In this document: one piece after another, positions 1 to 46,454 of the stretch
How the letters are laid out: the number at the start of each line of letters is the position of its first letter
Position numbering within the stretch: position 1 is the first letter of the stretch
IMG/VR virus record: IMGVR_UViG_3300032421_000005
Span: 1-46,454 of that record
Reading direction: 5' to 3' (one strand)
Length of the DNA stretch: 46,454 nucleotides
Source of the DNA: a virus
Program-made: the position numbers and the translations under genes
Notes under the pieces: model-generated
Told to the model about the DNA's origin: nothing
The model's input: only the letters and a program-made list of their open reading frames with translations
The model's database searches: none

Positions 1-127
1 TATGTCTCCAATTCCGCCTTTTGCGCATCGAGACGGGACTTATCGAAACTCATGGCACCGGGAATGTCACCGGCCGCAACGTAGGTTGCCCTGGCCTTCA
101 CGGGATCGATGGTCCCCGTGTTAGGGT
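1..127. repeat. Terminal overlap, copy 1 (identical to 46328..46454); circular closure of the contig
   Basis: First 127 nt (tatgtctccaattccgcc...gtccccgtgttagggt) recur exactly as the last 127 nt of the window. Confidence 0.95.
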
Positions 128-341
128 CATATGCTTCGGAAAGCCCCGTCCGCACCTTCTCCGTACGGTCATATTCCTTGTCAGTGCGAGCATCGATCTT
201 GGCCTGCCGCTCTTCCGCGTGGTCCTGCCGTTCGATTTCCTTCGCGCGATACAAGTCCTCAAGCCGCTGCCGCTTCATCTGCTGATGCATGCCGAGCAGG
301 CCGGGGATGTCCACCTGCGTGATGCCGAAGGGGTTATCCAT
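1..341 (-). CDS. 5-prime part of a 242-aa coiled-coil virion (ejection-module) protein gene that continues across the circular junction into 45940..46327
   Basis: ATG at 341 (TGATG overlap with stop of 341..1159, GGAG upstream). Frame MDNPFGITQVDIPGLLGMHQQMKRQRLEDLYRAKEIERQ... stays open to base 1 and joins in frame, through the 127-nt overlap, the track ORF 45940..46428. Confidence 0.8.
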   Translation of the reverse strand, partial: MDNPFGITQVDIPGLLGMHQQMKRQRLEDLYRAKEIERQDHAEERQAKIDARTDKEYDRTEKVRTGLSEAYDPNTGTIDPVKARATYVAAGDIPGAMSFDKSRLDAQKAELET

Positions 342-1159
342 CAGTAGCTCCACTGCGGTGTGGAGCCACCGAATCCACCGCCCTGCTGATAGAGATAGAG
401 GCTCGCCAGATTGTTGACCGTGCCATTGATGGCCGAGCCCGTGTTCGCATAGGACGACGCACGCGCGTTTCCGGCCGCCGTCTGAGCAGCAGAAATCCCC
501 TGCGCCGCCTGTGCACCGGCTGCTGACGTTGCCTGCGTCGAGGTCTGACCAACCCCCGCCAGTGCAGCCAGCCGGTTCGCGTAGCTATCATATTCCGACG
601 ACGCGAGACCGTCAGCATAGCGCATCCGAGCCTTGTCCGCCGCTCCGCTGGTGAGCAGCCCCCGTGCCGCGCTGCTGCGGTCGATCGCCTTCAGCCCCTC
701 GTCACGGCGGAACTGATAGCCCGGTGTTTCCGTGAAGCCTCCGTAATCGCCACCCGCGCCGGGTTGGGATGTGTAGGGCGTCAAATCACGTCGCGAACCG
801 TCGTTCTTGTAGTGGAACTGCCCGAACGCTGTCAGGTCGTTGTTCCATTTCTGGCGCTCTGTGGGGTCGTTCTGCCATTGCGCCCATGCGTCAGGATTGC
901 CCTTGACATAAGCCTGCCAATCGACCGAGCCCCCGCCAGGGCCGGCACCAACGCCATAGAGGCCCGACAGCTTGTCGAGCGCACGATAACCAGTCTCCCG
1001 ATACGGAGTCTGATCCTCGCGCGTCGTGTCGTAGAAATAGCGCTGCGTCGCATCGGACATCTCAGCGCCGCGTTGCTGCGCTTTCGCCGCCTTGTTGCCA
1101 GAAATGACGGATGACGCACCGCCGATCAGCGCGGCTCCGCCGATAGCGACAGCTACCAT
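341..1159 (-). CDS. Membrane-anchored Gly/Ala/Gln-rich internal virion (ejection-type) protein, 272 aa
   Basis: ATG at 1159 preceded by GGGGGG. N-terminal TM helix MVAVAIGGAALIGGASSVISG and low-complexity C-terminus. Sits among ejection-module genes. Track start 1180 is a TTG. Confidence 0.75.
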   Translation of the reverse strand: MVAVAIGGAALIGGASSVISGNKAAKAQQRGAEMSDATQRYFYDTTREDQTPYRETGYRALDKLSGLYGVGAGPGGGSVDWQAYVKGNPDAWAQWQNDPTERQKWNNDLTAFGQFHYKNDGSRRDLTPYTSQPGAGGDYGGFTETPGYQFRRDEGLKAIDRSSAARGLLTSGAADKARMRYADGLASSEYDSYANRLAALAGVGQTSTQATSAAGAQAAQGISAAQTAAGNARASSYANTGSAINGTVNNLASLYLYQQGGGFGGSTPQWSY

Positions 1160-1617
1160 GATTCGCCCCCCAGCCAACAAGAGTAGAAGGTTTCGACTGG
1201 CTCAAAGCCGAGCCGCTGGAACAGGATCGAGGCATCCTGATGGACTTTCGACCCTACGAACATCCGCTGGACGCCGCGGCGCTGGGCCTCGGACTTCACC
1301 GCCTTGAACAGCTTGAGCCCAGCCGTGCCGTCGCGATATTCAGGCAGCACGCGGAATATATCGAGCGTGAGCGTCAGGCATGTCCGGTAATGCAGCGCAG
1401 GGCCGACAAAGCCGATGAAGTAGCCCGCCAGCTTGCCAGCTGAACGAAGCGTAACGAGCATGATCTCGCCCGCCGCATCCTTGGCGTCGTAAACCTCGTA
1501 CATCGGAGCGAGCGGAACCTTATCCTTGTTCAGGGCAAGTTCCTCCCAATGAGCCGGATACAACTCCATCAATTCGCCGATGCAGTCGGCATAGGGTTCG
1601 ACTTGCGCCGTCAGCAC
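1153..1617 (-). CDS. GNAT-family N-acetyltransferase, about 154 aa
   Basis: GNAT-like core ...IMLVTLRSAGKLAGYFIGFVGP...EAQRRGVQRMFVGSKVHQDASILFQRLGF. Likely GTG start at 1617 overlapping the stop of 1611..2150. The N-terminal 28 aa of the 182-aa track ORF are Arg-rich filler. Confidence 0.75.
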   Translation of the reverse strand: MLTAQVEPYADCIGELMELYPAHWEELALNKDKVPLAPMYEVYDAKDAAGEIMLVTLRSAGKLAGYFIGFVGPALHYRTCLTLTLDIFRVLPEYRDGTAGLKLFKAVKSEAQRRGVQRMFVGSKVHQDASILFQRLGFEPVETFYSCWLGGESW

Positions 1618-2150
1618 GACCGAATGTCCACGATCAGGACGATGCGATCGTCTGCGGAGTTGTTCGTGACCTTGTGGGGCGCGCGGTTGTTCACCATCCA
1701 CAACTCGCCCATACGGAAGTTGATCACCTCCCCTCCGCTCTCGAATAGAGCGCCCGGCAGGGATTGCAGGGCGAGCTGGTAACGCGTGTAATAGGTGGCC
1801 GGCGCGCCTTCATCGACGTGCTCGGGGATGCACTTGCCAGGGGCGAGGCGCGTGATCAGGACGCGGCCAAGGCGCACCCCCTCGACCCGACGCATGATGT
1901 CGAACACATAGGAGCGCACCTGCGGGATTTCGTACCACGCGCGATAGGGAATGACGGTCAGATCATCGACAACCGCCGCAGGGTCGCTCGGGTCGTTGAA
2001 CCAGACCCATATGTCATCGACTTCCTTGTGCGGGCTGTCGGGGTGCGTCGTGCGAAGCGTGTTCTCGTTCCACAGGTCGTCATGCACCGCCAACGCATTG
2101 AGCAGCGGGATTACGTCCACACCTTCAGCGATCTTCTGGAAGTTACGCAT
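1611..2150 (-). CDS. Cupin-fold 2-oxoglutarate/Fe(II)-type oxygenase, aspartyl/asparaginyl beta-hydroxylase-like, 179 aa
   Basis: HxD...H triad context LAPGKCIPEHVDEG ... NNRAPHKVTN. ATG at 2150 with GAGGG upstream. Family assigned from motif memory only. Confidence 0.7.
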   Translation of the reverse strand: MRNFQKIAEGVDVIPLLNALAVHDDLWNENTLRTTHPDSPHKEVDDIWVWFNDPSDPAAVVDDLTVIPYRAWYEIPQVRSYVFDIMRRVEGVRLGRVLITRLAPGKCIPEHVDEGAPATYYTRYQLALQSLPGALFESGGEVINFRMGELWMVNNRAPHKVTNNSADDRIVLIVDIRSC

Positions 2151-2155
2151 TCGCC

Positions 2156-2186
2156 CTCAGACAGATTGAAAGATCGTCTGTCTGAG
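2156..2186 (-). promoter_or_regulatory. Perfect 10-bp-stem hairpin abutting the ribosome-binding site of the hydroxylase gene
   Basis: ctcagacaga (2156-2165) pairs with tctgtctgag (2177-2186), 11-nt loop. On the mRNA strand the 3-prime arm reads TCTGTCTGAG-GGCGA-ATG (start 2150). Confidence 0.5.
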
Positions 2187-2265
2187 TGGACGGCGGCCCG
2201 ATCATGCCACCAGCGCGGGAGCGCCCCGCTGAACGATTAGCACAAGGTGGAGACCAAGGGAAGGC

Positions 2266-3477
2266 TTACAAAATCTGATAGGTGAAGTGAAAGAACATCG
2301 CGTTATTGCCGGTGTCAGCGGTCGGGCAGGTCATCTGCGCGCGGTCATTCGTGGAATCCCCAAGGATCGCGCCCGACTGCCCCGCTATAGCGAGCGCAAC
2401 AGCCGTACCGGCGCATTGCTCCCCGCTGGTCAGGTTCGACGCGATCGGCAGAGAAATCCCGATCTTGGTGCTCGTTGCTGCGGCGGTCGCGTCAATATCG
2501 ATACGCCCGGAAACGGTGACGGTATTTCCGACCCGGAGATATTGGCAGGCATAGGCGGTTGATGCGTCAAGATTGGCAACGTGGGTGAGCGTCGGGGTGT
2601 AGGTTCCATAGCTAAGGGTGGGAATCGTGTTGCCGGATGCGGCGGTCAGCCTCCCCTGCGCGTCCACCGTGAAGCTTGGCACGCTCGTGGCGCTGCCATA
2701 GGAGCCGGCAGAAACGGCCGTGTTAGCCAGATTCAGTGTGCGATCCGCTGCAATCGTGCCGCCGCCGCTCAACCCGGTCCCGGCTAAGACCGAAACGGCG
2801 GAATGATCGACGTTGCGAGATGAGGCCGTGTCCAACGCCACATCATTCGCATTGACCGTGATCCCCGCTCCAGCGCCCACGTCCAGCGTGCGAGTAGCGG
2901 AGATGTCCCCGCCACCGGTTAGGCCAGCTCCAGCAGTAATAGTGACGCCTGCATGGTCCGTGTTGCGCGTGCTCGTGGTGTCCAAGGCCACGTCATTGGC
3001 GTTTACGGTAATCCCCGTTCCGGCGCCGACATCGAATGTCCGGTTGGCGGTCAGATCGCCGCCCCCTGTTAAGCCCGCACCGGCAGTCAGAACCAACGAC
3101 GAAGCCGCCGCCCCGATCGCCGCTGGTGTGATCGTGACATTCGCCGCCGCCGTAAGCTGCCCCCGTGCGTTGACCGTGAAGCTAGCCACCTGCGACGCGC
3201 TTCCATAACTGGCCGCCGTCACGCCAGTGGATGCAATGGCCACAGTCAGGGTGCTTACCCCGCTTGTGAAGCTGAGCCCTACTCCTTGGGTTAGAACCTT
3301 GTCGTTGAGAAGCGCGGTGGTGGGCGAATAGCTGAGATATGGCGCGGACTGGAGTTGCGCGATTATATCGCTGCCGATCTCCTTTTGAACCGCCGCGAAA
3401 AAGCGATACCAGACAGGGTTGGTTGATCCGCTTGGGAGCGTAAGCGGTGTGTCCGGTGGATTGATCGCAAAGCTCAC
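2266..3477 (-). CDS. Tail fibre protein, 403 aa, with internal 50-aa tandem repeats
   Basis: GTG start at 3477 (GTGA overlap with hub gene stop). Repeats AGAGLTGGGD(L/I)..RT(F/L)DVGAG.GITVNANDVALDT. Ser/Thr/Gly/Ala-rich. C-terminal knob-like domain SYGTYTPTLTHVANL...YLRVGNTVTVSG. Confidence 0.85.
   Translation of the reverse strand: MSFAINPPDTPLTLPSGSTNPVWYRFFAAVQKEIGSDIIAQLQSAPYLSYSPTTALLNDKVLTQGVGLSFTSGVSTLTVAIASTGVTAASYGSASQVASFTVNARGQLTAAANVTITPAAIGAAASSLVLTAGAGLTGGGDLTANRTFDVGAGTGITVNANDVALDTTSTRNTDHAGVTITAGAGLTGGGDISATRTLDVGAGAGITVNANDVALDTASSRNVDHSAVSVLAGTGLSGGGTIAADRTLNLANTAVSAGSYGSATSVPSFTVDAQGRLTAASGNTIPTLSYGTYTPTLTHVANLDASTAYACQYLRVGNTVTVSGRIDIDATAAATSTKIGISLPIASNLTSGEQCAGTAVALAIAGQSGAILGDSTNDRAQMTCPTADTGNNAMFFHFTYQIL
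2728..3087 (-). repeat. Intragenic tandem repeat, 150-bp unit, about 2.4 copies (aa 131-250 of the fibre)
   Basis: aa 131-180 and 181-230 are near-identical and aa 231-250 is a partial third copy. The DNA copies are diverged at wobble positions. Confidence 0.85.
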
Positions 3478-4832
3478 CGAACGTCAGCCCGGTAGCCCAG
3501 AACCATCTTCCGCACCGGGTCAGTGAAGACGAACCTAAGCTGGCGCTGGACGAAATCCCCCAGCGGTCCCCATGTCGGCCGCGTCGTATATTCGCCGATC
3601 GCGCCCATCGAGCGCCACATTTCGTTGGACCAGTTGCGCCCCCCATCGTCTGAATAGGTGAGCATCACCTGCGGGTCGCTGCCCTGCCCGCTGTTCAACC
3701 CGACGCCGGTCTCGCAGAGTAGTTCGAGCTCGTACATCGTGCGGCGGATGCCATCGCCGGATTCGATCGTCGGCGGCTCGATCGTGACGGAGATAGTCTC
3801 CCCATTCTCGTCATAGGCATCGAGATCGGGCGTGTAGAGCTTGCCGGTGAAGGCATCGGAGAGGATGGTTTGGCTGTAAGCGCTGTCCGCGCCGCCGACG
3901 CGCCAATTATCCATCGCCCAGCTCTGGCGCTGATGCCATGTGCCGGTCGCCATATCATAGCAGAACGTCCCGGCATCGCTGGCGAGACAGTAGAATTTAT
4001 GCCCTTCCTGCGTGTAGGTGAACGCCCGCACATAGGTTGCAGCACGCAATTGATATTCAATCGAGTGCGTGGAAACCCTGACGGGGCTGTACCCCTCCAG
4101 ACGGTAAATAATCCGGTCGTCGCCGCAGAAATGAACGCTGTTATCGACTTTAACGAGGCTGTCGCGGTCGAAACACCCCCGTTCTATGAAGGCGTTGCCC
4201 TGCCTCTCGAACGGAAAATCAGCCGCCCCGCTATTATACCAGATTTCTATCGTTTCAGTGCCGTAGAGGTGCAGTTCTCTATGGTCGTTGACGATGCCAA
4301 CCAGCCCATCCGGCGCGCCTTCAACCGTCGCCACATCGAGAATATCGTAGGTGAGCCCGTCATTCGGCGCGGAAATAATAAATTGCCCGACGCCAACCAG
4401 CGCCCACACAAAATAGCTGTCGAAATAAACCACATCGAGCACTGCGGGGAGAACTGCGGGGATCTGAACCGAGCCGCCGGAATAAACATACCCAATATTT
4501 TCCGCCGCAATAGCGAGTTCGGTCCCATTATCGGCCATGCGGACCAGATCAACGCCAGGCACAGAGCCAAGCGACGATGCAACCCCCGCGCTGTTTACGC
4601 TGTAAAGGCTCGTCCCAACGACAGCATAAAGCACGCCGCCCATCGTATGGGTCCCGCGAATTGGATAGGTTGAAATATTAGCGAATAAAACCAAGCCAGG
4701 CGTGGCCATGACCGCGAAATCATCGCGCTTGTCGCCATCGGCCTTTTCCGAGAAGCAATTAACGAGGCGCGCCCCGCTCCAAGGCTTCGATCGGCCCTCG
4801 CTATACTGGAGTGCCGGCTTGAGCTTTTGCAT
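3474..4832 (-). CDS. P22 gp10-like tail hub / packaged-DNA stabilisation protein, 452 aa
   Basis: Size, position after the adaptor-like gene and C-terminal pattern ...TYSDDGGRNWSNE...RQLRFVFTDPVRKMVLGYRADVR resemble P22 gp10 as I recall it. ATG at 4832 (TGATG overlap); track start 4850 is a TTG. Confidence 0.7.
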   Translation of the reverse strand: MQKLKPALQYSEGRSKPWSGARLVNCFSEKADGDKRDDFAVMATPGLVLFANISTYPIRGTHTMGGVLYAVVGTSLYSVNSAGVASSLGSVPGVDLVRMADNGTELAIAAENIGYVYSGGSVQIPAVLPAVLDVVYFDSYFVWALVGVGQFIISAPNDGLTYDILDVATVEGAPDGLVGIVNDHRELHLYGTETIEIWYNSGAADFPFERQGNAFIERGCFDRDSLVKVDNSVHFCGDDRIIYRLEGYSPVRVSTHSIEYQLRAATYVRAFTYTQEGHKFYCLASDAGTFCYDMATGTWHQRQSWAMDNWRVGGADSAYSQTILSDAFTGKLYTPDLDAYDENGETISVTIEPPTIESGDGIRRTMYELELLCETGVGLNSGQGSDPQVMLTYSDDGGRNWSNEMWRSMGAIGEYTTRPTWGPLGDFVQRQLRFVFTDPVRKMVLGYRADVR

Positions 4833-5542
4833 CAGCTCTGGCCCTGACAATCCGGCTGCAAATAAATACTTGCAGGCTCGTCATCCCAGCCCGCCAGATC
4901 GGCATAGAGTTCCATCGCCCGCTTTTCGATTTTGAGCGCCAGCCGCGCATCGTTGACCGGATATTCCGGCTCCAGGTCGTTCGCGAGCGCCCATGTCAGG
5001 GCTTGCAGCCATTCCTGCGGGAGATCGGCGTCGTTGTTCGATGCGTCGAAATCGTTGATCCGGCGCAGATAGGTGACGTTGAGCGTCTGGGCCGCGGCTA
5101 TGGCCGTCGAAGGGATAGGCCACACGTAGAGCGTGCCCGTGGCCTGCTGCGGGTCGTAATAAAAGCTGACCGGGGTTCCTTCGCTCGCCTTGTTGGGCGT
5201 GTCGAAATATTCCTGCCGACTCATCTCGTAGAGTGGGGTTTCGAGGCCGCCGCTCGTCACCTTGCGCCGCACCGAAAGGACACGGCCAGGCTTGACGCTG
5301 AACAACGTCGCCAGCGCGTAGGTGGCCTGGCTGGTCACCAGTGTCACCGACCCTTCAGTGCGCGTCCAAAGATGCTCTCTGGCGCCCCACGTCTTTACCA
5401 ACAGGTTGAGCGACAGCATCCCGTCTGCGGTTTGCCGGGCGGAAAGCGCCCGCCCCTCACTCAGCTTGCCGAGCAGGGCGAACGCCTTGTTGACGATCTC
5501 GTTCGCCACCATGTTGAAATTGGTCGAGCCGGATACCGTCAC
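4832..5542 (-). CDS. Head-to-tail adaptor-like structural protein, 236 aa
   Basis: GTG start at 5542 (GTGA overlap). Lies between head genes and the hub gene. Function inferred from position only. Confidence 0.7.
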   Translation of the reverse strand: MTVSGSTNFNMVANEIVNKAFALLGKLSEGRALSARQTADGMLSLNLLVKTWGAREHLWTRTEGSVTLVTSQATYALATLFSVKPGRVLSVRRKVTSGGLETPLYEMSRQEYFDTPNKASEGTPVSFYYDPQQATGTLYVWPIPSTAIAAAQTLNVTYLRRINDFDASNNDADLPQEWLQALTWALANDLEPEYPVNDARLALKIEKRAMELYADLAGWDDEPASIYLQPDCQGQS

Positions 5543-5706
5543 GATGGCACCTCGCCATCAGCAAGAACCGGCGGCCATTTATTGCGCTTTATGGCGGCGG
5601 CCAGTTTCGTGTCGGCGATGGCTTCGGCAAGCGGGATCGAGCGGAGCACACCCGTTTCGTCAACCAGCTCGTAGGCATCACCGTTGCGGCGGCCGCGCAC
5701 GCTCAT
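5539..5706 (-). CDS. Small hypothetical protein, 55 aa (not in ORF track)
   Basis: ATG at 5706 (TGATG overlap with stop of 5706..5999) and TGA at 5539-5541 overlapping the GTG of the next gene. MSVRGRRNGDAYELVDETGVLRSIPLAEAIADTKLAAAIKRNKWPPVLADGEVPS. Confidence 0.5.
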   Translation of the reverse strand: MSVRGRRNGDAYELVDETGVLRSIPLAEAIADTKLAAAIKRNKWPPVLADGEVPS

Positions 5707-5999
5707 CAGAGATCTTCCGGCCTAACGGGCAGGACGCCATCCTCAGTTATCAAGGGCTGGCCGTCTTCCGTGAGCAGGGCGACGCCGCCCTCGGTCGTGA
5801 ATGTCTGGGCGATAAACACATCAGCCGCCTCGGGCCTCGTGAACGGGAGCCGCTGCTTGTCAGCAACGCCGCGCACGAAATCCTGCGGGTGGCGATGATC
5901 CAGAAAGCGGCGATGAACCATCGCGCCGTCCCACTGCTTCACCAGTTCCTCAAGCGGGTACTTGAAGCCAGATCGGTCGCAGATGCCGACGCCGGGCAT
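5706..5999 (-). CDS. Hypothetical structural-module protein, 97 aa
   Basis: ATG at 5999 overlapping the TAA of the upstream gene by 1 nt. Protein-like composition (CDRSGFKYPLEELVKQWDG...RHPQDF). Confidence 0.7.
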   Translation of the reverse strand: MPGVGICDRSGFKYPLEELVKQWDGAMVHRRFLDHRHPQDFVRGVADKQRLPFTRPEAADVFIAQTFTTEGGVALLTEDGQPLITEDGVLPVRPEDL

Positions 6000-6256
6000 T
6001 AGTAGTACGCAACCACATCCGCAGCGGTCGTGCCGTTCGCGGTGCTGTATATCTTGGAAATCTGATGCCCATGATCGACGCCAGCGACGCGGTTCTTGAG
6101 CGTGATGGCCGTCGCGCCCCCGACGTAATCAACCTTCACGTCGCCAGCGGTGCCAACCGTGAAGCCACGGCAGCCAGCTGCCAAGGACGTGTCAGCCGCC
6201 AAGTTGATGGCGACCGCATTATGCGCGCTCGAAATATCGGTGCTGCGTCCAGCCAT
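5999..6256 (-). CDS. Hypothetical small structural protein, 85 aa
   Basis: ATG at 6256 with GAGGTGG 5 nt upstream; in-operon position. Confidence 0.7.
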   Translation of the reverse strand: MAGRSTDISSAHNAVAINLAADTSLAAGCRGFTVGTAGDVKVDYVGGATAITLKNRVAGVDHGHQISKIYSTANGTTAADVVAYY

Positions 6257-6301
6257 GTTACCACCTCAAAAGGTAGCGGGGACCGAAGCCCCCGCCGGTT
6301 A

Positions 6302-7267
6302 TCAGGAGTCAGCAGCCGGCAGAAGGTAGCCAGATGCGCCAGCCACGCCCGATGCGTAGTTGTTGAACGTGCCGAGACCAGCCGATGCCGTGATCAGTAG
6401 TTCGGCCGCCGTGTCCGCATGCTGCGCGAAGTTGTCGGCGACGATGCCCGTCAGCGTCGAACCATCGGTGTGCAGCAGGATCGCGCCCGTCGCCGTGTCG
6501 GTGTTGAGCCGGTAAACGATGTTCCGGCGCATATCGAGCGAAGTCACGATCTTGCCGTTGGCGATCGTCATCAGCGCGGCGTTGTTGTTCAGCACGCCAA
6601 GGTTGACGTAATTGCCGAACATCTGGACATCGGCGTTCGTGCCGTCGAGCTTGACCATGCTCTTGGTCGCAAGATCCGGCTCGATCCACTTGTTGTTGAT
6701 CAGCGCCAGACCGTCCGCGTTCGCCGTTGTGGCGTCGGTATCGACCACCCACAGGAAGTTCATGTTGGCGGCGGTCGCCTTGATGTAGCAATCCTCCACC
6801 GTGAAATACTTCGCCGTGGTGAGGGTGAACACCGACACGATGTCCGCGAAATTCGCCGTGAAGATGATGTTCTTGAAGGCGATGTTCGCAGCGGTCACGC
6901 CGATCGTCGCCGTGGTCGCCGTGTCGAACGTGAACGTCGGGCGCAGCGAGCCCGAGCCCAGGCCGATGATCGCCACGCCAGCAACATCCGCCGCAACCGC
7001 AGTCGCGGTGCTGATCGTCTCAGCATGGCCCGGCTTGATCAGGATGATGTCGCCACGGCTCGCGGTGCACTGGCCGATCGCATAATCGAGCGTGCCAAAC
7101 GGGCTTTCAAAGGTGCCCTTATTGCCGTCTGAGCCGCCGCGCTGGCCGGGCTGGAGCGTGGTCGCGTTCGAGACCCAAAACACCTTGCCGGGATGAGTCT
7201 GGATGACAGGAACACCGCGAAGCGTGATCCCGTCCTTGAAGCCTTGGGGAAAATTCGTGATGGCCAT
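6302..7267 (-). CDS. Right-handed beta-helix (pectate-lyase-fold-like) virion protein, 321 aa; possible depolymerase or head/tail appendage
   Basis: ATG at 7267 with GGAGA upstream. N-terminus MAITNFPQGFKDGITLRGVP...GKVFWV...GTFESPFGTLDYAIGQCTASRGDIILIKPGH, followed by repetitive beta-strand pattern. Confidence 0.7.
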   Translation of the reverse strand: MAITNFPQGFKDGITLRGVPVIQTHPGKVFWVSNATTLQPGQRGGSDGNKGTFESPFGTLDYAIGQCTASRGDIILIKPGHAETISTATAVAADVAGVAIIGLGSGSLRPTFTFDTATTATIGVTAANIAFKNIIFTANFADIVSVFTLTTAKYFTVEDCYIKATAANMNFLWVVDTDATTANADGLALINNKWIEPDLATKSMVKLDGTNADVQMFGNYVNLGVLNNNAALMTIANGKIVTSLDMRRNIVYRLNTDTATGAILLHTDGSTLTGIVADNFAQHADTAAELLITASAGLGTFNNYASGVAGASGYLLPAADS

Positions 7268-7355
7268 TTCAAATCTCCGGGGCGCATCGCCCATTCGAAC
7301 GAATGCCAAAGGCGTTGAAACCTCGGGCCAGAAAGTCCGCAGAGACAGAAAACGA

Positions 7356-7413
7356 GGCTCCTAGGACATTCGGCGAGTGCGAACACTCAGCGTCGAACAG
7401 GTGTCTAGGAGCC
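7356..7413 (-). terminator. Candidate intrinsic terminator/structured element downstream of the nuclease gene
   Basis: 9-bp stem ggctcctag (7356-7364) / ctaggagcc (7405-7413) enclosing an inner GAGTG-TTCG-CACTC hairpin. On the mRNA strand it is followed by TCGTTTTCTG. Confidence 0.4.
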
Positions 7414-7434
7414 CGACAGGCGCACTATAGGTGA

Positions 7435-8241
7435 TTAGGTCGTCTCGGGCAATGCATGTTTTTCGAGGTAGGCAATTGCAGCGCGAAGAAGGGATGGATC
7501 GTCGCGGAATGATCCGAGGCCTGTGTTACAGCCAGTGCACAGCAGCGCACGCACAACACCAGCCCTATGGCAATGGTCTACCGCCAACGTTATTTTATTG
7601 CCCCTTATCACGTTATTCTCTTCATTCCCGCAAATCGCGCAGCGATGATGCTGGGCAGAGGCCATCTCAGTGTATTGTTTGCTAGATAACCCATACCGGT
7701 GTTTCAACCAGTATCCGCGGAAGGCCTCTTTGCGCACCGCTCGATAAACCTTCTGTGCGCGGTTCATATAAGTGCGCTCGTCCTCGCCTTCGACCCTTTC
7801 CGTGACCGCTCGTTTCCAAACATAATTCTCAGGGCCAATGGGTAACTTATCGTTAGCCGCGAATAGCTTGTGTTTCGGACTAGGCCGAGCGCCCACGTCG
7901 GCAACGAATTGGAGAAAATCATCAGCCCATACCGAATCAACGGCATGCTGCGACCGATGGCGTCGCATGTACGCCCATGAATTAAAAAGTGGATGCTTGT
8001 GCTTAGCGCCCCAACTGTCAGGCCGCGTCTGTTCGGTATGGCCGTGCCTCTCTAGGCGCTTCCTATGAAGGTCGCACATGCCATTCGAAACGACAGGTTT
8101 GCCGCAATCGTCGATGTGACAGAATGACCGACTGCGTTCCGCATAATCCGTCGTGCCGCGCTTCTGCCACCGTTGATAGCAGGCGCCACATAACCCGCGC
8201 GCAGCGATTCTTATTTCGCGATGACAGACTGAACAAGACAT
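7435..8241 (-). CDS. Free-standing endonuclease VII-family / HNH-associated zinc-finger nuclease (homing-endonuclease-like), 268 aa
   Basis: C-terminal CAICG...LAVDHCHRAGVVRALLCTGCNTGLG (EndoVII signature). N-terminal repeats GLCGACYQRWQKRG and GMCDLHRKRLERHG. Visibly lower GC than flanks; interrupts the capsid-to-tail gene series. Confidence 0.85.
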   Translation of the reverse strand: MSCSVCHREIRIAARGLCGACYQRWQKRGTTDYAERSRSFCHIDDCGKPVVSNGMCDLHRKRLERHGHTEQTRPDSWGAKHKHPLFNSWAYMRRHRSQHAVDSVWADDFLQFVADVGARPSPKHKLFAANDKLPIGPENYVWKRAVTERVEGEDERTYMNRAQKVYRAVRKEAFRGYWLKHRYGLSSKQYTEMASAQHHRCAICGNEENNVIRGNKITLAVDHCHRAGVVRALLCTGCNTGLGSFRDDPSLLRAAIAYLEKHALPETT

Positions 8242-8271
8242 AGGGCGCTCCCACTGTTGTGAGAACGCCCT
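8242..8271 (-). promoter_or_regulatory. 11-bp-stem hairpin immediately upstream of the nuclease start codon, containing its Shine-Dalgarno
   Basis: mRNA strand AGGGCGTTCTC-ACAACAGT-GGGAGCGCCCT directly followed by ATG (8241). GGGAG lies in the 3-prime arm. Confidence 0.55.
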
Positions 8272-8299
8272 AATCTTTTACATGGACAATGTAAAGTGC

Positions 8300-9205
8300 C
8301 TAAGAACCCGGAGTGCCGTAAATGCCTCTCCAGTCTGTCCATCCAACGCTGTATCTTTCGTATGCTTTATATTTCAAATTGGATGAATCGAAGTCCTCGT
8401 CCTGAGCAAACTCGGCTTCCTCGCGCTGGAACAGCTTGAGACCGTCTTCGACATCGGTACGGATGAAGAAGGCGTCGGTGTCGGTCAGGTAATGATTGAC
8501 CTTCACGCCATCCGGGAACATCCCCATCGACTTCAGCACATTGATCGCGTTGTTTGCGCTGTCGTTCTGGAGCGTGGACTTCAGGATCCGGGCCGCCTCG
8601 AACTGGAGGTTGACCGGGATAATCAACGAACGCGGCGTGATCGAGATCTTCATGCCGCGCGAGTTGGTCGCAGTGCCGATCTGGATGCAGAGGTCTTCAA
8701 GCGAAGCCTCCGAGAGATCGGCCGCCGTGGCCAGGATGTTCGACTGGTTGCCGCTCAGCGAGGGATGCGCCGTCGAGAGCATACACACGCCATCTGCACC
8801 CGTGTAAGAGCTGTTGAAGCCGCGATTGTACAGGTTCGCGACCACATTCTCCTTGGTCTGGCGCATGGAGAAGCCCAGCGAGCCGGTGCGCTGCATGCCC
8901 ACCTTCTCGTAGAGATTATCCTTGATCGCCTCGCGGGTGATGATGAAGCCGAGCGAATAGGCGATATGCGTGTAGCGGGACGTTACGCCCTGCGTCATGT
9001 CGTCATACTGCGTCGCCTGCCCCTGCGGCTTGATCGGGGCGAGACCGAAGCCGGTCATCTCCTGATCTTCCTCGTAGGCGCGTTCGGAACTCTCGATCGA
9101 GACGAGATCGGTGTATTCCTTGGCGTGCTCGGTATATTTGGCGCCCCAGCGGGCGTTCAGGCCCGGCCAGAGCAGCTTGGCGATTTGTCCGGTTGTGATC
9201 GTCAT
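8300..9205 (-). CDS. Major capsid protein, 301 aa (probably HK97-fold)
   Basis: About 33 kDa; position after scaffold and decoration genes; ATG at 9205. The long antisense ORF 8492..9865 is typical of a strongly coding high-GC gene. Confidence 0.8.
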   Translation of the reverse strand: MTITTGQIAKLLWPGLNARWGAKYTEHAKEYTDLVSIESSERAYEEDQEMTGFGLAPIKPQGQATQYDDMTQGVTSRYTHIAYSLGFIITREAIKDNLYEKVGMQRTGSLGFSMRQTKENVVANLYNRGFNSSYTGADGVCMLSTAHPSLSGNQSNILATAADLSEASLEDLCIQIGTATNSRGMKISITPRSLIIPVNLQFEAARILKSTLQNDSANNAINVLKSMGMFPDGVKVNHYLTDTDAFFIRTDVEDGLKLFQREEAEFAQDEDFDSSNLKYKAYERYSVGWTDWRGIYGTPGS

Positions 9206-9208
9206 GGC

Positions 9209-9808
9209 TTAGACCCCCGCCAGCTGATCGACATAACGATGTCGGTTGATGCGAACGAGGAAGCGACTTGCATCGGACCCCGAGGAAACGGACGAGCCCG
9301 GATCGTTGTCCGCCCGGTTGACCATGCCGACGATCTTGAGATCGAGGGTGTTGGTCGTGGCCTCGCCAACGTTGTTCAGCGTGACGCCCGACAGGCCGGT
9401 GTAGGTCGAGCCCGAACCCACGGCGAAGTTGGCGTTGAGGCCGACGTCGTTCGCGGTCAGCGGCGTGCCGCCCGTGCCCTGCTGGATTTCGAAGATCGCG
9501 TTGGGATCGTCGTTGACGAGCAGGATGCGCTGCGTCGAAGCGGCGCGGTAGATCAGGCTATCGCGGGTATCAGCAAGAACGCCAACAACGACGCCTTCGA
9601 TAACATCGCCGGTCGCGGCCTGAACCACGTCCTTGAAGACCTGGCCGTTGATGATCTGGGAAGTGCCGGCGGCTTTGACAGGATCGCCGATGAAAATCGC
9701 GGTCCCATCACCTGCGGCGACGGAGTATTGACGGAGCGCACCCGAAAACGGGTTCCCGCTCATAGTACCTACGGGACGGAGCCCGAAGGGAGCATTTGCG
9801 TTGGCCAT
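9209..9808 (-). CDS. Capsid decoration/cement-type protein, 199 aa
   Basis: Immediately upstream of the capsid gene; beta-rich Gly/Val/Thr composition. Resembles the cement-protein-then-coat order of BPP-1-like podophages (memory only). Confidence 0.6.
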   Translation of the reverse strand: MANANAPFGLRPVGTMSGNPFSGALRQYSVAAGDGTAIFIGDPVKAAGTSQIINGQVFKDVVQAATGDVIEGVVVGVLADTRDSLIYRAASTQRILLVNDDPNAIFEIQQGTGGTPLTANDVGLNANFAVGSGSTYTGLSGVTLNNVGEATTNTLDLKIVGMVNRADNDPGSSVSSGSDASRFLVRINRHRYVDQLAGV

Positions 9809-9861
9809 GACGGCACCTTTTGCGTTTCAGAGAGACGCATCGGGTGCCGTCGTAACGTGCC

Positions 9862-10428
9862 CTAGCGATCCCTCCGGATCGAGCCCTGGCCATATGTTTC
9901 GGATGAAGGCACCTGAGACATCTGACCGGTGGAGTCACGCCCGGCGATGATCGCATCATCTATCTGCCGGTTGTGGGCTTCCTTCTCGGCAACGCCCTCG
10001 GCAAAAAGCTCGTCAGGGGTTTCCATCAGGAATGCATGAAGTGGCTCGCCATTCGCCTTTGTGCCTACCAGGCGGGATATGCGAGAACCGGGGCCGGATG
10101 TCTGAAGGCCCGCTTCGTGAACGTGATCATAACCGAGTTCTTCGGCATCCGCAATACGGTTGCCTTCATCATTGAGCCAGCGTCTTGAATAGCCGGGACG
10201 AGCAGGAGCCTGTAGCTTCAGCGCATGCCCGCCGACTGAGGCGCGGCGGCGTCGTTTCTGCGGCGTAGCGTCCGTTTCTGCGGTTGGTGCGGCAGCCGCC
10301 TCAATCGTCCGCATATAGGCAGCAATAGGCCCAGCGCGCCCCGCCGGGTCGAGTGCTGCGCTCATTGGTTCTGTGGTGAACGTCTTGCGGGGACGGCCAC
10401 GGCCGCGCGGTGCGATGGTGTCGGTCAT
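9862..10428 (-). CDS. Hypothetical head-module protein with AT-hook-like N-terminus, 188 aa
   Basis: ATG at 10428 (ATGA overlap with scaffold stop). N-terminal PRGRGRPRK plus KRRRR. Confidence 0.7.
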   Translation of the reverse strand: MTDTIAPRGRGRPRKTFTTEPMSAALDPAGRAGPIAAYMRTIEAAAAPTAETDATPQKRRRRASVGGHALKLQAPARPGYSRRWLNDEGNRIADAEELGYDHVHEAGLQTSGPGSRISRLVGTKANGEPLHAFLMETPDELFAEGVAEKEAHNRQIDDAIIAGRDSTGQMSQVPSSETYGQGSIRRDR

Positions 10429-11246
10429 TTATTCCATCCCTTGAAGTCGAAGTTCTTCACGTAATCGTCGGGGCTCTTGATGATGCCGTTTTTCACCCAT
10501 TTATCGCAGGTGGCCTTCGCCTCGGGCGGAAGATCAGCGTAGGTGTTGCCACCAGAACGCGGCCGACCGACCGGCACACCTTCAACCGGGTTGCGCGGCT
10601 TCGGCTTGGCCGCCGCTGCGAATACCTCGGGAAACTCATCCTCGAACTTCGCCTTGACCTTCTCGGTTACGGCATCAAGATCGGCGCGATCGAGGAATCC
10701 ACCCTTGGCGCTCGCAATCGCCTGCGCTTGAGCGTTGGCGTAGGCCTGCATCACCGGATCGGCAGCGTACCATTTGTTGGCCTTGCCCCAGTCCGCGAAC
10801 TCTTCGGCGCGCTGCTCATCGGTTCGCTCGTCCGCCTTTGCTAGCGCGGCGGGCTTTTCGAGCTTGTCGAGCTTATCCGCGGCCGCACGATGCGCCGCCA
10901 TGTCGCCGCTCTCGACCGCCGCCTCTTGCTCCGCGCGTATCTCCGCGACCGCGCGCTCGTAGGCTCGCTGCTCGGCCTTGGAGAAGAAATCGGCCGCCCG
11001 TTTCGCGTCCTTTTCGGCAATCTCCAGCCGCTTCAACAGCGTCTTATTCTGCGCCTTCAGGATCGGCATCATCTCCTGGCCGCGCTTGTAGAACGTTTCT
11101 GCATCGACATGGCGCGAAGGATCGCCGTTGAACTGTTCCGGCGGTTTCCAGCCCATTTTGGTGGCTTCGACCGTGTAATCGATCGGCGTATCGTCCTGGC
11201 CGGTCTCGGGCGGTTCTTGCGCCAGTGCTTCGGGTGCGGTTGCCAT
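10425..11246 (-). CDS. Scaffolding protein, 273 aa
   Basis: ATG at 11246 preceded by GGGGGAATAATC. Long Ala/Glu/Lys coiled-coil region; position between portal and capsid genes. The first 58 aa of the 331-aa track ORF are Arg-rich filler. Confidence 0.75.
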   Translation of the reverse strand: MATAPEALAQEPPETGQDDTPIDYTVEATKMGWKPPEQFNGDPSRHVDAETFYKRGQEMMPILKAQNKTLLKRLEIAEKDAKRAADFFSKAEQRAYERAVAEIRAEQEAAVESGDMAAHRAAADKLDKLEKPAALAKADERTDEQRAEEFADWGKANKWYAADPVMQAYANAQAQAIASAKGGFLDRADLDAVTEKVKAKFEDEFPEVFAAAAKPKPRNPVEGVPVGRPRSGGNTYADLPPEAKATCDKWVKNGIIKSPDDYVKNFDFKGWNK

Positions 11247-11248
11247 GA

Positions 11249-11578
11249 TTATTCCCCCAGCCTCGCGATGATGTCTTCGTCGTTCATGATGCGGTACATG
11301 TCGCCATCCGCGCCCTCGATCTCGATGCCGCCGTATTTGGCGATCATCACCCGGTCCCCCGGCGCGGGCGCGGTAAAGGCGGCGCCGTAGTTGCGGGCGT
11401 CGGCCTGTGCCTCGCTCCACGCAGTCTCCCCAACCGCAACGAGTGTGGCCTTGACCTTGGCGTATTTCTCCGCCTGCTTCGTCTGCTCTGGCATGATGAT
11501 GGAGCCTTTGCGCTCCTCGGGCGGGTCTGGCTTGACCAGCACCCGCTTATCGATCGGGATCACCCCGCTACTGTTCAT
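11249..11578 (-). CDS. GroES/Cpn10-like co-chaperonin, 109 aa
   Basis: PIDKRVLVKPDPPEERKGSIIMPEQTKQ ... LVAVGE ... GDRVMIAKYGGIEIEGADGDMYRIMNDEDIIARL parallels GroES (RVIVK...GGIVL...VGDIVIF..YG....ID.EE.LIM.E.DILAIV). GGTGGAG RBS. Confidence 0.8.
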   Translation of the reverse strand: MNSSGVIPIDKRVLVKPDPPEERKGSIIMPEQTKQAEKYAKVKATLVAVGETAWSEAQADARNYGAAFTAPAPGDRVMIAKYGGIEIEGADGDMYRIMNDEDIIARLGE

Positions 11579-11801
11579 GATTCAACTCCACCCCATAGAA
11601 ATTCGCGACCGCATCAGACCCCAGCTCCGCCATCTGCCCCAGCAAGTCCGCCTGCGCCTGGAGGTACGGCGTTGTCGGCTCCCCCGAGGCCCACGCCATC
11701 GCTAGGCGGAGCTGGTAATCCTTGAGGTACTGGCGGAACGCCTGCGTCTCCGGGCGGGACACCCACGCCGCCATCGCCTCCGGGTTGCTCAACAGGTTCA
11801 C
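11568..11801 (-). CDS. Hypothetical protein, 77 aa, overlapping the portal 3-prime end out of frame
   Basis: GTG at 11801 with GGAGGA 5 nt upstream. Balanced composition (MNLLSNPEAMAAWVSRPETQAFRQYLKDYQLRLAMAWASGEPTTPYLQ...). Confidence 0.6.
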   Translation of the reverse strand: MNLLSNPEAMAAWVSRPETQAFRQYLKDYQLRLAMAWASGEPTTPYLQAQADLLGQMAELGSDAVANFYGVELNHEQ

Positions 11802-13704
11802 CGTTATCCTCCATGTCTGCTGCGTCGGTGCCGAGCCGCACGGCGGCGGCCGCCAATGTCGCCGTGTCGTTCAGCATGTTCATCGTGAATGCGCTCGCCG
11901 CGGCGCCCATGAGCGCCTGCGCCGCCGAAGCGTTGTCCTTGCGGATCTGCGCCTTGGCCTTGTCGCGCTCGTTCGCCTGCTTCGCGCTGTCGAGCAGCAG
12001 CTTTGGATCGGGCTGCGGCGGCGGCACCTTCATCAGCTCGTCGATATTGTTCTGCCCCGTACCCTCGAAATAGCGGCGGCGAAGTTCCGGCTGGTTGGTG
12101 AGCGGATCGTCTCTCCAGATCATCAGCGCTTCGGCTTTCATCGCCTTCTGCGCGTCGTTGATCATCGTCGGGTCCGAAACCGGCACGACGTCGATGTCTT
12201 TCTCCTGATAATCCGCGCGGCCGATCTCGCCGGGCTTGTCCGTCAGCGCGAAATAGGACTGCTCGTCGAGGAAATCGCGGTTTAGGTTGAACAGGATGCG
12301 CAATTCCTGGCCGAATGAGCGATGGATGCGCTTGAAGATCGCGGTCATGACCTTCGTGGCCTGCTCTATCTGGGCAAGCACGGTCGTCGCCGGCGTGTTC
12401 ACGCCCTGCCCCGCGCCGGTCAGGATGTCCTGAACCGATGTGATCTCCTTCGCCGCGCCGATCAGCATTTCGAGCAGGCTCATCAGCACCGCTGACGGGC
12501 CTGGCAGGTTGAGCGGCACGATGTTGTCTCGCAGCGTCCCGCCGCCGACTATAACCTTCTTCCATTCGCCCAGCTTGAAGCGCATGTCGCCCGACTTCAT
12601 GTCGATGCCCGAGCCGACAAAGCCGCCCTGCGCGTTCTGAAGCGCGCCCGCGTCGAGAAGCTGGTTGATCGTGGTGTCGATCGCCGCCGTGATGTCGTCG
12701 AGCAGATGCCCGAAGCCGATGTCGTAGAACGAACCATCCGGACTAGGGATGAACCCATATTTCACGAAATAGAGCTTGCGGTCGATCCGAACGACGGTCT
12801 TGTCCTGCATGTTCATCGTGACGCCATCGGCATCGAAGCATGGCACGATCCGAACGACAGCACCGCTCTCGCGCACCATCGTCACAATATAGGGCTCTGG
12901 ATAGCCGTCCTCGTCGAGATCAAGGCGGCAATGCTGCTCCAGGAACTCGATCGGAGCCGTATCGCTCTGGTCCTTCTCGGTCTGCGTGACCGGTAGCGGC
13001 ACCTCGCGCCAGATTTCGGTCCTAAACCGCTCCTCCGCCTCGTGCGGGTAGAGCCTGAGGATATGCGTGAAGCGCGGCGCGTCCTCGATGCTCGACGCCC
13101 AATAGTTGATGACGAAATCCTTGCCCGTCACCATCCGGGACACGTTCTTGCGCTGGATCTGGTCGTAATAGGTCTTGCGGAACACACAGCCCACGATCGG
13201 CAGCATCAGCAGCAGCCGGTCGGTGTCCTCCTCCCAGCCCGGCATGTCGTAGAGCAGCTGCCACGTCATGTGATCGCCGATGCGCTCGGCCCGCTGGCGC
13301 TTCATGCCCTGCGGGTCAGGGCCTAGGACGCGGCCTTTGACGAGGTTCGAACCATCGACGATGACGGGATAGGATCGTGCCTGGAACTGGATGCTCGCCG
13401 TGGTCAGCAACGGCCACTTGACGTTCGATGCGTTGGGCCACGGAAAGCTCTTGGCCTTGCGGACCTGCATCGCCACGTCGAGATAGCGGTCGTAGCGCTG
13501 TTCCCAGCTCTGGCCCTCGTCGTTGCTCTTGCGACTTGCAAGGTCATTCTCGAACTCGCGCAGGCAATGCTGACCGATCTTCGTGACTTCGCCATCCGGC
13601 AGGATGTCGAGGACGTTGTTGGCCTGGAGGATTTGATCGACCGTGAGCGCGCGCGTCTCGTCGATCGCGTCGGGCTCGTCGTCAGCGAATTGGATGGCTG
13701 GCAT
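11614..13704 (-). CDS. Portal protein, 696 aa
   Basis: Size; position between the terminase and scaffold genes. ATG at 13704 (TGATG overlap). Last ~60 aa are Gly/Pro/Ala low-complexity. Confidence 0.8.
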   Translation of the reverse strand: MPAIQFADDEPDAIDETRALTVDQILQANNVLDILPDGEVTKIGQHCLREFENDLASRKSNDEGQSWEQRYDRYLDVAMQVRKAKSFPWPNASNVKWPLLTTASIQFQARSYPVIVDGSNLVKGRVLGPDPQGMKRQRAERIGDHMTWQLLYDMPGWEEDTDRLLLMLPIVGCVFRKTYYDQIQRKNVSRMVTGKDFVINYWASSIEDAPRFTHILRLYPHEAEERFRTEIWREVPLPVTQTEKDQSDTAPIEFLEQHCRLDLDEDGYPEPYIVTMVRESGAVVRIVPCFDADGVTMNMQDKTVVRIDRKLYFVKYGFIPSPDGSFYDIGFGHLLDDITAAIDTTINQLLDAGALQNAQGGFVGSGIDMKSGDMRFKLGEWKKVIVGGGTLRDNIVPLNLPGPSAVLMSLLEMLIGAAKEITSVQDILTGAGQGVNTPATTVLAQIEQATKVMTAIFKRIHRSFGQELRILFNLNRDFLDEQSYFALTDKPGEIGRADYQEKDIDVVPVSDPTMINDAQKAMKAEALMIWRDDPLTNQPELRRRYFEGTGQNNIDELMKVPPPQPDPKLLLDSAKQANERDKAKAQIRKDNASAAQALMGAAASAFTMNMLNDTATLAAAAVRLGTDAADMEDNGEPVEQPGGDGGVGVPPGDAGVPPVPQGLPAPPSDGVGLGGADNAVPPGAGGLAGADGGAGV

Positions 13705-14015
13705 CACTGAACCGCCATCTCTGTGGCCTGCGCCATCATTGCGCCGACCTTCAAGGCGCCGAACTCCTTCATCGCCACGCGCATGCACCAGTCCAGTTGC
13801 TCGATGCGCTCTGCCAACACCTCAAGTGCTTCGCTTCGCGTCCACTGAAAGCCGAGTGACCACCGTTCGCCGTCGCGGTCGAATGAGGCTGTGCACTGCC
13901 CCTGCTTGCCCTTGAGCCAGCTAGTCCAAACGTAGCCGCTCCGCTTCGCGAGGTTGTCAGCCCCCTCTTTCGCGAACTTGAGTTGATCACGAATATAACT
14001 CTCGGCGCTCTGCAT
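13704..14015 (-). CDS. Hypothetical protein between terminase and portal, 103 aa
   Basis: ATG at 14015, 2 nt after the terL stop. MQSAESYIRDQLKFAKEGADNLAKRSGYVWTSWLKGK...; the upstream part of the track ORF is Arg-rich filler. Confidence 0.65.
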   Translation of the reverse strand: MQSAESYIRDQLKFAKEGADNLAKRSGYVWTSWLKGKQGQCTASFDRDGERWSLGFQWTRSEALEVLAERIEQLDWCMRVAMKEFGALKVGAMMAQATEMAVQ

Positions 14016-14017
14016 GA

Positions 14018-15313
14018 TCAGTACCCCGTCCTCGTATCCCGCCCATCGTCGCGGTAATCGTCTTCGTATTCGTCGTTTTCGTATGGCTGCTCGTAGGCGA
14101 TGCACATGAGACCGAAGGCGTCTGCCGCGTGCGATGCCCAATCATGTTCTGGACCGAGGCCGATGTTGCGCTTCTCGTCCTTCTTCTCGTGATACCAACC
14201 CAAGGCATCGATGCCGCCCTGCGTGGTAGCCTCGTTGAAGTAGATCGACGGGAACAGCCGGCGCGCGGCTTCAATGCGCTTCATCGCGGCCGCCTTGCCC
14301 TGGTTCCTTACGACCCGCGTATCAAACCCAGCTTGGCGGACGTGATCGTCGAACTGAATCGCGGTGAAGTGATTTGTGTTTGAGCCGTCGTGCGGGAGGA
14401 CACAGAGAGCGCGGCTATAGCCTCGATCACGCAACCACGTGAGATGAGCACCAAGCGGCTGCCCGACAGCCTCGTAATAGTCGATGACGCGGATCTGCGT
14501 ACCGACGAACTGCGCGACCCATATCGCTGTGGCGTCGCGCGTGCCGATGTCCCAGAAGGCGCGATATTGCATCAGCGGGTCGGCAGCGACGCGGCCTATG
14601 CGCCCGTCACCCTTCGCCAGCGCGAGCTGCTGCGCATAATACGCGCCTTCCGAGATGGTGACATAGCCACCCTCCCAGATGTGGTCGTACTGATCGGGCT
14701 GCTGGCGGAGGCAATCCTGGCGCTCCTGCTCAAGCTCGGCCGTGAACCAAGGGTTATCGCGCCAGTTGGCATGAACCACGATTGCGCCGGTCGGGATTTC
14801 AGCCCCGCGCAGCATTACATCAACAGGATCAGTCTTCCGCCGAGCGTTCCAGCTCGCCCATATTTCAGAACCCGGAGCGCGGAGTGTCGGGCGAAGCATG
14901 TTGAGCGAGGTGGCGCTGATCGCCTGCGCCTCTTCCATCCACGCCCGTTTGAAGCCCTCCAGCGACTTGATGCTGTCGGCCGTGTAGTCCTGCATCCCCT
15001 TGAAGATGATCACGCCATCACCAGGCGTCTGGATCAACTCCTTGAACACCTTGAAGCCGTCGGCCTCGCCAATGCCAAGCTGGACTAGCTTCGATTCAAT
15101 CAGCCGCTTCGAGGACTGCTGTAGATCCTTCTGGATTTCACGGATGCAGACCGACAGAAGCCCTTTTTCGTACAAGCTGTCGTCGATCAGTTTCTCTGCG
15201 AAAAAATGGGATTTGCCCGAACCGCGCCCACCCCAAGCGCCCTTGTAACGCGCCGGCTGTAACAGCGGCTCGAACACCCTTGCGGTGGGGATCTGAAGCG
15301 CGGCCGACGCCAT
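14018..15313 (-). CDS. terL: Terminase large subunit, 431 aa (PBSX/Terminase_3-like)
   Basis: Walker A GGRGSGKS; ...AWMEEAQ... Walker B region; C-terminal nuclease-type region with conserved acidic residues; TGATG coupling with the upstream small gene. Confidence 0.9.
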   Translation of the reverse strand: MASAALQIPTARVFEPLLQPARYKGAWGGRGSGKSHFFAEKLIDDSLYEKGLLSVCIREIQKDLQQSSKRLIESKLVQLGIGEADGFKVFKELIQTPGDGVIIFKGMQDYTADSIKSLEGFKRAWMEEAQAISATSLNMLRPTLRAPGSEIWASWNARRKTDPVDVMLRGAEIPTGAIVVHANWRDNPWFTAELEQERQDCLRQQPDQYDHIWEGGYVTISEGAYYAQQLALAKGDGRIGRVAADPLMQYRAFWDIGTRDATAIWVAQFVGTQIRVIDYYEAVGQPLGAHLTWLRDRGYSRALCVLPHDGSNTNHFTAIQFDDHVRQAGFDTRVVRNQGKAAAMKRIEAARRLFPSIYFNEATTQGGIDALGWYHEKKDEKRNIGLGPEHDWASHAADAFGLMCIAYEQPYENDEYEDDYRDDGRDTRTGY

Positions 15314-15633
15314 CAGCGCTTTGCCTGCGGGTCAACGATGGTGCGCTCGATACGGTGAAGCATCGGCCGGTCAGGATCGCTGCCCAGGTCAACAGCCTGC
15401 GGCATCCGCTTGTGCACGTAGGGAGCGGCAGCCTTTGCAGCGTCCATGCGCGCTTCGATGCTATTGCCCTCATCACGCAGCACGCCGAGCATATAATCGA
15501 GCGGGGTAAGCCCAGAGGCGGCTATCTCGGCTTCGCGCTTGGCCGTGGTCTTGTTGACAGCGCCTTTCGGACGGCCGCGACCCGCAGCCGGTGGCTTATT
15601 TCCCGCCAGTAATTTATTCGGCGCTTTCGCCAC
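15313..15633 (-). CDS. terS: Terminase small subunit candidate, 106 aa
   Basis: Basic N-terminus (GRGRPKG), motif TPLDYMLGVLRDE...RMDAAKAAAPYVH, immediately upstream of and coupled to terL. GTG start. Confidence 0.65.
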   Translation of the reverse strand: MAKAPNKLLAGNKPPAAGRGRPKGAVNKTTAKREAEIAASGLTPLDYMLGVLRDEGNSIEARMDAAKAAAPYVHKRMPQAVDLGSDPDRPMLHRIERTIVDPQAKR

Positions 15634-15700
15634 CCCGTCGAGCCTCGCTGCCTAATGCCCGACAAACCAATTACGTCCGAAAATTACAGGGGGGGAGTAT

Positions 15701-15910
15701 TCAATAAATCAGCAGCCCATTTTTTTTTAGCTGGAGCAGAGTGCGCTTGGCGTTGGACCGACACGAGAAACCGCACACCCGCATCATCTCACCGAGAATA
15801 ATCCCTTCCCCTCTGGTTTCCTGGCGCATGGCATAGTCGAGGGCCTTGCGCTGGGCGATCGTCATCCGCCCCGCTGGCCTTCCCCGATTGATCGCGCCGC
15901 AGTCCATCAC
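15701..15910 (-). CDS. Small winged-helix-like DNA-binding protein, 69 aa; first gene after the early terminator
   Basis: ...MTIAQRKALDYAMRQETRGEGIILGEMMRVCGFSCRSNAKRTLLQLKKNGLLIY. Start uncertain (GTG 15910, ATG 15907 or the internal ATG). Confidence 0.6.
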   Translation of the reverse strand: MMDCGAINRGRPAGRMTIAQRKALDYAMRQETRGEGIILGEMMRVCGFSCRSNAKRTLLQLKKNGLLIY

Positions 15911-15971
15911 CGCCCCGCCCGTTTGATCTTGGTCGATTTCATGCCCGCCCCTTCGTGTCCATCACGGCCTC

Positions 15972-16014
15972 AAAAAAACGCGACTTTGCCCGCCCCAAGC
16001 GAGGCGGAAGTCGC
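15972..16014 (-). terminator. Rho-independent terminator ending the leftward early (replication) operon
   Basis: mRNA strand GCGACTT-CCGCCTCGCTTGGGGCGGGCA-AAGTCGC followed by GTTTTTTTGA (plus-strand A-run 15972-15978). Confidence 0.7.
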
Positions 16015-16030
16015 ATAGGGGGTATGGGGG

Positions 16031-16160
16031 GGTTCCGCCCCGCCAAGTCCCGCCAATGATTTCAATAACTTAACCATGCCATCTCCGCAGTTCCGCCAAG
16101 CGGTTCCGCCTAATGATTTCAATGCCTTAGCACCCTCGGTTCCGCCAGGTTCCGCCAAGT
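16031..16160. repeat. Iteron cluster: at least 6 copies of (G)GTYCCGCC(A/T)A plus two copies of AATGATTTCAAT
   Basis: Copies at 16031, 16047, 16090, 16102, 16138 and 16148; the last two are tandem with a 10-bp period. The 12-mer occurs at 16055-16066 and 16112-16123. One inverted copy (ggcggaa, 16003-16009) lies in the terminator. Confidence 0.8.
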
Positions 16161-18293
16161 TTACGAGGGCCATTTGAGCACCCGCAGACCCATTGATTTG
16201 GCCTTTCGATCGAACATTTCGGAGCCGATCATTTCAGTATGGAACCACCGATCCATGGCGTCCTTCGCGGTGCTTTTTGAGAGCCCATATTCGCGCTGGA
16301 TGAAGGCCCCGAGGAACCTGTCCGCTGTTTGTGATGAGGCGCTGAACGGGCGTCCTGCGGTCCACCGTTCATGGATCTTGTTAAGACAATCCAGGGCTTG
16401 GGCCTCTGTCATCTGGCCGGTCGTTTGCTTGACCCGCTGCGCGGTTGCGGAGCGGTCCTCTAGAAGCCCGCTCTCGGCTCGCACGTAAGTGTGAACCTCC
16501 CAGTCATGCTCGTCATTGGCCTTGACCACAGCACCGTTGACGACGGCCTTCGGCTTATGGGGGATGCCCAATTCTTGGCACAGGCGCTTCGCCTGGTCCT
16601 CTCCAGCGTTCCACAGGGCATAGGTTGCCCTGGCGCCGTCTATGAGCGCGGTAGAGCCGCGGATCGCCTCTCTGGCGCTATCAGCGCTGTCGATCTTGGA
16701 CATGCCCTCCTTGCGCATATGGTGGCACGCAATGACGGTCGCCCCTGTCGCCGCGCAAATCTGGGCGAAGCAACTCCACATGAACTGACCGGCTGCCGGG
16801 TCCTTCGTGATGTCCGCGGTGACGAAGGCTTGAAGTGGATCGATAATGAGGAGTTTGAGATCCGGGATGGTTTTAAGCTGTTCGATCAAGGCTTCGAATC
16901 GGGGTGTCTTTTTGAACTCCCCCTTATCCCCGGTGATGAGCGGCATGGGGCCGCCCACCTCGGGGAGCGGTACGATAAAAACCTTCCCATTAGCCCGCTC
17001 GCGCCGGTTATCAGGATCGATACGCTCGAGGCGCCGGTGGATGCTATCCCGGCTATCTTCTGCGTTGAGGACCACCACACTCCCATGGGAAACCACTTCG
17101 CCACCAAGAACCCGACGAGCGTTGTAGTCTCCAAATGCCACCGCCGCGGCGATCTCGAGGGCAAGGTCGAGCGCTATAAAGCTCTTCCCCACCCCACCCA
17201 TGGCAGCGAAGAGGGCTGGCACGCCTTGGGGGATCGTATTCTCGCAAAGCCATTGAATGGGCGGGGCTGATCCCATGAAGCGATCAGTGCTCCATTCTCT
17301 GAGATCGAAGCCCAGCACTTGGATGGACGCGGAGGAAATCGCCGGGGCGGCACTTTCTGCAAACCCCAGCATATGCTCGAGATCCAATCCCTCTTCACAA
17401 GCGTCGGCAGCGTCCCAACCAGATTCGACATCGGAAGGCGGGGTAAAGATTGTAACGCTGGCGGCGACATCGGAAAGCGCTAGAGCAAGCCGGCCCGCGA
17501 ACTCTTGGCCAGGTCCATCGGCATCCGGCCAGATAATGACATCGCGCCTCGAGAGAGGGGAGAGGTCGGTTTTTTCTAGGGGAGAGTTTGCGCCTCCCAT
17601 GACGGACGTTGCGCAAAGGCCGCGGTCTATGAGAGCCTTCGCGCTCTTCTCGCCTTCGCAGAAGATGACGCGCTCAGATTGCAGGACGCCAGGGATATTA
17701 TAGAGGGGGCGGATCTCCGGATTGCCATAGCGGCGCTGCACTGCATCCCACGGAAGAAATTCCTTTCCCCCGTCCTCGGGCTCGAACCGATAAACGCTGG
17801 CAATGATATGCCCGTCAGCGTCGGTGTAATGCCACTCCCCTTTTTGTGGCCCGAGATCACGATCAACCTTTTTCGCCTTCGCAAACAACTGCTGCCGGCT
17901 GTACGCAATGTCGGGCTTCGTCCCGTTCCCCAGCCATTCCGCCAACTCCTCGAGCGCGATCGGGAAGGTTCGGCGCTTCGCGGCCATGTAGAGGCCGATT
18001 AGGTCGCCGCCCTTTTGGTTGGGGTCACCGAAATCTTTCCATAGCCCTGCCTTGGAGCCGGCTGTCTCTATGAGGAGGCTTGTTCCGGCATCACCATCCG
18101 TATTCCCAATGCGCGCCTGGGTGCGGCTGAAGAGTGCGGCCGGGAATAGCCACGCGATGAAATGGGGAGCGCTACCCGCCAAGCCCTCCCGGATGCGGTC
18201 GATACGCCCCGCGTCCGGCTTCTCATCGAGGCCGAGATAAGTCTCGAGCTGGCGCTGCGTCAGCGCGTTGTTGAAATCAAGCACTGACGCCAT
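16161..18293 (-). CDS. Bifunctional primase-helicase (Toprim domain + RepA/DnaB-like P-loop ATPase), 710 aa
   Basis: Toprim VIFCEGEKSAKAL...IIWPDADGPGQEFA; P-loop AAMGGVGKSFIALDLA; Walker B LLIIDPL. ATG at 18293 with GGGGG upstream. Confidence 0.85.
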   Translation of the reverse strand: MASVLDFNNALTQRQLETYLGLDEKPDAGRIDRIREGLAGSAPHFIAWLFPAALFSRTQARIGNTDGDAGTSLLIETAGSKAGLWKDFGDPNQKGGDLIGLYMAAKRRTFPIALEELAEWLGNGTKPDIAYSRQQLFAKAKKVDRDLGPQKGEWHYTDADGHIIASVYRFEPEDGGKEFLPWDAVQRRYGNPEIRPLYNIPGVLQSERVIFCEGEKSAKALIDRGLCATSVMGGANSPLEKTDLSPLSRRDVIIWPDADGPGQEFAGRLALALSDVAASVTIFTPPSDVESGWDAADACEEGLDLEHMLGFAESAAPAISSASIQVLGFDLREWSTDRFMGSAPPIQWLCENTIPQGVPALFAAMGGVGKSFIALDLALEIAAAVAFGDYNARRVLGGEVVSHGSVVVLNAEDSRDSIHRRLERIDPDNRRERANGKVFIVPLPEVGGPMPLITGDKGEFKKTPRFEALIEQLKTIPDLKLLIIDPLQAFVTADITKDPAAGQFMWSCFAQICAATGATVIACHHMRKEGMSKIDSADSAREAIRGSTALIDGARATYALWNAGEDQAKRLCQELGIPHKPKAVVNGAVVKANDEHDWEVHTYVRAESGLLEDRSATAQRVKQTTGQMTEAQALDCLNKIHERWTAGRPFSASSQTADRFLGAFIQREYGLSKSTAKDAMDRWFHTEMIGSEMFDRKAKSMGLRVLKWPS

Positions 18294-19032
18294 TGCTTTG
18301 CCCCCAGCAACGATTGTGGAAGTCGCACCACCGGCATTCGAAGAAGTCGGCGGATGCGTGCGCACGAGGTGGGAGCGCGCCGGCATCGTGGGCATTCAGA
18401 ACCGCGACCCCCCGGTCGCTTGCCGTCTGCGCCAGCTTGGTGTTGAACGGGACGCGCTCGAAAGCCGTCTCGAGCGTATCGCGATTGGTGACCTGGAAGA
18501 GAGCGGCGTTTTCTTCCAGCCCCATATATGCCTGATAGATGGCAATCTGGGCTGCGTAGACTGGCCGCTCGAGCGCAACGCCTTTCTTGACGATCGCGGT
18601 CCAGTATTTTCCGCCGACGAATTTGTGCTCCCAGAGATATGGGTATGGGCCAAGATCAGCAGGCCCGCCACATACAACCCCGTCAATATGACCCTTTATG
18701 CGATCCCCAGCGACGCTGAAGCCGAACTGGCCCCCGTGGCGGTCATGAGTACGAAGGTCGAGGCCGGCAGCGATAAGCAGCTTTGCCTGTCGTTCCTCCA
18801 TGAAGTGGCCAGACGCAAAAATCAGATGCGTCTTGGCCGTCATCGGCCGCTCTCGCGGAGCCCCCTGGTATTCGAACAACAGCTTGCGCTGGCATATTTC
18901 GCCGAGCCGTGAGCCCCCGAGATAGGTGCGTTGTTCGCGAGCGCCTTCGATGGTGGCTGCGGCAAGGTCAAGAAGATCGGTTCCGGGGACCCCAGCCTTT
19001 CCTTTCGTCGCCCCATGATTGAAATCCATCAT
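18277..19032 (-). CDS. Cas4/RecB-like PD-(D/E)XK exonuclease with C-terminal Cys cluster, 251 aa
   Basis: GHIDGVV...LWEHKFV (D..ExK) and C-terminal ECRWCDFHNRCW. ATG at 19032 (ATGA overlap). Confidence 0.8.
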   Translation of the reverse strand: MMDFNHGATKGKAGVPGTDLLDLAAATIEGAREQRTYLGGSRLGEICQRKLLFEYQGAPRERPMTAKTHLIFASGHFMEERQAKLLIAAGLDLRTHDRHGGQFGFSVAGDRIKGHIDGVVCGGPADLGPYPYLWEHKFVGGKYWTAIVKKGVALERPVYAAQIAIYQAYMGLEENAALFQVTNRDTLETAFERVPFNTKLAQTASDRGVAVLNAHDAGALPPRAHASADFFECRWCDFHNRCWGQSNGVSA

Positions 19033-19571
19033 CGGCGCCACGCAGTCTTGTTAGAGGCAAGCGCCCAGAGACGACGCATGATGACGGGGGACTGGCGGGC
19101 AGTTATCGTGTTGCCATTGAACAAATAGCCCTGCTGCTCAGTGGTGGTCGCAATATCGACCTGATCGTTATTGGAATCAAATTGAACGAGACGGCATGGC
19201 AACCATTCCACACGCGGCCCTTCTACGGGCAACCTGTTGTCCGCCATCCAACCAATGGATGACATCATCCCCATTTCCACCAAGCCAGTGCCGACGATTA
19301 AGATGCGTCCCTCCCAACCGGACGAGTTCATCTTATCGAAGCCATCCTGTGGAAAATCCTCGAACCTCATGACTGGCTTGACCTCGACCGCAATCGGCTC
19401 GACCCCATGCAGCACAAAATCGGGGACCCAGCCCTTCAGGTCTAACGGTTCATATTCCCACCGCCATTTGAGCAGATCAAAAAGCGCCGCCCAAGTCGCC
19501 TCCAGGCGCGAGCGGAATTTGAACCCATCATAATAGGTAGGTTTCGGGGCTATGTTGTAGGTGATGCCCAT
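19029..19571 (-). CDS. Restriction-endonuclease-fold (PD-(D/E)XK) nuclease-like protein, 180 aa
   Basis: YDGFKFRSRLEATWAALFDLLKWRWEYEP...VPDFVLHG..PIAVEVKP pattern. Confidence 0.7.
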   Translation of the reverse strand: MGITYNIAPKPTYYDGFKFRSRLEATWAALFDLLKWRWEYEPLDLKGWVPDFVLHGVEPIAVEVKPVMRFEDFPQDGFDKMNSSGWEGRILIVGTGLVEMGMMSSIGWMADNRLPVEGPRVEWLPCRLVQFDSNNDQVDIATTTEQQGYLFNGNTITARQSPVIMRRLWALASNKTAWRR

Positions 19572-19954
19572 CAGAATGGAATTTCGTCATTGAGATCCAT
19601 GATCTCAGTCAGTTTCCCGCGCCATATGCATACCGCGGTGCGGATAAGGCCGAGCGCCTCCTCTTTGCTGTAAGCCTGCAGAGGCTTATCCATCCCGACC
19701 GTAGCGACATAAGCCCCCAGAGCGGGAAGGGTCGCTGTTATTGCCATCTCTTCGTATTTGTTCGGCGTCATCGTCATTTCCCATTCGTCCCGGCATCGGC
19801 TGCTACAGAACATGATCTCGAGCCCGCCTCTTAAGAGGCCCCAGCCGCTACTTTCCCCGCCGCAGGCGCGACAGATCAACCAGCCTGGAGGTAGCTCCCT
19901 TGTTCTGGGAGTATGTTGGACACGGCCTCTTGCTCCGCCCGCACGCATACCCAT
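19571..19954 (-). CDS. Zinc-ribbon protein ending in an SSB-like C-terminal tip (DEIPF), up to 127 aa
   Basis: CRACGG...FCSSRC; C-terminus ...IMDLNDEIPF. Start uncertain (ATG 19954 or 19948); overlaps 19876..20139. Confidence 0.6.
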   Translation of the reverse strand: MGMRAGGARGRVQHTPRTRELPPGWLICRACGGESSGWGLLRGGLEIMFCSSRCRDEWEMTMTPNKYEEMAITATLPALGAYVATVGMDKPLQAYSKEEALGLIRTAVCIWRGKLTEIMDLNDEIPF

Positions 19955-20139
19955 GTTCCTATCGCGACCGCTGCCATCAGCCGCAGTTCATCGCGGGTTA
20001 GCCCTGAGATCGGGCGGTTGAGATTTCGGCCCATAAGCCAGTCACCTATCGCCATCCCCGCCCTCTGCTCCGCTTCGCGTTGCAGTTCGTCCTCAAGAGT
20101 TGGGGGCCTTTCGGCCCCCGCATCTTTTACTGCGCCCAT
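19876..20139 (-). CDS. Hypothetical protein, 87 aa
   Basis: ATG at 20139; balanced composition; overlaps both neighbours by 13 and about 75 nt. Confidence 0.5.
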   Translation of the reverse strand: MGAVKDAGAERPPTLEDELQREAEQRAGMAIGDWLMGRNLNRPISGLTRDELRLMAAVAIGTWVCVRAEQEAVSNILPEQGSYLQAG

Positions 20140-20711
20140 GTCGGCACCGCTGAAGGTGCCTTTGCGGCTGGAGCGGTGAAGCCGGTCTGTGGGGCAGAGC
20201 CGCCAGCCTTCGCCTCCGCATAGGAGGGCTGCTCGACGCCAACTGCACCAAGCAACTTATTCTTGTCGGGGTATCCCTCGGAGCCTTTCTCGATCCCGAT
20301 TTTCCCGACGAACTCGAGGCCGGAAAAGTCCCCATAGCCGGTGACCATGCGCGCCTGCTTCGCAGCGGGGCTTTCATCGTCCCCACGAATTCCACGGGCG
20401 CTCTCCAAAATAGCGCGCAGGGTCGAACGCGTAATGTTGCCGGCTTTCGAAGCGCCGCCTTCGTCGACCTTGCCACCGCTGACCACCATATTCTGCCAGA
20501 TCTTCCGGCCGCGGTATTTGCCAGCGGTCACAGCAAATTCGACGTTGAGGTACGACACGTCGCTAGTTTTGGAGGCGGTCAACCAGCCACCATCCCCTGC
20601 TGCGCCAGGGCGGATAGTAAGGATCATGGGGGCGACGGTGCCCGCCGGGATCAGATCGAAACTGCCACCCTTGTCAGCGGTGTTGTAATCGAAAGGATTT
20701 GATGCGTTCAT
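20127..20711 (-). CDS. DUF669-like phage protein (SSB-like partner of Sak4-type recombinases), 194 aa
   Basis: ATGA-coupled downstream of the AAA_24 gene; ...FDLIPAGTVAPMILTIRPG...YLNVEFAVTAGKYRGRKIW pattern. Family from memory. Confidence 0.7.
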   Translation of the reverse strand: MNASNPFDYNTADKGGSFDLIPAGTVAPMILTIRPGAAGDGGWLTASKTSDVSYLNVEFAVTAGKYRGRKIWQNMVVSGGKVDEGGASKAGNITRSTLRAILESARGIRGDDESPAAKQARMVTGYGDFSGLEFVGKIGIEKGSEGYPDKNKLLGAVGVEQPSYAEAKAGGSAPQTGFTAPAAKAPSAVPTWAQ

Positions 20712-21571
20712 TGTACTTGCTCCTGCTGTGTGGTGGGGGCGTCCGCGTCGGGGCTCGGAGTGTGGAAGCTAAGGCGCTCCGACGCGGGCTTTTTCGGCCC
20801 TGTGATCTTGGACATCAGCCGGCCAAGATGCGGCTCTTCAATTAGATCGAGGCGTCCGCTGCGATCCTTTGCGGGGTAGCCCCACGGGTTGACAGCGTGG
20901 CAGACGAACGCGCGATAAGGCGCGCCCTCTTCCGGCTGCATCTGGACCATGGAGATTAGCTGGTCGGTGATGCCCGGCGCCTCGAGCGCGGTCTTACTGC
21001 CCTCGATTTGCATGACGTTGGAGATGCGGCCGAAGTCGTCCTTGACGGCGTTGAGGAGCCCAACGAGCCACACGTTTACACGCGGGGCATGCTGGAACTG
21101 CTTCAGCCATTCGACCATTTCCCGACCCAACAGACCATATGCCCCTCGGGTATCGGGCTTGCCGGTCTTCTCCGACATCGCCTCGGGCTGAACCCGCGAC
21201 CATGCGAAACAGAGACGGGACGCCTCAGTGATGGAGTCGATAAAGACCGTCTCATATTTATCAAGGCCGCCCAAAATGTCCTTGGCGGCCTGATAGTGGC
21301 CAGGCCCATAGACGTCCGCTTCCGCATAGCCGGGGTTCGGACCACCGACGAGTACGGCGAGGTTCCGAGCCTCGCTCCAAGTCCGGAGACGGACCATATC
21401 GCCGGGCCAGTCCTGGACGCTCAGCTCTCCAGCTTCGGCATTGACGAAGAGAGTTGTGGCTGGATCGAGCGTGTGGAGAAGGCTGGTCTTCCCGATCCCA
21501 GCCGGTCCCAAAAGAATACCCTTGATGCCGGCGCGGTTTTGGAGCCGCTCGTCTGCACTGATGATCTTCAT
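20708..21571 (-). CDS. Sak4-like AAA_24 ATPase (RecA-superfamily annealing/recombination protein), 287 aa
   Basis: Walker A GILLGPAGIGKTSLL. ATG at 21571 with AAGGAG 8 nt upstream and ATGA overlap; the track start 21580 is a GTG abutting the SD. Confidence 0.8.
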   Translation of the reverse strand: MKIISADERLQNRAGIKGILLGPAGIGKTSLLHTLDPATTLFVNAEAGELSVQDWPGDMVRLRTWSEARNLAVLVGGPNPGYAEADVYGPGHYQAAKDILGGLDKYETVFIDSITEASRLCFAWSRVQPEAMSEKTGKPDTRGAYGLLGREMVEWLKQFQHAPRVNVWLVGLLNAVKDDFGRISNVMQIEGSKTALEAPGITDQLISMVQMQPEEGAPYRAFVCHAVNPWGYPAKDRSGRLDLIEEPHLGRLMSKITGPKKPASERLSFHTPSPDADAPTTQQEQVQ

Positions 21572-22041
21572 GCCGCGCACTCCTTAAGCGGGGAAAGCGC
21601 ATAGGTCGGCTTCCCTGTTTTGACGGTGCGAGCGACAGAAAGTGCGTCGCGAAGAGCAGGCGGAGCCGCTTCGAACTTCCGCTCCTCCACAGAGAACACA
21701 GCCTTGGCAAAGTGCTTGGCGTCGTCTGGGTCTAGGGCGTTCAAAGCAGCCTTCAGCTTCTCTTGATCCCATTCGATCTTTTTGGGGAGATTGACGACAA
21801 CGTCATATTCTCCGTCGATCACATGAACCGAGCCAGTGTCTTTACCAGCAAGGCGCCTTTCCTCCGCCGCCTTGTCGGCATAGCGCCGCTCAAAAGTGCC
21901 ATGCAGAGCTACTTCGCGCCGAGTTAGCGTCAGCTTGTCCTGCGCTAGGAGCCAATGAAGATCCGCCAGCACTCCAGGCGGCAATTGGTCGAGCTGGCTT
22001 GGTTCCAGACCATCCAGCATCGAAGTTGTGACATTGTCCAT
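21568..22041 (-). CDS. Hypothetical replication/recombination-module protein, 157 aa
   Basis: ATG at 22041 with AAGGA upstream; coupled to the Sak4-like gene. Confidence 0.75.
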   Translation of the reverse strand: MDNVTTSMLDGLEPSQLDQLPPGVLADLHWLLAQDKLTLTRREVALHGTFERRYADKAAEERRLAGKDTGSVHVIDGEYDVVVNLPKKIEWDQEKLKAALNALDPDDAKHFAKAVFSVEERKFEAAPPALRDALSVARTVKTGKPTYALSPLKECAA

Positions 22042-22162
22042 TTGTCAGTCCTTCAAAAATCGCCCTGCTTTATGTCCGATTGTTTTGAGTGAGAGGCCGG
22101 GACTCGGCTTGGACGTTCACCGCCGGGTTATTGGTTATTCACCCGACGACCTCTCACCTATT

Positions 22163-22516
22163 TCATGCCGCCTTCTTGCGACGAACCTTCCTCTTTCTCG
22201 GCGGCCAGACCGTAATCACGACGCCGGGATGCGAAGCCTCGACGAGCTTTTTCTTGAGGTTAAAGACGGGAGTGGTCTTACCCTTCGTGTCTTCGACGAT
22301 CAGAAGGCCGCTATCGGCCATCCGGTAGCTATGGTCGGCCACGTATCGGCAGATGACATGCCCGTTGATTTCGACCGAAAAGCTAGGCTGCTGCGTCAGG
22401 TGCGTGATCTCACCGGCGTCTTCTTTCGCCATCAGTTCGTTGCAACGACGGGCCTCAAGGCCGCTGTCGTGCAGATGATCGGCTGAGCAGACGGTTTTCT
22501 TGGCGCCGTACTTCAT
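22163..22516 (-). CDS. DUF1064-like protein (putative Holliday-junction-resolvase-type nuclease), 117 aa
   Basis: MKYGAKKTV...DSGLEARRCNEL...YVADHSY...VEDTKGKTTPVFNLKKKL pattern. ATG at 22516 (ATGA overlap). Confidence 0.75.
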   Translation of the reverse strand: MKYGAKKTVCSADHLHDSGLEARRCNELMAKEDAGEITHLTQQPSFSVEINGHVICRYVADHSYRMADSGLLIVEDTKGKTTPVFNLKKKLVEASHPGVVITVWPPRKRKVRRKKAA

Positions 22517-22746
22517 CCCACCACCTCGGAAGACGCGTGCGCAACCTGTGCGGCGCGTGGCTGCGTCCCCGCCCAATTCCCACACGCGTCATCGGAGGGG
22601 TGGTTGATCCAGTAACGATCCAGCGCCTCAAGCAGCTGGCGCGAACCGTCCGCCGCGGCGATCTTTGCCCGCTCATCGGCGTAGGCGATCGCCACGTCGC
22701 GATGGCTTGGCTTGAACTTGCGGGCGTGGGTGGCGCGGTTCATCAT
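22513..22746 (-). CDS. Hypothetical protein, 77 aa
   Basis: ATGA-coupled at both ends. Confidence 0.65.
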   Translation of the reverse strand: MMNRATHARKFKPSHRDVAIAYADERAKIAAADGSRQLLEALDRYWINHPSDDACGNWAGTQPRAAQVAHASSEVVG

Positions 22747-23216
22747 GCCGCCTCCGCCTGGATTGAGCAGATGAGCCCCGACAGTTCTTTCTGGAGCGCC
22801 AGCAGATCAGGCAGATAATCAAGCTTCTCGGTGTGGATCTCGCGAACACCACCGGGCGATTGAGGATCGCGGGCCTCAGCAATCTTGAGTGCGGCGCGAT
22901 TAATGAAGGGCAGAACGTCGCGCTCGGTGCTGTGCTCGATTGGGATGATACGCCCGCCCATCAGCCTCACGTAGGGATCGAGATGATGAACTCCGTAGGC
23001 GCGGCCAAGGCGCTGCAGGAACGTCGGCGACAGATCCGTTTTCTTGTTCGCGGCGTTGCTGACCGTGCCGAGCGAAATATCCACTCTCTCGGATATTTCG
23101 AGCAGCGTAACGGAATGGTCGGACTGCACGCAGCGGAGAATTTCCGCCACAGCCTCCCTATAATTCCTTTGTTCGTCAGAGGCGTTGACGCGCAAGACGT
23201 TGCGGGTCTGCATCAA
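22743..23216 (-). CDS. HTH DNA-binding protein, 157 aa (early regulator or replication-initiation accessory)
   Basis: VTLLEISERVDISLGTVSNAANKKTDLSPTFLQRLGRAYG helix-turn-helix. Confidence 0.75.
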   Translation of the reverse strand: MMQTRNVLRVNASDEQRNYREAVAEILRCVQSDHSVTLLEISERVDISLGTVSNAANKKTDLSPTFLQRLGRAYGVHHLDPYVRLMGGRIIPIEHSTERDVLPFINRAALKIAEARDPQSPGGVREIHTEKLDYLPDLLALQKELSGLICSIQAEAA

Positions 23217-23506
23217 TTAGATCCCTCTCCATGAACAGCCCCACCCACCACCGCGACGCGCTCGGCCTCGGTCAGTTGCCCGCAGAAGGCGTCGCTCGGT
23301 CGGTAGGGGATATCGTTGGCGATCTCGTCGAACGTCTGGCAGGCGGCGCACCCCTCTCCCGGCGCAAGCTCGGCCTTCGGTACGCCAGTGTCCCCACAGA
23401 GACGGCAGACCGCGTAGTCGAACAGGGCGATGGTGGCGCAGGTGATCATCACGCCGACGCAGAAGATGGCGAACAGAGCGCCAATGATGTGGGGGATCAT
23501 CTCCAT
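23213..23506 (-). CDS. Small membrane protein with Cys pairs, 97 aa
   Basis: TM helix IPHIIGALFAIFCVGVMITCATIALF; CRLCG and CAAC motifs. Confidence 0.7.
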   Translation of the reverse strand: MEMIPHIIGALFAIFCVGVMITCATIALFDYAVCRLCGDTGVPKAELAPGEGCAACQTFDEIANDIPYRPSDAFCGQLTEAERVAVVGGAVHGEGSN

Positions 23507-23631
23507 TCCCTCGGTTCGGGGCGGCCGCGATCGTTGGCGACCGTCAGGGGCGCGCGACCGTGAAAGTGATATGCGATCAGCCGCGCGAGCTGGTGCGGGC
23601 CGCTGCCGCGTATGAGGGCGAGGCCGGTCAT
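23497..23631 (-). CDS. Possible micro-protein, 44 aa (not in track)
   Basis: ATG at 23631 directly after the TAA of 23632..23820. MTGLALIRGSGPHQLARLIAYHFHGRAPLTVANDRGRPEPREWR; 10-nt overlap with the next gene. Confidence 0.35.
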   Translation of the reverse strand: MTGLALIRGSGPHQLARLIAYHFHGRAPLTVANDRGRPEPREWR

Positions 23632-23820
23632 TTAGAGAGCCCTCGGGACGAAGGGGCAGTCACCAGGAACCGTGTAGGGATCGGCGCAACGCCAATTCAC
23701 CAGGCGCGGGAGATGGCATCTCGGGCAAGGCTTGGCCGCCTCCGCAGCAGCAAGCTCCTCGCGGATGATCTCGCGGACCCGCTGCTCGTCGACGGGGATG
23801 ATGACGCGTGTCTCGCTCAC
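23632..23820 (-). CDS. Small Cys-rich protein, 62 aa
   Basis: GTG at 23820 (GTGA overlap). VSETRVIIPVDEQRVREIIREELAAAEAAKPCPRCHLPRLVNWRCADPYTVPGDCPF. The rest of the 121-aa track ORF overlaps cro. Confidence 0.55.
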   Translation of the reverse strand: MSETRVIIPVDEQRVREIIREELAAAEAAKPCPRCHLPRLVNWRCADPYTVPGDCPFVPRAL

Positions 23821-23918
23821 AGCCACACCACCCAGGATCTGCGAATATGATTCCACAGGTCGGCTGCGTGGAGCTGGAACATCAGACGCGATTTCGCGAT
23901 CTGCTGGGCGTTGGTCAT
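23817..23918 (-). CDS. Possible micro-protein, 33 aa (not in track)
   Basis: ATG at 23918 (ATGA overlap with the cro-like stop); TGA overlaps the next GTG. MTNAQQIAKSRLMFQLHAADLWNHIRRSWVVWL. Confidence 0.4.
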   Translation of the reverse strand: MTNAQQIAKSRLMFQLHAADLWNHIRRSWVVWL

Positions 23919-24112
23919 GCTGCGCGATCCAGCACAGGGATGCGCTGCAACGCGTCCTCAACCTTGCGTTGGGTGTCCCAACGGGGCGGTGATCCACGCA
24001 TCAGCCGGAAGAGCTGCGCTCGGGAGACGCCTGCGACCCCGGAAAACCCGCCTACCGTGAGGCCTCTTTCCTTGATAGCTTTGGCGAGATCTTTTGGGTT
24101 GTTCCAATCCAT
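23915..24112 (-). CDS. Cro-like HTH regulator, 65 aa; first gene of the leftward early operon
   Basis: LTVGGFSGVAGVSRAQLFRLMRG helix-turn-helix; divergent from the repressor gene. Confidence 0.8.
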   Translation of the reverse strand: MDWNNPKDLAKAIKERGLTVGGFSGVAGVSRAQLFRLMRGSPPRWDTQRKVEDALQRIPVLDRAA

Positions 24113-24191
24113 AATGACGCAAGCATAGTATCATAAATGAGCCCTCGTCAAGCCCATTCATGATCCTATGCCTCGCTAGGAATGAGGCTAA
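24113..24191. promoter_or_regulatory. Divergent immunity switch region (leftward early promoter, operator, repressor promoter)
   Basis: Minus strand reads TTGACG-AGGGC-TCATTTATGATAC-TATGCT. The operator core (plus-strand gtatcataaatga) is at 24128-24140; a partial ATTCATGAT is at 24156-24164. Confidence 0.7.
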
Positions 24192-24701
24192 ATGGAAACC
24201 GTCTCCGACCCCGAAGCGAGAAGGCTCGAAGTGCACGAACAGCAGAAGCCGGTCGTCGCGTGGATGAAAGAGGTGATGGAGGCGAAGCGCCTGAAACCCA
24301 CCCCATGGGCGCTAAGCGCCGGCCTCGCCCGCGCGACCGTCAATCGTGCCCTTAAGGATACGCACGATTTCGTAACGTCAACGCGGACGCTGTTCAAGCT
24401 CGCCAAGGCAGCAGGCGTACCACCGCCTATCGACCTGGGCACCGGCTCGCCAGACATACCGCCCACAACGAGCCTAGGCCCGATGATGGTGGAACTTCTG
24501 CGCGTTATGGTGCCCGATCGAGAATGGTCGGACGACCTTCAGATTCCGTTGGGTCGGGCGCTTCGGCAGGCTCTGCTGGAGATGGCAGAGGATGGCGAGG
24601 AACTTGCTGATCAGATTGCTCACGCCCGCTTGGCGGGGCGGATGGCGGCTCGATCCCAGCTTCGTGAAGATGGTGAATCAGAAGCTCACGAAAACGACTA
24701 G
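24192..24701 (+). CDS. CI-like phage repressor (HTH; no visible S24 peptidase domain), 169 aa
   Basis: LKPTPWALSAGLARATVNRALKD helix-turn-helix; divergent from the cro-like gene; acidic C-terminus. Confidence 0.75.
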   Translation: METVSDPEARRLEVHEQQKPVVAWMKEVMEAKRLKPTPWALSAGLARATVNRALKDTHDFVTSTRTLFKLAKAAGVPPPIDLGTGSPDIPPTTSLGPMMVELLRVMVPDREWSDDLQIPLGRALRQALLEMAEDGEELADQIAHARLAGRMAARSQLREDGESEAHEND

Positions 24702-24891
24702 CTGACAACGAATCCCTCCCCGGTCACCGATGCGTAACGTTCCGCTAATGTTCCTCGTCGGTGTAGGACAGGGAAAAGTTTTGGAGCGCCCCCGCGCGGA
24801 TGCCACCGTAGCATCTGCGGCTAATCCTGTAAGCGGCTTTCGTGTTGAATTTGCGATGAATGGTTAGAGTAAGCAAAGGGTTAGGTCTGAT

Positions 24892-25059
24892 ATGAACCGC
24901 TACCGACTCGTCATCTTCGATAAGCCCGGCCCTTGGCGCAGATCGCGCGCGGAGGTTGAGGAGGAGGCGATCGATCTAGGCCACGCCGTCCGCGACGAGT
25001 ACGCCCCCGAGCGGCTCTATCTCGGGCCTAGGGTGAGAATTGAGGGGGAACCGCGATGA
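24892..25059 (+). CDS. Small hypothetical protein in the repressor operon, 55 aa (not in track)
   Basis: ATG 24892; TGA overlaps the ATG of 25056 (ATGA). MNRYRLVIFDKPGPWRRSRAEVEEEAIDLGHAVRDEYAPERLYLGPRVRIEGEPR. Confidence 0.55.
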   Translation: MNRYRLVIFDKPGPWRRSRAEVEEEAIDLGHAVRDEYAPERLYLGPRVRIEGEPR

Positions 25060-25313
25060 GAAGCGACGACGAACTTATTCGACAATGGTTAGAGCCTGCC
25101 ACCAAGGGCGACATCGCGCGCGTGGTTGTGGCGATGCGCAAGATTCTGACTGCCTATTCCGAGGTCAACCTCGCCATTCTGAACGATGACAAGATGGAGG
25201 CCTTGAACGTCATGAGCCGGATCATGCGCCAGGAAAAACGGCTTGAGGCGATTTTCAACCAAGTTTTCCCATTTCTGGCGGACGATGCCGATGACACTCC
25301 CGCAAAACCCTAG
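25056..25313 (+). CDS. Helical hypothetical protein in the repressor operon, 85 aa
   Basis: ATGA-coupled; followed by a strong terminator. Confidence 0.7.
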   Translation: MRSDDELIRQWLEPATKGDIARVVVAMRKILTAYSEVNLAILNDDKMEALNVMSRIMRQEKRLEAIFNQVFPFLADDADDTPAKP

Positions 25314-25340
25314 CGGCTCCAATCTACCCCACCCTCCCCC

Positions 25341-25364
25341 AGCCGCCTCCGGGCGGCTTTTTTT
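25341..25364 (+). terminator. Rho-independent terminator of the repressor operon
   Basis: AGCCGCC-TCCG-GGCGGCT followed by a run of 7 T that begins at the last stem base. Confidence 0.85.
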
Positions 25365-25431
25365 GTGCCTGGCGCGGTCGGCGCGGGGGTGAGTCGGGAT
25401 AAAAATGTTTGTTGAAGTCTCATTTAGGAGC

Positions 25432-25460
25432 TTGACCTAAGTATCATTTATGATATTGAA
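25432..25460 (+). promoter_or_regulatory. Rightward promoter with a second copy of the immunity operator
   Basis: TTGACC-TAAGTA-TCATTTATGATAT-TGAAC. Matches the leftward cro promoter in 12 of 13 operator positions and in the position of the -35 element. Confidence 0.65.
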
Positions 25461-25496
25461 CTTCCATCAGCCGCATTGCTGAGAGGGAGAAAGACC

Positions 25497-25745
25497 GTGG
25501 TTCAGCTTAGCAAATCGAACGCCAAGGAAGTCGCGAACCTCCGCCTCCATCTGCGTCTCGGCAACGACGGCGCCTATTTTCGCGGCATGTCGGGCCTGCA
25601 CCGCGCGGCGAGCGCCGGCCAGCAGAAGGCGATCTGGGAAGAGATCCTTCGCGACGAGATGGAGCTTCGCTTCGCCCGCCTCAACGGCTGCATCGTCGAG
25701 TGCCGGGAAGATCCCGAATTGGTCGAACTGGAGATGGCGGCATGA
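25497..25745 (+). CDS. Hypothetical protein, 82 aa; first gene of the rightward operon
   Basis: GTG at 25497 preceded by GAGGGAGAAAGACC. Confidence 0.65.
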   Translation: MVQLSKSNAKEVANLRLHLRLGNDGAYFRGMSGLHRAASAGQQKAIWEEILRDEMELRFARLNGCIVECREDPELVELEMAA

Positions 25746-25779
25746 GCGCCGACTTCTTCAGTGGATTAAGGAGAACGTG

Positions 25780-25881
25780 ATGCCCCGAGTAATCATCATG
25801 CGAGACGCGGTGATCGCTGCTGCGGTTGCCTTCGCGCCGGTGGTGTTCGTGATCGTCATGCTTCTGGCGGTGGGCAAATGA
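25780..25881 (+). CDS. Single-pass membrane micro-protein, 33 aa (not in track)
   Basis: AAGGAG 8 nt upstream of ATG 25780. MPRVIIMRDAVIAAAVAFAPVVFVIVMLLAVGK; TGA overlaps the ATG of 25878. Confidence 0.55.
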   Translation: MPRVIIMRDAVIAAAVAFAPVVFVIVMLLAVGK

Positions 25882-26399
25882 GCGCGTCCACGCCCGGGCC
25901 ATGGAGCACGAACGGCTGCGGCATAAACGCCGGTGGACGCTCGATTGCTATCGCCTGCCCCAATCCGAAGGCGGACGATGGGTCCATGCGGGCCAATGCC
26001 CGGCTTATCACGCTCTCGACAGTCATTCCCGATCTTTACGCCAGCGAGATCAACGCAACGATCGAGTGGTTCTGGGATGGCGGCTTTGAGGTCGCGATCG
26101 GCGACGATATGAACGGTTGGTGCAGCAGAGGCAACTGCGACACTTGGGTTGAAGCTCTCGAATGGCTTCAGGATGCCGCGATTGCCGCTTGGCCGGATAG
26201 CGCCTTTGCCAAGGCCCGCGCCGCCATAGCGAAAGCTGCTGTGGGCTTGGAGATGGCTCTGCCTGAAGAGCCGTCTGACGCCGTGATCCGTGCCGTTGAC
26301 AAGGCTGCCCACGAGCATTGGCCTAACGCCAAGCAGATGGCCATCGGCATGTACAAGGTCATCCGAGAAGCCGCCATCGCGAAAGCGCCCGGACAATGA
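25878..26399 (+). CDS. Hypothetical protein, 173 aa
   Basis: ATGA-coupled on both sides; balanced composition. Confidence 0.75.
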   Translation: MSASTPGPWSTNGCGINAGGRSIAIACPNPKADDGSMRANARLITLSTVIPDLYASEINATIEWFWDGGFEVAIGDDMNGWCSRGNCDTWVEALEWLQDAAIAAWPDSAFAKARAAIAKAAVGLEMALPEEPSDAVIRAVDKAAHEHWPNAKQMAIGMYKVIREAAIAKAPGQ

Positions 26400-26575
26400 G
26401 CGAGGCCGATCCCGTGTGGGTGGCTGAGCAGGTCCTCACGCATATTCGAGGCATGGCGAATTGGGGTGAGGCTCAAAGCGAGCCTGCATATCTAAAGAAC
26501 GTCCTGAGCAGCATTCGTCAAGAAGCCGCCGACGCGCTGGTTTACCTAGCCCATCTCAAGGAAAACCAGAAATGA
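26396..26575 (+). CDS. Hypothetical protein, 59 aa (not in track)
   Basis: ATGA overlaps at both ends. MSEADPVWVAEQVLTHIRGMANWGEAQSEPAYLKNVLSSIRQEAADALVYLAHLKENQK. Confidence 0.6.
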   Translation: MSEADPVWVAEQVLTHIRGMANWGEAQSEPAYLKNVLSSIRQEAADALVYLAHLKENQK

Positions 26576-26754
26576 CCGACATCTGCCAGGAGTGTCTCGG
26601 AAGGCGCGGCTTCTACAGCGACACCGGACCCGCGCCGCGCTGGGAGGTCTGTGATTACTGCTCCGGTGCGGGCAGCTTCGAAGAGTTGGTGCCCAACATG
26701 TCCCGCATCGAAGCGGCGAAGCATGTTGAGCTGATGACGGAGAAAGCAGCGTGA
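26572..26754 (+). CDS. DnaJ-type zinc-finger micro-protein, 60 aa
   Basis: Two CxxCxGxG-like motifs: CQECLGRRG and CDYCSGAG. Confidence 0.7.
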   Translation: MTDICQECLGRRGFYSDTGPAPRWEVCDYCSGAGSFEELVPNMSRIEAAKHVELMTEKAA

Positions 26755-26915
26755 TGGGCTGGCCTCAGATCACTATCATCGCACTGACTGCAATGTCGGT
26801 CGGGATTTCGGCCGCAAAGGAAGGTGAGCCCCGCGGCAATCATAGCACCATCGGGGCGCTCATCGGTGCCGCCATCCAGTGCACTATCCTCTATTTTGGA
26901 GGCTTCTTCGGATGA
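26754..26915 (+). CDS. Two-TM membrane micro-protein, 53 aa (not in track)
   Basis: ATG 26754 (TGATG overlap). MGWPQITIIALTAMSVGISAAKEGEPRGNHSTIGALIGAAIQCTILYFGGFFG. Confidence 0.55.
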   Translation: MGWPQITIIALTAMSVGISAAKEGEPRGNHSTIGALIGAAIQCTILYFGGFFG

Positions 26916-27040
26916 CCACCCCAATCGAAGCGCTGCTGTCGGCAACCGGCCCAGCAACCCAATGGCTAGAGGATAACGCCGAAGCCATCGACCGCGCTTT
27001 CGCGGAGATGGAAGCGGAAGATGAGGAGGAAATGCGGTGA
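26912..27040 (+). CDS. Acidic micro-protein, 42 aa (not in track)
   Basis: ATGA overlap upstream, GTGA overlap with the HD gene. MTTPIEALLSATGPATQWLEDNAEAIDRAFAEMEAEDEEEMR. Confidence 0.45.
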   Translation: MTTPIEALLSATGPATQWLEDNAEAIDRAFAEMEAEDEEEMR

Positions 27041-27513
27041 GCGAAATATGGGAAGCGCGCGATTTCGCTATCAGGGCGCACGGGGATCAGAAGTACGGCG
27101 GAGAGCCTTACGGGGTCCACTTGTTTGATGTCGCCGGAATCGTCCATGAGTTCGGCTATTCCAATGATCACCGCAAAGCCGCGTTCCTCCATGATGTTCT
27201 GGAGGACACCGCCACTACGTCAGATCAGATCCTCGATTTATTCGGCGAGAATGTCTTGCGGCTCGTATTCGCTTGCACTGGAGAGGGTGAGAGCCGAGCG
27301 GAGCGCAACAATTCGATCTACCGCAAGATCGTGGAGTATCCGCCGGCCGCCCCTGTCAAGCTGGCCGATCGCATCGCCAATGTAGAAGCGGCCACACCGG
27401 GCTGTCATCACTGGCGACGCTACAAGGCGGAGATGCCGCAATTCCGAGCGGTTATACGCCCGCACGTGCCGGACCAGATGTGGGATCGGCTTGAAGGGAG
27501 CTTCCGCCCATGA
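27037..27513 (+). CDS. Single-domain HD (RelA/SpoT-hydrolase-like) protein; small alarmone hydrolase candidate, 158 aa
   Basis: FAIRAHGDQKYGGEPYGVHLFDVAGIV...AAFLHDVLEDT...KLADRIANV matches the (p)ppGpp-hydrolase HD fold signature as I recall it. Confidence 0.8.
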   Translation: MSEIWEARDFAIRAHGDQKYGGEPYGVHLFDVAGIVHEFGYSNDHRKAAFLHDVLEDTATTSDQILDLFGENVLRLVFACTGEGESRAERNNSIYRKIVEYPPAAPVKLADRIANVEAATPGCHHWRRYKAEMPQFRAVIRPHVPDQMWDRLEGSFRP

Positions 27514-27576
27514 CCCCCACCGCGATCCAGCGCCTGTTCGATCAGGAAGCAGCTGCGGAAACGAAGGAATGGTGAA

Positions 27577-27855
27577 GTGAAAGCAAACTTCTATTGGGCC
27601 AGGATCGGAAACGGCAATTACGAGCCCGTCGCGGTCACGGGCAAGAAGGGCGCGCGCATGGCCTATACAATAGGTTGTGCTGACCCCTTCCCTGTCGACG
27701 AAGCGGATTCCGCGATCGAACTGTACGTCGATAAAGATTATCCTGAAAGGCCCGAGCCGCCTCTTACACCGAAACAAGCGGCTGCGGCAGCAGCACGGGA
27801 ACGGCGCTACCAAGCGATGCGGACATCGCACGGTTATGCGGGGTTCGGACGATGA
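27577..27855 (+). CDS. Hypothetical protein, 92 aa
   Basis: GTG 27577 with GAAGGA upstream. Confidence 0.65.
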   Translation: MKANFYWARIGNGNYEPVAVTGKKGARMAYTIGCADPFPVDEADSAIELYVDKDYPERPEPPLTPKQAAAAAARERRYQAMRTSHGYAGFGR

Positions 27856-27986
27856 TCCTCATCACCAACCGGTCCCGCAAATGGCCTCCGATTCAGCCCC
27901 TCCCCAAGCCCGAGGGAGTGGTGGTTATCGACACCAAGAAGCCCCCGAAGCCGCGGGCGGAGATAGGGAGTGAAGCGCGTGGGTGA
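27852..27986 (+). CDS. Possible Pro/Lys-rich micro-protein, 44 aa (not in track)
   Basis: ATGA overlap with the previous stop. MILITNRSRKWPPIQPLPKPEGVVVIDTKKPPKPRAEIGSEARG. Confidence 0.35.
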   Translation: MILITNRSRKWPPIQPLPKPEGVVVIDTKKPPKPRAEIGSEARG

Positions 27987-27987
27987 G

Positions 27988-28617
27988 ATGACGATCGAGC
28001 GCCCCTGGCAGTCATGGGAACGCAACTATTCCGGCGGCCGAATTGGCGTGCAGGAACAGCAGGGCCGCGATGAGAACTGGATGATCCTGCATGTGGAGTC
28101 GGGTGGCGTGAAAACGACCACCAGCCTGCGCCTCAACGAGGCTTGGGATTTGGCATTACTCCTCTCCCCGCAATTGAAGGCGGAACTCGACCGGCGACAC
28201 AAGAGTGCGCGGGCCGCCGAAGCCGCGCTCTACAGCCTGACCTGGCGCGAGTGCGATACCGACCTGTTGCGCCGGATAGCCGATGAGCACTCTTGCGGCG
28301 ATGGATGCGAGCACGCTTTCGGCGGCTTTGGCTTAGCCGGGTGCAGCCAGACCTATCGCGATGGCTGCCGGTACGCGGAAGCCGACCAGATGCGCGCACT
28401 CGCGGACGGCATCGATCTGGGCAACGCGACGGTCAAGGCAGACGTGTTGCGAGCAATCGACAGCTGCGGGGGATCATTCACGGCCGCCGAAGAGGCCAAT
28501 GGCTACGCAGATGGATACCGCCGTGCATTGGCGGCGGCTAAGCGTGAAGTGAGCCGCCTGCTCGCCCGCACTCCCTCAAAGCACGAGGTCGAGCGGATCG
28601 AGCGGGAGGAGCGATGA
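27988..28617 (+). CDS. Hypothetical Cys-containing protein, 209 aa (215 aa if GTG 27970 is used)
   Basis: ATG 27988 lies 1 nt after the preceding TGA; in frame with track ORF 27970..28617. Confidence 0.7.
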   Translation: MTIERPWQSWERNYSGGRIGVQEQQGRDENWMILHVESGGVKTTTSLRLNEAWDLALLLSPQLKAELDRRHKSARAAEAALYSLTWRECDTDLLRRIADEHSCGDGCEHAFGGFGLAGCSQTYRDGCRYAEADQMRALADGIDLGNATVKADVLRAIDSCGGSFTAAEEANGYADGYRRALAAAKREVSRLLARTPSKHEVERIEREER

Positions 28618-28820
28618 TGGCCTTCCGTGGCGCAAAGTCTCAGGTCAAGAACCAGTCGCGCAAAGGCGTCACTGGTTTGGCCAGCACTCCCGCTTTCGTG
28701 GTCCGATCGCTCGGCCTTCTCGATCCGGCCGACGCCTCTGAGCCTGTGAACCGAAAGCAGCGTCGCGCGCAACGCAAGGGTCTAGTGCCTGCTGAGCGCG
28801 TCAAGAAGGAGCGGGCGTGA
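28614..28820 (+). CDS. Basic hypothetical protein, 68 aa
   Basis: ATGA-coupled; Lys/Arg-rich. Confidence 0.6.
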   Translation: MMAFRGAKSQVKNQSRKGVTGLASTPAFVVRSLGLLDPADASEPVNRKQRRAQRKGLVPAERVKKERA

Positions 28821-29146
28821 TGGGGGCTGAGCTTCTGAGCGCAGACGAGGCGGCTGCGTGCCTCCACATCTGCGAGCGGACCTTGCGCAAGCTGCGGAAG
28901 GAGGGCTTGATCCCCTATGTTGCGATCACCGACCGGAAGTTCCTCTACCGGCGCGAGGATTGCGACGCCTATCTCGAATCGCGCCTGCGCAAGGATGAAC
29001 CGTGTCCGTCTATAAAACCGACAAGTCCCCGTACTGGCAGTACGATTTCCAGCGCACCAAGGTCCGGTTTCATGGCAGCACGGGCTGCACGTCGAAACGC
29101 GACGCAGAAGCCTTCGAGGCCCGCATCAAGCGCGAGGTCGCTCTAG
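28817..29146 (+). CDS. xis: Excisionase-type (MerR/HTH_17-like) DNA-binding protein, 109-aa ORF whose last ~48 codons overlap int
   Basis: LLSADEAAACLHICERTLRKLRKEGLIPYVAITDRKFLYRREDCDAYL; AAGGAG upstream; directly precedes the integrase. Confidence 0.7.
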   Translation: MMGAELLSADEAAACLHICERTLRKLRKEGLIPYVAITDRKFLYRREDCDAYLESRLRKDEPCPSIKPTSPRTGSTISSAPRSGFMAARAARRNATQKPSRPASSARSL

Positions 29147-30131
29147 GCCATGCAGCCAAGCGCCCCATTACTCTGGATGCGGCCTGCCAGGCTTATTGGC
29201 AGGACAAGGGGCAGCACGAAAGCAGTTCCACCACGACCGACTATCAGCTCGCCAACCTGTGTGAAGGCATCGGAGCCGGGAAGTTGCTGAGCGCGATCGG
29301 AACAGAGGATTTCAGGCGCTACATCGCCAAGCGCCGCGCCACGGTGAGCAACGCCAGCGTCAATCGTGAATGGCAGCTCGCGCGCCGTGTCTGGAAGCAC
29401 GCTGCGGCGGCGGGATACGATCTGCCGATCCCCGGAACGCCCGACGCGATCGACTGGAGCAAGCTGCGCCTGGACGAACCCAAGGAGCGCGTGCGCGAGC
29501 TTTCTCCAGACGAGGAGAAGCGGCTGTTCGAACACCTGCCGGACAGCCTCAAGCCGGTGGTGGAGTTCGCCGCTCTATCCGGCCAGCGCCGCAGTTCGGT
29601 GATCGGGCTCGAATGGGATAAGATCGATTGGGACGGATGCCGCGCCACGATCACACAGAAGGGCGACAAGGAGCACACCTTCCCTCTCACACCGCGCATG
29701 GTCGAGCTATTGCGCGAGCAGCCACACGTGGAGGGTTGCGACTTCGTATTCACCTATGTCTGCGAGCGCCCCTCCCCAGCCCGTAAGGATCGTCCCCGGC
29801 GTTACAAGGGCACGCGCTACCCATTCAGCCCCCAGGGATGGATGCGGAAGTGGCGGAAGGCCCTCACCGATGCGAAGATCAAAAACTTCAAGTTCCACGA
29901 TCTACGCCACACCCGAGGCACGCGGGTGCTACGCGCGACGGGCAACCTCAAGGTCGTCCAGAAGCTCCTTGGGCATACCGACATCGCCACCACCGCCCGC
30001 TATGCCCACGCGCTTGAGGACGATATTCGCGCCGCGATGGTTGAAACAGAATCCCGGAATAGTACCGGGAAGAAGTTGACAGCACCCCGCAGAACCCGCA
30101 GAATCTCTAAGTCAAAAGAGGACATAGCATG

Positions 30132-30132
<1 letters not shown>
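29002..30132 (+). CDS. int: Tyrosine integrase, 376 aa
   Basis: HDLRHTRGT...LLGHTDIATTARYAH (H-x-x-R ... Y catalytic box). N-terminal SPYWQYDF...G.R arm-type region. GTG 29002 with AAGGA upstream. Confidence 0.9.
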
Positions 30133-30183
<51 letters not shown>

Positions 30184-30344
30184 ATTTCCGCCAGTTTCAG
30201 GAGCTTCCCGCCAGTCCGTCCGCGAACAATTGCGGTACGCAACAGAGCGGTACGGAGCAATTCCGGACGGTAAGTCCCAGAATAGTCCCGGGCGATGTTC
30301 AGGAGTCGTTCCCGGAGGGGCATACGGCCGAAAGCTGGGCGGCG

Positions 30345-30716
30345 ATGGTTCGCGCATCAGAGGCGCTTGATTGGGGTGGGCCGTCAGTTCCACTCTACCC
30401 GGACAAAGCGGAGCCCGGCGACCCGGTACACTACCAAAAGCCCGGCACGATATATTTCATCGGCGGCGATACCGGCGCGATCAAGATCGGCTTCACCACA
30501 ACGCTAGATGTCCGTCTGCGGCGGCTGCGTGCGAACTCCCCGATTCCGCTAGGCGTTCTCGCCAGCAAACAGGGCGTCGCATGGGATGAGCGGGCTTATC
30601 ACTTGCTCTTCCAGCGCCACCGCCTCCACGGCGAATGGTTCGCCCGTGCCCCGGAAATTCTCGCTGAGATTGACCGCATATCCCCCACCGCTTTCAGGAA
30701 GGGGGCTTCGGAATGA
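30345..30716 (+). CDS. T5orf172/MUG113-type (GIY-YIG-related) domain protein, about 123 aa
   Basis: GTIYFIGGDTGAIKIGFTTTLDVRLRRLRANSPIPLGVLA...ERAYHLLFQRHRLHGEWF. Start uncertain; the upstream part of track ORF 30129.. reads through the tRNA fragment. Confidence 0.7.
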   Translation: MVRASEALDWGGPSVPLYPDKAEPGDPVHYQKPGTIYFIGGDTGAIKIGFTTTLDVRLRRLRANSPIPLGVLASKQGVAWDERAYHLLFQRHRLHGEWFARAPEILAEIDRISPTAFRKGASE

Positions 30717-30928
30717 GCGGGGATCCCGCCCTTTTCGATCTGATGCGCAAGCTAGCCGACGCGGGGCACCCCCGTGCCGACGAACTGCGTGAGAAGGCAT
30801 CAGCGTTCGAAGCCGCCGCTACTGGCTTTTACGGCGATCCGCAGACTGTTCCCGCGAAGAGCTTCCTCGGCGCTTGGGCGCGCGCTCGTCGCCTGTGGAG
30901 CGAATGTTCCGGAGAGCCGCTGATATGA
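30713..30928 (+). CDS. Hypothetical protein, 71 aa
   Basis: ATGA-coupled to the T5orf172 gene. Confidence 0.65.
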   Translation: MSGDPALFDLMRKLADAGHPRADELREKASAFEAAATGFYGDPQTVPAKSFLGAWARARRLWSECSGEPLI

Positions 30929-30967
30929 CCGCCCCTCCCCTCCTGCCATGGGGGAGAAGATACGGGG

Positions 30968-31174
30968 CTACTTCTCGCGGCGCTTCAGCTCACGCTCGAC
31001 GGCTTGGCGAACGAAGTCGGTTCGATCCTCGCCTTCCGTCAACACCTTCGCGATTCGCTCGAACGTCCCCGCCGGAAAGCGAGCTTGCATATTCTCAGAC
31101 CAGAGCGGCGGCCGTCCCACGGCGCGCGGCGTATCGCATATCACTTTTTCTGCCAAGGCTCGATTATTTCTCAT
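30968..31174 (-). CDS. Ribbon-helix-helix (CopG/Arc-like) regulator, 68 aa
   Basis: GRPPLWSENMQARFPAGTFERIAKVLTEGEDRTDFVRQAVERELKRRE. Divergent from the 31279 operon; ATG at 31174. Confidence 0.75.
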   Translation of the reverse strand: MRNNRALAEKVICDTPRAVGRPPLWSENMQARFPAGTFERIAKVLTEGEDRTDFVRQAVERELKRREK

Positions 31175-31222
31175 ATCACCTATTGACCCTATAAGTCGTA
31201 TCACTTATATAAGTCATATCAG
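31171..31222. promoter_or_regulatory. AT-rich divergent control region with direct repeats (candidate RHH operator)
   Basis: TATAAGTCGTATCAC (31190-31204) and TATAAGTCATATCAG (31208-31222), 18-bp period. A third TCATATCAC at 31171-31179 overlaps the RHH start codon. Confidence 0.55.
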
Positions 31223-31278
31223 GAACGGACGCAAGCACATCGCAGCAATCTCGCTGCCCAGCCCAAAGGAGGCTCCTG

Positions 31279-31494
31279 ATGTTTTCTCGTTCCGCTCCTT
31301 TCGTGAAGACCCCTCGCGAGTGGGCCTCTCTTGCTCCGCGCCGTAGCGTTGAAAGCGCCGCGAAGGCTTATGCCAAAGCCAACATGGTTGCGGTCGTGAT
31401 GCTCGGGAACGACGACGCGGTCGCCTATCTCTATGACGCGGCAAACAATCGCGTCGCCAAGAAGATCTGCCGGGATGTGGAGTGGGGCGCGTGA
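31279..31494 (+). CDS. Hypothetical protein, 71 aa
   Basis: AAAGGAGG 7 nt upstream of ATG 31279. Confidence 0.75.
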   Translation: MFSRSAPFVKTPREWASLAPRRSVESAAKAYAKANMVAVVMLGNDDAVAYLYDAANNRVAKKICRDVEWGA

Positions 31495-31643
31495 AGCGCC
31501 TCCCCATCATTCGGCATGCCAGGTGGGCGATCCTCTGTGTGCGCTTCAATTTGTGGTGGGAGCGCATCGGCCGTCATCTGGGTGCGGTGCCGAACGAGAG
31601 CGACGTCCGGTTTCTAGAAGATGTTTGGAGTGGGCGAGCATGA
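31491..31643 (+). CDS. Trp/Arg-rich micro-protein, 50 aa (not in track)
   Basis: GTGA overlap upstream, ATGA overlap downstream. (M)KRLPIIRHARWAILCVRFNLWWERIGRHLGAVPNESDVRFLEDVWSGRA. Confidence 0.5.
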   Translation: MKRLPIIRHARWAILCVRFNLWWERIGRHLGAVPNESDVRFLEDVWSGRA

Positions 31644-31831
31644 ACCGCGAGGAACGGCTCATTGTGGCGTGGCTCCGATCCCAGAGGGGGAACCCCCAAG
31701 CAGCCGGCGAGGCGCAGCGGATGGTCCGGTTCTACGCCGAAATTTTCGCTGAAGGGATAGAGCGCGGCGAGCATCGCCCGCCGTCATATCAACCAACATG
31801 GGAGAACCCTGATGGCCCAACAGCCGCATAA
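31640..31831 (+). CDS. Hypothetical protein, 63 aa
   Basis: ATG 31640, in frame with track ORF 31433..31831. MNREERLIVAWLRSQRGNPQAAGEAQRMVRFYAEIF... Confidence 0.6.
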   Translation: MNREERLIVAWLRSQRGNPQAAGEAQRMVRFYAEIFAEGIERGEHRPPSYQPTWENPDGPTAA

Positions 31832-31979
31832 TCACTGTGATCAATGCCGCCACTGGCACAAGGGCTACATGCTCCACCGTTCGCGCGTGCCGAGCTTCTG
31901 CAACCGGCATTTCCATTCTCAAGCTGGCGATGATCCGGCCTGCAAGGATTTCGATCCGATCGAACAGGACGCAGCATGA
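31812..31979 (+). CDS. Cys/His-rich micro-protein, 55 aa (not in track)
   Basis: GGGAGA upstream of ATG 31812. MAQQPHNHCDQCRHWHKGYMLHRSRVPSFCNRHFHSQAGDDPACKDFDPIEQDAA. Confidence 0.45.
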   Translation: MAQQPHNHCDQCRHWHKGYMLHRSRVPSFCNRHFHSQAGDDPACKDFDPIEQDAA

Positions 31980-33347
31980 CCCCCGATCCGCGCCCGGATG
32001 AGAGATGCGGGGGGTGCCGGCAACATGCCCGCGCGTGTCGTCAGACGAGGGGAGAGGTCAGCATCCCCCTACGCGGCGAGCGCAGGGTTTGGAGTGGTTC
32101 GCGCTTCAACGGGGCCGCAACCGGCGCCCTCCACGCGCATCGCCGGGGTGCTTCCCCGGAGTATGTTGATCGCAGCGTTCACGTCGGCGTGTGCGCGGTG
32201 TCCACAATGCCGGCAGTGGAAAGACGCTTGGCTCTTGCGGCTCTCCCTGTCGATGGACCCGCATTCCGAACAGGTCTGCGAGGTGTAGGCCGCCGGCACA
32301 TAGACCAGCGTGCCGCCACGTTCTTCCAGCTTGTAGGTGAGCATCGTGGCGAATGCTCCCCAGCCTTGGTTGAGGATGGATCGGTTCAGACCGCGCTTCC
32401 CAGGGCCGGAAGCGGTCATAGCCTTGACGTTGAGATCCTCCATGGCGACAGCGCCGAACCGGCGGGCGATGTCCGTGGAAACCCGGTGTTGCCAGTCGCG
32501 GCGGGCAGCGGTGATGCGTGCGGCGAGGCGCGACACACTGGCGAGCCGCTTCATGCGTCGCCGCGAGCCCCGCTTGCATCGGGCGAGCGCGCGTTGTGCG
32601 CGGCGCTTTCGGCTATCGATCGCGACGAGACTCGTGGGGAGAGAGATGTTCTCGCCGGTGCTCAGCGTGAGGGTGTTGGCGACTCCGCGATCGATGCCGA
32701 CTGCGGGTCCGTGATTAGCGAGGGGATCACAGTCAATCCGGCAGAGGATAGAGACGTGCCATTCCCCGGCGGCACAGGCGACCGTGACTTCTCGAATGGA
32801 GCCTTGGATTGGCCGCGTATCGCGAAACTTGACCCAACCTATTCCCCGAAGGCGGATCGCCGACCATTTACTATTCAGCCGCTGGACGCGGATTTCTCGC
32901 CCGATATAGCGGAAGCTATCGTTGACACCCTTGCGCCGCGGAGACGGGTATCCTGCCCGCCCAGCAAAGAAATTGCGGAACGCCCTGTCCACATCCCGAA
33001 TGGCTTGGGCCGTACATGTTTGATAGACAGAACGCACCCAATCGAAATCTGCCCTCAAGGCCGTCAATTCAGCGCACTGGGATGCAAAGTTGATGTGTTT
33101 GCCAGTCGCCCGGAGATACTGCCGCCAATGGCAGTGCCTTTGCTCCCGAGCGATATTATAGACGGTGCGACAAACACCTGCGTATCGGATGAACTCCGCG
33201 CGCTGTTCTTCGCTCGGCGCGAGGCGATAGCGGTACGCGCGGTGGATCATCTCATTACTGTATTTGTTTCGCCGCCATTTGCAATCGAGAACAAGGGGAT
33301 CCCAGCCCCACCCCTCGATCCGCGCGCACAGGAAGGGGAGTAGGGGG
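31980..33347 (-). mobile_element. tnpA-less IS200/IS605-superfamily (IS1341-like) element carrying tnpB; ends approximate
   Basis: A single reverse-oriented tnpB fills the gap between two rightward ORF chains (stop at 31979, start at 33348). Near-identical 15-16-nt sequences at 31979-31993 and 33310-33325. Confidence 0.6.
32069..33250 (-). CDS. tnpB: TnpB (OrfB) RuvC-type RNA-guided endonuclease family protein, 393 aa
   Basis: MIHRAYRYRLAPSEEQ (N-terminal HTH), AVGIDRGV (RuvC-I), AVAMEDLNVK (RuvC-II), TSQTCSECG...FHCRHCGH (zinc ribbon), HADVNAAINI (RuvC-III). The upstream 194 aa of the 587-aa track ORF are antisense to real genes. Confidence 0.9.
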   Translation of the reverse strand: MIHRAYRYRLAPSEEQRAEFIRYAGVCRTVYNIAREQRHCHWRQYLRATGKHINFASQCAELTALRADFDWVRSVYQTCTAQAIRDVDRAFRNFFAGRAGYPSPRRKGVNDSFRYIGREIRVQRLNSKWSAIRLRGIGWVKFRDTRPIQGSIREVTVACAAGEWHVSILCRIDCDPLANHGPAVGIDRGVANTLTLSTGENISLPTSLVAIDSRKRRAQRALARCKRGSRRRMKRLASVSRLAARITAARRDWQHRVSTDIARRFGAVAMEDLNVKAMTASGPGKRGLNRSILNQGWGAFATMLTYKLEERGGTLVYVPAAYTSQTCSECGSIDRESRKSQASFHCRHCGHRAHADVNAAINILRGSTPAMRVEGAGCGPVEARTTPNPALAA

Positions 33348-33692
33348 ATGAGCGAACGCTTCGACGGCCCCGCGCTGGGAACGCGCATCAAGCTCCTTCG
33401 AGAGCTGCGGGATATGACCTTGCAACAGGTGGCTGACGCTTCGGGGCTCACGAAATCCCATGTCTGGGAACTTGAGCAGGGTAAGTCGGTAAACCCGACC
33501 GTTAATGCGGTGTGGGGGCTGTCTGCTGGGCTGTGCGTGAGCCCCGCCATGTTGCTGGGGCTGGATGACAAGATGCCGCCTGTCGATCCGGTGGCGATCA
33601 AGATCGCGGGCATCGTGGACCGTGAGATTAAGCGTGCAATAGCGGCGGCCCTGAAAGCCTCCCCCACCCCGACCGAGAAGGAAGACCGATGA
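33348..33692 (+). CDS. Xre-family HTH regulator, 114 aa
   Basis: LGTRIKLLRELRDMTLQQVADASGLTKSHVWELEQGKSVNPTVNAVWGLSAGL. GGAAGGGGAG upstream of ATG 33348. Confidence 0.8.
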   Translation: MSERFDGPALGTRIKLLRELRDMTLQQVADASGLTKSHVWELEQGKSVNPTVNAVWGLSAGLCVSPAMLLGLDDKMPPVDPVAIKIAGIVDREIKRAIAAALKASPTPTEKEDR

Positions 33693-34162
33693 TGTTCGAC
33701 ATGACCTATAGTGACGCTCTCGACAAAGCCGAGCACCTGATCGCCCTCGGACAGACGACTGTATATCTCAGAGATAAGGGGCAAGACTTCCCTTGGGATA
33801 AGGCCGTCAAGGTCGAAAGCGGAAACTCGCACCGGCTCTCCGGGCCGTCTTCGATGTACGTGATCGCGGAAGATGGTGGCCTTCAGTTCAAGCTGAATGT
33901 CGAGTTCGAGGACCGGGACGCAAACGGGCGCGGTGTCTCGCTGTTTGAGCGCGATCGGCTGCGGGAAGTGGCGATGCGCCTTCCACCTGCCGCCAGAACA
34001 TCGTTCGCAAACATGCTGGAACGGGAAGTGCTTTCCGGCATGGCGAAGAGGACGGCCGAAATTCGCGAGGCGATGAATGCGCAGGTCGATAGCGAAGACT
34101 GCGTTCGAGGATTGATCGCCTTCGCCCGCGACAGCGGGGACGCCCGAAAGGACCCGTCATGA
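33689..34162 (+). CDS. Hypothetical protein, 157 aa
   Basis: ATGA-coupled to the Xre gene. Confidence 0.75.
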   Translation: MMFDMTYSDALDKAEHLIALGQTTVYLRDKGQDFPWDKAVKVESGNSHRLSGPSSMYVIAEDGGLQFKLNVEFEDRDANGRGVSLFERDRLREVAMRLPPAARTSFANMLEREVLSGMAKRTAEIREAMNAQVDSEDCVRGLIAFARDSGDARKDPS

Positions 34163-34353
34163 AGGAACTGATCGAACGGGAGGCGGTGGTGCGGTGGCTG
34201 CGGAAACAAGCGGCGTTAGGCGATCTGGCGTTATTGCGCGCAGTCATCGGCAGCAAGGAGGAGCGCGACTTGGCGGCAGGTATTGTCGTCCTCACCCGCG
34301 CAACCGATGCCATCGAGCGCGGCGATCACCACAAAGGAGCCCCCGATGAGTAA
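34159..34353 (+). CDS. Hypothetical protein, 64 aa
   Basis: ATGA-coupled. Confidence 0.6.
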   Translation: MKELIEREAVVRWLRKQAALGDLALLRAVIGSKEERDLAAGIVVLTRATDAIERGDHHKGAPDE

Positions 34354-34579
34354 GGCTTTCATTCTCAGCGCGGCAGAGATCGCGCGGACATTGACCCCGG
34401 CGCAGTGCCGTATGCTCGTTGAGATCGATCGCGGGCAGCCTCGCCAATTCGCATTGGGCCGCGCGGGCTTTAAGTTGATCGACTTGGGGCTGGCTTTCGT
34501 CAACGAACTCGGCGCGCGCCACCTCACCGATCGAGGCCTCGCCGTCCGCCGCGAGATCATCAAGGGAGGTGAAGGGTGA
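34346..34579 (+). CDS. Hypothetical protein, 77 aa
   Basis: ATG 34346 preceded by AAGGAGCCCCCG. MSKAFILSAAEIARTLTPAQCRMLVEIDRG... Confidence 0.65.
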   Translation: MSKAFILSAAEIARTLTPAQCRMLVEIDRGQPRQFALGRAGFKLIDLGLAFVNELGARHLTDRGLAVRREIIKGGEG

Positions 34580-34845
34580 TCAGCAAGTTCACGCCACCGG
34601 GCATCAAGGTTGTAGCCCTTCGCACCGGCTTCGGGATCGTGGCGGGCAAGCTCTACACCGTGCGCGGGTTTGTTCTGAACCGCCATTGGCGCACCAAAGA
34701 GCCCGACCACCACGTCCTATTCGAGGAGATCGGGCCGCGAATGGGTAAGTTCGGCGAAGTCGGCTACCCGCGCGACGCCTTCAAGATACCAGACCTTCGC
34801 CGCACCAGACGGCAGATCTTCAACGAGGACTTGATCGATGCATAG
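34576..34845 (+). CDS. Hypothetical protein, 89 aa
   Basis: GTGA-coupled. Confidence 0.65.
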   Translation: MISKFTPPGIKVVALRTGFGIVAGKLYTVRGFVLNRHWRTKEPDHHVLFEEIGPRMGKFGEVGYPRDAFKIPDLRRTRRQIFNEDLIDA

Positions 34846-35155
34846 CACCCCCGACGAGCAGCTTGTGGAGGCGTGCGCGAGGGCGATCGACCCGTACCAG
34901 TGGACCCTTTTCGATCAGGGGCGCCTCCATCGCGCAGTGAAGAAAAGCGATCTATCGAGTTGGCAAAGGGCTCTCGATAGCATCCCCCTCGTCGGCGCCT
35001 ACTGCGCCAGGATCGCGGAGGAGGAACTGGAAAACCGCCGCGCCGATCTGAAACGCGCTCCTCTCGACAACTTCACGCGCGGCCAGATCAACACAGCCCT
35101 ACGGCTCGTAGCCGAAATCAAATCCCGCACAGGAGCCCCCGATGCCAACGACTGA
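34838..35155 (+). CDS. Hypothetical protein, 105 aa
   Basis: ATG 34838, 8-nt overlap with the upstream gene. Confidence 0.7.
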   Translation: MHSTPDEQLVEACARAIDPYQWTLFDQGRLHRAVKKSDLSSWQRALDSIPLVGAYCARIAEEELENRRADLKRAPLDNFTRGQINTALRLVAEIKSRTGAPDAND

Positions 35156-35444
35156 CGCGAACTTGGTGGCGAGGCTGCGGGAGAAAGCGCGGCCAAACAC
35201 TTTGGCACAAGCTGTCGTCGAGAAAGACGACCTCCGCGCCCTCCTTGAGCAGAACGATCGACTGGAGCGCGACATCGCCCGCCGTGATCGGATGGCCGCG
35301 ACATCGCAGAGGTTTTGGATACGCGCAGCCAAGGCAGCAATGGCCGGCGATCTTCGGGAGCTTCGCAATCGCGTCGACTTGGCTGAAGCGCCGCCCGTTG
35401 AAGTCGTGCTTTCCGCCCGCAACGCCCTCGAAGGGAAAGAGTGA
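35142..35444 (+). CDS. Coiled-coil hypothetical protein, 100 aa
   Basis: ATG 35142 preceded by CAGGAGCCCCCG. Confidence 0.7.
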   Translation: MPTTDANLVARLREKARPNTLAQAVVEKDDLRALLEQNDRLERDIARRDRMAATSQRFWIRAAKAAMAGDLRELRNRVDLAEAPPVEVVLSARNALEGKE

Positions 35445-35962
35445 TGGGATACACGATCGTAATCGGTGAAGCCTGTTTCGAGGGCGACAAGGACGAGGCT
35501 TATCTGCGTGTCTGGGCAGAGCCGCAGGCACATTCGGACGCGCCGACATTTCCCAATGATGAAATGACCGGCAACGGGAATAGTCGGTCGCCCTCATATA
35601 CCGGATGGCCCGAGTTCTGCCGCATGTCGGGGTTATACGGCATGTTCTTCGGCTTAGACGGTCGGCGTGACCCATATATGCGGCCCGACGAGAACTGCCA
35701 CCGTGAAACACCGATCATGGCAGACCATCCCGGATTCGCGCCAATCAACAAGCAAGACGTGCTCGCGGTGAAATGCGCGCTCGACCAGCACATTGCAAAG
35801 CACGGTGAGTTAGAGCCCGGCTTTCGGGGGTGGATGGAAAGAGAAGAAGATGCACCTCCAGATGCGGATGCCTGTGCCACGAGGGCAAGGCTTATCTGGC
35901 TTCATTATTGGTGCGATTGGGCAGTTAGGAATTGCAAATGGCCTGTGATCGCAAACTCATGA
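35441..35962 (+). CDS. Hypothetical protein, 173 aa
   Basis: GTGA/ATG start at 35441/35444; Trp/Cys-containing globular composition. Confidence 0.75.
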   Translation: MMGYTIVIGEACFEGDKDEAYLRVWAEPQAHSDAPTFPNDEMTGNGNSRSPSYTGWPEFCRMSGLYGMFFGLDGRRDPYMRPDENCHRETPIMADHPGFAPINKQDVLAVKCALDQHIAKHGELEPGFRGWMEREEDAPPDADACATRARLIWLHYWCDWAVRNCKWPVIANS

Positions 35963-36156
35963 TGCCTAACCCGCGGGTGGCTAATGGCCAATGGACGGAA
36001 GCCGTAGGGCCTATCGCCGCCAAGCTGGAAGTGGGAGCGACTTTTGGAGAGCGCACCGTGTTCAACCGCGAAGGATCTAAAGCTCTTGCCGAGTTGCTGC
36101 GCGAAATGGCCCGTATCATCGACAACGAGATCGAGCATCGAAAGGTTTCCGAATGA
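35959..36156 (+). CDS. Hypothetical protein, 65 aa (74 aa if ATG 35932 is used)
   Basis: ATGA overlap at 35959; same frame as track ORF 35932..36156. Confidence 0.6.
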   Translation: MMPNPRVANGQWTEAVGPIAAKLEVGATFGERTVFNREGSKALAELLREMARIIDNEIEHRKVSE

Positions 36157-36851
36157 CCGCCCCCACCGAGCCCCGCGCCGTGCTGCAAAGCTGCCCGTTC
36201 TGCGGAGGTGAGCCGCATGTCCTTTCGCCCGTCTATGTCATGGGGGTCGATAGCGATGAGCCTGATTTATTCAGCGCGGGCTGTGTGAAGTGCCAGATAT
36301 GGCAGCGCCGGCCCACGAAAGACGACACCATCGCCGCATGGAACGCGCGAGCATCCGCAGAGCAAGCCGCCGGGGGGGTGGAGCGTGTAAGGGAGGCGTT
36401 GCATATCGCCCTGATCGGTAACGTCGGCAGCCTCGAAAAGCTCACTGAATGGGACAAGGGTTATCGAGCTTGTGCGACAGACCTCGCAACGGTTTTTACC
36501 GCAGCCCCACCCGCCCAGCCGTCACCCGTCGAAACTACGGTATCAAACCCTCCGCCAGATGATACTGAAAGCGGGTTGAGTATAAAGTCCGCCGATGTCG
36601 CGGCGAGGGCGCTTACCGAGGCGTTGCGTCCGTTCATGCCGATCGAGACGCGCGACGGCCCGGATTATGCCGAAGTGACATTCGGGGACCATAAGTCGCA
36701 AGCGATGACGATGGTGCCCGCCGACTGGAATAAACTAGCGGCGGCATATGAAGCCGTGCGGCGGGAGGTGGGAATGGGTGAGTGCCTGAGATGCGGCCGC
36801 TCGATCGGTGAGCATAGCTGGGACACTTGCTCTCGGTGGGATCCTGAGTAG
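36153..36851 (+). CDS. Lar-family (restriction-alleviation-type) zinc-ribbon protein with a long C-terminal extension, 232 aa
   Basis: N-terminus CPFCGGEPHV...AGCVKCQIWQRRPTKDDTIAAWNARA matches the Lar-like pattern. C-terminal CLRCGRSIGEHSWDTC. Confidence 0.7.
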   Translation: MTAPTEPRAVLQSCPFCGGEPHVLSPVYVMGVDSDEPDLFSAGCVKCQIWQRRPTKDDTIAAWNARASAEQAAGGVERVREALHIALIGNVGSLEKLTEWDKGYRACATDLATVFTAAPPAQPSPVETTVSNPPPDDTESGLSIKSADVAARALTEALRPFMPIETRDGPDYAEVTFGDHKSQAMTMVPADWNKLAAAYEAVRREVGMGECLRCGRSIGEHSWDTCSRWDPE

Positions 36852-37007
36852 CCTTCAACCTCTCCCTGATCGCCGCCTCGATCTTCTCGCTACCCACGCG
36901 CCGCTTCTTCGCCGCCCGGTTCAGGTGGAAGAAGCCAGCCACCAGTTCCGTGTTCACGCGCTCTGAGTCGTCCATGGGGGGAGGATGCGACGGGAGTGGG
37001 GAAGATG

Positions 37008-38315
37008 CTAGACCCCCAGGTCGATCCCGATCAGATCGTAAATCTCGATGTCCGCATTGCTGGCGCCGGGGTTTCCGCCCGATATAATCTGAGCCGTGAG
37101 GTTCGTGGCCGCTCCGGGGACTGTCAGATAGACAGAGTGAAACACCGAGCCTTCCATATTGGCGGAGGACAGAAGGTTCGCGGCACCGTTGAGCGGGAAC
37201 CAGTTCGTGCCTCCGCTTGTGGTGATCTTCGGCTGAAACTTCGCCCCGTTCGCGTTGAGGTTGGTCCCCAGCGTTCGGAAGCCGACGAACAGCTTGTGAT
37301 TCTGATACGCCGTTATCCCGCTGAACACGAATTGCAGCGCGCACAACGACGCCTGACCCGGAGCAAGGCGCAGCTTCTGTGTCTTGCCGAGAGACGGGGA
37401 AGGAGCAGCGCCGCCAAGGATGATCGAGCCCAGGCCGTCGGTGTTCGTGATGAACTGCCATCCTTGGGCGGCGCCGCCGGTCCCGCCCGTGCCCTGCATC
37501 GTGCCCCGCGCCGCGGTGAAGATGTTGCGGGGATCGGAGCTGATCGACTGGTTGCGCGTGTACGGATAGTTGAGCGAGCTGATCCAACCGGCCGCAATCA
37601 TGGCAGCGTCCAGCGTCGCGGACATCAGGGCCCCGCCGATGTTGCTCGGATGGGTATTGTCGGCATAGTAGGTGGCATCGAGCGCGATGCCGGTCCCGAG
37701 ATCCGACATGACCGGACGGAAATCGACGAAGATGGCGTTTTTCGCGAGATAGGCGCTGTAGAACTGCCCCGCCGGATCGGTCACATCAGCCTTGAGCGTG
37801 TCGCAGATGAAGTTGGTGCTGGCGTATTTCGTGCCATCCGCGAGATGGTTGATCGAGCATATCGCGACCTTCTTGCCCGCCGCGAGCACCCGCGTCGCCA
37901 TGTCGCGGACGTTCCACACGCCTTTGCCGGGGTTGCCGTCGGCAGTCGCGGCCGAGATGGTCTGAACCGCGCCACCACGATCATTGGTGGCATCGCAGAT
38001 CACCACGATGTCCGCCGACGGGAAGGTCGGGTTCAAGCAATCCGCATCGAAATTGGTATTCGACACCGAGGAATACGATCCCGGTCGCCCCTTGTTCACG
38101 GCGACATAAGCGCCGCGTTCCGGCATCTCGGTGAAGAAGGAATAATAGCCCGGAGCGGAGCCACCGAGAATGCTGTCTCCCGCCCCGTAGATGACCTTGG
38201 GAACAGTGGAGAGGCCGGGGATGAACGGGCCAGACGCACCCCCACTCCCCAGCCCGAGCCTCAACCCAAGCCCAAGCTCCAGCGGTTGCAGCGCCTTGTG
38301 GCGGAGATCGATCAT
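37008..38315 (-). CDS. SGNH/GDSL-type hydrolase (esterase) with C-terminal beta-rich domain, 435 aa
   Basis: Block I VIYGAGDSILGG; block V YYADNTHPS (D-x-x-H). ATG 38315 (TGATG overlap with the o-spanin stop); the track start is a TTG. Confidence 0.75.
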   Translation of the reverse strand: MIDLRHKALQPLELGLGLRLGLGSGGASGPFIPGLSTVPKVIYGAGDSILGGSAPGYYSFFTEMPERGAYVAVNKGRPGSYSSVSNTNFDADCLNPTFPSADIVVICDATNDRGGAVQTISAATADGNPGKGVWNVRDMATRVLAAGKKVAICSINHLADGTKYASTNFICDTLKADVTDPAGQFYSAYLAKNAIFVDFRPVMSDLGTGIALDATYYADNTHPSNIGGALMSATLDAAMIAAGWISSLNYPYTRNQSISSDPRNIFTAARGTMQGTGGTGGAAQGWQFITNTDGLGSIILGGAAPSPSLGKTQKLRLAPGQASLCALQFVFSGITAYQNHKLFVGFRTLGTNLNANGAKFQPKITTSGGTNWFPLNGAANLLSSANMEGSVFHSVYLTVPGAATNLTAQIISGGNPGASNADIEIYDLIGIDLGV

Positions 38316-38590
38316 CAACGGGCCCTTTCCGCGGCGATCACGGCCAAGAGTTGCAGCCGGATCTTCCCGGCTATGTCATAGAGATCGAGCGCGCCTGCGA
38401 CACACTGAGCGCCGGTGAAGGAGCCGTCAGCGTTACGGGGCATTGCTGGAAGCTCTGGCGGGGGTGAAAGCAGGTTCGCCGGCAAGCTGAGCGTTTGCAT
38501 TGGTGCGGGCGCGGTCGAACAGCCGGCCAGCATCAGCGTCCCCGCAGATAGTCCGGTACACAGGGCGATCGATGATCTTGACGCTTTCAT
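38315..38590 (-). CDS. o-spanin (outer-membrane lipoprotein), 91 aa, overlapping the i-spanin gene out of frame
   Basis: Signal plus lipobox MKASRSSIALCTGLSAGTLMLAGC; Pro-rich mature part. Starts inside 38433..38834 and extends past it. Confidence 0.8.
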   Translation of the reverse strand: MKASRSSIALCTGLSAGTLMLAGCSTAPAPMQTLSLPANLLSPPPELPAMPRNADGSFTGAQCVAGALDLYDIAGKIRLQLLAVIAAERAR

Positions 38591-38834
38591 GGAATATCTC
38601 TCTGGTTTCCGTGGATTGCGCGGACTGCGCTGATGCGAGCTGCCCATTGAGGTGGTCGACCTGCACGCGGCGGACTTCGAGCGCATCAAGGCCCTTCTTC
38701 ATGGCCCGCATCGCCTGTGCGTTGACGACTGCGCGCCCGTCCGACCGCCCTTTGAGGTACGAACCGCTGACAGCGAGCAGGAACAGAAGCCCAGCCCCGA
38801 TCAGCGTGTACGGGTTGGCGAGGAGCTTCATCAT
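38433..38834 (-). CDS. i-spanin (Rz-like), 133 aa
   Basis: N-terminal TM LIGAGLLFLLAVSGSYL followed by coiled-coil. AAGGAGG RBS; contains the o-spanin start. Confidence 0.8.
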   Translation of the reverse strand: MMKLLANPYTLIGAGLLFLLAVSGSYLKGRSDGRAVVNAQAMRAMKKGLDALEVRRVQVDHLNGQLASAQSAQSTETREIFHESVKIIDRPVYRTICGDADAGRLFDRARTNANAQLAGEPAFTPARASSNAP

Positions 38835-39040
38835 GCGCCCTCCTTAGGGTCGTCGTCATGCGCCCAACCCATGCGCCCCATATGCTGACCGCAGGCCGCG
38901 CACTTCATGAGGGGGAAGTCGCCAACGCGATCCTCGTGAAGCGTGAAGGTCTTGTTCCGGCAGTGCTTGCACGCGATGAAGGCCATCATGTCGTCGGCCA
39001 TGTGCGGGCTTTTGAAGGCTAGGTGGACGACGTTGCTCAT
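38831..39040 (-). CDS. Zinc-ribbon micro-protein, 69 aa
   Basis: CKHC...CAAC; ATGA-coupled at both ends. Confidence 0.65.
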   Translation of the reverse strand: MSNVVHLAFKSPHMADDMMAFIACKHCRNKTFTLHEDRVGDFPLMKCAACGQHMGRMGWAHDDDPKEGA

Positions 39041-39255
39041 GCTTTCGGCTCACCAACCGGCTCGATCACGCCTTCCGCCAATGCGTCGTCGATTGGTATC
39101 GTCCACACGCTCGAAACGTCCTTGCCGTGACCCATGATGGCATCGACATGCCCGCTCGGCCCCGGCCTTGGTCCACCCCGGATCGTCCGCCATGGCGCGT
39201 CTTGAAGCACAGTCCCGGCCGGGATCACGATGTCTTGCGTGGTTCGGTATTTCAT
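39037..39255 (-). CDS. Hypothetical protein, 72 aa
   Basis: ATG 39255 with AGGAGG upstream and ATGA overlap with the holin stop. The upstream 96 aa of the track ORF are Arg-rich filler. Confidence 0.65.
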   Translation of the reverse strand: MKYRTTQDIVIPAGTVLQDAPWRTIRGGPRPGPSGHVDAIMGHGKDVSSVWTIPIDDALAEGVIEPVGEPKA

Positions 39256-39518
39256 TGACTGCCTCCTGTCGTCACCTTCGCCTGAGCCACGGCGTTGTCC
39301 TTCTTGCCGATCGCGAACACGCCGATGCCGGAAAGGGCTGCGAGCCCGCCGGGATAGGCGACGCACCACGCCGTCACGTCGAAATGCGCGCCGTTCATCG
39401 CCATGTCCCAAGCCTGGAAGCCGATCGGGCTCGTGATGGCTGCCAGGCCACTCGCGGCGAGCAGGACGCGGCCAATCTCGAACTCGCCCGAGATGCCGCG
39501 CAGGAAGTTGAAGGTCAC
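39252..39518 (-). CDS. Holin candidate (multi-TM), 88 aa
   Basis: Hydrophobic segments IGRVLLAASGLAAITSPIGF, WCVAYPGGLAAL and SGIGVFAIG; charged C-terminus; GTGA-coupled directly after the endolysin. Confidence 0.7.
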   Translation of the reverse strand: MTFNFLRGISGEFEIGRVLLAASGLAAITSPIGFQAWDMAMNGAHFDVTAWCVAYPGGLAALSGIGVFAIGKKDNAVAQAKVTTGGSQ

Positions 39519-40111
39519 AGCAGCACCTCTTTCGCCCGGGCAAGCTTCGCCATGCGATCCTCGATTCCGTTCGTGCCGCCGTTCACGGCGCGCGTTACCC
39601 GGGTAACGTCGTCAGCGTCGGCGGCGGCGTTGATGTGGTGCGAGCTCCAATAATCGCAGGCGATCAGGACTGAGGTAGCGGGCTCGGCTGCGAGCTCGGG
39701 ATTGGCTTCCAGATCCTCGCCGATACGATCGCCTACGGTGCGGTAGTTGGCGCGCCCAGTTAGCTGGAAACAGCCCCGTCCTTTGTAGCGATAGCCGTCC
39801 CCCGGGTACTTGTTGCCAAGGTCTGCGCGGCCCTCATATTTGCGCTGCGCCGCCGTCGGACCCCATATTTCCTCCATCCAGCGGAAGTTGCCCGTCTCGT
39901 GGGCGGCCTGGGCGATGAAGTGCGAAAGCCGCAGCGGCGTGTCGATCTCGTACCCGGGGAAGTGCGCTGCACACCCCTTGCCGAGCGGGATGCCCCTGTC
40001 CGCAAGTTGCCGGTTCGCGACATGGGTAAGGAGCGCCTGATAGGTGTACGGCCCCGCAACCCCGTCTGGCGTGACGCACAGCCGCTCTTGGATGGGGCGC
40101 CAGTCTATCAC
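39515..40111 (-). CDS. Endolysin, glycoside hydrolase family 19-like, with short N-terminal PG-binding-like segment, 198 aa
   Basis: AQAAHETGNF...YEGRADLGNKYPGDGYRYKGRGCFQLTGRANY. GTG 40111 (GTGA overlap with the upstream micro-ORF); track start 40207 is a TTG. Confidence 0.85.
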   Translation of the reverse strand: MIDWRPIQERLCVTPDGVAGPYTYQALLTHVANRQLADRGIPLGKGCAAHFPGYEIDTPLRLSHFIAQAAHETGNFRWMEEIWGPTAAQRKYEGRADLGNKYPGDGYRYKGRGCFQLTGRANYRTVGDRIGEDLEANPELAAEPATSVLIACDYWSSHHINAAADADDVTRVTRAVNGGTNGIEDRMAKLARAKEVLL

Positions 40112-40194
40112 CGCAGCCCCCACATCATCGGCTGATAACCAGCGTAGAGGAACGCGAGCCCAAGCAGCCCGCCGAGGAACAGGCAGAAGATCAT
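40108..40194 (-). CDS. Hydrophobic micro-protein, 28 aa (not in track); lysis accessory candidate
   Basis: ATGA overlap upstream, GTGA overlap with the endolysin. MIFCLFLGGLLGLAFLYAGYQPMMWGLR. Confidence 0.45.
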   Translation of the reverse strand: MIFCLFLGGLLGLAFLYAGYQPMMWGLR

Positions 40195-40520
40195 GGCGTG
40201 CCTCCAACCTTCTTTTCGATATCCGCGAGCCCTGCCCGGGTCTCCAAGCGGGCCTCGGAAACCACGCCCTGCATCGCCTTGCGAAGCTCCGGGATGCCGC
40301 TCGTGAACAGCGCGGTTTCGAGATGGCTGATCCGGTTGTCCTTGAGTTCGAGCTGATCCTTGAGCCATTCGACCGTGGTGCGCAGATCCGCGATCTGCTG
40401 GTGGCACGACTTGATCGCCGGTCGCATCACGAGGTTGCGGACGAATACCCACGTCCCGGTGCAAGCCGTCGCAAAGGCAGCCGCACGGCCTGCGGGATCT
40501 TCGGTTAGGTCCAAGCTCAT
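40191..40520 (-). CDS. Hypothetical protein with hydrophobic N-terminal segment and coiled-coil, 109 aa
   Basis: AAAFATACTGTWVFVRNLV followed by ...DLRTTVEWLKDQLELKDNRISHLE; ATGA-coupled. Confidence 0.65.
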   Translation of the reverse strand: MSLDLTEDPAGRAAAFATACTGTWVFVRNLVMRPAIKSCHQQIADLRTTVEWLKDQLELKDNRISHLETALFTSGIPELRKAMQGVVSEARLETRAGLADIEKKVGGTP

Positions 40521-40621
40521 TTCTTCACCGGCACAATCTCGCGCGGCGGGGCGCGGAAGGAGGCCACCTGCTCAGGCGTCATCTTCGAGACTTCGGCCAG
40601 GGCGCGTTCGAGGAGGGTCAT
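40517..40621 (-). CDS. Possible micro-protein, 34 aa (not in track)
   Basis: ATGA overlaps at both ends. MTLLERALAEVSKMTPEQVASFRAPPREIVPVKK. Confidence 0.4.
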   Translation of the reverse strand: MTLLERALAEVSKMTPEQVASFRAPPREIVPVKK

Positions 40622-41871
40622 GACCGCGACCTCACAACCTTGGTGGCACCTGTGCCGGCGGCGTTGAAAAGCAGCGCCGTCGTGTCTCCGACGCCGTCGA
40701 TGTCGATCGTGAAGTGGTCACACAGCGCGCCGATCGCACCGCCATATTGGCCGTTCCCGCCGAAGCCGTCGCCGTCGCCTGCTACAACCCTGGCGGTCCA
40801 ATCCACGGCACCCGAAACAGCCTCGAAGCCGTGGACGCCATTGCCGAACGCCATCACATCGAAGCGGCTGTTGTTGAGGCTTCCCGCGTAGTTGAGATAT
40901 ACTCCGTTGCTGCCGTTATCGACCGCGCGAACCTTGAGATCAGCGGAATCGGGCGGGTTCGTGATATAGAGCCCATGCCCGGCACAGGAACTCGCGCGCA
41001 GGTAACCCTCGACACGCTGGATCGCGCCAGTGCCGCCGAAGGTGCAACCATTCTGCGCCGATGTATCGCCGTTGAACCCGTTGATCCGAAGGGTGGCGAT
41101 AGTGTCACCACCTCCAGGATTGAGCAGCAGCGGCGTCCCGCATTTAGCAGCGATGCCCCCGATCACGATCGAGTTGCCGCTGATAATCTCAACCCCGGCA
41201 AGACAGTCCGAGGCAACAGCGTTTTCGAAATATAGATCAGGGGCTTCGAATACCTCGTTCGTGCCCATCTGAACCACGAGGCCGACGCCAGACGTGGGCT
41301 TGATAGCGTTCAGATAGGTCCGGCCGCGCAGATAGCCCTTCGAGCCACTATGATAGATACCCGACCAGCAGTTGCGGCCCCACATCTCATAGGACGTGAA
41401 ATCATTGCTGTTGTTGACGAGGAAGTAGCGGGTCGTCGCGCCAGAGGCCCCCGTGTCCGTGAAGAACTTGACCCGATCGAACACCCATCCCGCCACGGTC
41501 GTGGGCAGCGTGACGAAGTCGAACCCATGCGATGGGTTGTAGATATAGCCGTCGCCAAGCGGGCGGAACACGACGTTGGAGCAGCCCGCAGGCGGCGTCC
41601 ATCCGCTGTTGAGGCGCAAATAGCCGGTCCAGTTGACCTCGACGCCCCCGAGGGGATAGGCCGCGACAACCGCGTCAAGGGCGGCCGCGTCGCTGTCAAC
41701 GCCATTCAGCGACGCGCCATATTCCCTGAGATTGACGATGCGGTTAGAGGTTGAGCCATAGTCGCGGATCTGGTCCAGCGTCACACTCTTGCTGATTCCG
41801 CTATCCGAAGCGGCGAATATTTCAGACCCGGCCAATGAGGCGTCTGATGGGAGATCCGAGAAGCGGGTCAT
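40618..41871 (-). CDS. Tailspike-like beta-helix protein (putative polysaccharide depolymerase), 417 aa
   Basis: Gly/Asn/Val-rich repetitive beta pattern (...IISGNSIVIGG..., ...NGVYLNYAG..., ...NGVHGFEA...); ATGA-coupled to the fibre-like gene. Confidence 0.7.
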   Translation of the reverse strand: MTRFSDLPSDASLAGSEIFAASDSGISKSVTLDQIRDYGSTSNRIVNLREYGASLNGVDSDAAALDAVVAAYPLGGVEVNWTGYLRLNSGWTPPAGCSNVVFRPLGDGYIYNPSHGFDFVTLPTTVAGWVFDRVKFFTDTGASGATTRYFLVNNSNDFTSYEMWGRNCWSGIYHSGSKGYLRGRTYLNAIKPTSGVGLVVQMGTNEVFEAPDLYFENAVASDCLAGVEIISGNSIVIGGIAAKCGTPLLLNPGGGDTIATLRINGFNGDTSAQNGCTFGGTGAIQRVEGYLRASSCAGHGLYITNPPDSADLKVRAVDNGSNGVYLNYAGSLNNSRFDVMAFGNGVHGFEAVSGAVDWTARVVAGDGDGFGGNGQYGGAIGALCDHFTIDIDGVGDTTALLFNAAGTGATKVVRSRS

Positions 41872-42500
41872 GCTACCTCGTAGGACCCGGAGACCGTCAG
41901 GACGACGCCATCAGCCGCCGGGTACAGGTTGGCATAGGTCGTGATGTCCAAGACGCTGCCTGAAATGATGCCTTGGAGCATCAGGCCAGAGCCGCCGGTG
42001 GTTTGGCGCCCGGCTAGAACTGCAGGTGCGACGGCTGCGATCGGGAGAGTGATGCGAACAGCGGTCGCGCCCGTGCCGTTTGTCGTGACCGTCACGACGG
42101 CTTGGAAGTGGACGGTATTACCGATCCGGCTATAGCGGCTCGTTGCTGATTTGGTTGTTATCGAGCCAGCGATAGCGGTAACGGTCGGCGCGTATGTGGT
42201 CGTGTAAAGACTGGTGCCTGGCACTGGGTCGCTCGTGACCAAAGGCGACGTGGGCGGGTCGGTGTCTGCTGATGTGGTCAGGACAACCTTGTAATCCGCT
42301 GGCTGAAGCCAGATCGGGCCGAACCGCCCGTTCGCGTCAGCTACCACCGGATTGGCGTTGGGGGTGGCAAGCGCGCGATCGGAATAAGTGGCGAGCTTCG
42401 CCGATGTGCCGGTCGTGTAGAAAAACAGCTTCGCACCCGGCAGAACCGCGCTACCGCTGTCCAGGACGCTGAATATGCCAGTATCGAAGGGAACAGCCAT
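41868..42500 (-). CDS. Second tail-fibre-like protein, 210 aa
   Basis: MAVPFDTGIFSVL...LFFYTTGTSAKLATYSD..LATPNANPVVADANGRFGPIWL. The C-terminus YAPTVTA...YSRIGNTVHFQ parallels YTPTLTH...YLRVGNTVTVS of the 403-aa fibre. Start uncertain. Confidence 0.7.
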   Translation of the reverse strand: MAVPFDTGIFSVLDSGSAVLPGAKLFFYTTGTSAKLATYSDRALATPNANPVVADANGRFGPIWLQPADYKVVLTTSADTDPPTSPLVTSDPVPGTSLYTTTYAPTVTAIAGSITTKSATSRYSRIGNTVHFQAVVTVTTNGTGATAVRITLPIAAVAPAVLAGRQTTGGSGLMLQGIISGSVLDITTYANLYPAADGVVLTVSGSYEVA

Positions 42501-42712
42501 CCAGAGAAACCTTGCATCCTGGCCGAAGCCATTGATCGGATGTGGTTGTCTGAATGACGGCGCGGCCCACCACCGCGCGCGCAAGGTTGCGCTGTCGAGC
42601 GGACATTAGCCGACTTTGCGACGGAATGAAAGCGTGTTAGGCAGACCACATGAAGGTCTGGCAAGTTTTCCTGATACTCGGCTTGGCCTATGCTTTCGGG
42701 CGCAAGACCGGG

Positions 42713-45700
42713 TTAGGGGCGCTTCTTCTCGCCTTGCCCCTGCTCACCTGACGCAGCAGCGCTGCCTACATTCGCATTGTCGTTAACCGCGCTCATCAGC
42801 TTTTGCTGGAGCTGGATCACCTCATTGCGAATAGTCGGGTCGCGGGTGGCGATGTTCGATAGTCTTCGGATATGCAGCAGCGATGCCTCGCGCGTCTGCA
42901 TTTTGGGCGCGGCCGCCAGCCAACGGACCATTCGCGGTGATGTTAGAAGCCGCGAACTTATGTTCTGGATCGCCGCCGGTGACGCAAGCGCGGCCGCCAC
43001 AATGGGATGGCCGGTCAAGAGTGCAACAGCGGCTCCCGCCAGTCCTGTGTTGGTTTTATCGACGCTGATAGCACCTGCGGACCCAGAGGTGTTCGCATAC
43101 TTCTGAGCCTGCTTCATGTTGTCTGCCACCTTGGCGAGATCGTCCATCGCCGAGCGGAGTTCTCCATCGCCGAAGATCGTCGCCTTCGCTTCGGGCGTGA
43201 ACTCATTCCAGCGGGTCAGCCAACGCGCAGGTGAGAATGCATCCCCTTCCGCGTTTTGCGCCCCCGGTGTTGCCTCGCCCATCCGTTTAATCAGCTTGCT
43301 TCGCAAAGCCGTCGCTTCGTCAGGGCTCAAACTCTGAACCATGGCATTAAACCTGCGGCTGTCCCCACGGTTCATCGCCATCTTCTCTACAGCATCGAAC
43401 ACTGCCTCCCCGCTTTTCCCGGAAAGAGCCCCTTTCGCTTCGATGTCCTGCGCGCGGGTTGCCGCTTCGTCCATGATCTGACGCATCCCGCTTTGAGGAA
43501 CGAGATAGGATTTTGCCCGATCAGAGATGTCACCCCAGGCTTTGGCGAACCCTTTGGCTGTGAAACCATCCGGCCCATCTCCGGCGCGCGAGACAACGGT
43601 TGAGCGAATAATGTCCGCATCGGCTTTGGGGAGCGAGCGAAGGACTTGCCCGAACTTGGCGAAGTCACCCCCCGCCGCTTCTCGCGCAAGCCGCTCGATC
43701 TGGGCATAGGCCTCGTTCGCGGTGGCGTCCTTCCGCTGTCCCAAGAGGAGAGCGATCGGCCCATCAATACGCTTCTGTCGGCCATCATAATAATCATTAG
43801 CCCGCTTCCAGGCTTTGTAGGCTTCCGGGCCTTCCTTCCGGGCTGTGGCCTGCATGTCCTTGGACAGCGCGGCATAGAGCGTCCGCAATTGCCTCGGTGC
43901 GATCTTTTCGGAGAGGCGCGGGTCGTCGAGCATATCGCCAACGCGAGTCCGAAATTCGGATAAGTCATCCCAGCTCAACTTACCCCCGACCTTCTGGATG
44001 ATTGGAGGTTGATTGATCGCGGAGCCGCCCGGCATAACCTTAGGCGGGACAGGGATTTCCACATCTTCCGGCGTGAGCGCGTCGAGATAGGCTTTCAACC
44101 GAGGGCTTTGGAACATGGCAGACAGCTTCGGATTGCTATCCATGCCTGATGTCATATCCATCAGAGCCCCAACGGTGTTGCTAACTACAGACTCCGCAGC
44201 GGGCTCGATGGGTATGCGCCGGTAGAGCTTGGTGGCCCGGTCACTAGTCTCATCCATAAAACGGCGAGCGCCGCGTTGAGCAATCTGGCCTGCCCCCGTG
44301 GCGTCCTGAACCGGCCCCATGTTGCGGGTAACGGCGTCTCGGCTGTCCCTCACTGCGTTCGCTGCCCGGTCTAGGCCACGCTGCTCTACCGCTTGAACGG
44401 TCTCTCCAATCTCTCGAACAGGAGGCGACCCGCCGGCAAGACGGTCGCGTGCGTCGCGAAAGGATTCGACCGCCTTCTTTCCGGCGTTAACAATTCTCGT
44501 TACTCCATAAGGGCTCTGCGCCGTGCCAGCGGTCATCCGGCCGACAAGAGGGCCGCCCACATCAGCGGGCATGATGTCAACGCCCTGCCGTTCAGCAGCC
44601 TGCCTTACTGAAAACCTGTCGGCGGCTTCGGGGCCACCACCTCCGGGATTGCGTGGAGGCCGCGCCATATACAGATCCGACAGCTTGCCCAGCACCACCC
44701 CGCCAGCCGCGCCTGCCGCCGCGCCCTTCACGCCGCCAACAAATCGGTCGCCCAACGAATTGCCCGAGCCGACGCCGTAGAGCGCGCCCATGCCGCCGCC
44801 GACCTTGGCCATTTCGGCCGCCCCTCGCGCTTCAGCCCCAACAGGCATAGCGACAGCGCCCGCCAGTTGACCGAGTGGATACGCCCACGGATGGGCCGCC
44901 TCGTCTGCCGTCTTGACGGCGCGGGTGAATCTAAGCTCATCGGCAAAGGTCGTCGGCTTGTCGGCGGTCAGCGCGCGAACGCCAGCACCAAGCTCGTCGG
45001 CAAAACCAAGGCTGATCGTGTCAGCAGCACCCCGCAGCGCTGAACCGACCGCACCACCGCCTTGCTCTGCCACATCCTTGGCTGCTCGATCGGCGATGTC
45101 AGTCCCGGCATTGCCACCCTGTAGGGCGCCCGGAGCATTCTTCTCCCAATAATCAAGAATGTCCTGCTTGCTCGCACCCTTGTCGAGCAATTCATTGAGG
45201 CCAGCGCGGAACTCGGGAGATTGCCGCGCGGACGGTTGATCAATCTCAACTTTAATTGGGCCACCGTTCGGAGAGGCCACGTCGTCGATCGCGCGATGCG
45301 CCGCTTCACCCAGGCCGACTTCCTCTTGGGGGGGATTGGTCGGAGGTGGCACAGCATCATTGATCCCGAGCGCCTTGTCCGTTGCGCCCGGACCAGCCGC
45401 GACCTTGAGGCTTTCAATCACGCGTTGGCGCGCCGCCGCCTTCTGCTTGATTACCTCGTCCGAATCTCCGGTCTGCGGGAAGAAGACCGCATCCTGCTTG
45501 GACAACTCAGACGGTGAAATCGCTGCCCCCGATTCGTAACGAAGGGAAGCAAGGATGAAATCCTTCTTGGCCTGCTGCGCCATCTGCCTCGCTGGCGATG
45601 TATGCGAATTGACCATGTTCTCAGGCAGAAGTTCGCGCGCAATGTCGCCGCCATATCCCACTGGCGTCGTGCCATCTTGGACCGAGCCGTCAGGAAGTTT

Positions 45701-45940
45701 GAAGTTGCCAGCCGCCAGAAAGTCCTTATCCGCCCCTGCGGCGCGCTCATAGAACCCGGTGGACTTGCCCTGATATTCGGTGAGCGAGTTGCCGCTCGAC
45801 TTCTTCGGGGCGAGCCCTTGCGCCCGGTAAGTGTCCAGTTCGACCTGATGCTCAGGCTTGATCCGGCCAGCCACCTCCAGCTCGATCAGCTTGGCGATGC
45901 GCGGGTTCGTGACCGTCTGTGTGGGGTTCGGCTGTGCCAT
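42713..45940 (-). CDS. Large internal virion / ejection protein, 1075 aa
   Basis: Largest gene; Ala/Gly/Lys-rich with helical segments. Position after two smaller ejection-type genes, as in P22-like podophages. No tape-measure context (no tube, sheath or chaperone genes). Confidence 0.75.
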   Translation of the reverse strand: MAQPNPTQTVTNPRIAKLIELEVAGRIKPEHQVELDTYRAQGLAPKKSSGNSLTEYQGKSTGFYERAAGADKDFLAAGNFKLPDGSVQDGTTPVGYGGDIARELLPENMVNSHTSPARQMAQQAKKDFILASLRYESGAAISPSELSKQDAVFFPQTGDSDEVIKQKAAARQRVIESLKVAAGPGATDKALGINDAVPPPTNPPQEEVGLGEAAHRAIDDVASPNGGPIKVEIDQPSARQSPEFRAGLNELLDKGASKQDILDYWEKNAPGALQGGNAGTDIADRAAKDVAEQGGGAVGSALRGAADTISLGFADELGAGVRALTADKPTTFADELRFTRAVKTADEAAHPWAYPLGQLAGAVAMPVGAEARGAAEMAKVGGGMGALYGVGSGNSLGDRFVGGVKGAAAGAAGGVVLGKLSDLYMARPPRNPGGGGPEAADRFSVRQAAERQGVDIMPADVGGPLVGRMTAGTAQSPYGVTRIVNAGKKAVESFRDARDRLAGGSPPVREIGETVQAVEQRGLDRAANAVRDSRDAVTRNMGPVQDATGAGQIAQRGARRFMDETSDRATKLYRRIPIEPAAESVVSNTVGALMDMTSGMDSNPKLSAMFQSPRLKAYLDALTPEDVEIPVPPKVMPGGSAINQPPIIQKVGGKLSWDDLSEFRTRVGDMLDDPRLSEKIAPRQLRTLYAALSKDMQATARKEGPEAYKAWKRANDYYDGRQKRIDGPIALLLGQRKDATANEAYAQIERLAREAAGGDFAKFGQVLRSLPKADADIIRSTVVSRAGDGPDGFTAKGFAKAWGDISDRAKSYLVPQSGMRQIMDEAATRAQDIEAKGALSGKSGEAVFDAVEKMAMNRGDSRRFNAMVQSLSPDEATALRSKLIKRMGEATPGAQNAEGDAFSPARWLTRWNEFTPEAKATIFGDGELRSAMDDLAKVADNMKQAQKYANTSGSAGAISVDKTNTGLAGAAVALLTGHPIVAAALASPAAIQNISSRLLTSPRMVRWLAAAPKMQTREASLLHIRRLSNIATRDPTIRNEVIQLQQKLMSAVNDNANVGSAAASGEQGQGEKKRP

Positions 45941-46454
45941 CAGTAATCCAGATCATCCGTGCCGGATTTCACGGCACCATTGACGACGCCGATCAACGGC
46001 TGCGGCCCCCACTTGGTGATGCGGCCTTCCCGTTGACGGCTGAGCGCAAGATTGCCAGCGGCGACGCCTTCGGTCGCGCGGTTGTGGCGTTCGCGCTCGC
46101 TCGCATCGAGTTCCGCCCGTCGCGCTGCAATCTGTTCCTTGCCCGACAAGGCCCGCATCTGGAGGTCCTGGATCGTCCGAGGGTCATAGACGGTAGGGAG
46201 GTCGGGGAAATGCTGACCGTGGCCATATTGTTCATACATCGCCTTGGCCTGCGCCCTAGCAGCGTCATAGCTCGCCTGGTCGTGGACCCCGCCTAGCAAC
46301 TGGAGCGCGTTTTCGTTGATCTTGGCGTATGTCTCCAATTCCGCCTTTTGCGCATCGAGACGGGACTTATCGAAACTCATGGCACCGGGAATGTCACCGG
46401 CCGCAACGTAGGTTGCCCTGGCCTTCACGGGATCGATGGTCCCCGTGTTAGGGT
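45940..46454 (-). CDS. 3-prime part of the junction-spanning 242-aa coiled-coil virion protein gene (see 1..341)
   Basis: Stop at 45940-45942 (TGATG overlap with the start of the 1075-aa gene). The frame is open to the window end. The track start at 46428 is an internal GTG. Confidence 0.8.
   Translation of the reverse strand, partial: PNTGTIDPVKARATYVAAGDIPGAMSFDKSRLDAQKAELETYAKINENALQLLGGVHDQASYDAARAQAKAMYEQYGHGQHFPDLPTVYDPRTIQDLQMRALSGKEQIAARRAELDASERERHNRATEGVAAGNLALSRQREGRITKWGPQPLIGVVNGAVKSGTDDLDY
46328..46454. repeat. Terminal overlap, copy 2 (identical to 1..127)
   Basis: Exact 127-nt identity with the window start. Confidence 0.95.

Follow-up and report, generated by a model that had tools for sequence, protein, structure and literature searches.

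The 46,454-nt stretch of viral DNA analysed here (IMG/VR record IMGVR_UViG_3300032421_000005; hereafter the window) is the complete circular genome of a temperate phage. Among its products is a 158-aa protein that, judged by its sequence and predicted fold, is a small alarmone hydrolase (SAH), a stand-alone single-domain hydrolase of the RelA/SpoT family (RSH). Taking the evidence as a whole, we consider it probable that this SAH acts early against alarmones and toxSAS toxins, and that the three micro-genes coupled upstream of it are independent genes.

Jimmy et al. (PNAS, 2020; PMC7229694) have already described SAHs of phages and prophages and their neutralisation of toxSAS toxins. Phage SAHs are candidate counter-defence proteins against abortive infection of the toxSAS/CapRel type, as well as candidate suppressors of the stringent response. 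Since the literature already covers the concept, its proof of principle by experiment and the abundance of SAHs in prophages, the present finding leaves the general picture unchanged. The window adds a SAH clade to an enzyme type already described in phages, with a substrate and a role that we infer by analogy.

Genome context and organization of the locus

The window has a terminal repeat of 127 bp and carries genes for capsid, portal, terminase, primase-helicase, endolysin, excisionase (xis) and integrase (int). The repeat and this gene complement bear out the view of an earlier note, made from the DNA letters, that the SAH is phage-encoded. The SAH gene is located within an operon that extends from a divergent regulatory region (around 24150) to xis, int and attP. 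The features of this region are the following:

25341..25368, + strand, intrinsic-terminator-like hairpin (7 bp stem with 6 GC pairs, then a T-run)
25780..26575, + strand, upstream coupled block of 33-, 173- (phrog_1273) and 59-aa genes with 4-nt overlaps
26572-26754, + strand, 60-aa ORF (zf60), four-Cys mini zinc-finger-like protein (CxxCxGxxG ... CxxCxGxG), containing CQECLGRRG and CDYCSGAG
26754-26915, + strand, 53-aa ORF (TM53), two-TM micro-protein of phrog_5479, ATG start; 54 aa if the alternative GTG start at 26751 is used
26912-27040, + strand, 42-aa ORF, with 12 D+E vs. 2 K+R
27037-27513, + strand, 158-aa SAH ORF, GTG start, containing RAHGDQKYGGEPYGVH and AAFLHDVLEDT
28817-29146, + strand, excisionase-like HTH_17 gene (Pfam HTH_17, E=1.4e-10)
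29002-30132, + strand, tyrosine integrase (Phage_integrase, E=8e-28)
30133..30183, + strand, attP core, immediately behind the int stop codon, made up of the 3' part of a tRNA-Pro(UGG) gene with its CCA

The excisionase-like gene and the tyrosine integrase (28817..30132) terminate the operon. The attP core matches phage tRNA-Pro genes at 97-100%, and a tRNA search of the window found no complete tRNA gene. The terminator-like hairpin sits inside the int-ward operon, 5' of the SAH block.

The four ORFs of 60, 53, 42 and 158 aa span positions 26572-27513 and are linked via stop/start overlaps of 1 or 4 nt, with the junction sequences ATGA, (G)TGATG, ATGA and GTGA. A Shine-Dalgarno-like GGAG or AAGGA is found 7-12 nt before every start, and GC3 exceeds GC2 in each ORF, as is typical of coding sequences. 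An independent metagenome gene caller predicts the same four genes, which are also called on a second contig of the same phage. Hence, the stop-start-coupled ORFs described in the earlier note are real, and the 42-aa peptide is indeed acidic. The boundaries of the series were drawn too narrowly there. Indeed, coupling begins at 25780, with 4-nt overlaps at 25878, 26396 and 26572 and a 173-aa gene that matches phrog_1273 (E=4.6e-8), and it resumes after a gap of 63 nt on the 3' side of the HD gene. Overlaps of 1 or 4 nt are found at 13 of the 21 gene junctions nearby and are the default arrangement in this genome; the overlaps of the four genes thus do not exceed the genome background.

Identification of the 158-aa protein as a small alarmone hydrolase

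The earlier note had read the HD motif of the 158-aa protein as that of a (p)ppGpp hydrolase, and profile, residue and structure comparisons all agree with this reading. The Pfam profile HD_4 (PF13328) matches the protein with 49.4 bits for a cut-off of 27.2 (E=5.4e-13), its phrog_990 match has an E-value of 1.9e-30, and the N-terminal part of TIGR00691 (spoT_relA) matches with E=3.4e-16. With the HD_4 and phrog_990 values, the assignment to the HD domain lies far beyond chance level. Only HD_4/HD matches are returned by Pfam over the 158 residues, with no synthetase, TGS or ACT domain, and this defines a single-domain protein. A phmmer search of the PDB gave 22 matches, all 22 of them RSH hydrolase domains or SAHs.

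The metal-binding and catalytic residues are predicted to be K19, H28, H52-D53, E56-D57, D111 and N115. The reference set was that of RelSeq, namely H53, H77-D78, E81-D82, D144 and N148, together with a basic residue at R44. The RSH catalytic constellation is complete in the SAH (H28, H52-D53, E56-D57, D111, N115), and the position of RelSeq R44 is occupied by K19, a conservative change with respect to the Arg of Rel and MESH1. In an alignment of 55 homologues, H15, Y20, Y25, H28, H52, D53, E56, K108, D111, R112 and N115 are invariant and D57 is near-invariant, so that catalytic positions are either invariant or at least 90% conserved. In MESH1, SpoT and Rel, the catalytic residues occupy the corresponding alignment positions.

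The AF2 model of the SAH (pLDDT 97.1, pTM 0.92) contains 11 helices. The predicted HD fold is all-helical and superposes on solved structures of RSH hydrolases with TM scores of up to 0.86. The best 50 Foldseek matches in the PDB are all RSH hydrolases, including MESH1 (TM 0.86) and the SAH of Pseudomonas aeruginosa (TM 0.80). Membership in a dNTPase-type or other HD family, the outcome that would have spoken against an alarmone hydrolase, finds no counterpart among the Pfam, NCBIfam and PDB matches or the best 50 structural matches.

Distribution and relatives of the SAH

Relatives of the SAH are present in 215 GenBank phage records and in at least 485 IMG/VR stretches. About 20 protein clusters share 64-81% identity, and further relatives are found in phiCbK-like jumbo phages. 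The relatives with 64-76% identity occupy the same int-proximal early region in other temperate phages. A scan of GTDB genomes returned a single distant match (Hydrogenophilus, 32% identity). The SAH of the window belongs to a well-defined clade from temperate phages of high-GC metagenomes.

In a neighbour-joining (NJ) tree with six reference sequences, the family of the window SAH groups with the PaSpo SAH of phage SSU5 in 100 of 100 bootstraps, and PbcSpo of PVP-SE1, MESH1, SpoT and Rel fall outside this group. On this tree of six references, placement in the PaSpo subfamily is tentative. Pairwise PDB scores are uninformative at the subfamily level, since even SSU5 PaSpo obtains a poor score against the P. 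aeruginosa SAH.

Of the characterised phage homologues, the closest is SSU5_099, the PaSpo protein of Salmonella phage SSU5, which is 36% identical across 130 aa (57 bits). Like the SAH of the window, it is a stand-alone phage RSH hydrolase with the same catalytic motifs. It differs by its length (213 aa), its C-terminal extension and its origin, an Enterobacteria plasmid-prophage. SSU5 PaSpo neutralises all tested toxSAS toxins and removes the 3'-pyrophosphate from tRNA (PMC7229694, PMC11245113). The SAH of PVP-SE1 and ATfaRel also neutralise toxSAS toxins (PMC7229694). PVP-SE1 gp220 is more distant from the window SAH (33% identity over 112 aa, 32 bits) and lies outside the fully supported clade. 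ATfaRel, a type IV antitoxin, is encoded next to its toxin gene, whereas the SAH gene of the window has no toxin neighbour.

The closest homologues among GenBank phages are the HD proteins of Caulobacter phiCbK-like phages, with 44-46% identity over 93-94% of the protein. They are annotated as metal-dependent phosphohydrolase or SpoT/RelA family and have the core and the C-terminal helices in common with the SAH; a literature search found no functional study of the phiCbK HD protein. In contrast to the window, these phages are lytic jumbo siphoviruses, and their HD proteins are extended at the N terminus (203 aa in Karma).

Outside phages, human and Drosophila MESH1 and the P. aeruginosa SAH (PA0431) are about 30% identical to the window SAH. 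They have the same single-domain architecture and the same Mn2+ site, a site that is predicted in the SAH of the window. They are cellular proteins; MESH1 is also an NADPH phosphatase, and the P. aeruginosa enzyme has roles in biofilm formation and in protection against Tas1. Finally, Aph1, a (p)ppApp hydrolase of a temperate phage of Bacteroides caccae, is likewise a phage HD hydrolase that acts on alarmone analogues (PMC10083569). However, it belongs to another, shorter HD family (PDB 7smg; phmmer E=0.002, TM 0.71 against the SAH), and it is encoded directly downstream of the MuF-Apk2 toxin, a kind of toxin that was not found in the window.

The upstream micro-genes

The gene of zf60 has a GC3 of 0.79, of coding type, and is preceded by a Shine-Dalgarno-like AAGGA. 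The label "DnaJ-type" that the earlier note gave to this protein does not hold. A central Cys-rich domain of DnaJ is defined by an above-threshold profile match and by four CXXCXGXG repeats forming two zinc centres; zf60 scores 14.8 bits against DnaJ_CXXCXGXG (PF00684), below the cut-off of 32.7, and has two repeats, so that it resembles the motif without being a member of the family. Among 5.8e9 proteins, its only relatives form one family (P0122), with 62% identity and the Cys core kept, and this family is located in loci without SAH. On this evidence zf60 is a real gene, yet not a conserved neighbour of the SAH.

TM53 matches phrog_5479 over its full length (E=8e-15; residues 2-54 against positions 1-53 of a 53-position profile). 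By tblastn, its relatives occur in 17 phage records, including Burkholderia phages Mica and BcepB1A, Xanthomonas phage FoX and Rhizobium phages, and the Mica homologue is annotated with 2 TM domains. In the three contexts that were read, no SAH lies within 3 kb of the TM53 homologue. Neither zf60 nor TM53 gave a match when IMG/VR was scanned. The acidic 42-aa micro-ORF has a GGAGG 9 nt upstream of its start and is also predicted by the independent gene caller; it gave no tblastn match in the 93 loci compared below.

Neighbourhoods were compared by tblastn of 12 window proteins against 93 loci of SAH relatives (11 + 82). Barring one weak zinc-finger-type match, only the SAH and the excisionase-like protein gave matches, and clear homologues of the three micro-proteins were found in none of the 93 loci. 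The exception lies 2.1 kb downstream of the SAH in phage L007 (E=0.005; CPKCLG...CRACEGTG). The gene immediately 5' of the SAH differs in each of the relatives with 64-76% identity (159, 93, 193, 144, 113, 80, 42 (basic) and 372 aa), and these upstream neighbours are mutually unrelated.

These results bear on the proposal of the earlier note that the SAH, the zinc finger, the two-TM protein and the acidic peptide form a dedicated complex or cassette, for instance a membrane-tethered or regulated hydrolase. The overlaps and internal Shine-Dalgarno sequences that tie the four genes, their identical calling on the second contig and, weakly, the mini zinc-finger ORF of phage L007 speak for it. However, none of the three micro-proteins has a homologue beside a SAH in the 93 loci, the upstream gene changes in every close relative, TM53 and the sole relatives of zf60 occur in phages without SAH nearby, and overlapping junctions are the default of the genome. 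Comparative genomics therefore disfavours a dedicated complex, which we regard as very unlikely. That the neighbours are not conserved speaks against an obligate complex; the argument does not reach a lineage-specific interaction in this one phage. More probably, the early operon would be a mosaic in which the three micro-genes are small, independent accessory genes, and the overlapping stops and starts would reflect a compact, translationally coupled layout and not a hydrolase complex. More generally, a stop/start overlap in phage early operons is no evidence of a functional partnership.

Proposed role of the SAH and alternative roles

By analogy with MESH1, Rel and the P. aeruginosa SAH, a Mn2+ ion would be held by H28, H52, D53 and D111 and would act together with E56-D57. 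We infer that the enzyme hydrolyses alarmones through a Mn2+-dependent 3'-pyrophosphohydrolase activity that takes the 3'-pyrophosphate off (p)ppGpp, (p)ppApp or both. It may also strip the 3'-pyrophosphate from the CCA end of tRNA, as the SAH of phage SSU5 does; the latter removes the modification made by FaRel2 (PMC11245113). Since the gene lies inside an operon running to xis, int and attP, the SAH would most likely be made early after infection or induction. Two observations count against the main explanation as regards this timing: the hairpin at 25341..25368, and the fact that no promoter-like site of its own was recognised for the SAH gene in the long co-directional coupled operon. The enzyme could then keep alarmone levels low and disarm abortive-infection toxins of the toxSAS type, so that host translation and replication would remain usable by the phage. 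Erasure of stringent-response or toxSAS signalling, already proposed in the earlier note, is plausible and matches the published reading of phage SAHs; indeed, the SAHs of SSU5 and PVP-SE1 neutralise five out of five tested toxSAS toxins (PMC7229694).

Other roles were weighed against this one. The main in vivo substrate might be another 3'- or 2'-phosphorylated nucleotide, such as NADPH or a PAPS/pAp-like compound, and the enzyme would then reshape the metabolism of the host instead of its signalling. Structurally, the SAH comes closest to human MESH1 in complexes with PAPS and NADPH, whose PDB titles show NADPH phosphatase activity and PAPS binding, and bacterial SAHs can be promiscuous, as described for an orphan SAH (PMC9765508). 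Hence, the SAH may have substrates other than alarmones, and one of these could be its main one. However, the catalytic and nucleotide-binding residues common to (p)ppGpp hydrolases are all invariant, and SSU5 PaSpo, the nearest characterised phage homologue, acts on the products of toxSAS enzymes (PMC7229694, PMC11245113); we consider a mainly non-alarmone substrate unlikely. Even less credit goes to the SAH being the immunity or antitoxin partner of a phage-encoded (p)ppApp/(p)ppGpp synthetase toxin, on the model of ATfaRel or of Aph1 beside MuF-Apk. Such pairs exist in temperate phages and toxin-antitoxin loci (PMC7229694, PMC10083569), but a Pfam scan of 48 ORFs of the phage, including the genes beside the portal gene, detected neither a RelA_SpoT synthetase nor a MuF domain. 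The SAH gene is 13 kb away from the portal and head genes, its neighbours are small unrelated genes, and a synthetase neighbour is seen in none of nine loci of close relatives. The synthetase-partner role is thus largely refuted and highly improbable.

The SAH could also be a lysogenic-conversion gene, expressed from the prophage as a protection against (p)ppApp-synthetase effectors (Tas1-type T6SS) or toxSAS-bearing superinfecting elements. Its place near xis, int and attP, a typical site of accessory genes (morons), is kept in temperate relatives, and protection against Tas1 has been described for the P. aeruginosa SAH and for Aph1 (PMC10083569; Steinchen 2021 via PMC12846349). The embedding of the gene in a coupled operon, with no recognised promoter-like site of its own, weighs against this role, as does the frequent occurrence of homologues in jumbo phages with a strictly lytic life cycle, phiCbK among them; in such phages, lysogenic conversion is impossible. 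We hold it to be quite improbable here. Equally doubtful is a combined version, to which nothing found points, with the SAH as a prophage-expressed shield against (p)ppApp or tRNA-pyrophosphorylating toxins of competitors or rival phages and an upstream micro-protein, for example the two-TM phrog_5479 protein, localising or modulating it.

An early action against alarmones and toxSAS toxins is therefore the role that we favour. Throughout this temperate-phage lineage, the SAH gene lies in the operon that leads to xis-int. Given this conserved genomic position and the confident structural model, the clade is a convenient test case for substrate specificity.

Identity of the 158-aa Protein

The earlier note had proposed an alarmone hydrolase of the RelA/SpoT homologue (RSH) type and suggested a search with HD_4/RSH profiles. 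Profile matches, catalytic residues, and predicted fold bear out this identity. The 158-aa protein scores 49.4 bits (cut-off 27.2) with Pfam HD_4, the profile for RSH hydrolase domains (PF13328); TIGR00691 spoT_relA, in its N-terminal hydrolase region (E=3e-16), and phrog_990 (E=2e-30) match it as well. With phmmer against the PDB, all 22 sequences found are RSH hydrolases (SpoT, Rel, MESH1, P. aeruginosa SAH, and C. glutamicum RelH); Aph1 is among the PDB matches, but is weaker. In an alignment with 54 homologues, H15, Y20, Y25, H28, H52, D53, E56, K108, D111, R112, and N115 are invariant and D57 is kept in at least 90%. An alignment with MESH1, A. baumannii SpoT, and M. tuberculosis Rel places the conserved columns at the metal-binding residues, at the HD and ED dyads, and at the Asp/Asn in the last catalytic helix. 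At the position before the GEPY motif, the window protein carries Lys19, whereas Rel and MESH1 have an arginine.

AlphaFold2, run with the same homologue alignment, predicts eleven helices (pLDDT 97.1, pTM 0.92). Against the PDB, each of the best 50 Foldseek matches is an RSH hydrolase domain; MESH1 (TM 0.86) heads them, with P. aeruginosa SAH (TM 0.80) next. Grouping with dNTPase-type HD proteins, the outcome that the earlier note held against its own proposal, was not seen: matches, motifs, and fold are all those of RSH hydrolases. Judged by sequence, motifs, predicted fold, and architecture, it qualifies as a genuine small alarmone hydrolase (SAH).

Relatives of this SAH are present in 215 GenBank phage records, and at least 485 IMG/VR stretches match it; in a large protein database, about 20 clusters are 64-81% identical to it and many others 40-55%. 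Among GenBank phages, its nearest homologues, at 44-46% identity, are HD proteins encoded by phiCbK-like Caulobacter phages. Of the two experimentally tested phage SAHs, SSU5_099 (PaSpo) aligns at 57 bits and 36% identity, and PVP-SE1 gp220 (PbcSpo) at 32 bits and 33%. A tree built from the catalytic core by neighbour joining unites the window family, the phiCbK-type protein, and SSU5 PaSpo in one clade in 100/100 bootstraps, with PVP-SE1, MESH1, SpoT, and Rel outside it. On this tree, which has only six reference sequences, the SAH is likely, though not established, to be "PaSpo-like".

A Complete Temperate Phage Genome

The contig ends carry the two copies of an exact 127-bp direct repeat (1-127 and 46328-46454), the signature of a circular assembly. 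Together with the phage genes and the integrase/attP region listed below, it identifies the record as a temperate phage whose genome, about 46.3 kb long, is complete. The hydrolase gene is therefore phage-encoded, as had been claimed.

Phage features in the window (proteins assigned with Pfam)
8300-9205 (-), major capsid protein
11614-13788 (-), portal
14018-15313 (-), large terminase
16161-18395 (-), primase-helicase
20708-21580 (-), AAA_24 protein
39515-40207 (-), GH19 endolysin
25341-25368 (+), strong terminator-like hairpin with T-run
28817-29146 (+), excisionase-type HTH_17 protein
29002-30132 (+), tyrosine integrase
30133-30183, attP core: 3' part of a tRNA-Pro(UGG) gene with CCA, directly past the integrase stop

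No complete tRNA gene was found in the window. An ORF at 30129-30716, with a T5orf172/MUG113 domain, overlaps the tRNA-Pro part, so its true start is probably further downstream.

The SAH gene lies within a plus-strand operon running from a divergent region near 24150 to xis-int. The hairpin stands inside this operon, upstream of the SAH block, and suggests that the genes downstream are controlled by read-through or antitermination.

The Coupled Block

Four coupled ORFs
26572-26754 (+), 60 aa, MTDICQECLGRRGF...CDYCSGAG
26754-26915 (+), 53 aa (54 aa if GTG at 26751 is used)
26912-27040 (+), 42 aa, 12 acidic vs. 2 basic residues
27037-27513 (+), 158-aa SAH, GTG start, carrying RAHGDQKYGGEPYGVH and AAFLHDVLEDT

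Read from the sequence, the junctions along this run are ATGA, GTGATG, ATGA, and GTGA. A GGAG/AAGGA-type ribosome-binding sequence lies 7-12 nt 5' of every start, within the preceding gene, and GC3 exceeds GC2 in every ORF of the block, which is the pattern of the phage's long genes. The same 59-, 60-, 53-, 42-, and 158-aa genes were called by a metagenome gene caller on a second copy of the contig (JGI metagenome 3300045391). The coupled run described in the earlier note is therefore real. Its extent needs mending: the block begins at 25780 (+), with 33-, 173-, and 59-aa genes, and coupling restarts after a 63-nt gap downstream of the SAH gene. A possible 21-aa ORF, MTPTAIQRLFDQEAAAETKEW (27510-27575, +), overlaps the SAH stop by ATGA and leaves 1 nt between its end and the gene that follows; it is absent from the metagenome gene caller's calls.

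Of the 21 same-strand junctions that the gene calls give near the SAH, 13 overlap by 1 or 4 nt, and coupling is therefore this genome's general style.

Are the Micro-Proteins Partners of the Hydrolase?

All nine loci compared, whose SAHs are 64-76% identical to that of the window, are temperate-phage early regions; in most of them, an integrase gene follows the SAH at a distance of 0.2-3.5 kb. The SAH start codon overlaps the upstream gene's stop (GTGA/ATGA) in 8 of the 9 (L002-L011). The upstream gene itself changes in each locus: 159, 93, 193, 144, 113 (DUF3307-like), 80, 42 (basic, unrelated), and 372 aa. Thus, position and coupling are conserved, but the neighbours are not. Across these nine loci and 82 further viral loci with SAH relatives, the three micro-proteins have no tblastn match at E ≤ 0.1, with one exception. 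It is a weak match (E=0.005) of the zinc-finger ORF to a 63-aa CxxC...CxxC ORF (L007, 6612-6803), 2.1 kb downstream of the SAH.

Elsewhere, homologues of the two-TM and zinc-finger micro-proteins occur without an SAH. The 53-aa two-TM protein is a full-length phrog_5479 member (E=8e-15), and 17 phage records have a homologue (Burkholderia phages Mica and BcepB1A, Xanthomonas FoX phages, a Rhizobium phage), set there amid genes for replication or early genes; the three contexts read have no SAH within 3 kb. Scattered members of this phrog occur in phages of Burkholderia, Xanthomonas, Rhizobium, Klebsiella, and Escherichia, under the wrong label "lysin" or "lytic murein transglycosylase" in some records. 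Among 5.8 billion proteins, just one family is related to the 60-aa protein, P0122 (62% identity, 4/4 Cys kept). P0122 is encoded in another temperate-phage early operon (L101, 4001-4216), near an acyltransferase-3 gene and without SAH, two-TM protein, or acidic peptide. Relatives of the 42-aa peptide were undetected in any locus examined.

The comparative evidence thus speaks against a dedicated complex such as the earlier note had suggested. By this evidence, the micro-genes are accessory genes in a mosaic operon, independent of the SAH and exchanged rapidly. A lineage-specific interaction of the SAH with a micro-protein has less support than this reading.

Function and Precedent

Family, catalytic residues, fold, phage carriage, and conserved int-ward operon position are established for this SAH. 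By analogy with characterised relatives, it would be made early after infection or induction and would remove the 3'-pyrophosphate from (p)ppGpp and (p)ppApp in a Mn2+-dependent manner, possibly also from tRNA CCA ends. The phage would thereby gain from lower alarmones and from the disarming of toxSAS/CapRel-type abortive-infection toxins. A non-alarmone substrate, as for MESH1, and protection of the lysogen by a prophage-expressed SAH are readings with less support than this one.

A Pfam scan of 48 phage ORFs found neither a RelA_SpoT synthetase nor a MuF domain, and the relatives' SAH loci show none either; the SAH is therefore an orphan. On this evidence, it is neither an antitoxin of the ATfaRel type nor an immunity protein of the Aph1 type (PMC7229694, PMC10083569).

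SAHs of phages SSU5 and PVP-SE1 neutralised five of five tested toxSAS toxins (PMC7229694). Jimmy et al. found SAHs in 90 prophage regions and proposed the same counter-defence logic (PMC7229694). SSU5 PaSpo is routinely used for detoxifying CapRel and FaRel2 (PMC9712102, PMC11245113), and a Pakpunavirus SAH received the same annotation in a recent phage genome paper (PMC12846349). Hence, the function proposed in the earlier note is an idea already published; the note was right on the enzyme and its phage origin and, by the comparative data, wrong on the partners. Phage SAHs were already known, and this one adds another.

Other Genes in the Window

At 36153-36851 (+), the N-terminus resembles a Lar restriction-alleviation zinc ribbon, below the Pfam cut-off (22.6 vs. 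28.6 bits). The late/tail region encodes a GNAT acetyltransferase (1153-1701, -) and an Asp/Asn beta-hydroxylase-like protein (1611-2150, -), possibly morons or virion-modifying enzymes. The capsid gene's neighbour (7435-8241, -) encodes a 268-aa protein with an endonuclease VII domain at its C-terminus.

Follow-up and report, generated by a model that had tools for sequence, protein, structure and literature searches.

The window analysed here, a stretch of 46,454 nucleotides from a virus, is a circular temperate phage genome in which an intact tnpB gene is placed antisense between two genes of the early operon. This gene most likely belongs to a TnpA-independent homing or retention element that ribosomes of the phage operon could translate on its other strand. 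We consider it probable that the segment from about 32058 to 33347 (~1.29 kb, with the left boundary somewhere in 33288-33347) is a non-autonomous, tnpA-less IS200/IS605 element of the IS1341 type, which serves homing or retention without TnpA.

An intact TnpB in a temperate phage genome

We confirmed that the product of the minus-strand gene at 33250..32069 is a TnpB with intact triad, zinc ribbon and TnpB fold. The preliminary description, made from the letters alone, had placed the ORF at the position, strand and length given in Table 1 and had quoted the motifs RAYRYRLAPSEEQ, GIDRG, AMEDLNVK, CSECG...CRHCGH and ADVNAAINI, all of which we found in the translation. The profile searches that it proposed as a check placed three TnpB Pfam domains and the NCBIfam model for guided TnpB above their cutoffs: HTH_OrfB_IS605 on residues 1-39 (E 8e-10, 38.5 bits against a cutoff of 21), OrfB_IS605 for the RuvC part on residues 175-279 (E 1e-18, 68.2 bits against 30.5), the Cas12f1-like_TNB zinc ribbon on residues 297-363 (E 5e-25, 87.9 bits against 26.3) and guided_TnpB (NF040570; 264.3 bits against 100). 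The protein also matched ISDra2 TnpB over the full length (E 5e-36), and D191, E278 and D361 of ISDra2 were the alignment partners of D187, E271 and D356. These three residues, together with C330, C346 and C349, were invariant in a family alignment of 38 sequences, and the D/E/D triad and the zinc ribbon were invariant also in a clade set of 13 relatives. The predicted structure, the other check proposed for the protein, was best matched by ISDra2 TnpB structures (AF2 model with pLDDT 77.9; PDB entries 8H1J, 8IAZ and 8EXA, E 5e-21 to 4e-19, TM 0.59-0.75). Thus, the alignment with ISDra2, the family invariance, the domains and the fold all bear out the claim of an intact nuclease triad and zinc ribbon; the protein would be expected to cleave DNA.

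The genome around the gene is that of a temperate phage, as had been proposed. The window encodes large terminase, portal, head-closure, tail and primase/helicase proteins as well as a tyrosine integrase followed by a tRNA-Pro-like attP candidate, and a 127-nt terminal overlap marks the circular assembly. An independent assembly of the same phage ends 30 nt past the integrase gene, while the other public contigs with the tnpB region, a JGI contig and L102, are both the same phage carrying the element; L263, from the same sample as L102, is the remainder of its phage genome. The stop of the upstream gene and the start of the XRE-type gene were at the positions first read (31979 and 33348). The statement that tnpB is the sole reverse-oriented gene holds within the run from 31279 to 36851 and fails ~0.9 kb to the left of tnpB, where a short minus-strand ORF occupies 30968..31204.

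The claim that the 46-kb circle encodes no Y1 or serine transposase stood up to both searches: tblastn with three Y1 TnpA sequences from relatives gave a best E of only 0.49 in the window, and Y1_Tnp (PF01797) and Resolvase were absent from a Pfam scan of the window ORFs, including 50 further ORFs. Close to tnpB there was no CRISPR array and no tandem or spaced repeat. An imperfect direct repeat of 14 nt flanks the element, and a search for intrinsic terminators that would block read-through gave two weak matches only; these lie on the minus strand within tnpB and are no more frequent than expected by chance.

Table 1. Features of the tnpB locus and of the integrase region (positions in the window).
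Feature	Position	Strand	Remarks
Tyrosine integrase gene and attP candidate	29002..30179	+	gene 29002-30132, then 47-nt tRNA-Pro-like attP candidate 30133-30179
55-aa phage gene	31812..31979	+	convergent with the tnpB 3' end
Antisense ORF, 455 codons	31976..33343	+	codon-aligned with tnpB
Predicted guide segment CCTCTCCCCTCGTCTG	32042..32057 (maybe to ~32038)	-	phage DNA directly 3' of the right end
Omega-RNA-like scaffold, minimum extent	32058..32159	-	overlaps the tnpB 3' end; alignments of relatives, RNAalifold
Scaffold 3' tail GGAUGCUGA	32066-32058	-	
Scaffold terminal hairpin	32087-32067	-	includes the tnpB stop codon
Scaffold outer stem	32140-32128 paired with 32107-32097	-	
Scaffold inner hairpin	32129-32111	-	
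Scaffold stem-loop	32159-32143	-	
tnpB CDS	32069..33250	-	393 aa; ATG at 33250, stop codon 32071-32069
Left-end region	33251..33347	-	inner part 33251-33288 with promoter-like pair; outer part 33289-33347 element or phage DNA, uncertain
Promoter-like pair	TTGCAA 33284-33279, TACAGT 33262-33257	-	TACAGT 6 nt before the ATG
Candidate TAM, TCAT	33348..33351	-	plus-strand ATGA, the XRE start codon plus one base
XRE-family HTH regulator gene, 114 aa	33348..33692	+	divergent from tnpB; Pfam HTH_31, HTH_3

A predicted omega-RNA scaffold and its guide

The predicted omega-RNA scaffold spans the 3' end of tnpB and ends at the right end of the element. Its structure rests on comparative evidence, because the 3' region of the window itself folds no better than shuffled sequence (z = 0.23). 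In the alignment of relatives, RNAalifold showed compensatory changes in 9 of 20 scaffold pairs, with a covariation score of 0.438 against 0.159 in shuffles and with 93.8% paired cells against 76.5%; none of 500 shuffles reached the observed value in either measure. When the 3' partners were slid along the alignment as a control, the structure collapsed. Moreover, the terminal hairpin was predicted in 30/30 relatives despite their differing sequences. All relatives with a short right end (hereafter the short clade) have ...GGATGCUGA as the end of the conserved block and diverge from the next base on, and the similarity among relatives ends exactly after ...GGATGCTGA, which corresponds to the boundary at 32058 in the window. 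Rfam gave no family at the gathering threshold in the whole window, and the region 31500-33800 yielded one chance match (E 2.2).

The predicted guide is the phage DNA directly beyond this boundary, and its length would be ~16 nt, a value that we take from ISDra2. With 3 mismatches allowed, the 16-mer has no second match in the window. In the relatives, the guide position holds ordinary flank DNA, which is different in every one of them. The guide would be adjoining phage DNA in the usual layout of an insertion sequence, not that of a retargeted weapon.

Left end, candidate TAM and insertion site

The inner part of the left-end region contains a promoter-like pair, and most short-clade relatives show the pattern TTGCnn-N16-TAgAnT as well, 6-7 nt ahead of the start codon. 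Since TACAGT lies so close to the ATG, a leaderless tnpB mRNA is implied; a strict sigma-70 scan of the region gave no promoter. When 33251-33347 was compared with all loci by blastn-short, only random matches appeared, and the region folds no better than shuffles (z = 0.54), so a TnpA-type hairpin was not detected there. The hairpin at the right end is clear, and the left end has none resembling it. In the short clade as a whole, the left end comprises 26-97 nt and lacks the CCCCGG...CCGGGG hairpin of canonical relatives, of which L019 has a strong one.

TCAT is probably the TAM of the window element, judging from the relatives: in L118/119/120, L019/020, L213/214 and phage phiKX1, which occur in several contexts, it forms the final tetranucleotide, shared or flanking, ahead of the left end, and it falls on the start codon of the neighbouring gene in 5/8 loci with annotated gene calls. 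The preliminary description had advised a comparison with related phages in order to find an empty site. This comparison failed to provide one, since no element-free copy of the phage was found in the viral contigs, so that the site of insertion, the left boundary and the TAM given here are predictions. Scans of the viral contigs with the flanking proteins gave nothing for one protein and, for the other, one mosaic relative (L101), which has only the XRE gene in common with the window. Homologues of the 55-aa gene (~82% identical) occur on L103 and L104 with no tnpB behind them, and the similarity of both contigs to the window fades inside this gene. An exact 21-nt flank search of the viral contigs had no match.

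A pair of related loci, L093 and L094, was discarded as evidence for the left end, because the point where they diverge falls within a phage gene, 280 nt before the start of tnpB. We also rejected, as a general rule, the placement of such elements between a Shine-Dalgarno site and an ATG (6/29 in a strict test against 1-3/29 in controls). In the window itself, GGGGAGAGG directly followed by ATG is suggestive of an insertion of this kind.

A stop-free antisense frame in the phage clade

The strand opposite to tnpB is open in the codon-aligned frame over the whole element. The ATG of this antisense ORF overlaps the stop of the upstream gene (ATGA, 31976-31979), and its TAG at 33341-33343 lies 4 nt ahead of the XRE ATG. 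The window frame has 0 stops against 4.2-4.5 expected from the phage codon usage (P ~0.012), and the signal at the clade level is much stronger: the antisense frame is free of stops in 14/17 clade members against 10/65 members of the sister clade with equal GC3 (Fisher 4e-7; binomial 7e-11). With neighbour orientation taken only from loci with annotated gene calls, zero stops were found in 8/8 copies antisense to their neighbours against 0/3 co-oriented copies. The antisense frame of L268 had been set as a prediction before inspection and was consistent with zero stops in antisense copies. When orientation came from ORF or frame-plot heuristics, there was no significant link between context and the stop-free frame; we rejected these heuristics as unreliable, since they contradicted the annotated gene calls for L091 and L100. 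The antisense ORF ends at most 8 nt from the start of the next gene in 6/8 loci with annotated gene calls, and in the public assembly L102 the gene caller annotated the antisense ORF in place of tnpB.

Homologues of this TnpB are present in 619 of 50,697 GenBank phage records, so that a solo phage TnpB is ordinary. The closest relatives are 45-67% identical to the window TnpB and form a tnpA-less clade, whose members are 45-77% identical to one another (median 57%). At only 67% identity, the nearest relative in the databases is too distant to tell of recent activity. An adjacent tnpA was found at none of the short-clade relatives within the flanks examined; 70/262 related loci have one, and it is present in relatives of 53-58% identity. 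Phage-type genes, including portal, terminase, ERF, YqaJ, S24 repressor, integrase, NinB and Rad52, surround the loci on 8/8 clade contigs with annotated gene calls (L090, L091, L092, L093, L095, L100, L268 and L266). Apart from tnpB, the closest TnpB loci have nothing in common with the window. Near-identical copies are found in different contexts at L161, L161.2 and L162, which speaks for mobility of the clade. The copy in phage phiKX1 closely matches the chromosomal L019/L020 type in its left-end start and hairpin. Since the triad, the RNA helices and the stop-free antisense frame are kept despite the divergence within the clade, the phage TnpB lineage is under long-term purifying selection on the protein, the RNA and a third feature, the stop-free antisense frame.

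Discussion

The window TnpB resembles the TnpB-omega RNA complex of ISDra2 (PDB 8EXA, 8H1J, 8BF8) in domain order, triad, zinc ribbon and fold, and its predicted scaffold likewise overlaps the 3' end of tnpB and runs past the right end into the flank. On the other hand, the protein is only ~26% identical and has no tnpA partner, the candidate TAM is TCAT instead of TTGAT, only 11 nt separate the stop codon from the right end, and the short left end has no clear TnpA hairpin. With the IS1341-type tnpB-only elements, such as that of Komagataeibacter phage phiKX1 (47.5% identical), the window element shares a solo tnpB, ends of its own and a TCAT beside the left end; its own IS1341-type features are the tnpB-only content and the defined right end, with TCAT as the candidate TAM judged from relatives. 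However, the right end is compact in the window clade but long (...CCCCGnCCTTCAGGGnCGGGGAAGATGTTAA) in phiKX1 and the chromosomal relatives, which also possess a strong hairpin at the left end. Moreover, the two isolate-phage copies examined, in phiKX1 and Cimandef, point the same way as the adjacent genes and contain antisense-frame stops, whereas members of the window clade as a rule run antisense to theirs and lack such stops.

Several other classes were considered and rejected. The element has no Y1 (HUH) TnpA as an autonomous IS200/IS605 element would, and it is not of the IS607 type, since no Resolvase domain of a serine recombinase occurs in the scanned ORFs and the IS607_TnpB model gave 139.7 bits against a cutoff of 350. 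A type V CRISPR-Cas system (Cas12f-like) is contradicted by the lack of an adjacent array and by scores of the NCBIfam Cas12f models far below their cutoffs. An IStron was rejected because no group I intron was found around tnpB (no Rfam match at E up to 5 in 31500-33800). IStrons, which combine a group I intron with TnpB, are alike in being TnpB elements that reduce the cost of insertion to the interrupted transcription unit (PMC10690162), though the cost-lowering device suggested here would be a translatable antisense strand, not RNA splicing. Free-standing phage homing endonuclease genes (T4 Seg, Mob) and transposon 'non-restorative homing' (PMC13565253) are similar in that a nuclease gene between conserved phage genes could cut the allele lacking it and then spread into that allele through recombination during co-infection; in the window, however, recognition would be RNA-guided and would read the presence or absence of the element, not sequence variants read by a protein.

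The following model may explain the locus. The element would consist of a short left end with a -10-like box, the intact tnpB and the omega-RNA scaffold, which would cover the last ~100 nt of tnpB and end 11 nt beyond its stop codon. The guide, ~16 nt from 32057, would come from transcription that continues into the adjacent phage DNA. The TnpB-omega RNP could recognise element-free copies of the phage locus, where the TAM (probably TCAT) abuts the guide-matching sequence; for the window, the element-free joint would read GGGGAGAGG joined to ATGAGCG, and the predicted TnpB target, proximal to TCAT, is CCTCTCCCCTCGTCTGACGA. The RNP would cut this element-free site, and recombination with an element-bearing genome, of a co-infecting phage or a resident prophage, would copy the element in. 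The role described for TnpB is that of a homing endonuclease cleaving vacant sites (PMC10690162), and a TnpA-independent 'non-restorative homing' of transposons has been discussed for plasmids and, in theory, for phages (PMC13565253). Among the papers found, none demonstrates homing for a phage TnpB. The preliminary description had left the function open among a passenger insertion sequence, a homing device and a weapon; the anatomy favours homing or retention, because the scaffold ends at 32058 and is followed by plain local phage flank without a second match in the genome. Two properties would make the element tolerable to the phage: its intergenic position and its fully open antisense strand, whose frame leads from the upstream stop to a point 4 nt ahead of the next start. 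Because the left end has no counterpart of the right-end hairpin, the spread to new sites is left unexplained: homing alone cannot place the element in non-homologous phages, yet the relatives sit in unrelated contexts.

It is unlikely that the element is a passive passenger, that is, an inert remnant carried by phage recombination whose gene is intact because it is too young to decay. The single copy without tnpA, the left end without a recognisable hairpin, the lack of known relatives above 67% identity and the mosaic phage genomes, in which homologues of the neighbouring genes occur in other contexts, would all fit such a remnant; however, every clade member keeps the D/E/D triad and the zinc ribbon at 45-77% identity, the RNA helices are held by compensatory changes, and the antisense frame is stop-free in most of the clade. 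The short-clade left end without the canonical hairpin, together with the absence of tnpA from these loci within the flanks examined, argues against mobilisation in trans, where a Y1 TnpA of the host would move the non-autonomous element and TnpB would act only in its classical restorative role after excision. This we regard as quite unlikely, although some relatives do have an adjacent tnpA, phiKX1 carries a canonical copy resembling the chromosomal L019/L020 type, and copies in different contexts imply real insertion events.

TldRs are nuclease-dead, RNA-guided repressors derived from TnpB, some of them encoded by phages, and the regulatory genes that adjoin tnpB in the window would suit such a repressor of promoters. 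In contrast to TldRs, the window TnpB retains all catalytic residues and the C-terminal domain; D187, E271, D356, the zinc ribbon and the C-terminal region are invariant in the clade, and the guide is local flank. The nuclease-dead regulator, which the preliminary description had named as a finding that would overturn its reading, is contradicted by the intact catalytic triad and is extremely improbable. A co-opted weapon, by which a fixed-guide TnpB would destroy competing phages or a host target for superinfection exclusion or host takeover, is very unlikely: the guide position is ordinary flank and different in every relative, the genome matches the guide nowhere else, the surroundings of tnpB contain neither a CRISPR-like array nor tandem repeats, and there is no sign of retargeting. 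The location in the early and immunity region beside the XRE regulator and the intact nuclease residues would nevertheless suit a weapon, and the cutting of element-free kin would also exclude them, so that homing and exclusion overlap (PMC13565253).

The antisense frame allows a further suggestion, which we make tentatively and hold at somewhat below even confidence: a phage-adapted TnpB lineage may have evolved to be harmless in operons through a readable antisense strand, or the antisense ORF may be a real second protein. The lineage would insert antisense, often exactly where a phage gene begins with ATGA (TAM TCAT). Its antisense ORF would start at or near the right end and stop no more than a few bases from the start codon belonging to the displaced gene. 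Ribosomes on the phage polycistronic mRNA could then traverse the 1.3-kb insertion, escape Rho-dependent polarity and re-initiate on the next gene, and the element may influence operon expression in this manner.

Finally, the window element is one more tnpA-less TnpB among many labelled 'transposase' in phage genomes, and the finding of a solo TnpB leaves the understanding of such elements unchanged. A protein of 393 aa with a ~100-nt scaffold and a predicted 4-nt TAM is of routine interest for genome-editing surveys, and annotation should take into account that gene callers may pick one strand of such a gene or the other. On the other hand, the clade represents compact TnpB-omega elements persisting in phage operons without a transposase, and phages would offer a natural test system for TnpA-independent RNA-guided homing, for which the demonstrations so far come from plasmids, while in phages it is a proposal. 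If the stop-free antisense frame has a function, it would be a means not described before by which a mobile element cancels the polar effect that it causes, and such antisense read-through would be a parallel to the intron splicing of IStrons.

Phage replicon and TnpB protein

The window begins and ends with the same 127 bases (1-127 and 46328-46454, an exact match), and the assembly is therefore circular, this direct repeat being the overlap of a circular genome and not a biological repeat. The window encodes a large terminase, portal, head-closure and tail proteins and a primase/helicase, as well as capsid, endonuclease VII and glycoside hydrolase 19 domains. Together with the tyrosine integrase and the tRNA-Pro-like stretch behind its gene (see table), these bear out the temperate phage named in the preliminary description. 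This stretch is by its sequence the likely attP core; ARAGORN detected no complete tRNA there. An independent public assembly of this phage (L263, from SRR9009769) breaks 30 nt past the integrase gene, which would fit a mixture of integrated and excised forms. The attP candidate is adjoined by a gene for a T5orf172/MUG113-domain protein (30129-30716), and a protein with a weak Lar-like (restriction alleviation) domain is encoded in the early region (36153-36851). With regard to the absence of tnpA, which had also been claimed, tblastn with the Y1 TnpA of relatives (three sequences) gave a best E value of 0.49 in the window, and none of 60 scanned window ORFs contained a Y1_Tnp or Resolvase domain, in agreement with the claim.

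Features of the tnpB element and its surroundings in the window
Feature	Position	Strand	Remarks
Tyrosine integrase gene	29002-30132		
tRNA-Pro-like stretch, 47 nt	30133-30179		directly after integrase gene; 97-100% identity to a section of tRNA-Pro genes
tnpB	ATG 33250, stop 32071-32069	-	393 aa
HTH_OrfB_IS605	TnpB residues 1-39		Pfam match
OrfB_IS605	TnpB residues 175-279		Pfam match
Cas12f1-like_TNB zinc ribbon	TnpB residues 297-363		Pfam match
Terminal hairpin CCCUGCGC/GCGUAGGG (predicted)	32087-32067		stop codon enclosed
Antisense ORF, 455 codons	31976-33343	+	ATG overlaps TGA of upstream gene; ends 4 nt before ATG of XRE gene

The tnpB ORF lies where it had been described, its translation contains all the motifs read by eye, and a Pfam search matched all three expected domain types. 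NCBIfam guided_TnpB scored 264 bits against a cutoff of 100, and ISDra2 TnpB (8BF8, 8EX9, 8EXA) was the best natural match among solved structures (E 5e-36, residues 3-370). D187/E271/D356 were aligned to D191/E278/D361 of ISDra2, a pairing read by counting positions along the printed alignment, and these three residues as well as C330, C346 and C349 were the same in all 38 sequences of an alignment of relatives, so that the RuvC triad is indeed intact. An AlphaFold2 model from this alignment (mean pLDDT 77.9) found its best PDB matches in ISDra2 TnpB (8H1J, 8EXA) and ISFba1 TnpB (8IAZ), with TM-scores of 0.59-0.75. Thus, the protein is an intact TnpB; the kept triad, the zinc cysteines and the ISDra2-like fold rule out a nuclease-dead derivative.

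TnpB homologues were found by tblastn in 619 of 50,697 GenBank phage records, the match covering at least 80% of the query in 353 of the 619, and the best phage matches were Komagataeibacter phages phiKX1 and phiKX2 (47.5% identity). In the protein database, the window's own protein was followed by a closest relative of 67% identity, and thousands of homologues, largely from Alphaproteobacteria, share 55-62%. Solo TnpB genes are a familiar annotation in phages, mostly labelled 'transposase', and the literature we found handles phage TnpB in passing or speculatively only. The solo tnpA-less TnpB in a temperate phage is correct as noted but ordinary, being of an already known sort. Somewhat more noteworthy and directly testable are features of its clade, namely its compact right end, a presumed leaderless promoter, the probable start-codon placement and the stop-free antisense frame.

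Right end and putative omega-RNA scaffold

Alignment of the 3' flanks of relatives separates two right-end types. The long type terminates in ...CCCCGnCCTTCAGGGnCGGGGAAGATGTTAA, often with a divergent or upstream tnpA alongside. The short type, to which the window belongs, has ...GCCGCGT(stop)GGATGCTGA and terminates 9-15 nt past the stop codon; tnpA was absent from all short-type loci checked. The conserved block of the window ends at 32058, and relatives diverge at the very next base. RNAalifold on 13 aligned short-type 3' ends predicted three helices upstream of the terminal hairpin, with compensatory changes in 9 of 20 predicted pairs. For 15 core pairs, 93.8% of cells were paired vs 76.5% in shuffles, the covariation score was 0.438 vs 0.159 (0 of 500 shuffles as high), and sliding the 3' partners by 1-3 columns reduced pairing to 36-52%. 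The terminal hairpin right before GGAUGCUGA was predicted in 30 of 30 relatives with widely different stem sequences. The 3' region of the window alone folded no better than shuffled sequence, and no Rfam family matched the window RNA region. The comparison among relatives is evidence for a putative functional omega-RNA scaffold at the 3' end of tnpB.

Left end and putative promoter

The inner left end harbors a conserved TTGCnn-N16-TAnAnT pair (33257-33284), which is also present at nine other loci of relatives (L090, L092, L100, L108, L134, L160, L182, L190, L195), though a strict sigma-70 scan did not call the window pair. In most short-clade members the -10-like TAnAnT box is positioned 6-7 nt upstream of the start of tnpB, and no Shine-Dalgarno sequence precedes the start in these cases. 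This spacing suggests that tnpB of the short clade may be translated from a leaderless mRNA. The strong left-end hairpin of canonical relatives is not found in the left end of the window element, whose outer part (33289-33347) resembles no other left end, and the left end of L095 is just 26 nt long. A 14-nt imperfect direct repeat flanks the element (31980-31993, CCCCCGATCCGCGC; 33312-33325, CCCTCGATCCGCGC); no other match in the window is equally good, and in the frame of the antisense ORF each copy is translated as ...DPR.... The repeat could be a real insertion joint or chance.

Insertion, predicted guide and proposed spread of the element

All of the eight short-clade relatives with annotated gene calls (L090, L091, L092, L093/094, L095-099, L100, L266, L268) reside in phage-type regions, the flanking genes including those for P22-type portal, Sf6-type terminase, ERF, YqaJ, Rad52, NinB, S24 repressor and integrase. 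In seven of them and in the window, tnpB is the only gene lying antisense amid a row of small phage genes, separated from its neighbours by 5-47 nt on most sides and by up to ~210 nt in L091. These loci and the window have nothing in common except tnpB. Moreover, one 21-kb contig (Ga0070668_100000831, L161) carries two copies of one short-type element in different contexts, their left ends differing by ~31 nt. The lineage has therefore inserted repeatedly.

To derive the TAM, we compared the flanks of near-identical copies of relatives in different contexts. The flanks always converge on TCAT directly before the left end (L118/119/120, L019/020, L213/214), and phiKX1 (L264) has the same junction, TTCAT/CCTAAACTCC. 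The sole TCAT upstream of the window tnpB is 33351-33348, the reverse complement of ATGA, which comprises the start codon of the XRE gene and one further base. TCAT is thus a candidate TAM of the window element. If this TCAT is the junction, the element would span 32058-33347, and the reconstructed empty site would read ...GACGAGGGGAGAGG/ATGAGC, with a Shine-Dalgarno sequence correctly spaced from the ATG. A strict test for such a sequence across the clade was weakly positive (6/29), and no element-free relative was present in the collections searched (viral contigs, by flanking proteins and exact flank). The TCAT of canonical relatives also reads ATGA... on the other strand, as if a gene in the opposite orientation began there (MNAP.., MKEA.., MSDG.., MTAS..), and for this reason the whole family may insert at start codons.

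The guide of ISDra2 consists of the ~16 nt just past its right end (PMC8612924). By analogy, the predicted guide of the window is CCTCTCCCCTCGTCTG (32057-32042). It has no second match in the phage genome, even at 3 mismatches, and the sequence at this position is different in every relative. Such a guide from the local flank is the ordinary insertion-sequence arrangement, which argues against a weapon retargeted by a guide aimed at another target. The evidence best supports a non-autonomous TnpB-omega element that maintains itself and spreads among copies of this phage. TnpB would cut element-free alleles of the phage under RNA guidance, and recombination after the cut would keep and spread the element. 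Such cutting by TnpB is described for bacterial IS605-family elements (PMC10690162), and 'non-restorative homing' was discussed for plasmids and, in theory, phages (PMC13565253). Homing by itself does not explain how a lineage whose left end is not TnpA-competent arrives at new, non-homologous sites. A rival explanation is mobilization in trans by a host TnpA.

Stop-free antisense frame

In the window, the antisense frame in exact register with the tnpB codons has no stops, although 4.2-4.5 are expected from the phage's own codon usage (P of zero ~0.012). In a contig of the same phage (L102, Logan SRR9009769), the public gene call contains the 455-aa antisense ORF and omits tnpB, so an automated gene caller can settle on either strand at such loci. 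Among non-redundant relatives, the frame is stop-free in 14/17 of the short clade, 10/65 of the long clade and 11/42 unclassified ones (Fisher P = 4e-7 for the contrast between the clades, with GC3 alike at 0.70 vs 0.72). If Leu and Ser codons are used as in the long clade, at least 14/17 would arise with a probability of 7e-11. Identity among short-clade members is only ~57%, and their synonymous sites are therefore effectively independent. The other two antisense frames have 10-14 stops. A 436-codon phage gene at 37008-38318 (-), which has no PHROG match, also has a stop-free codon-aligned antisense frame vs ~5 stops expected; its GC3 of 0.80 may be the cause.

Placement was counted at loci with annotated gene calls only, because neighbour orientation inferred for all loci was too noisy. 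All eight antisense-placed copies (window, L090, L091, L092, L093, L095, L100, L268) have zero stops, whereas the co-oriented copies have 12 (L266), 1 (phiKX1) and 6 (Cimandef, another isolate-phage copy), a hand-computed Fisher P of 1/165. L268 was retrieved to test this pattern prospectively, and its outcome was as predicted. The antisense ORF ends with a TGA overlapping the ATG of the next phage gene (ATGA) in L090, L092 and L095, within 8 nt of the next start in L093, L268 and the window, and 38-129 nt from it in L100 and L091.

One possibility is that the antisense ORF encodes a protein. A cyanophage preprint (10.64898/2026.02.14.705889) reports that tnpB and a reverse ORF overlapping it are both transcribed; apart from this, no report of such an ORF surfaced in the literature. 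The simplest reading, we infer, is that where the element sits antisense in an operon, its antisense strand is kept open to translation by selection. If true, this could guard against Rho-dependent polarity and couple the displaced gene to upstream translation again.
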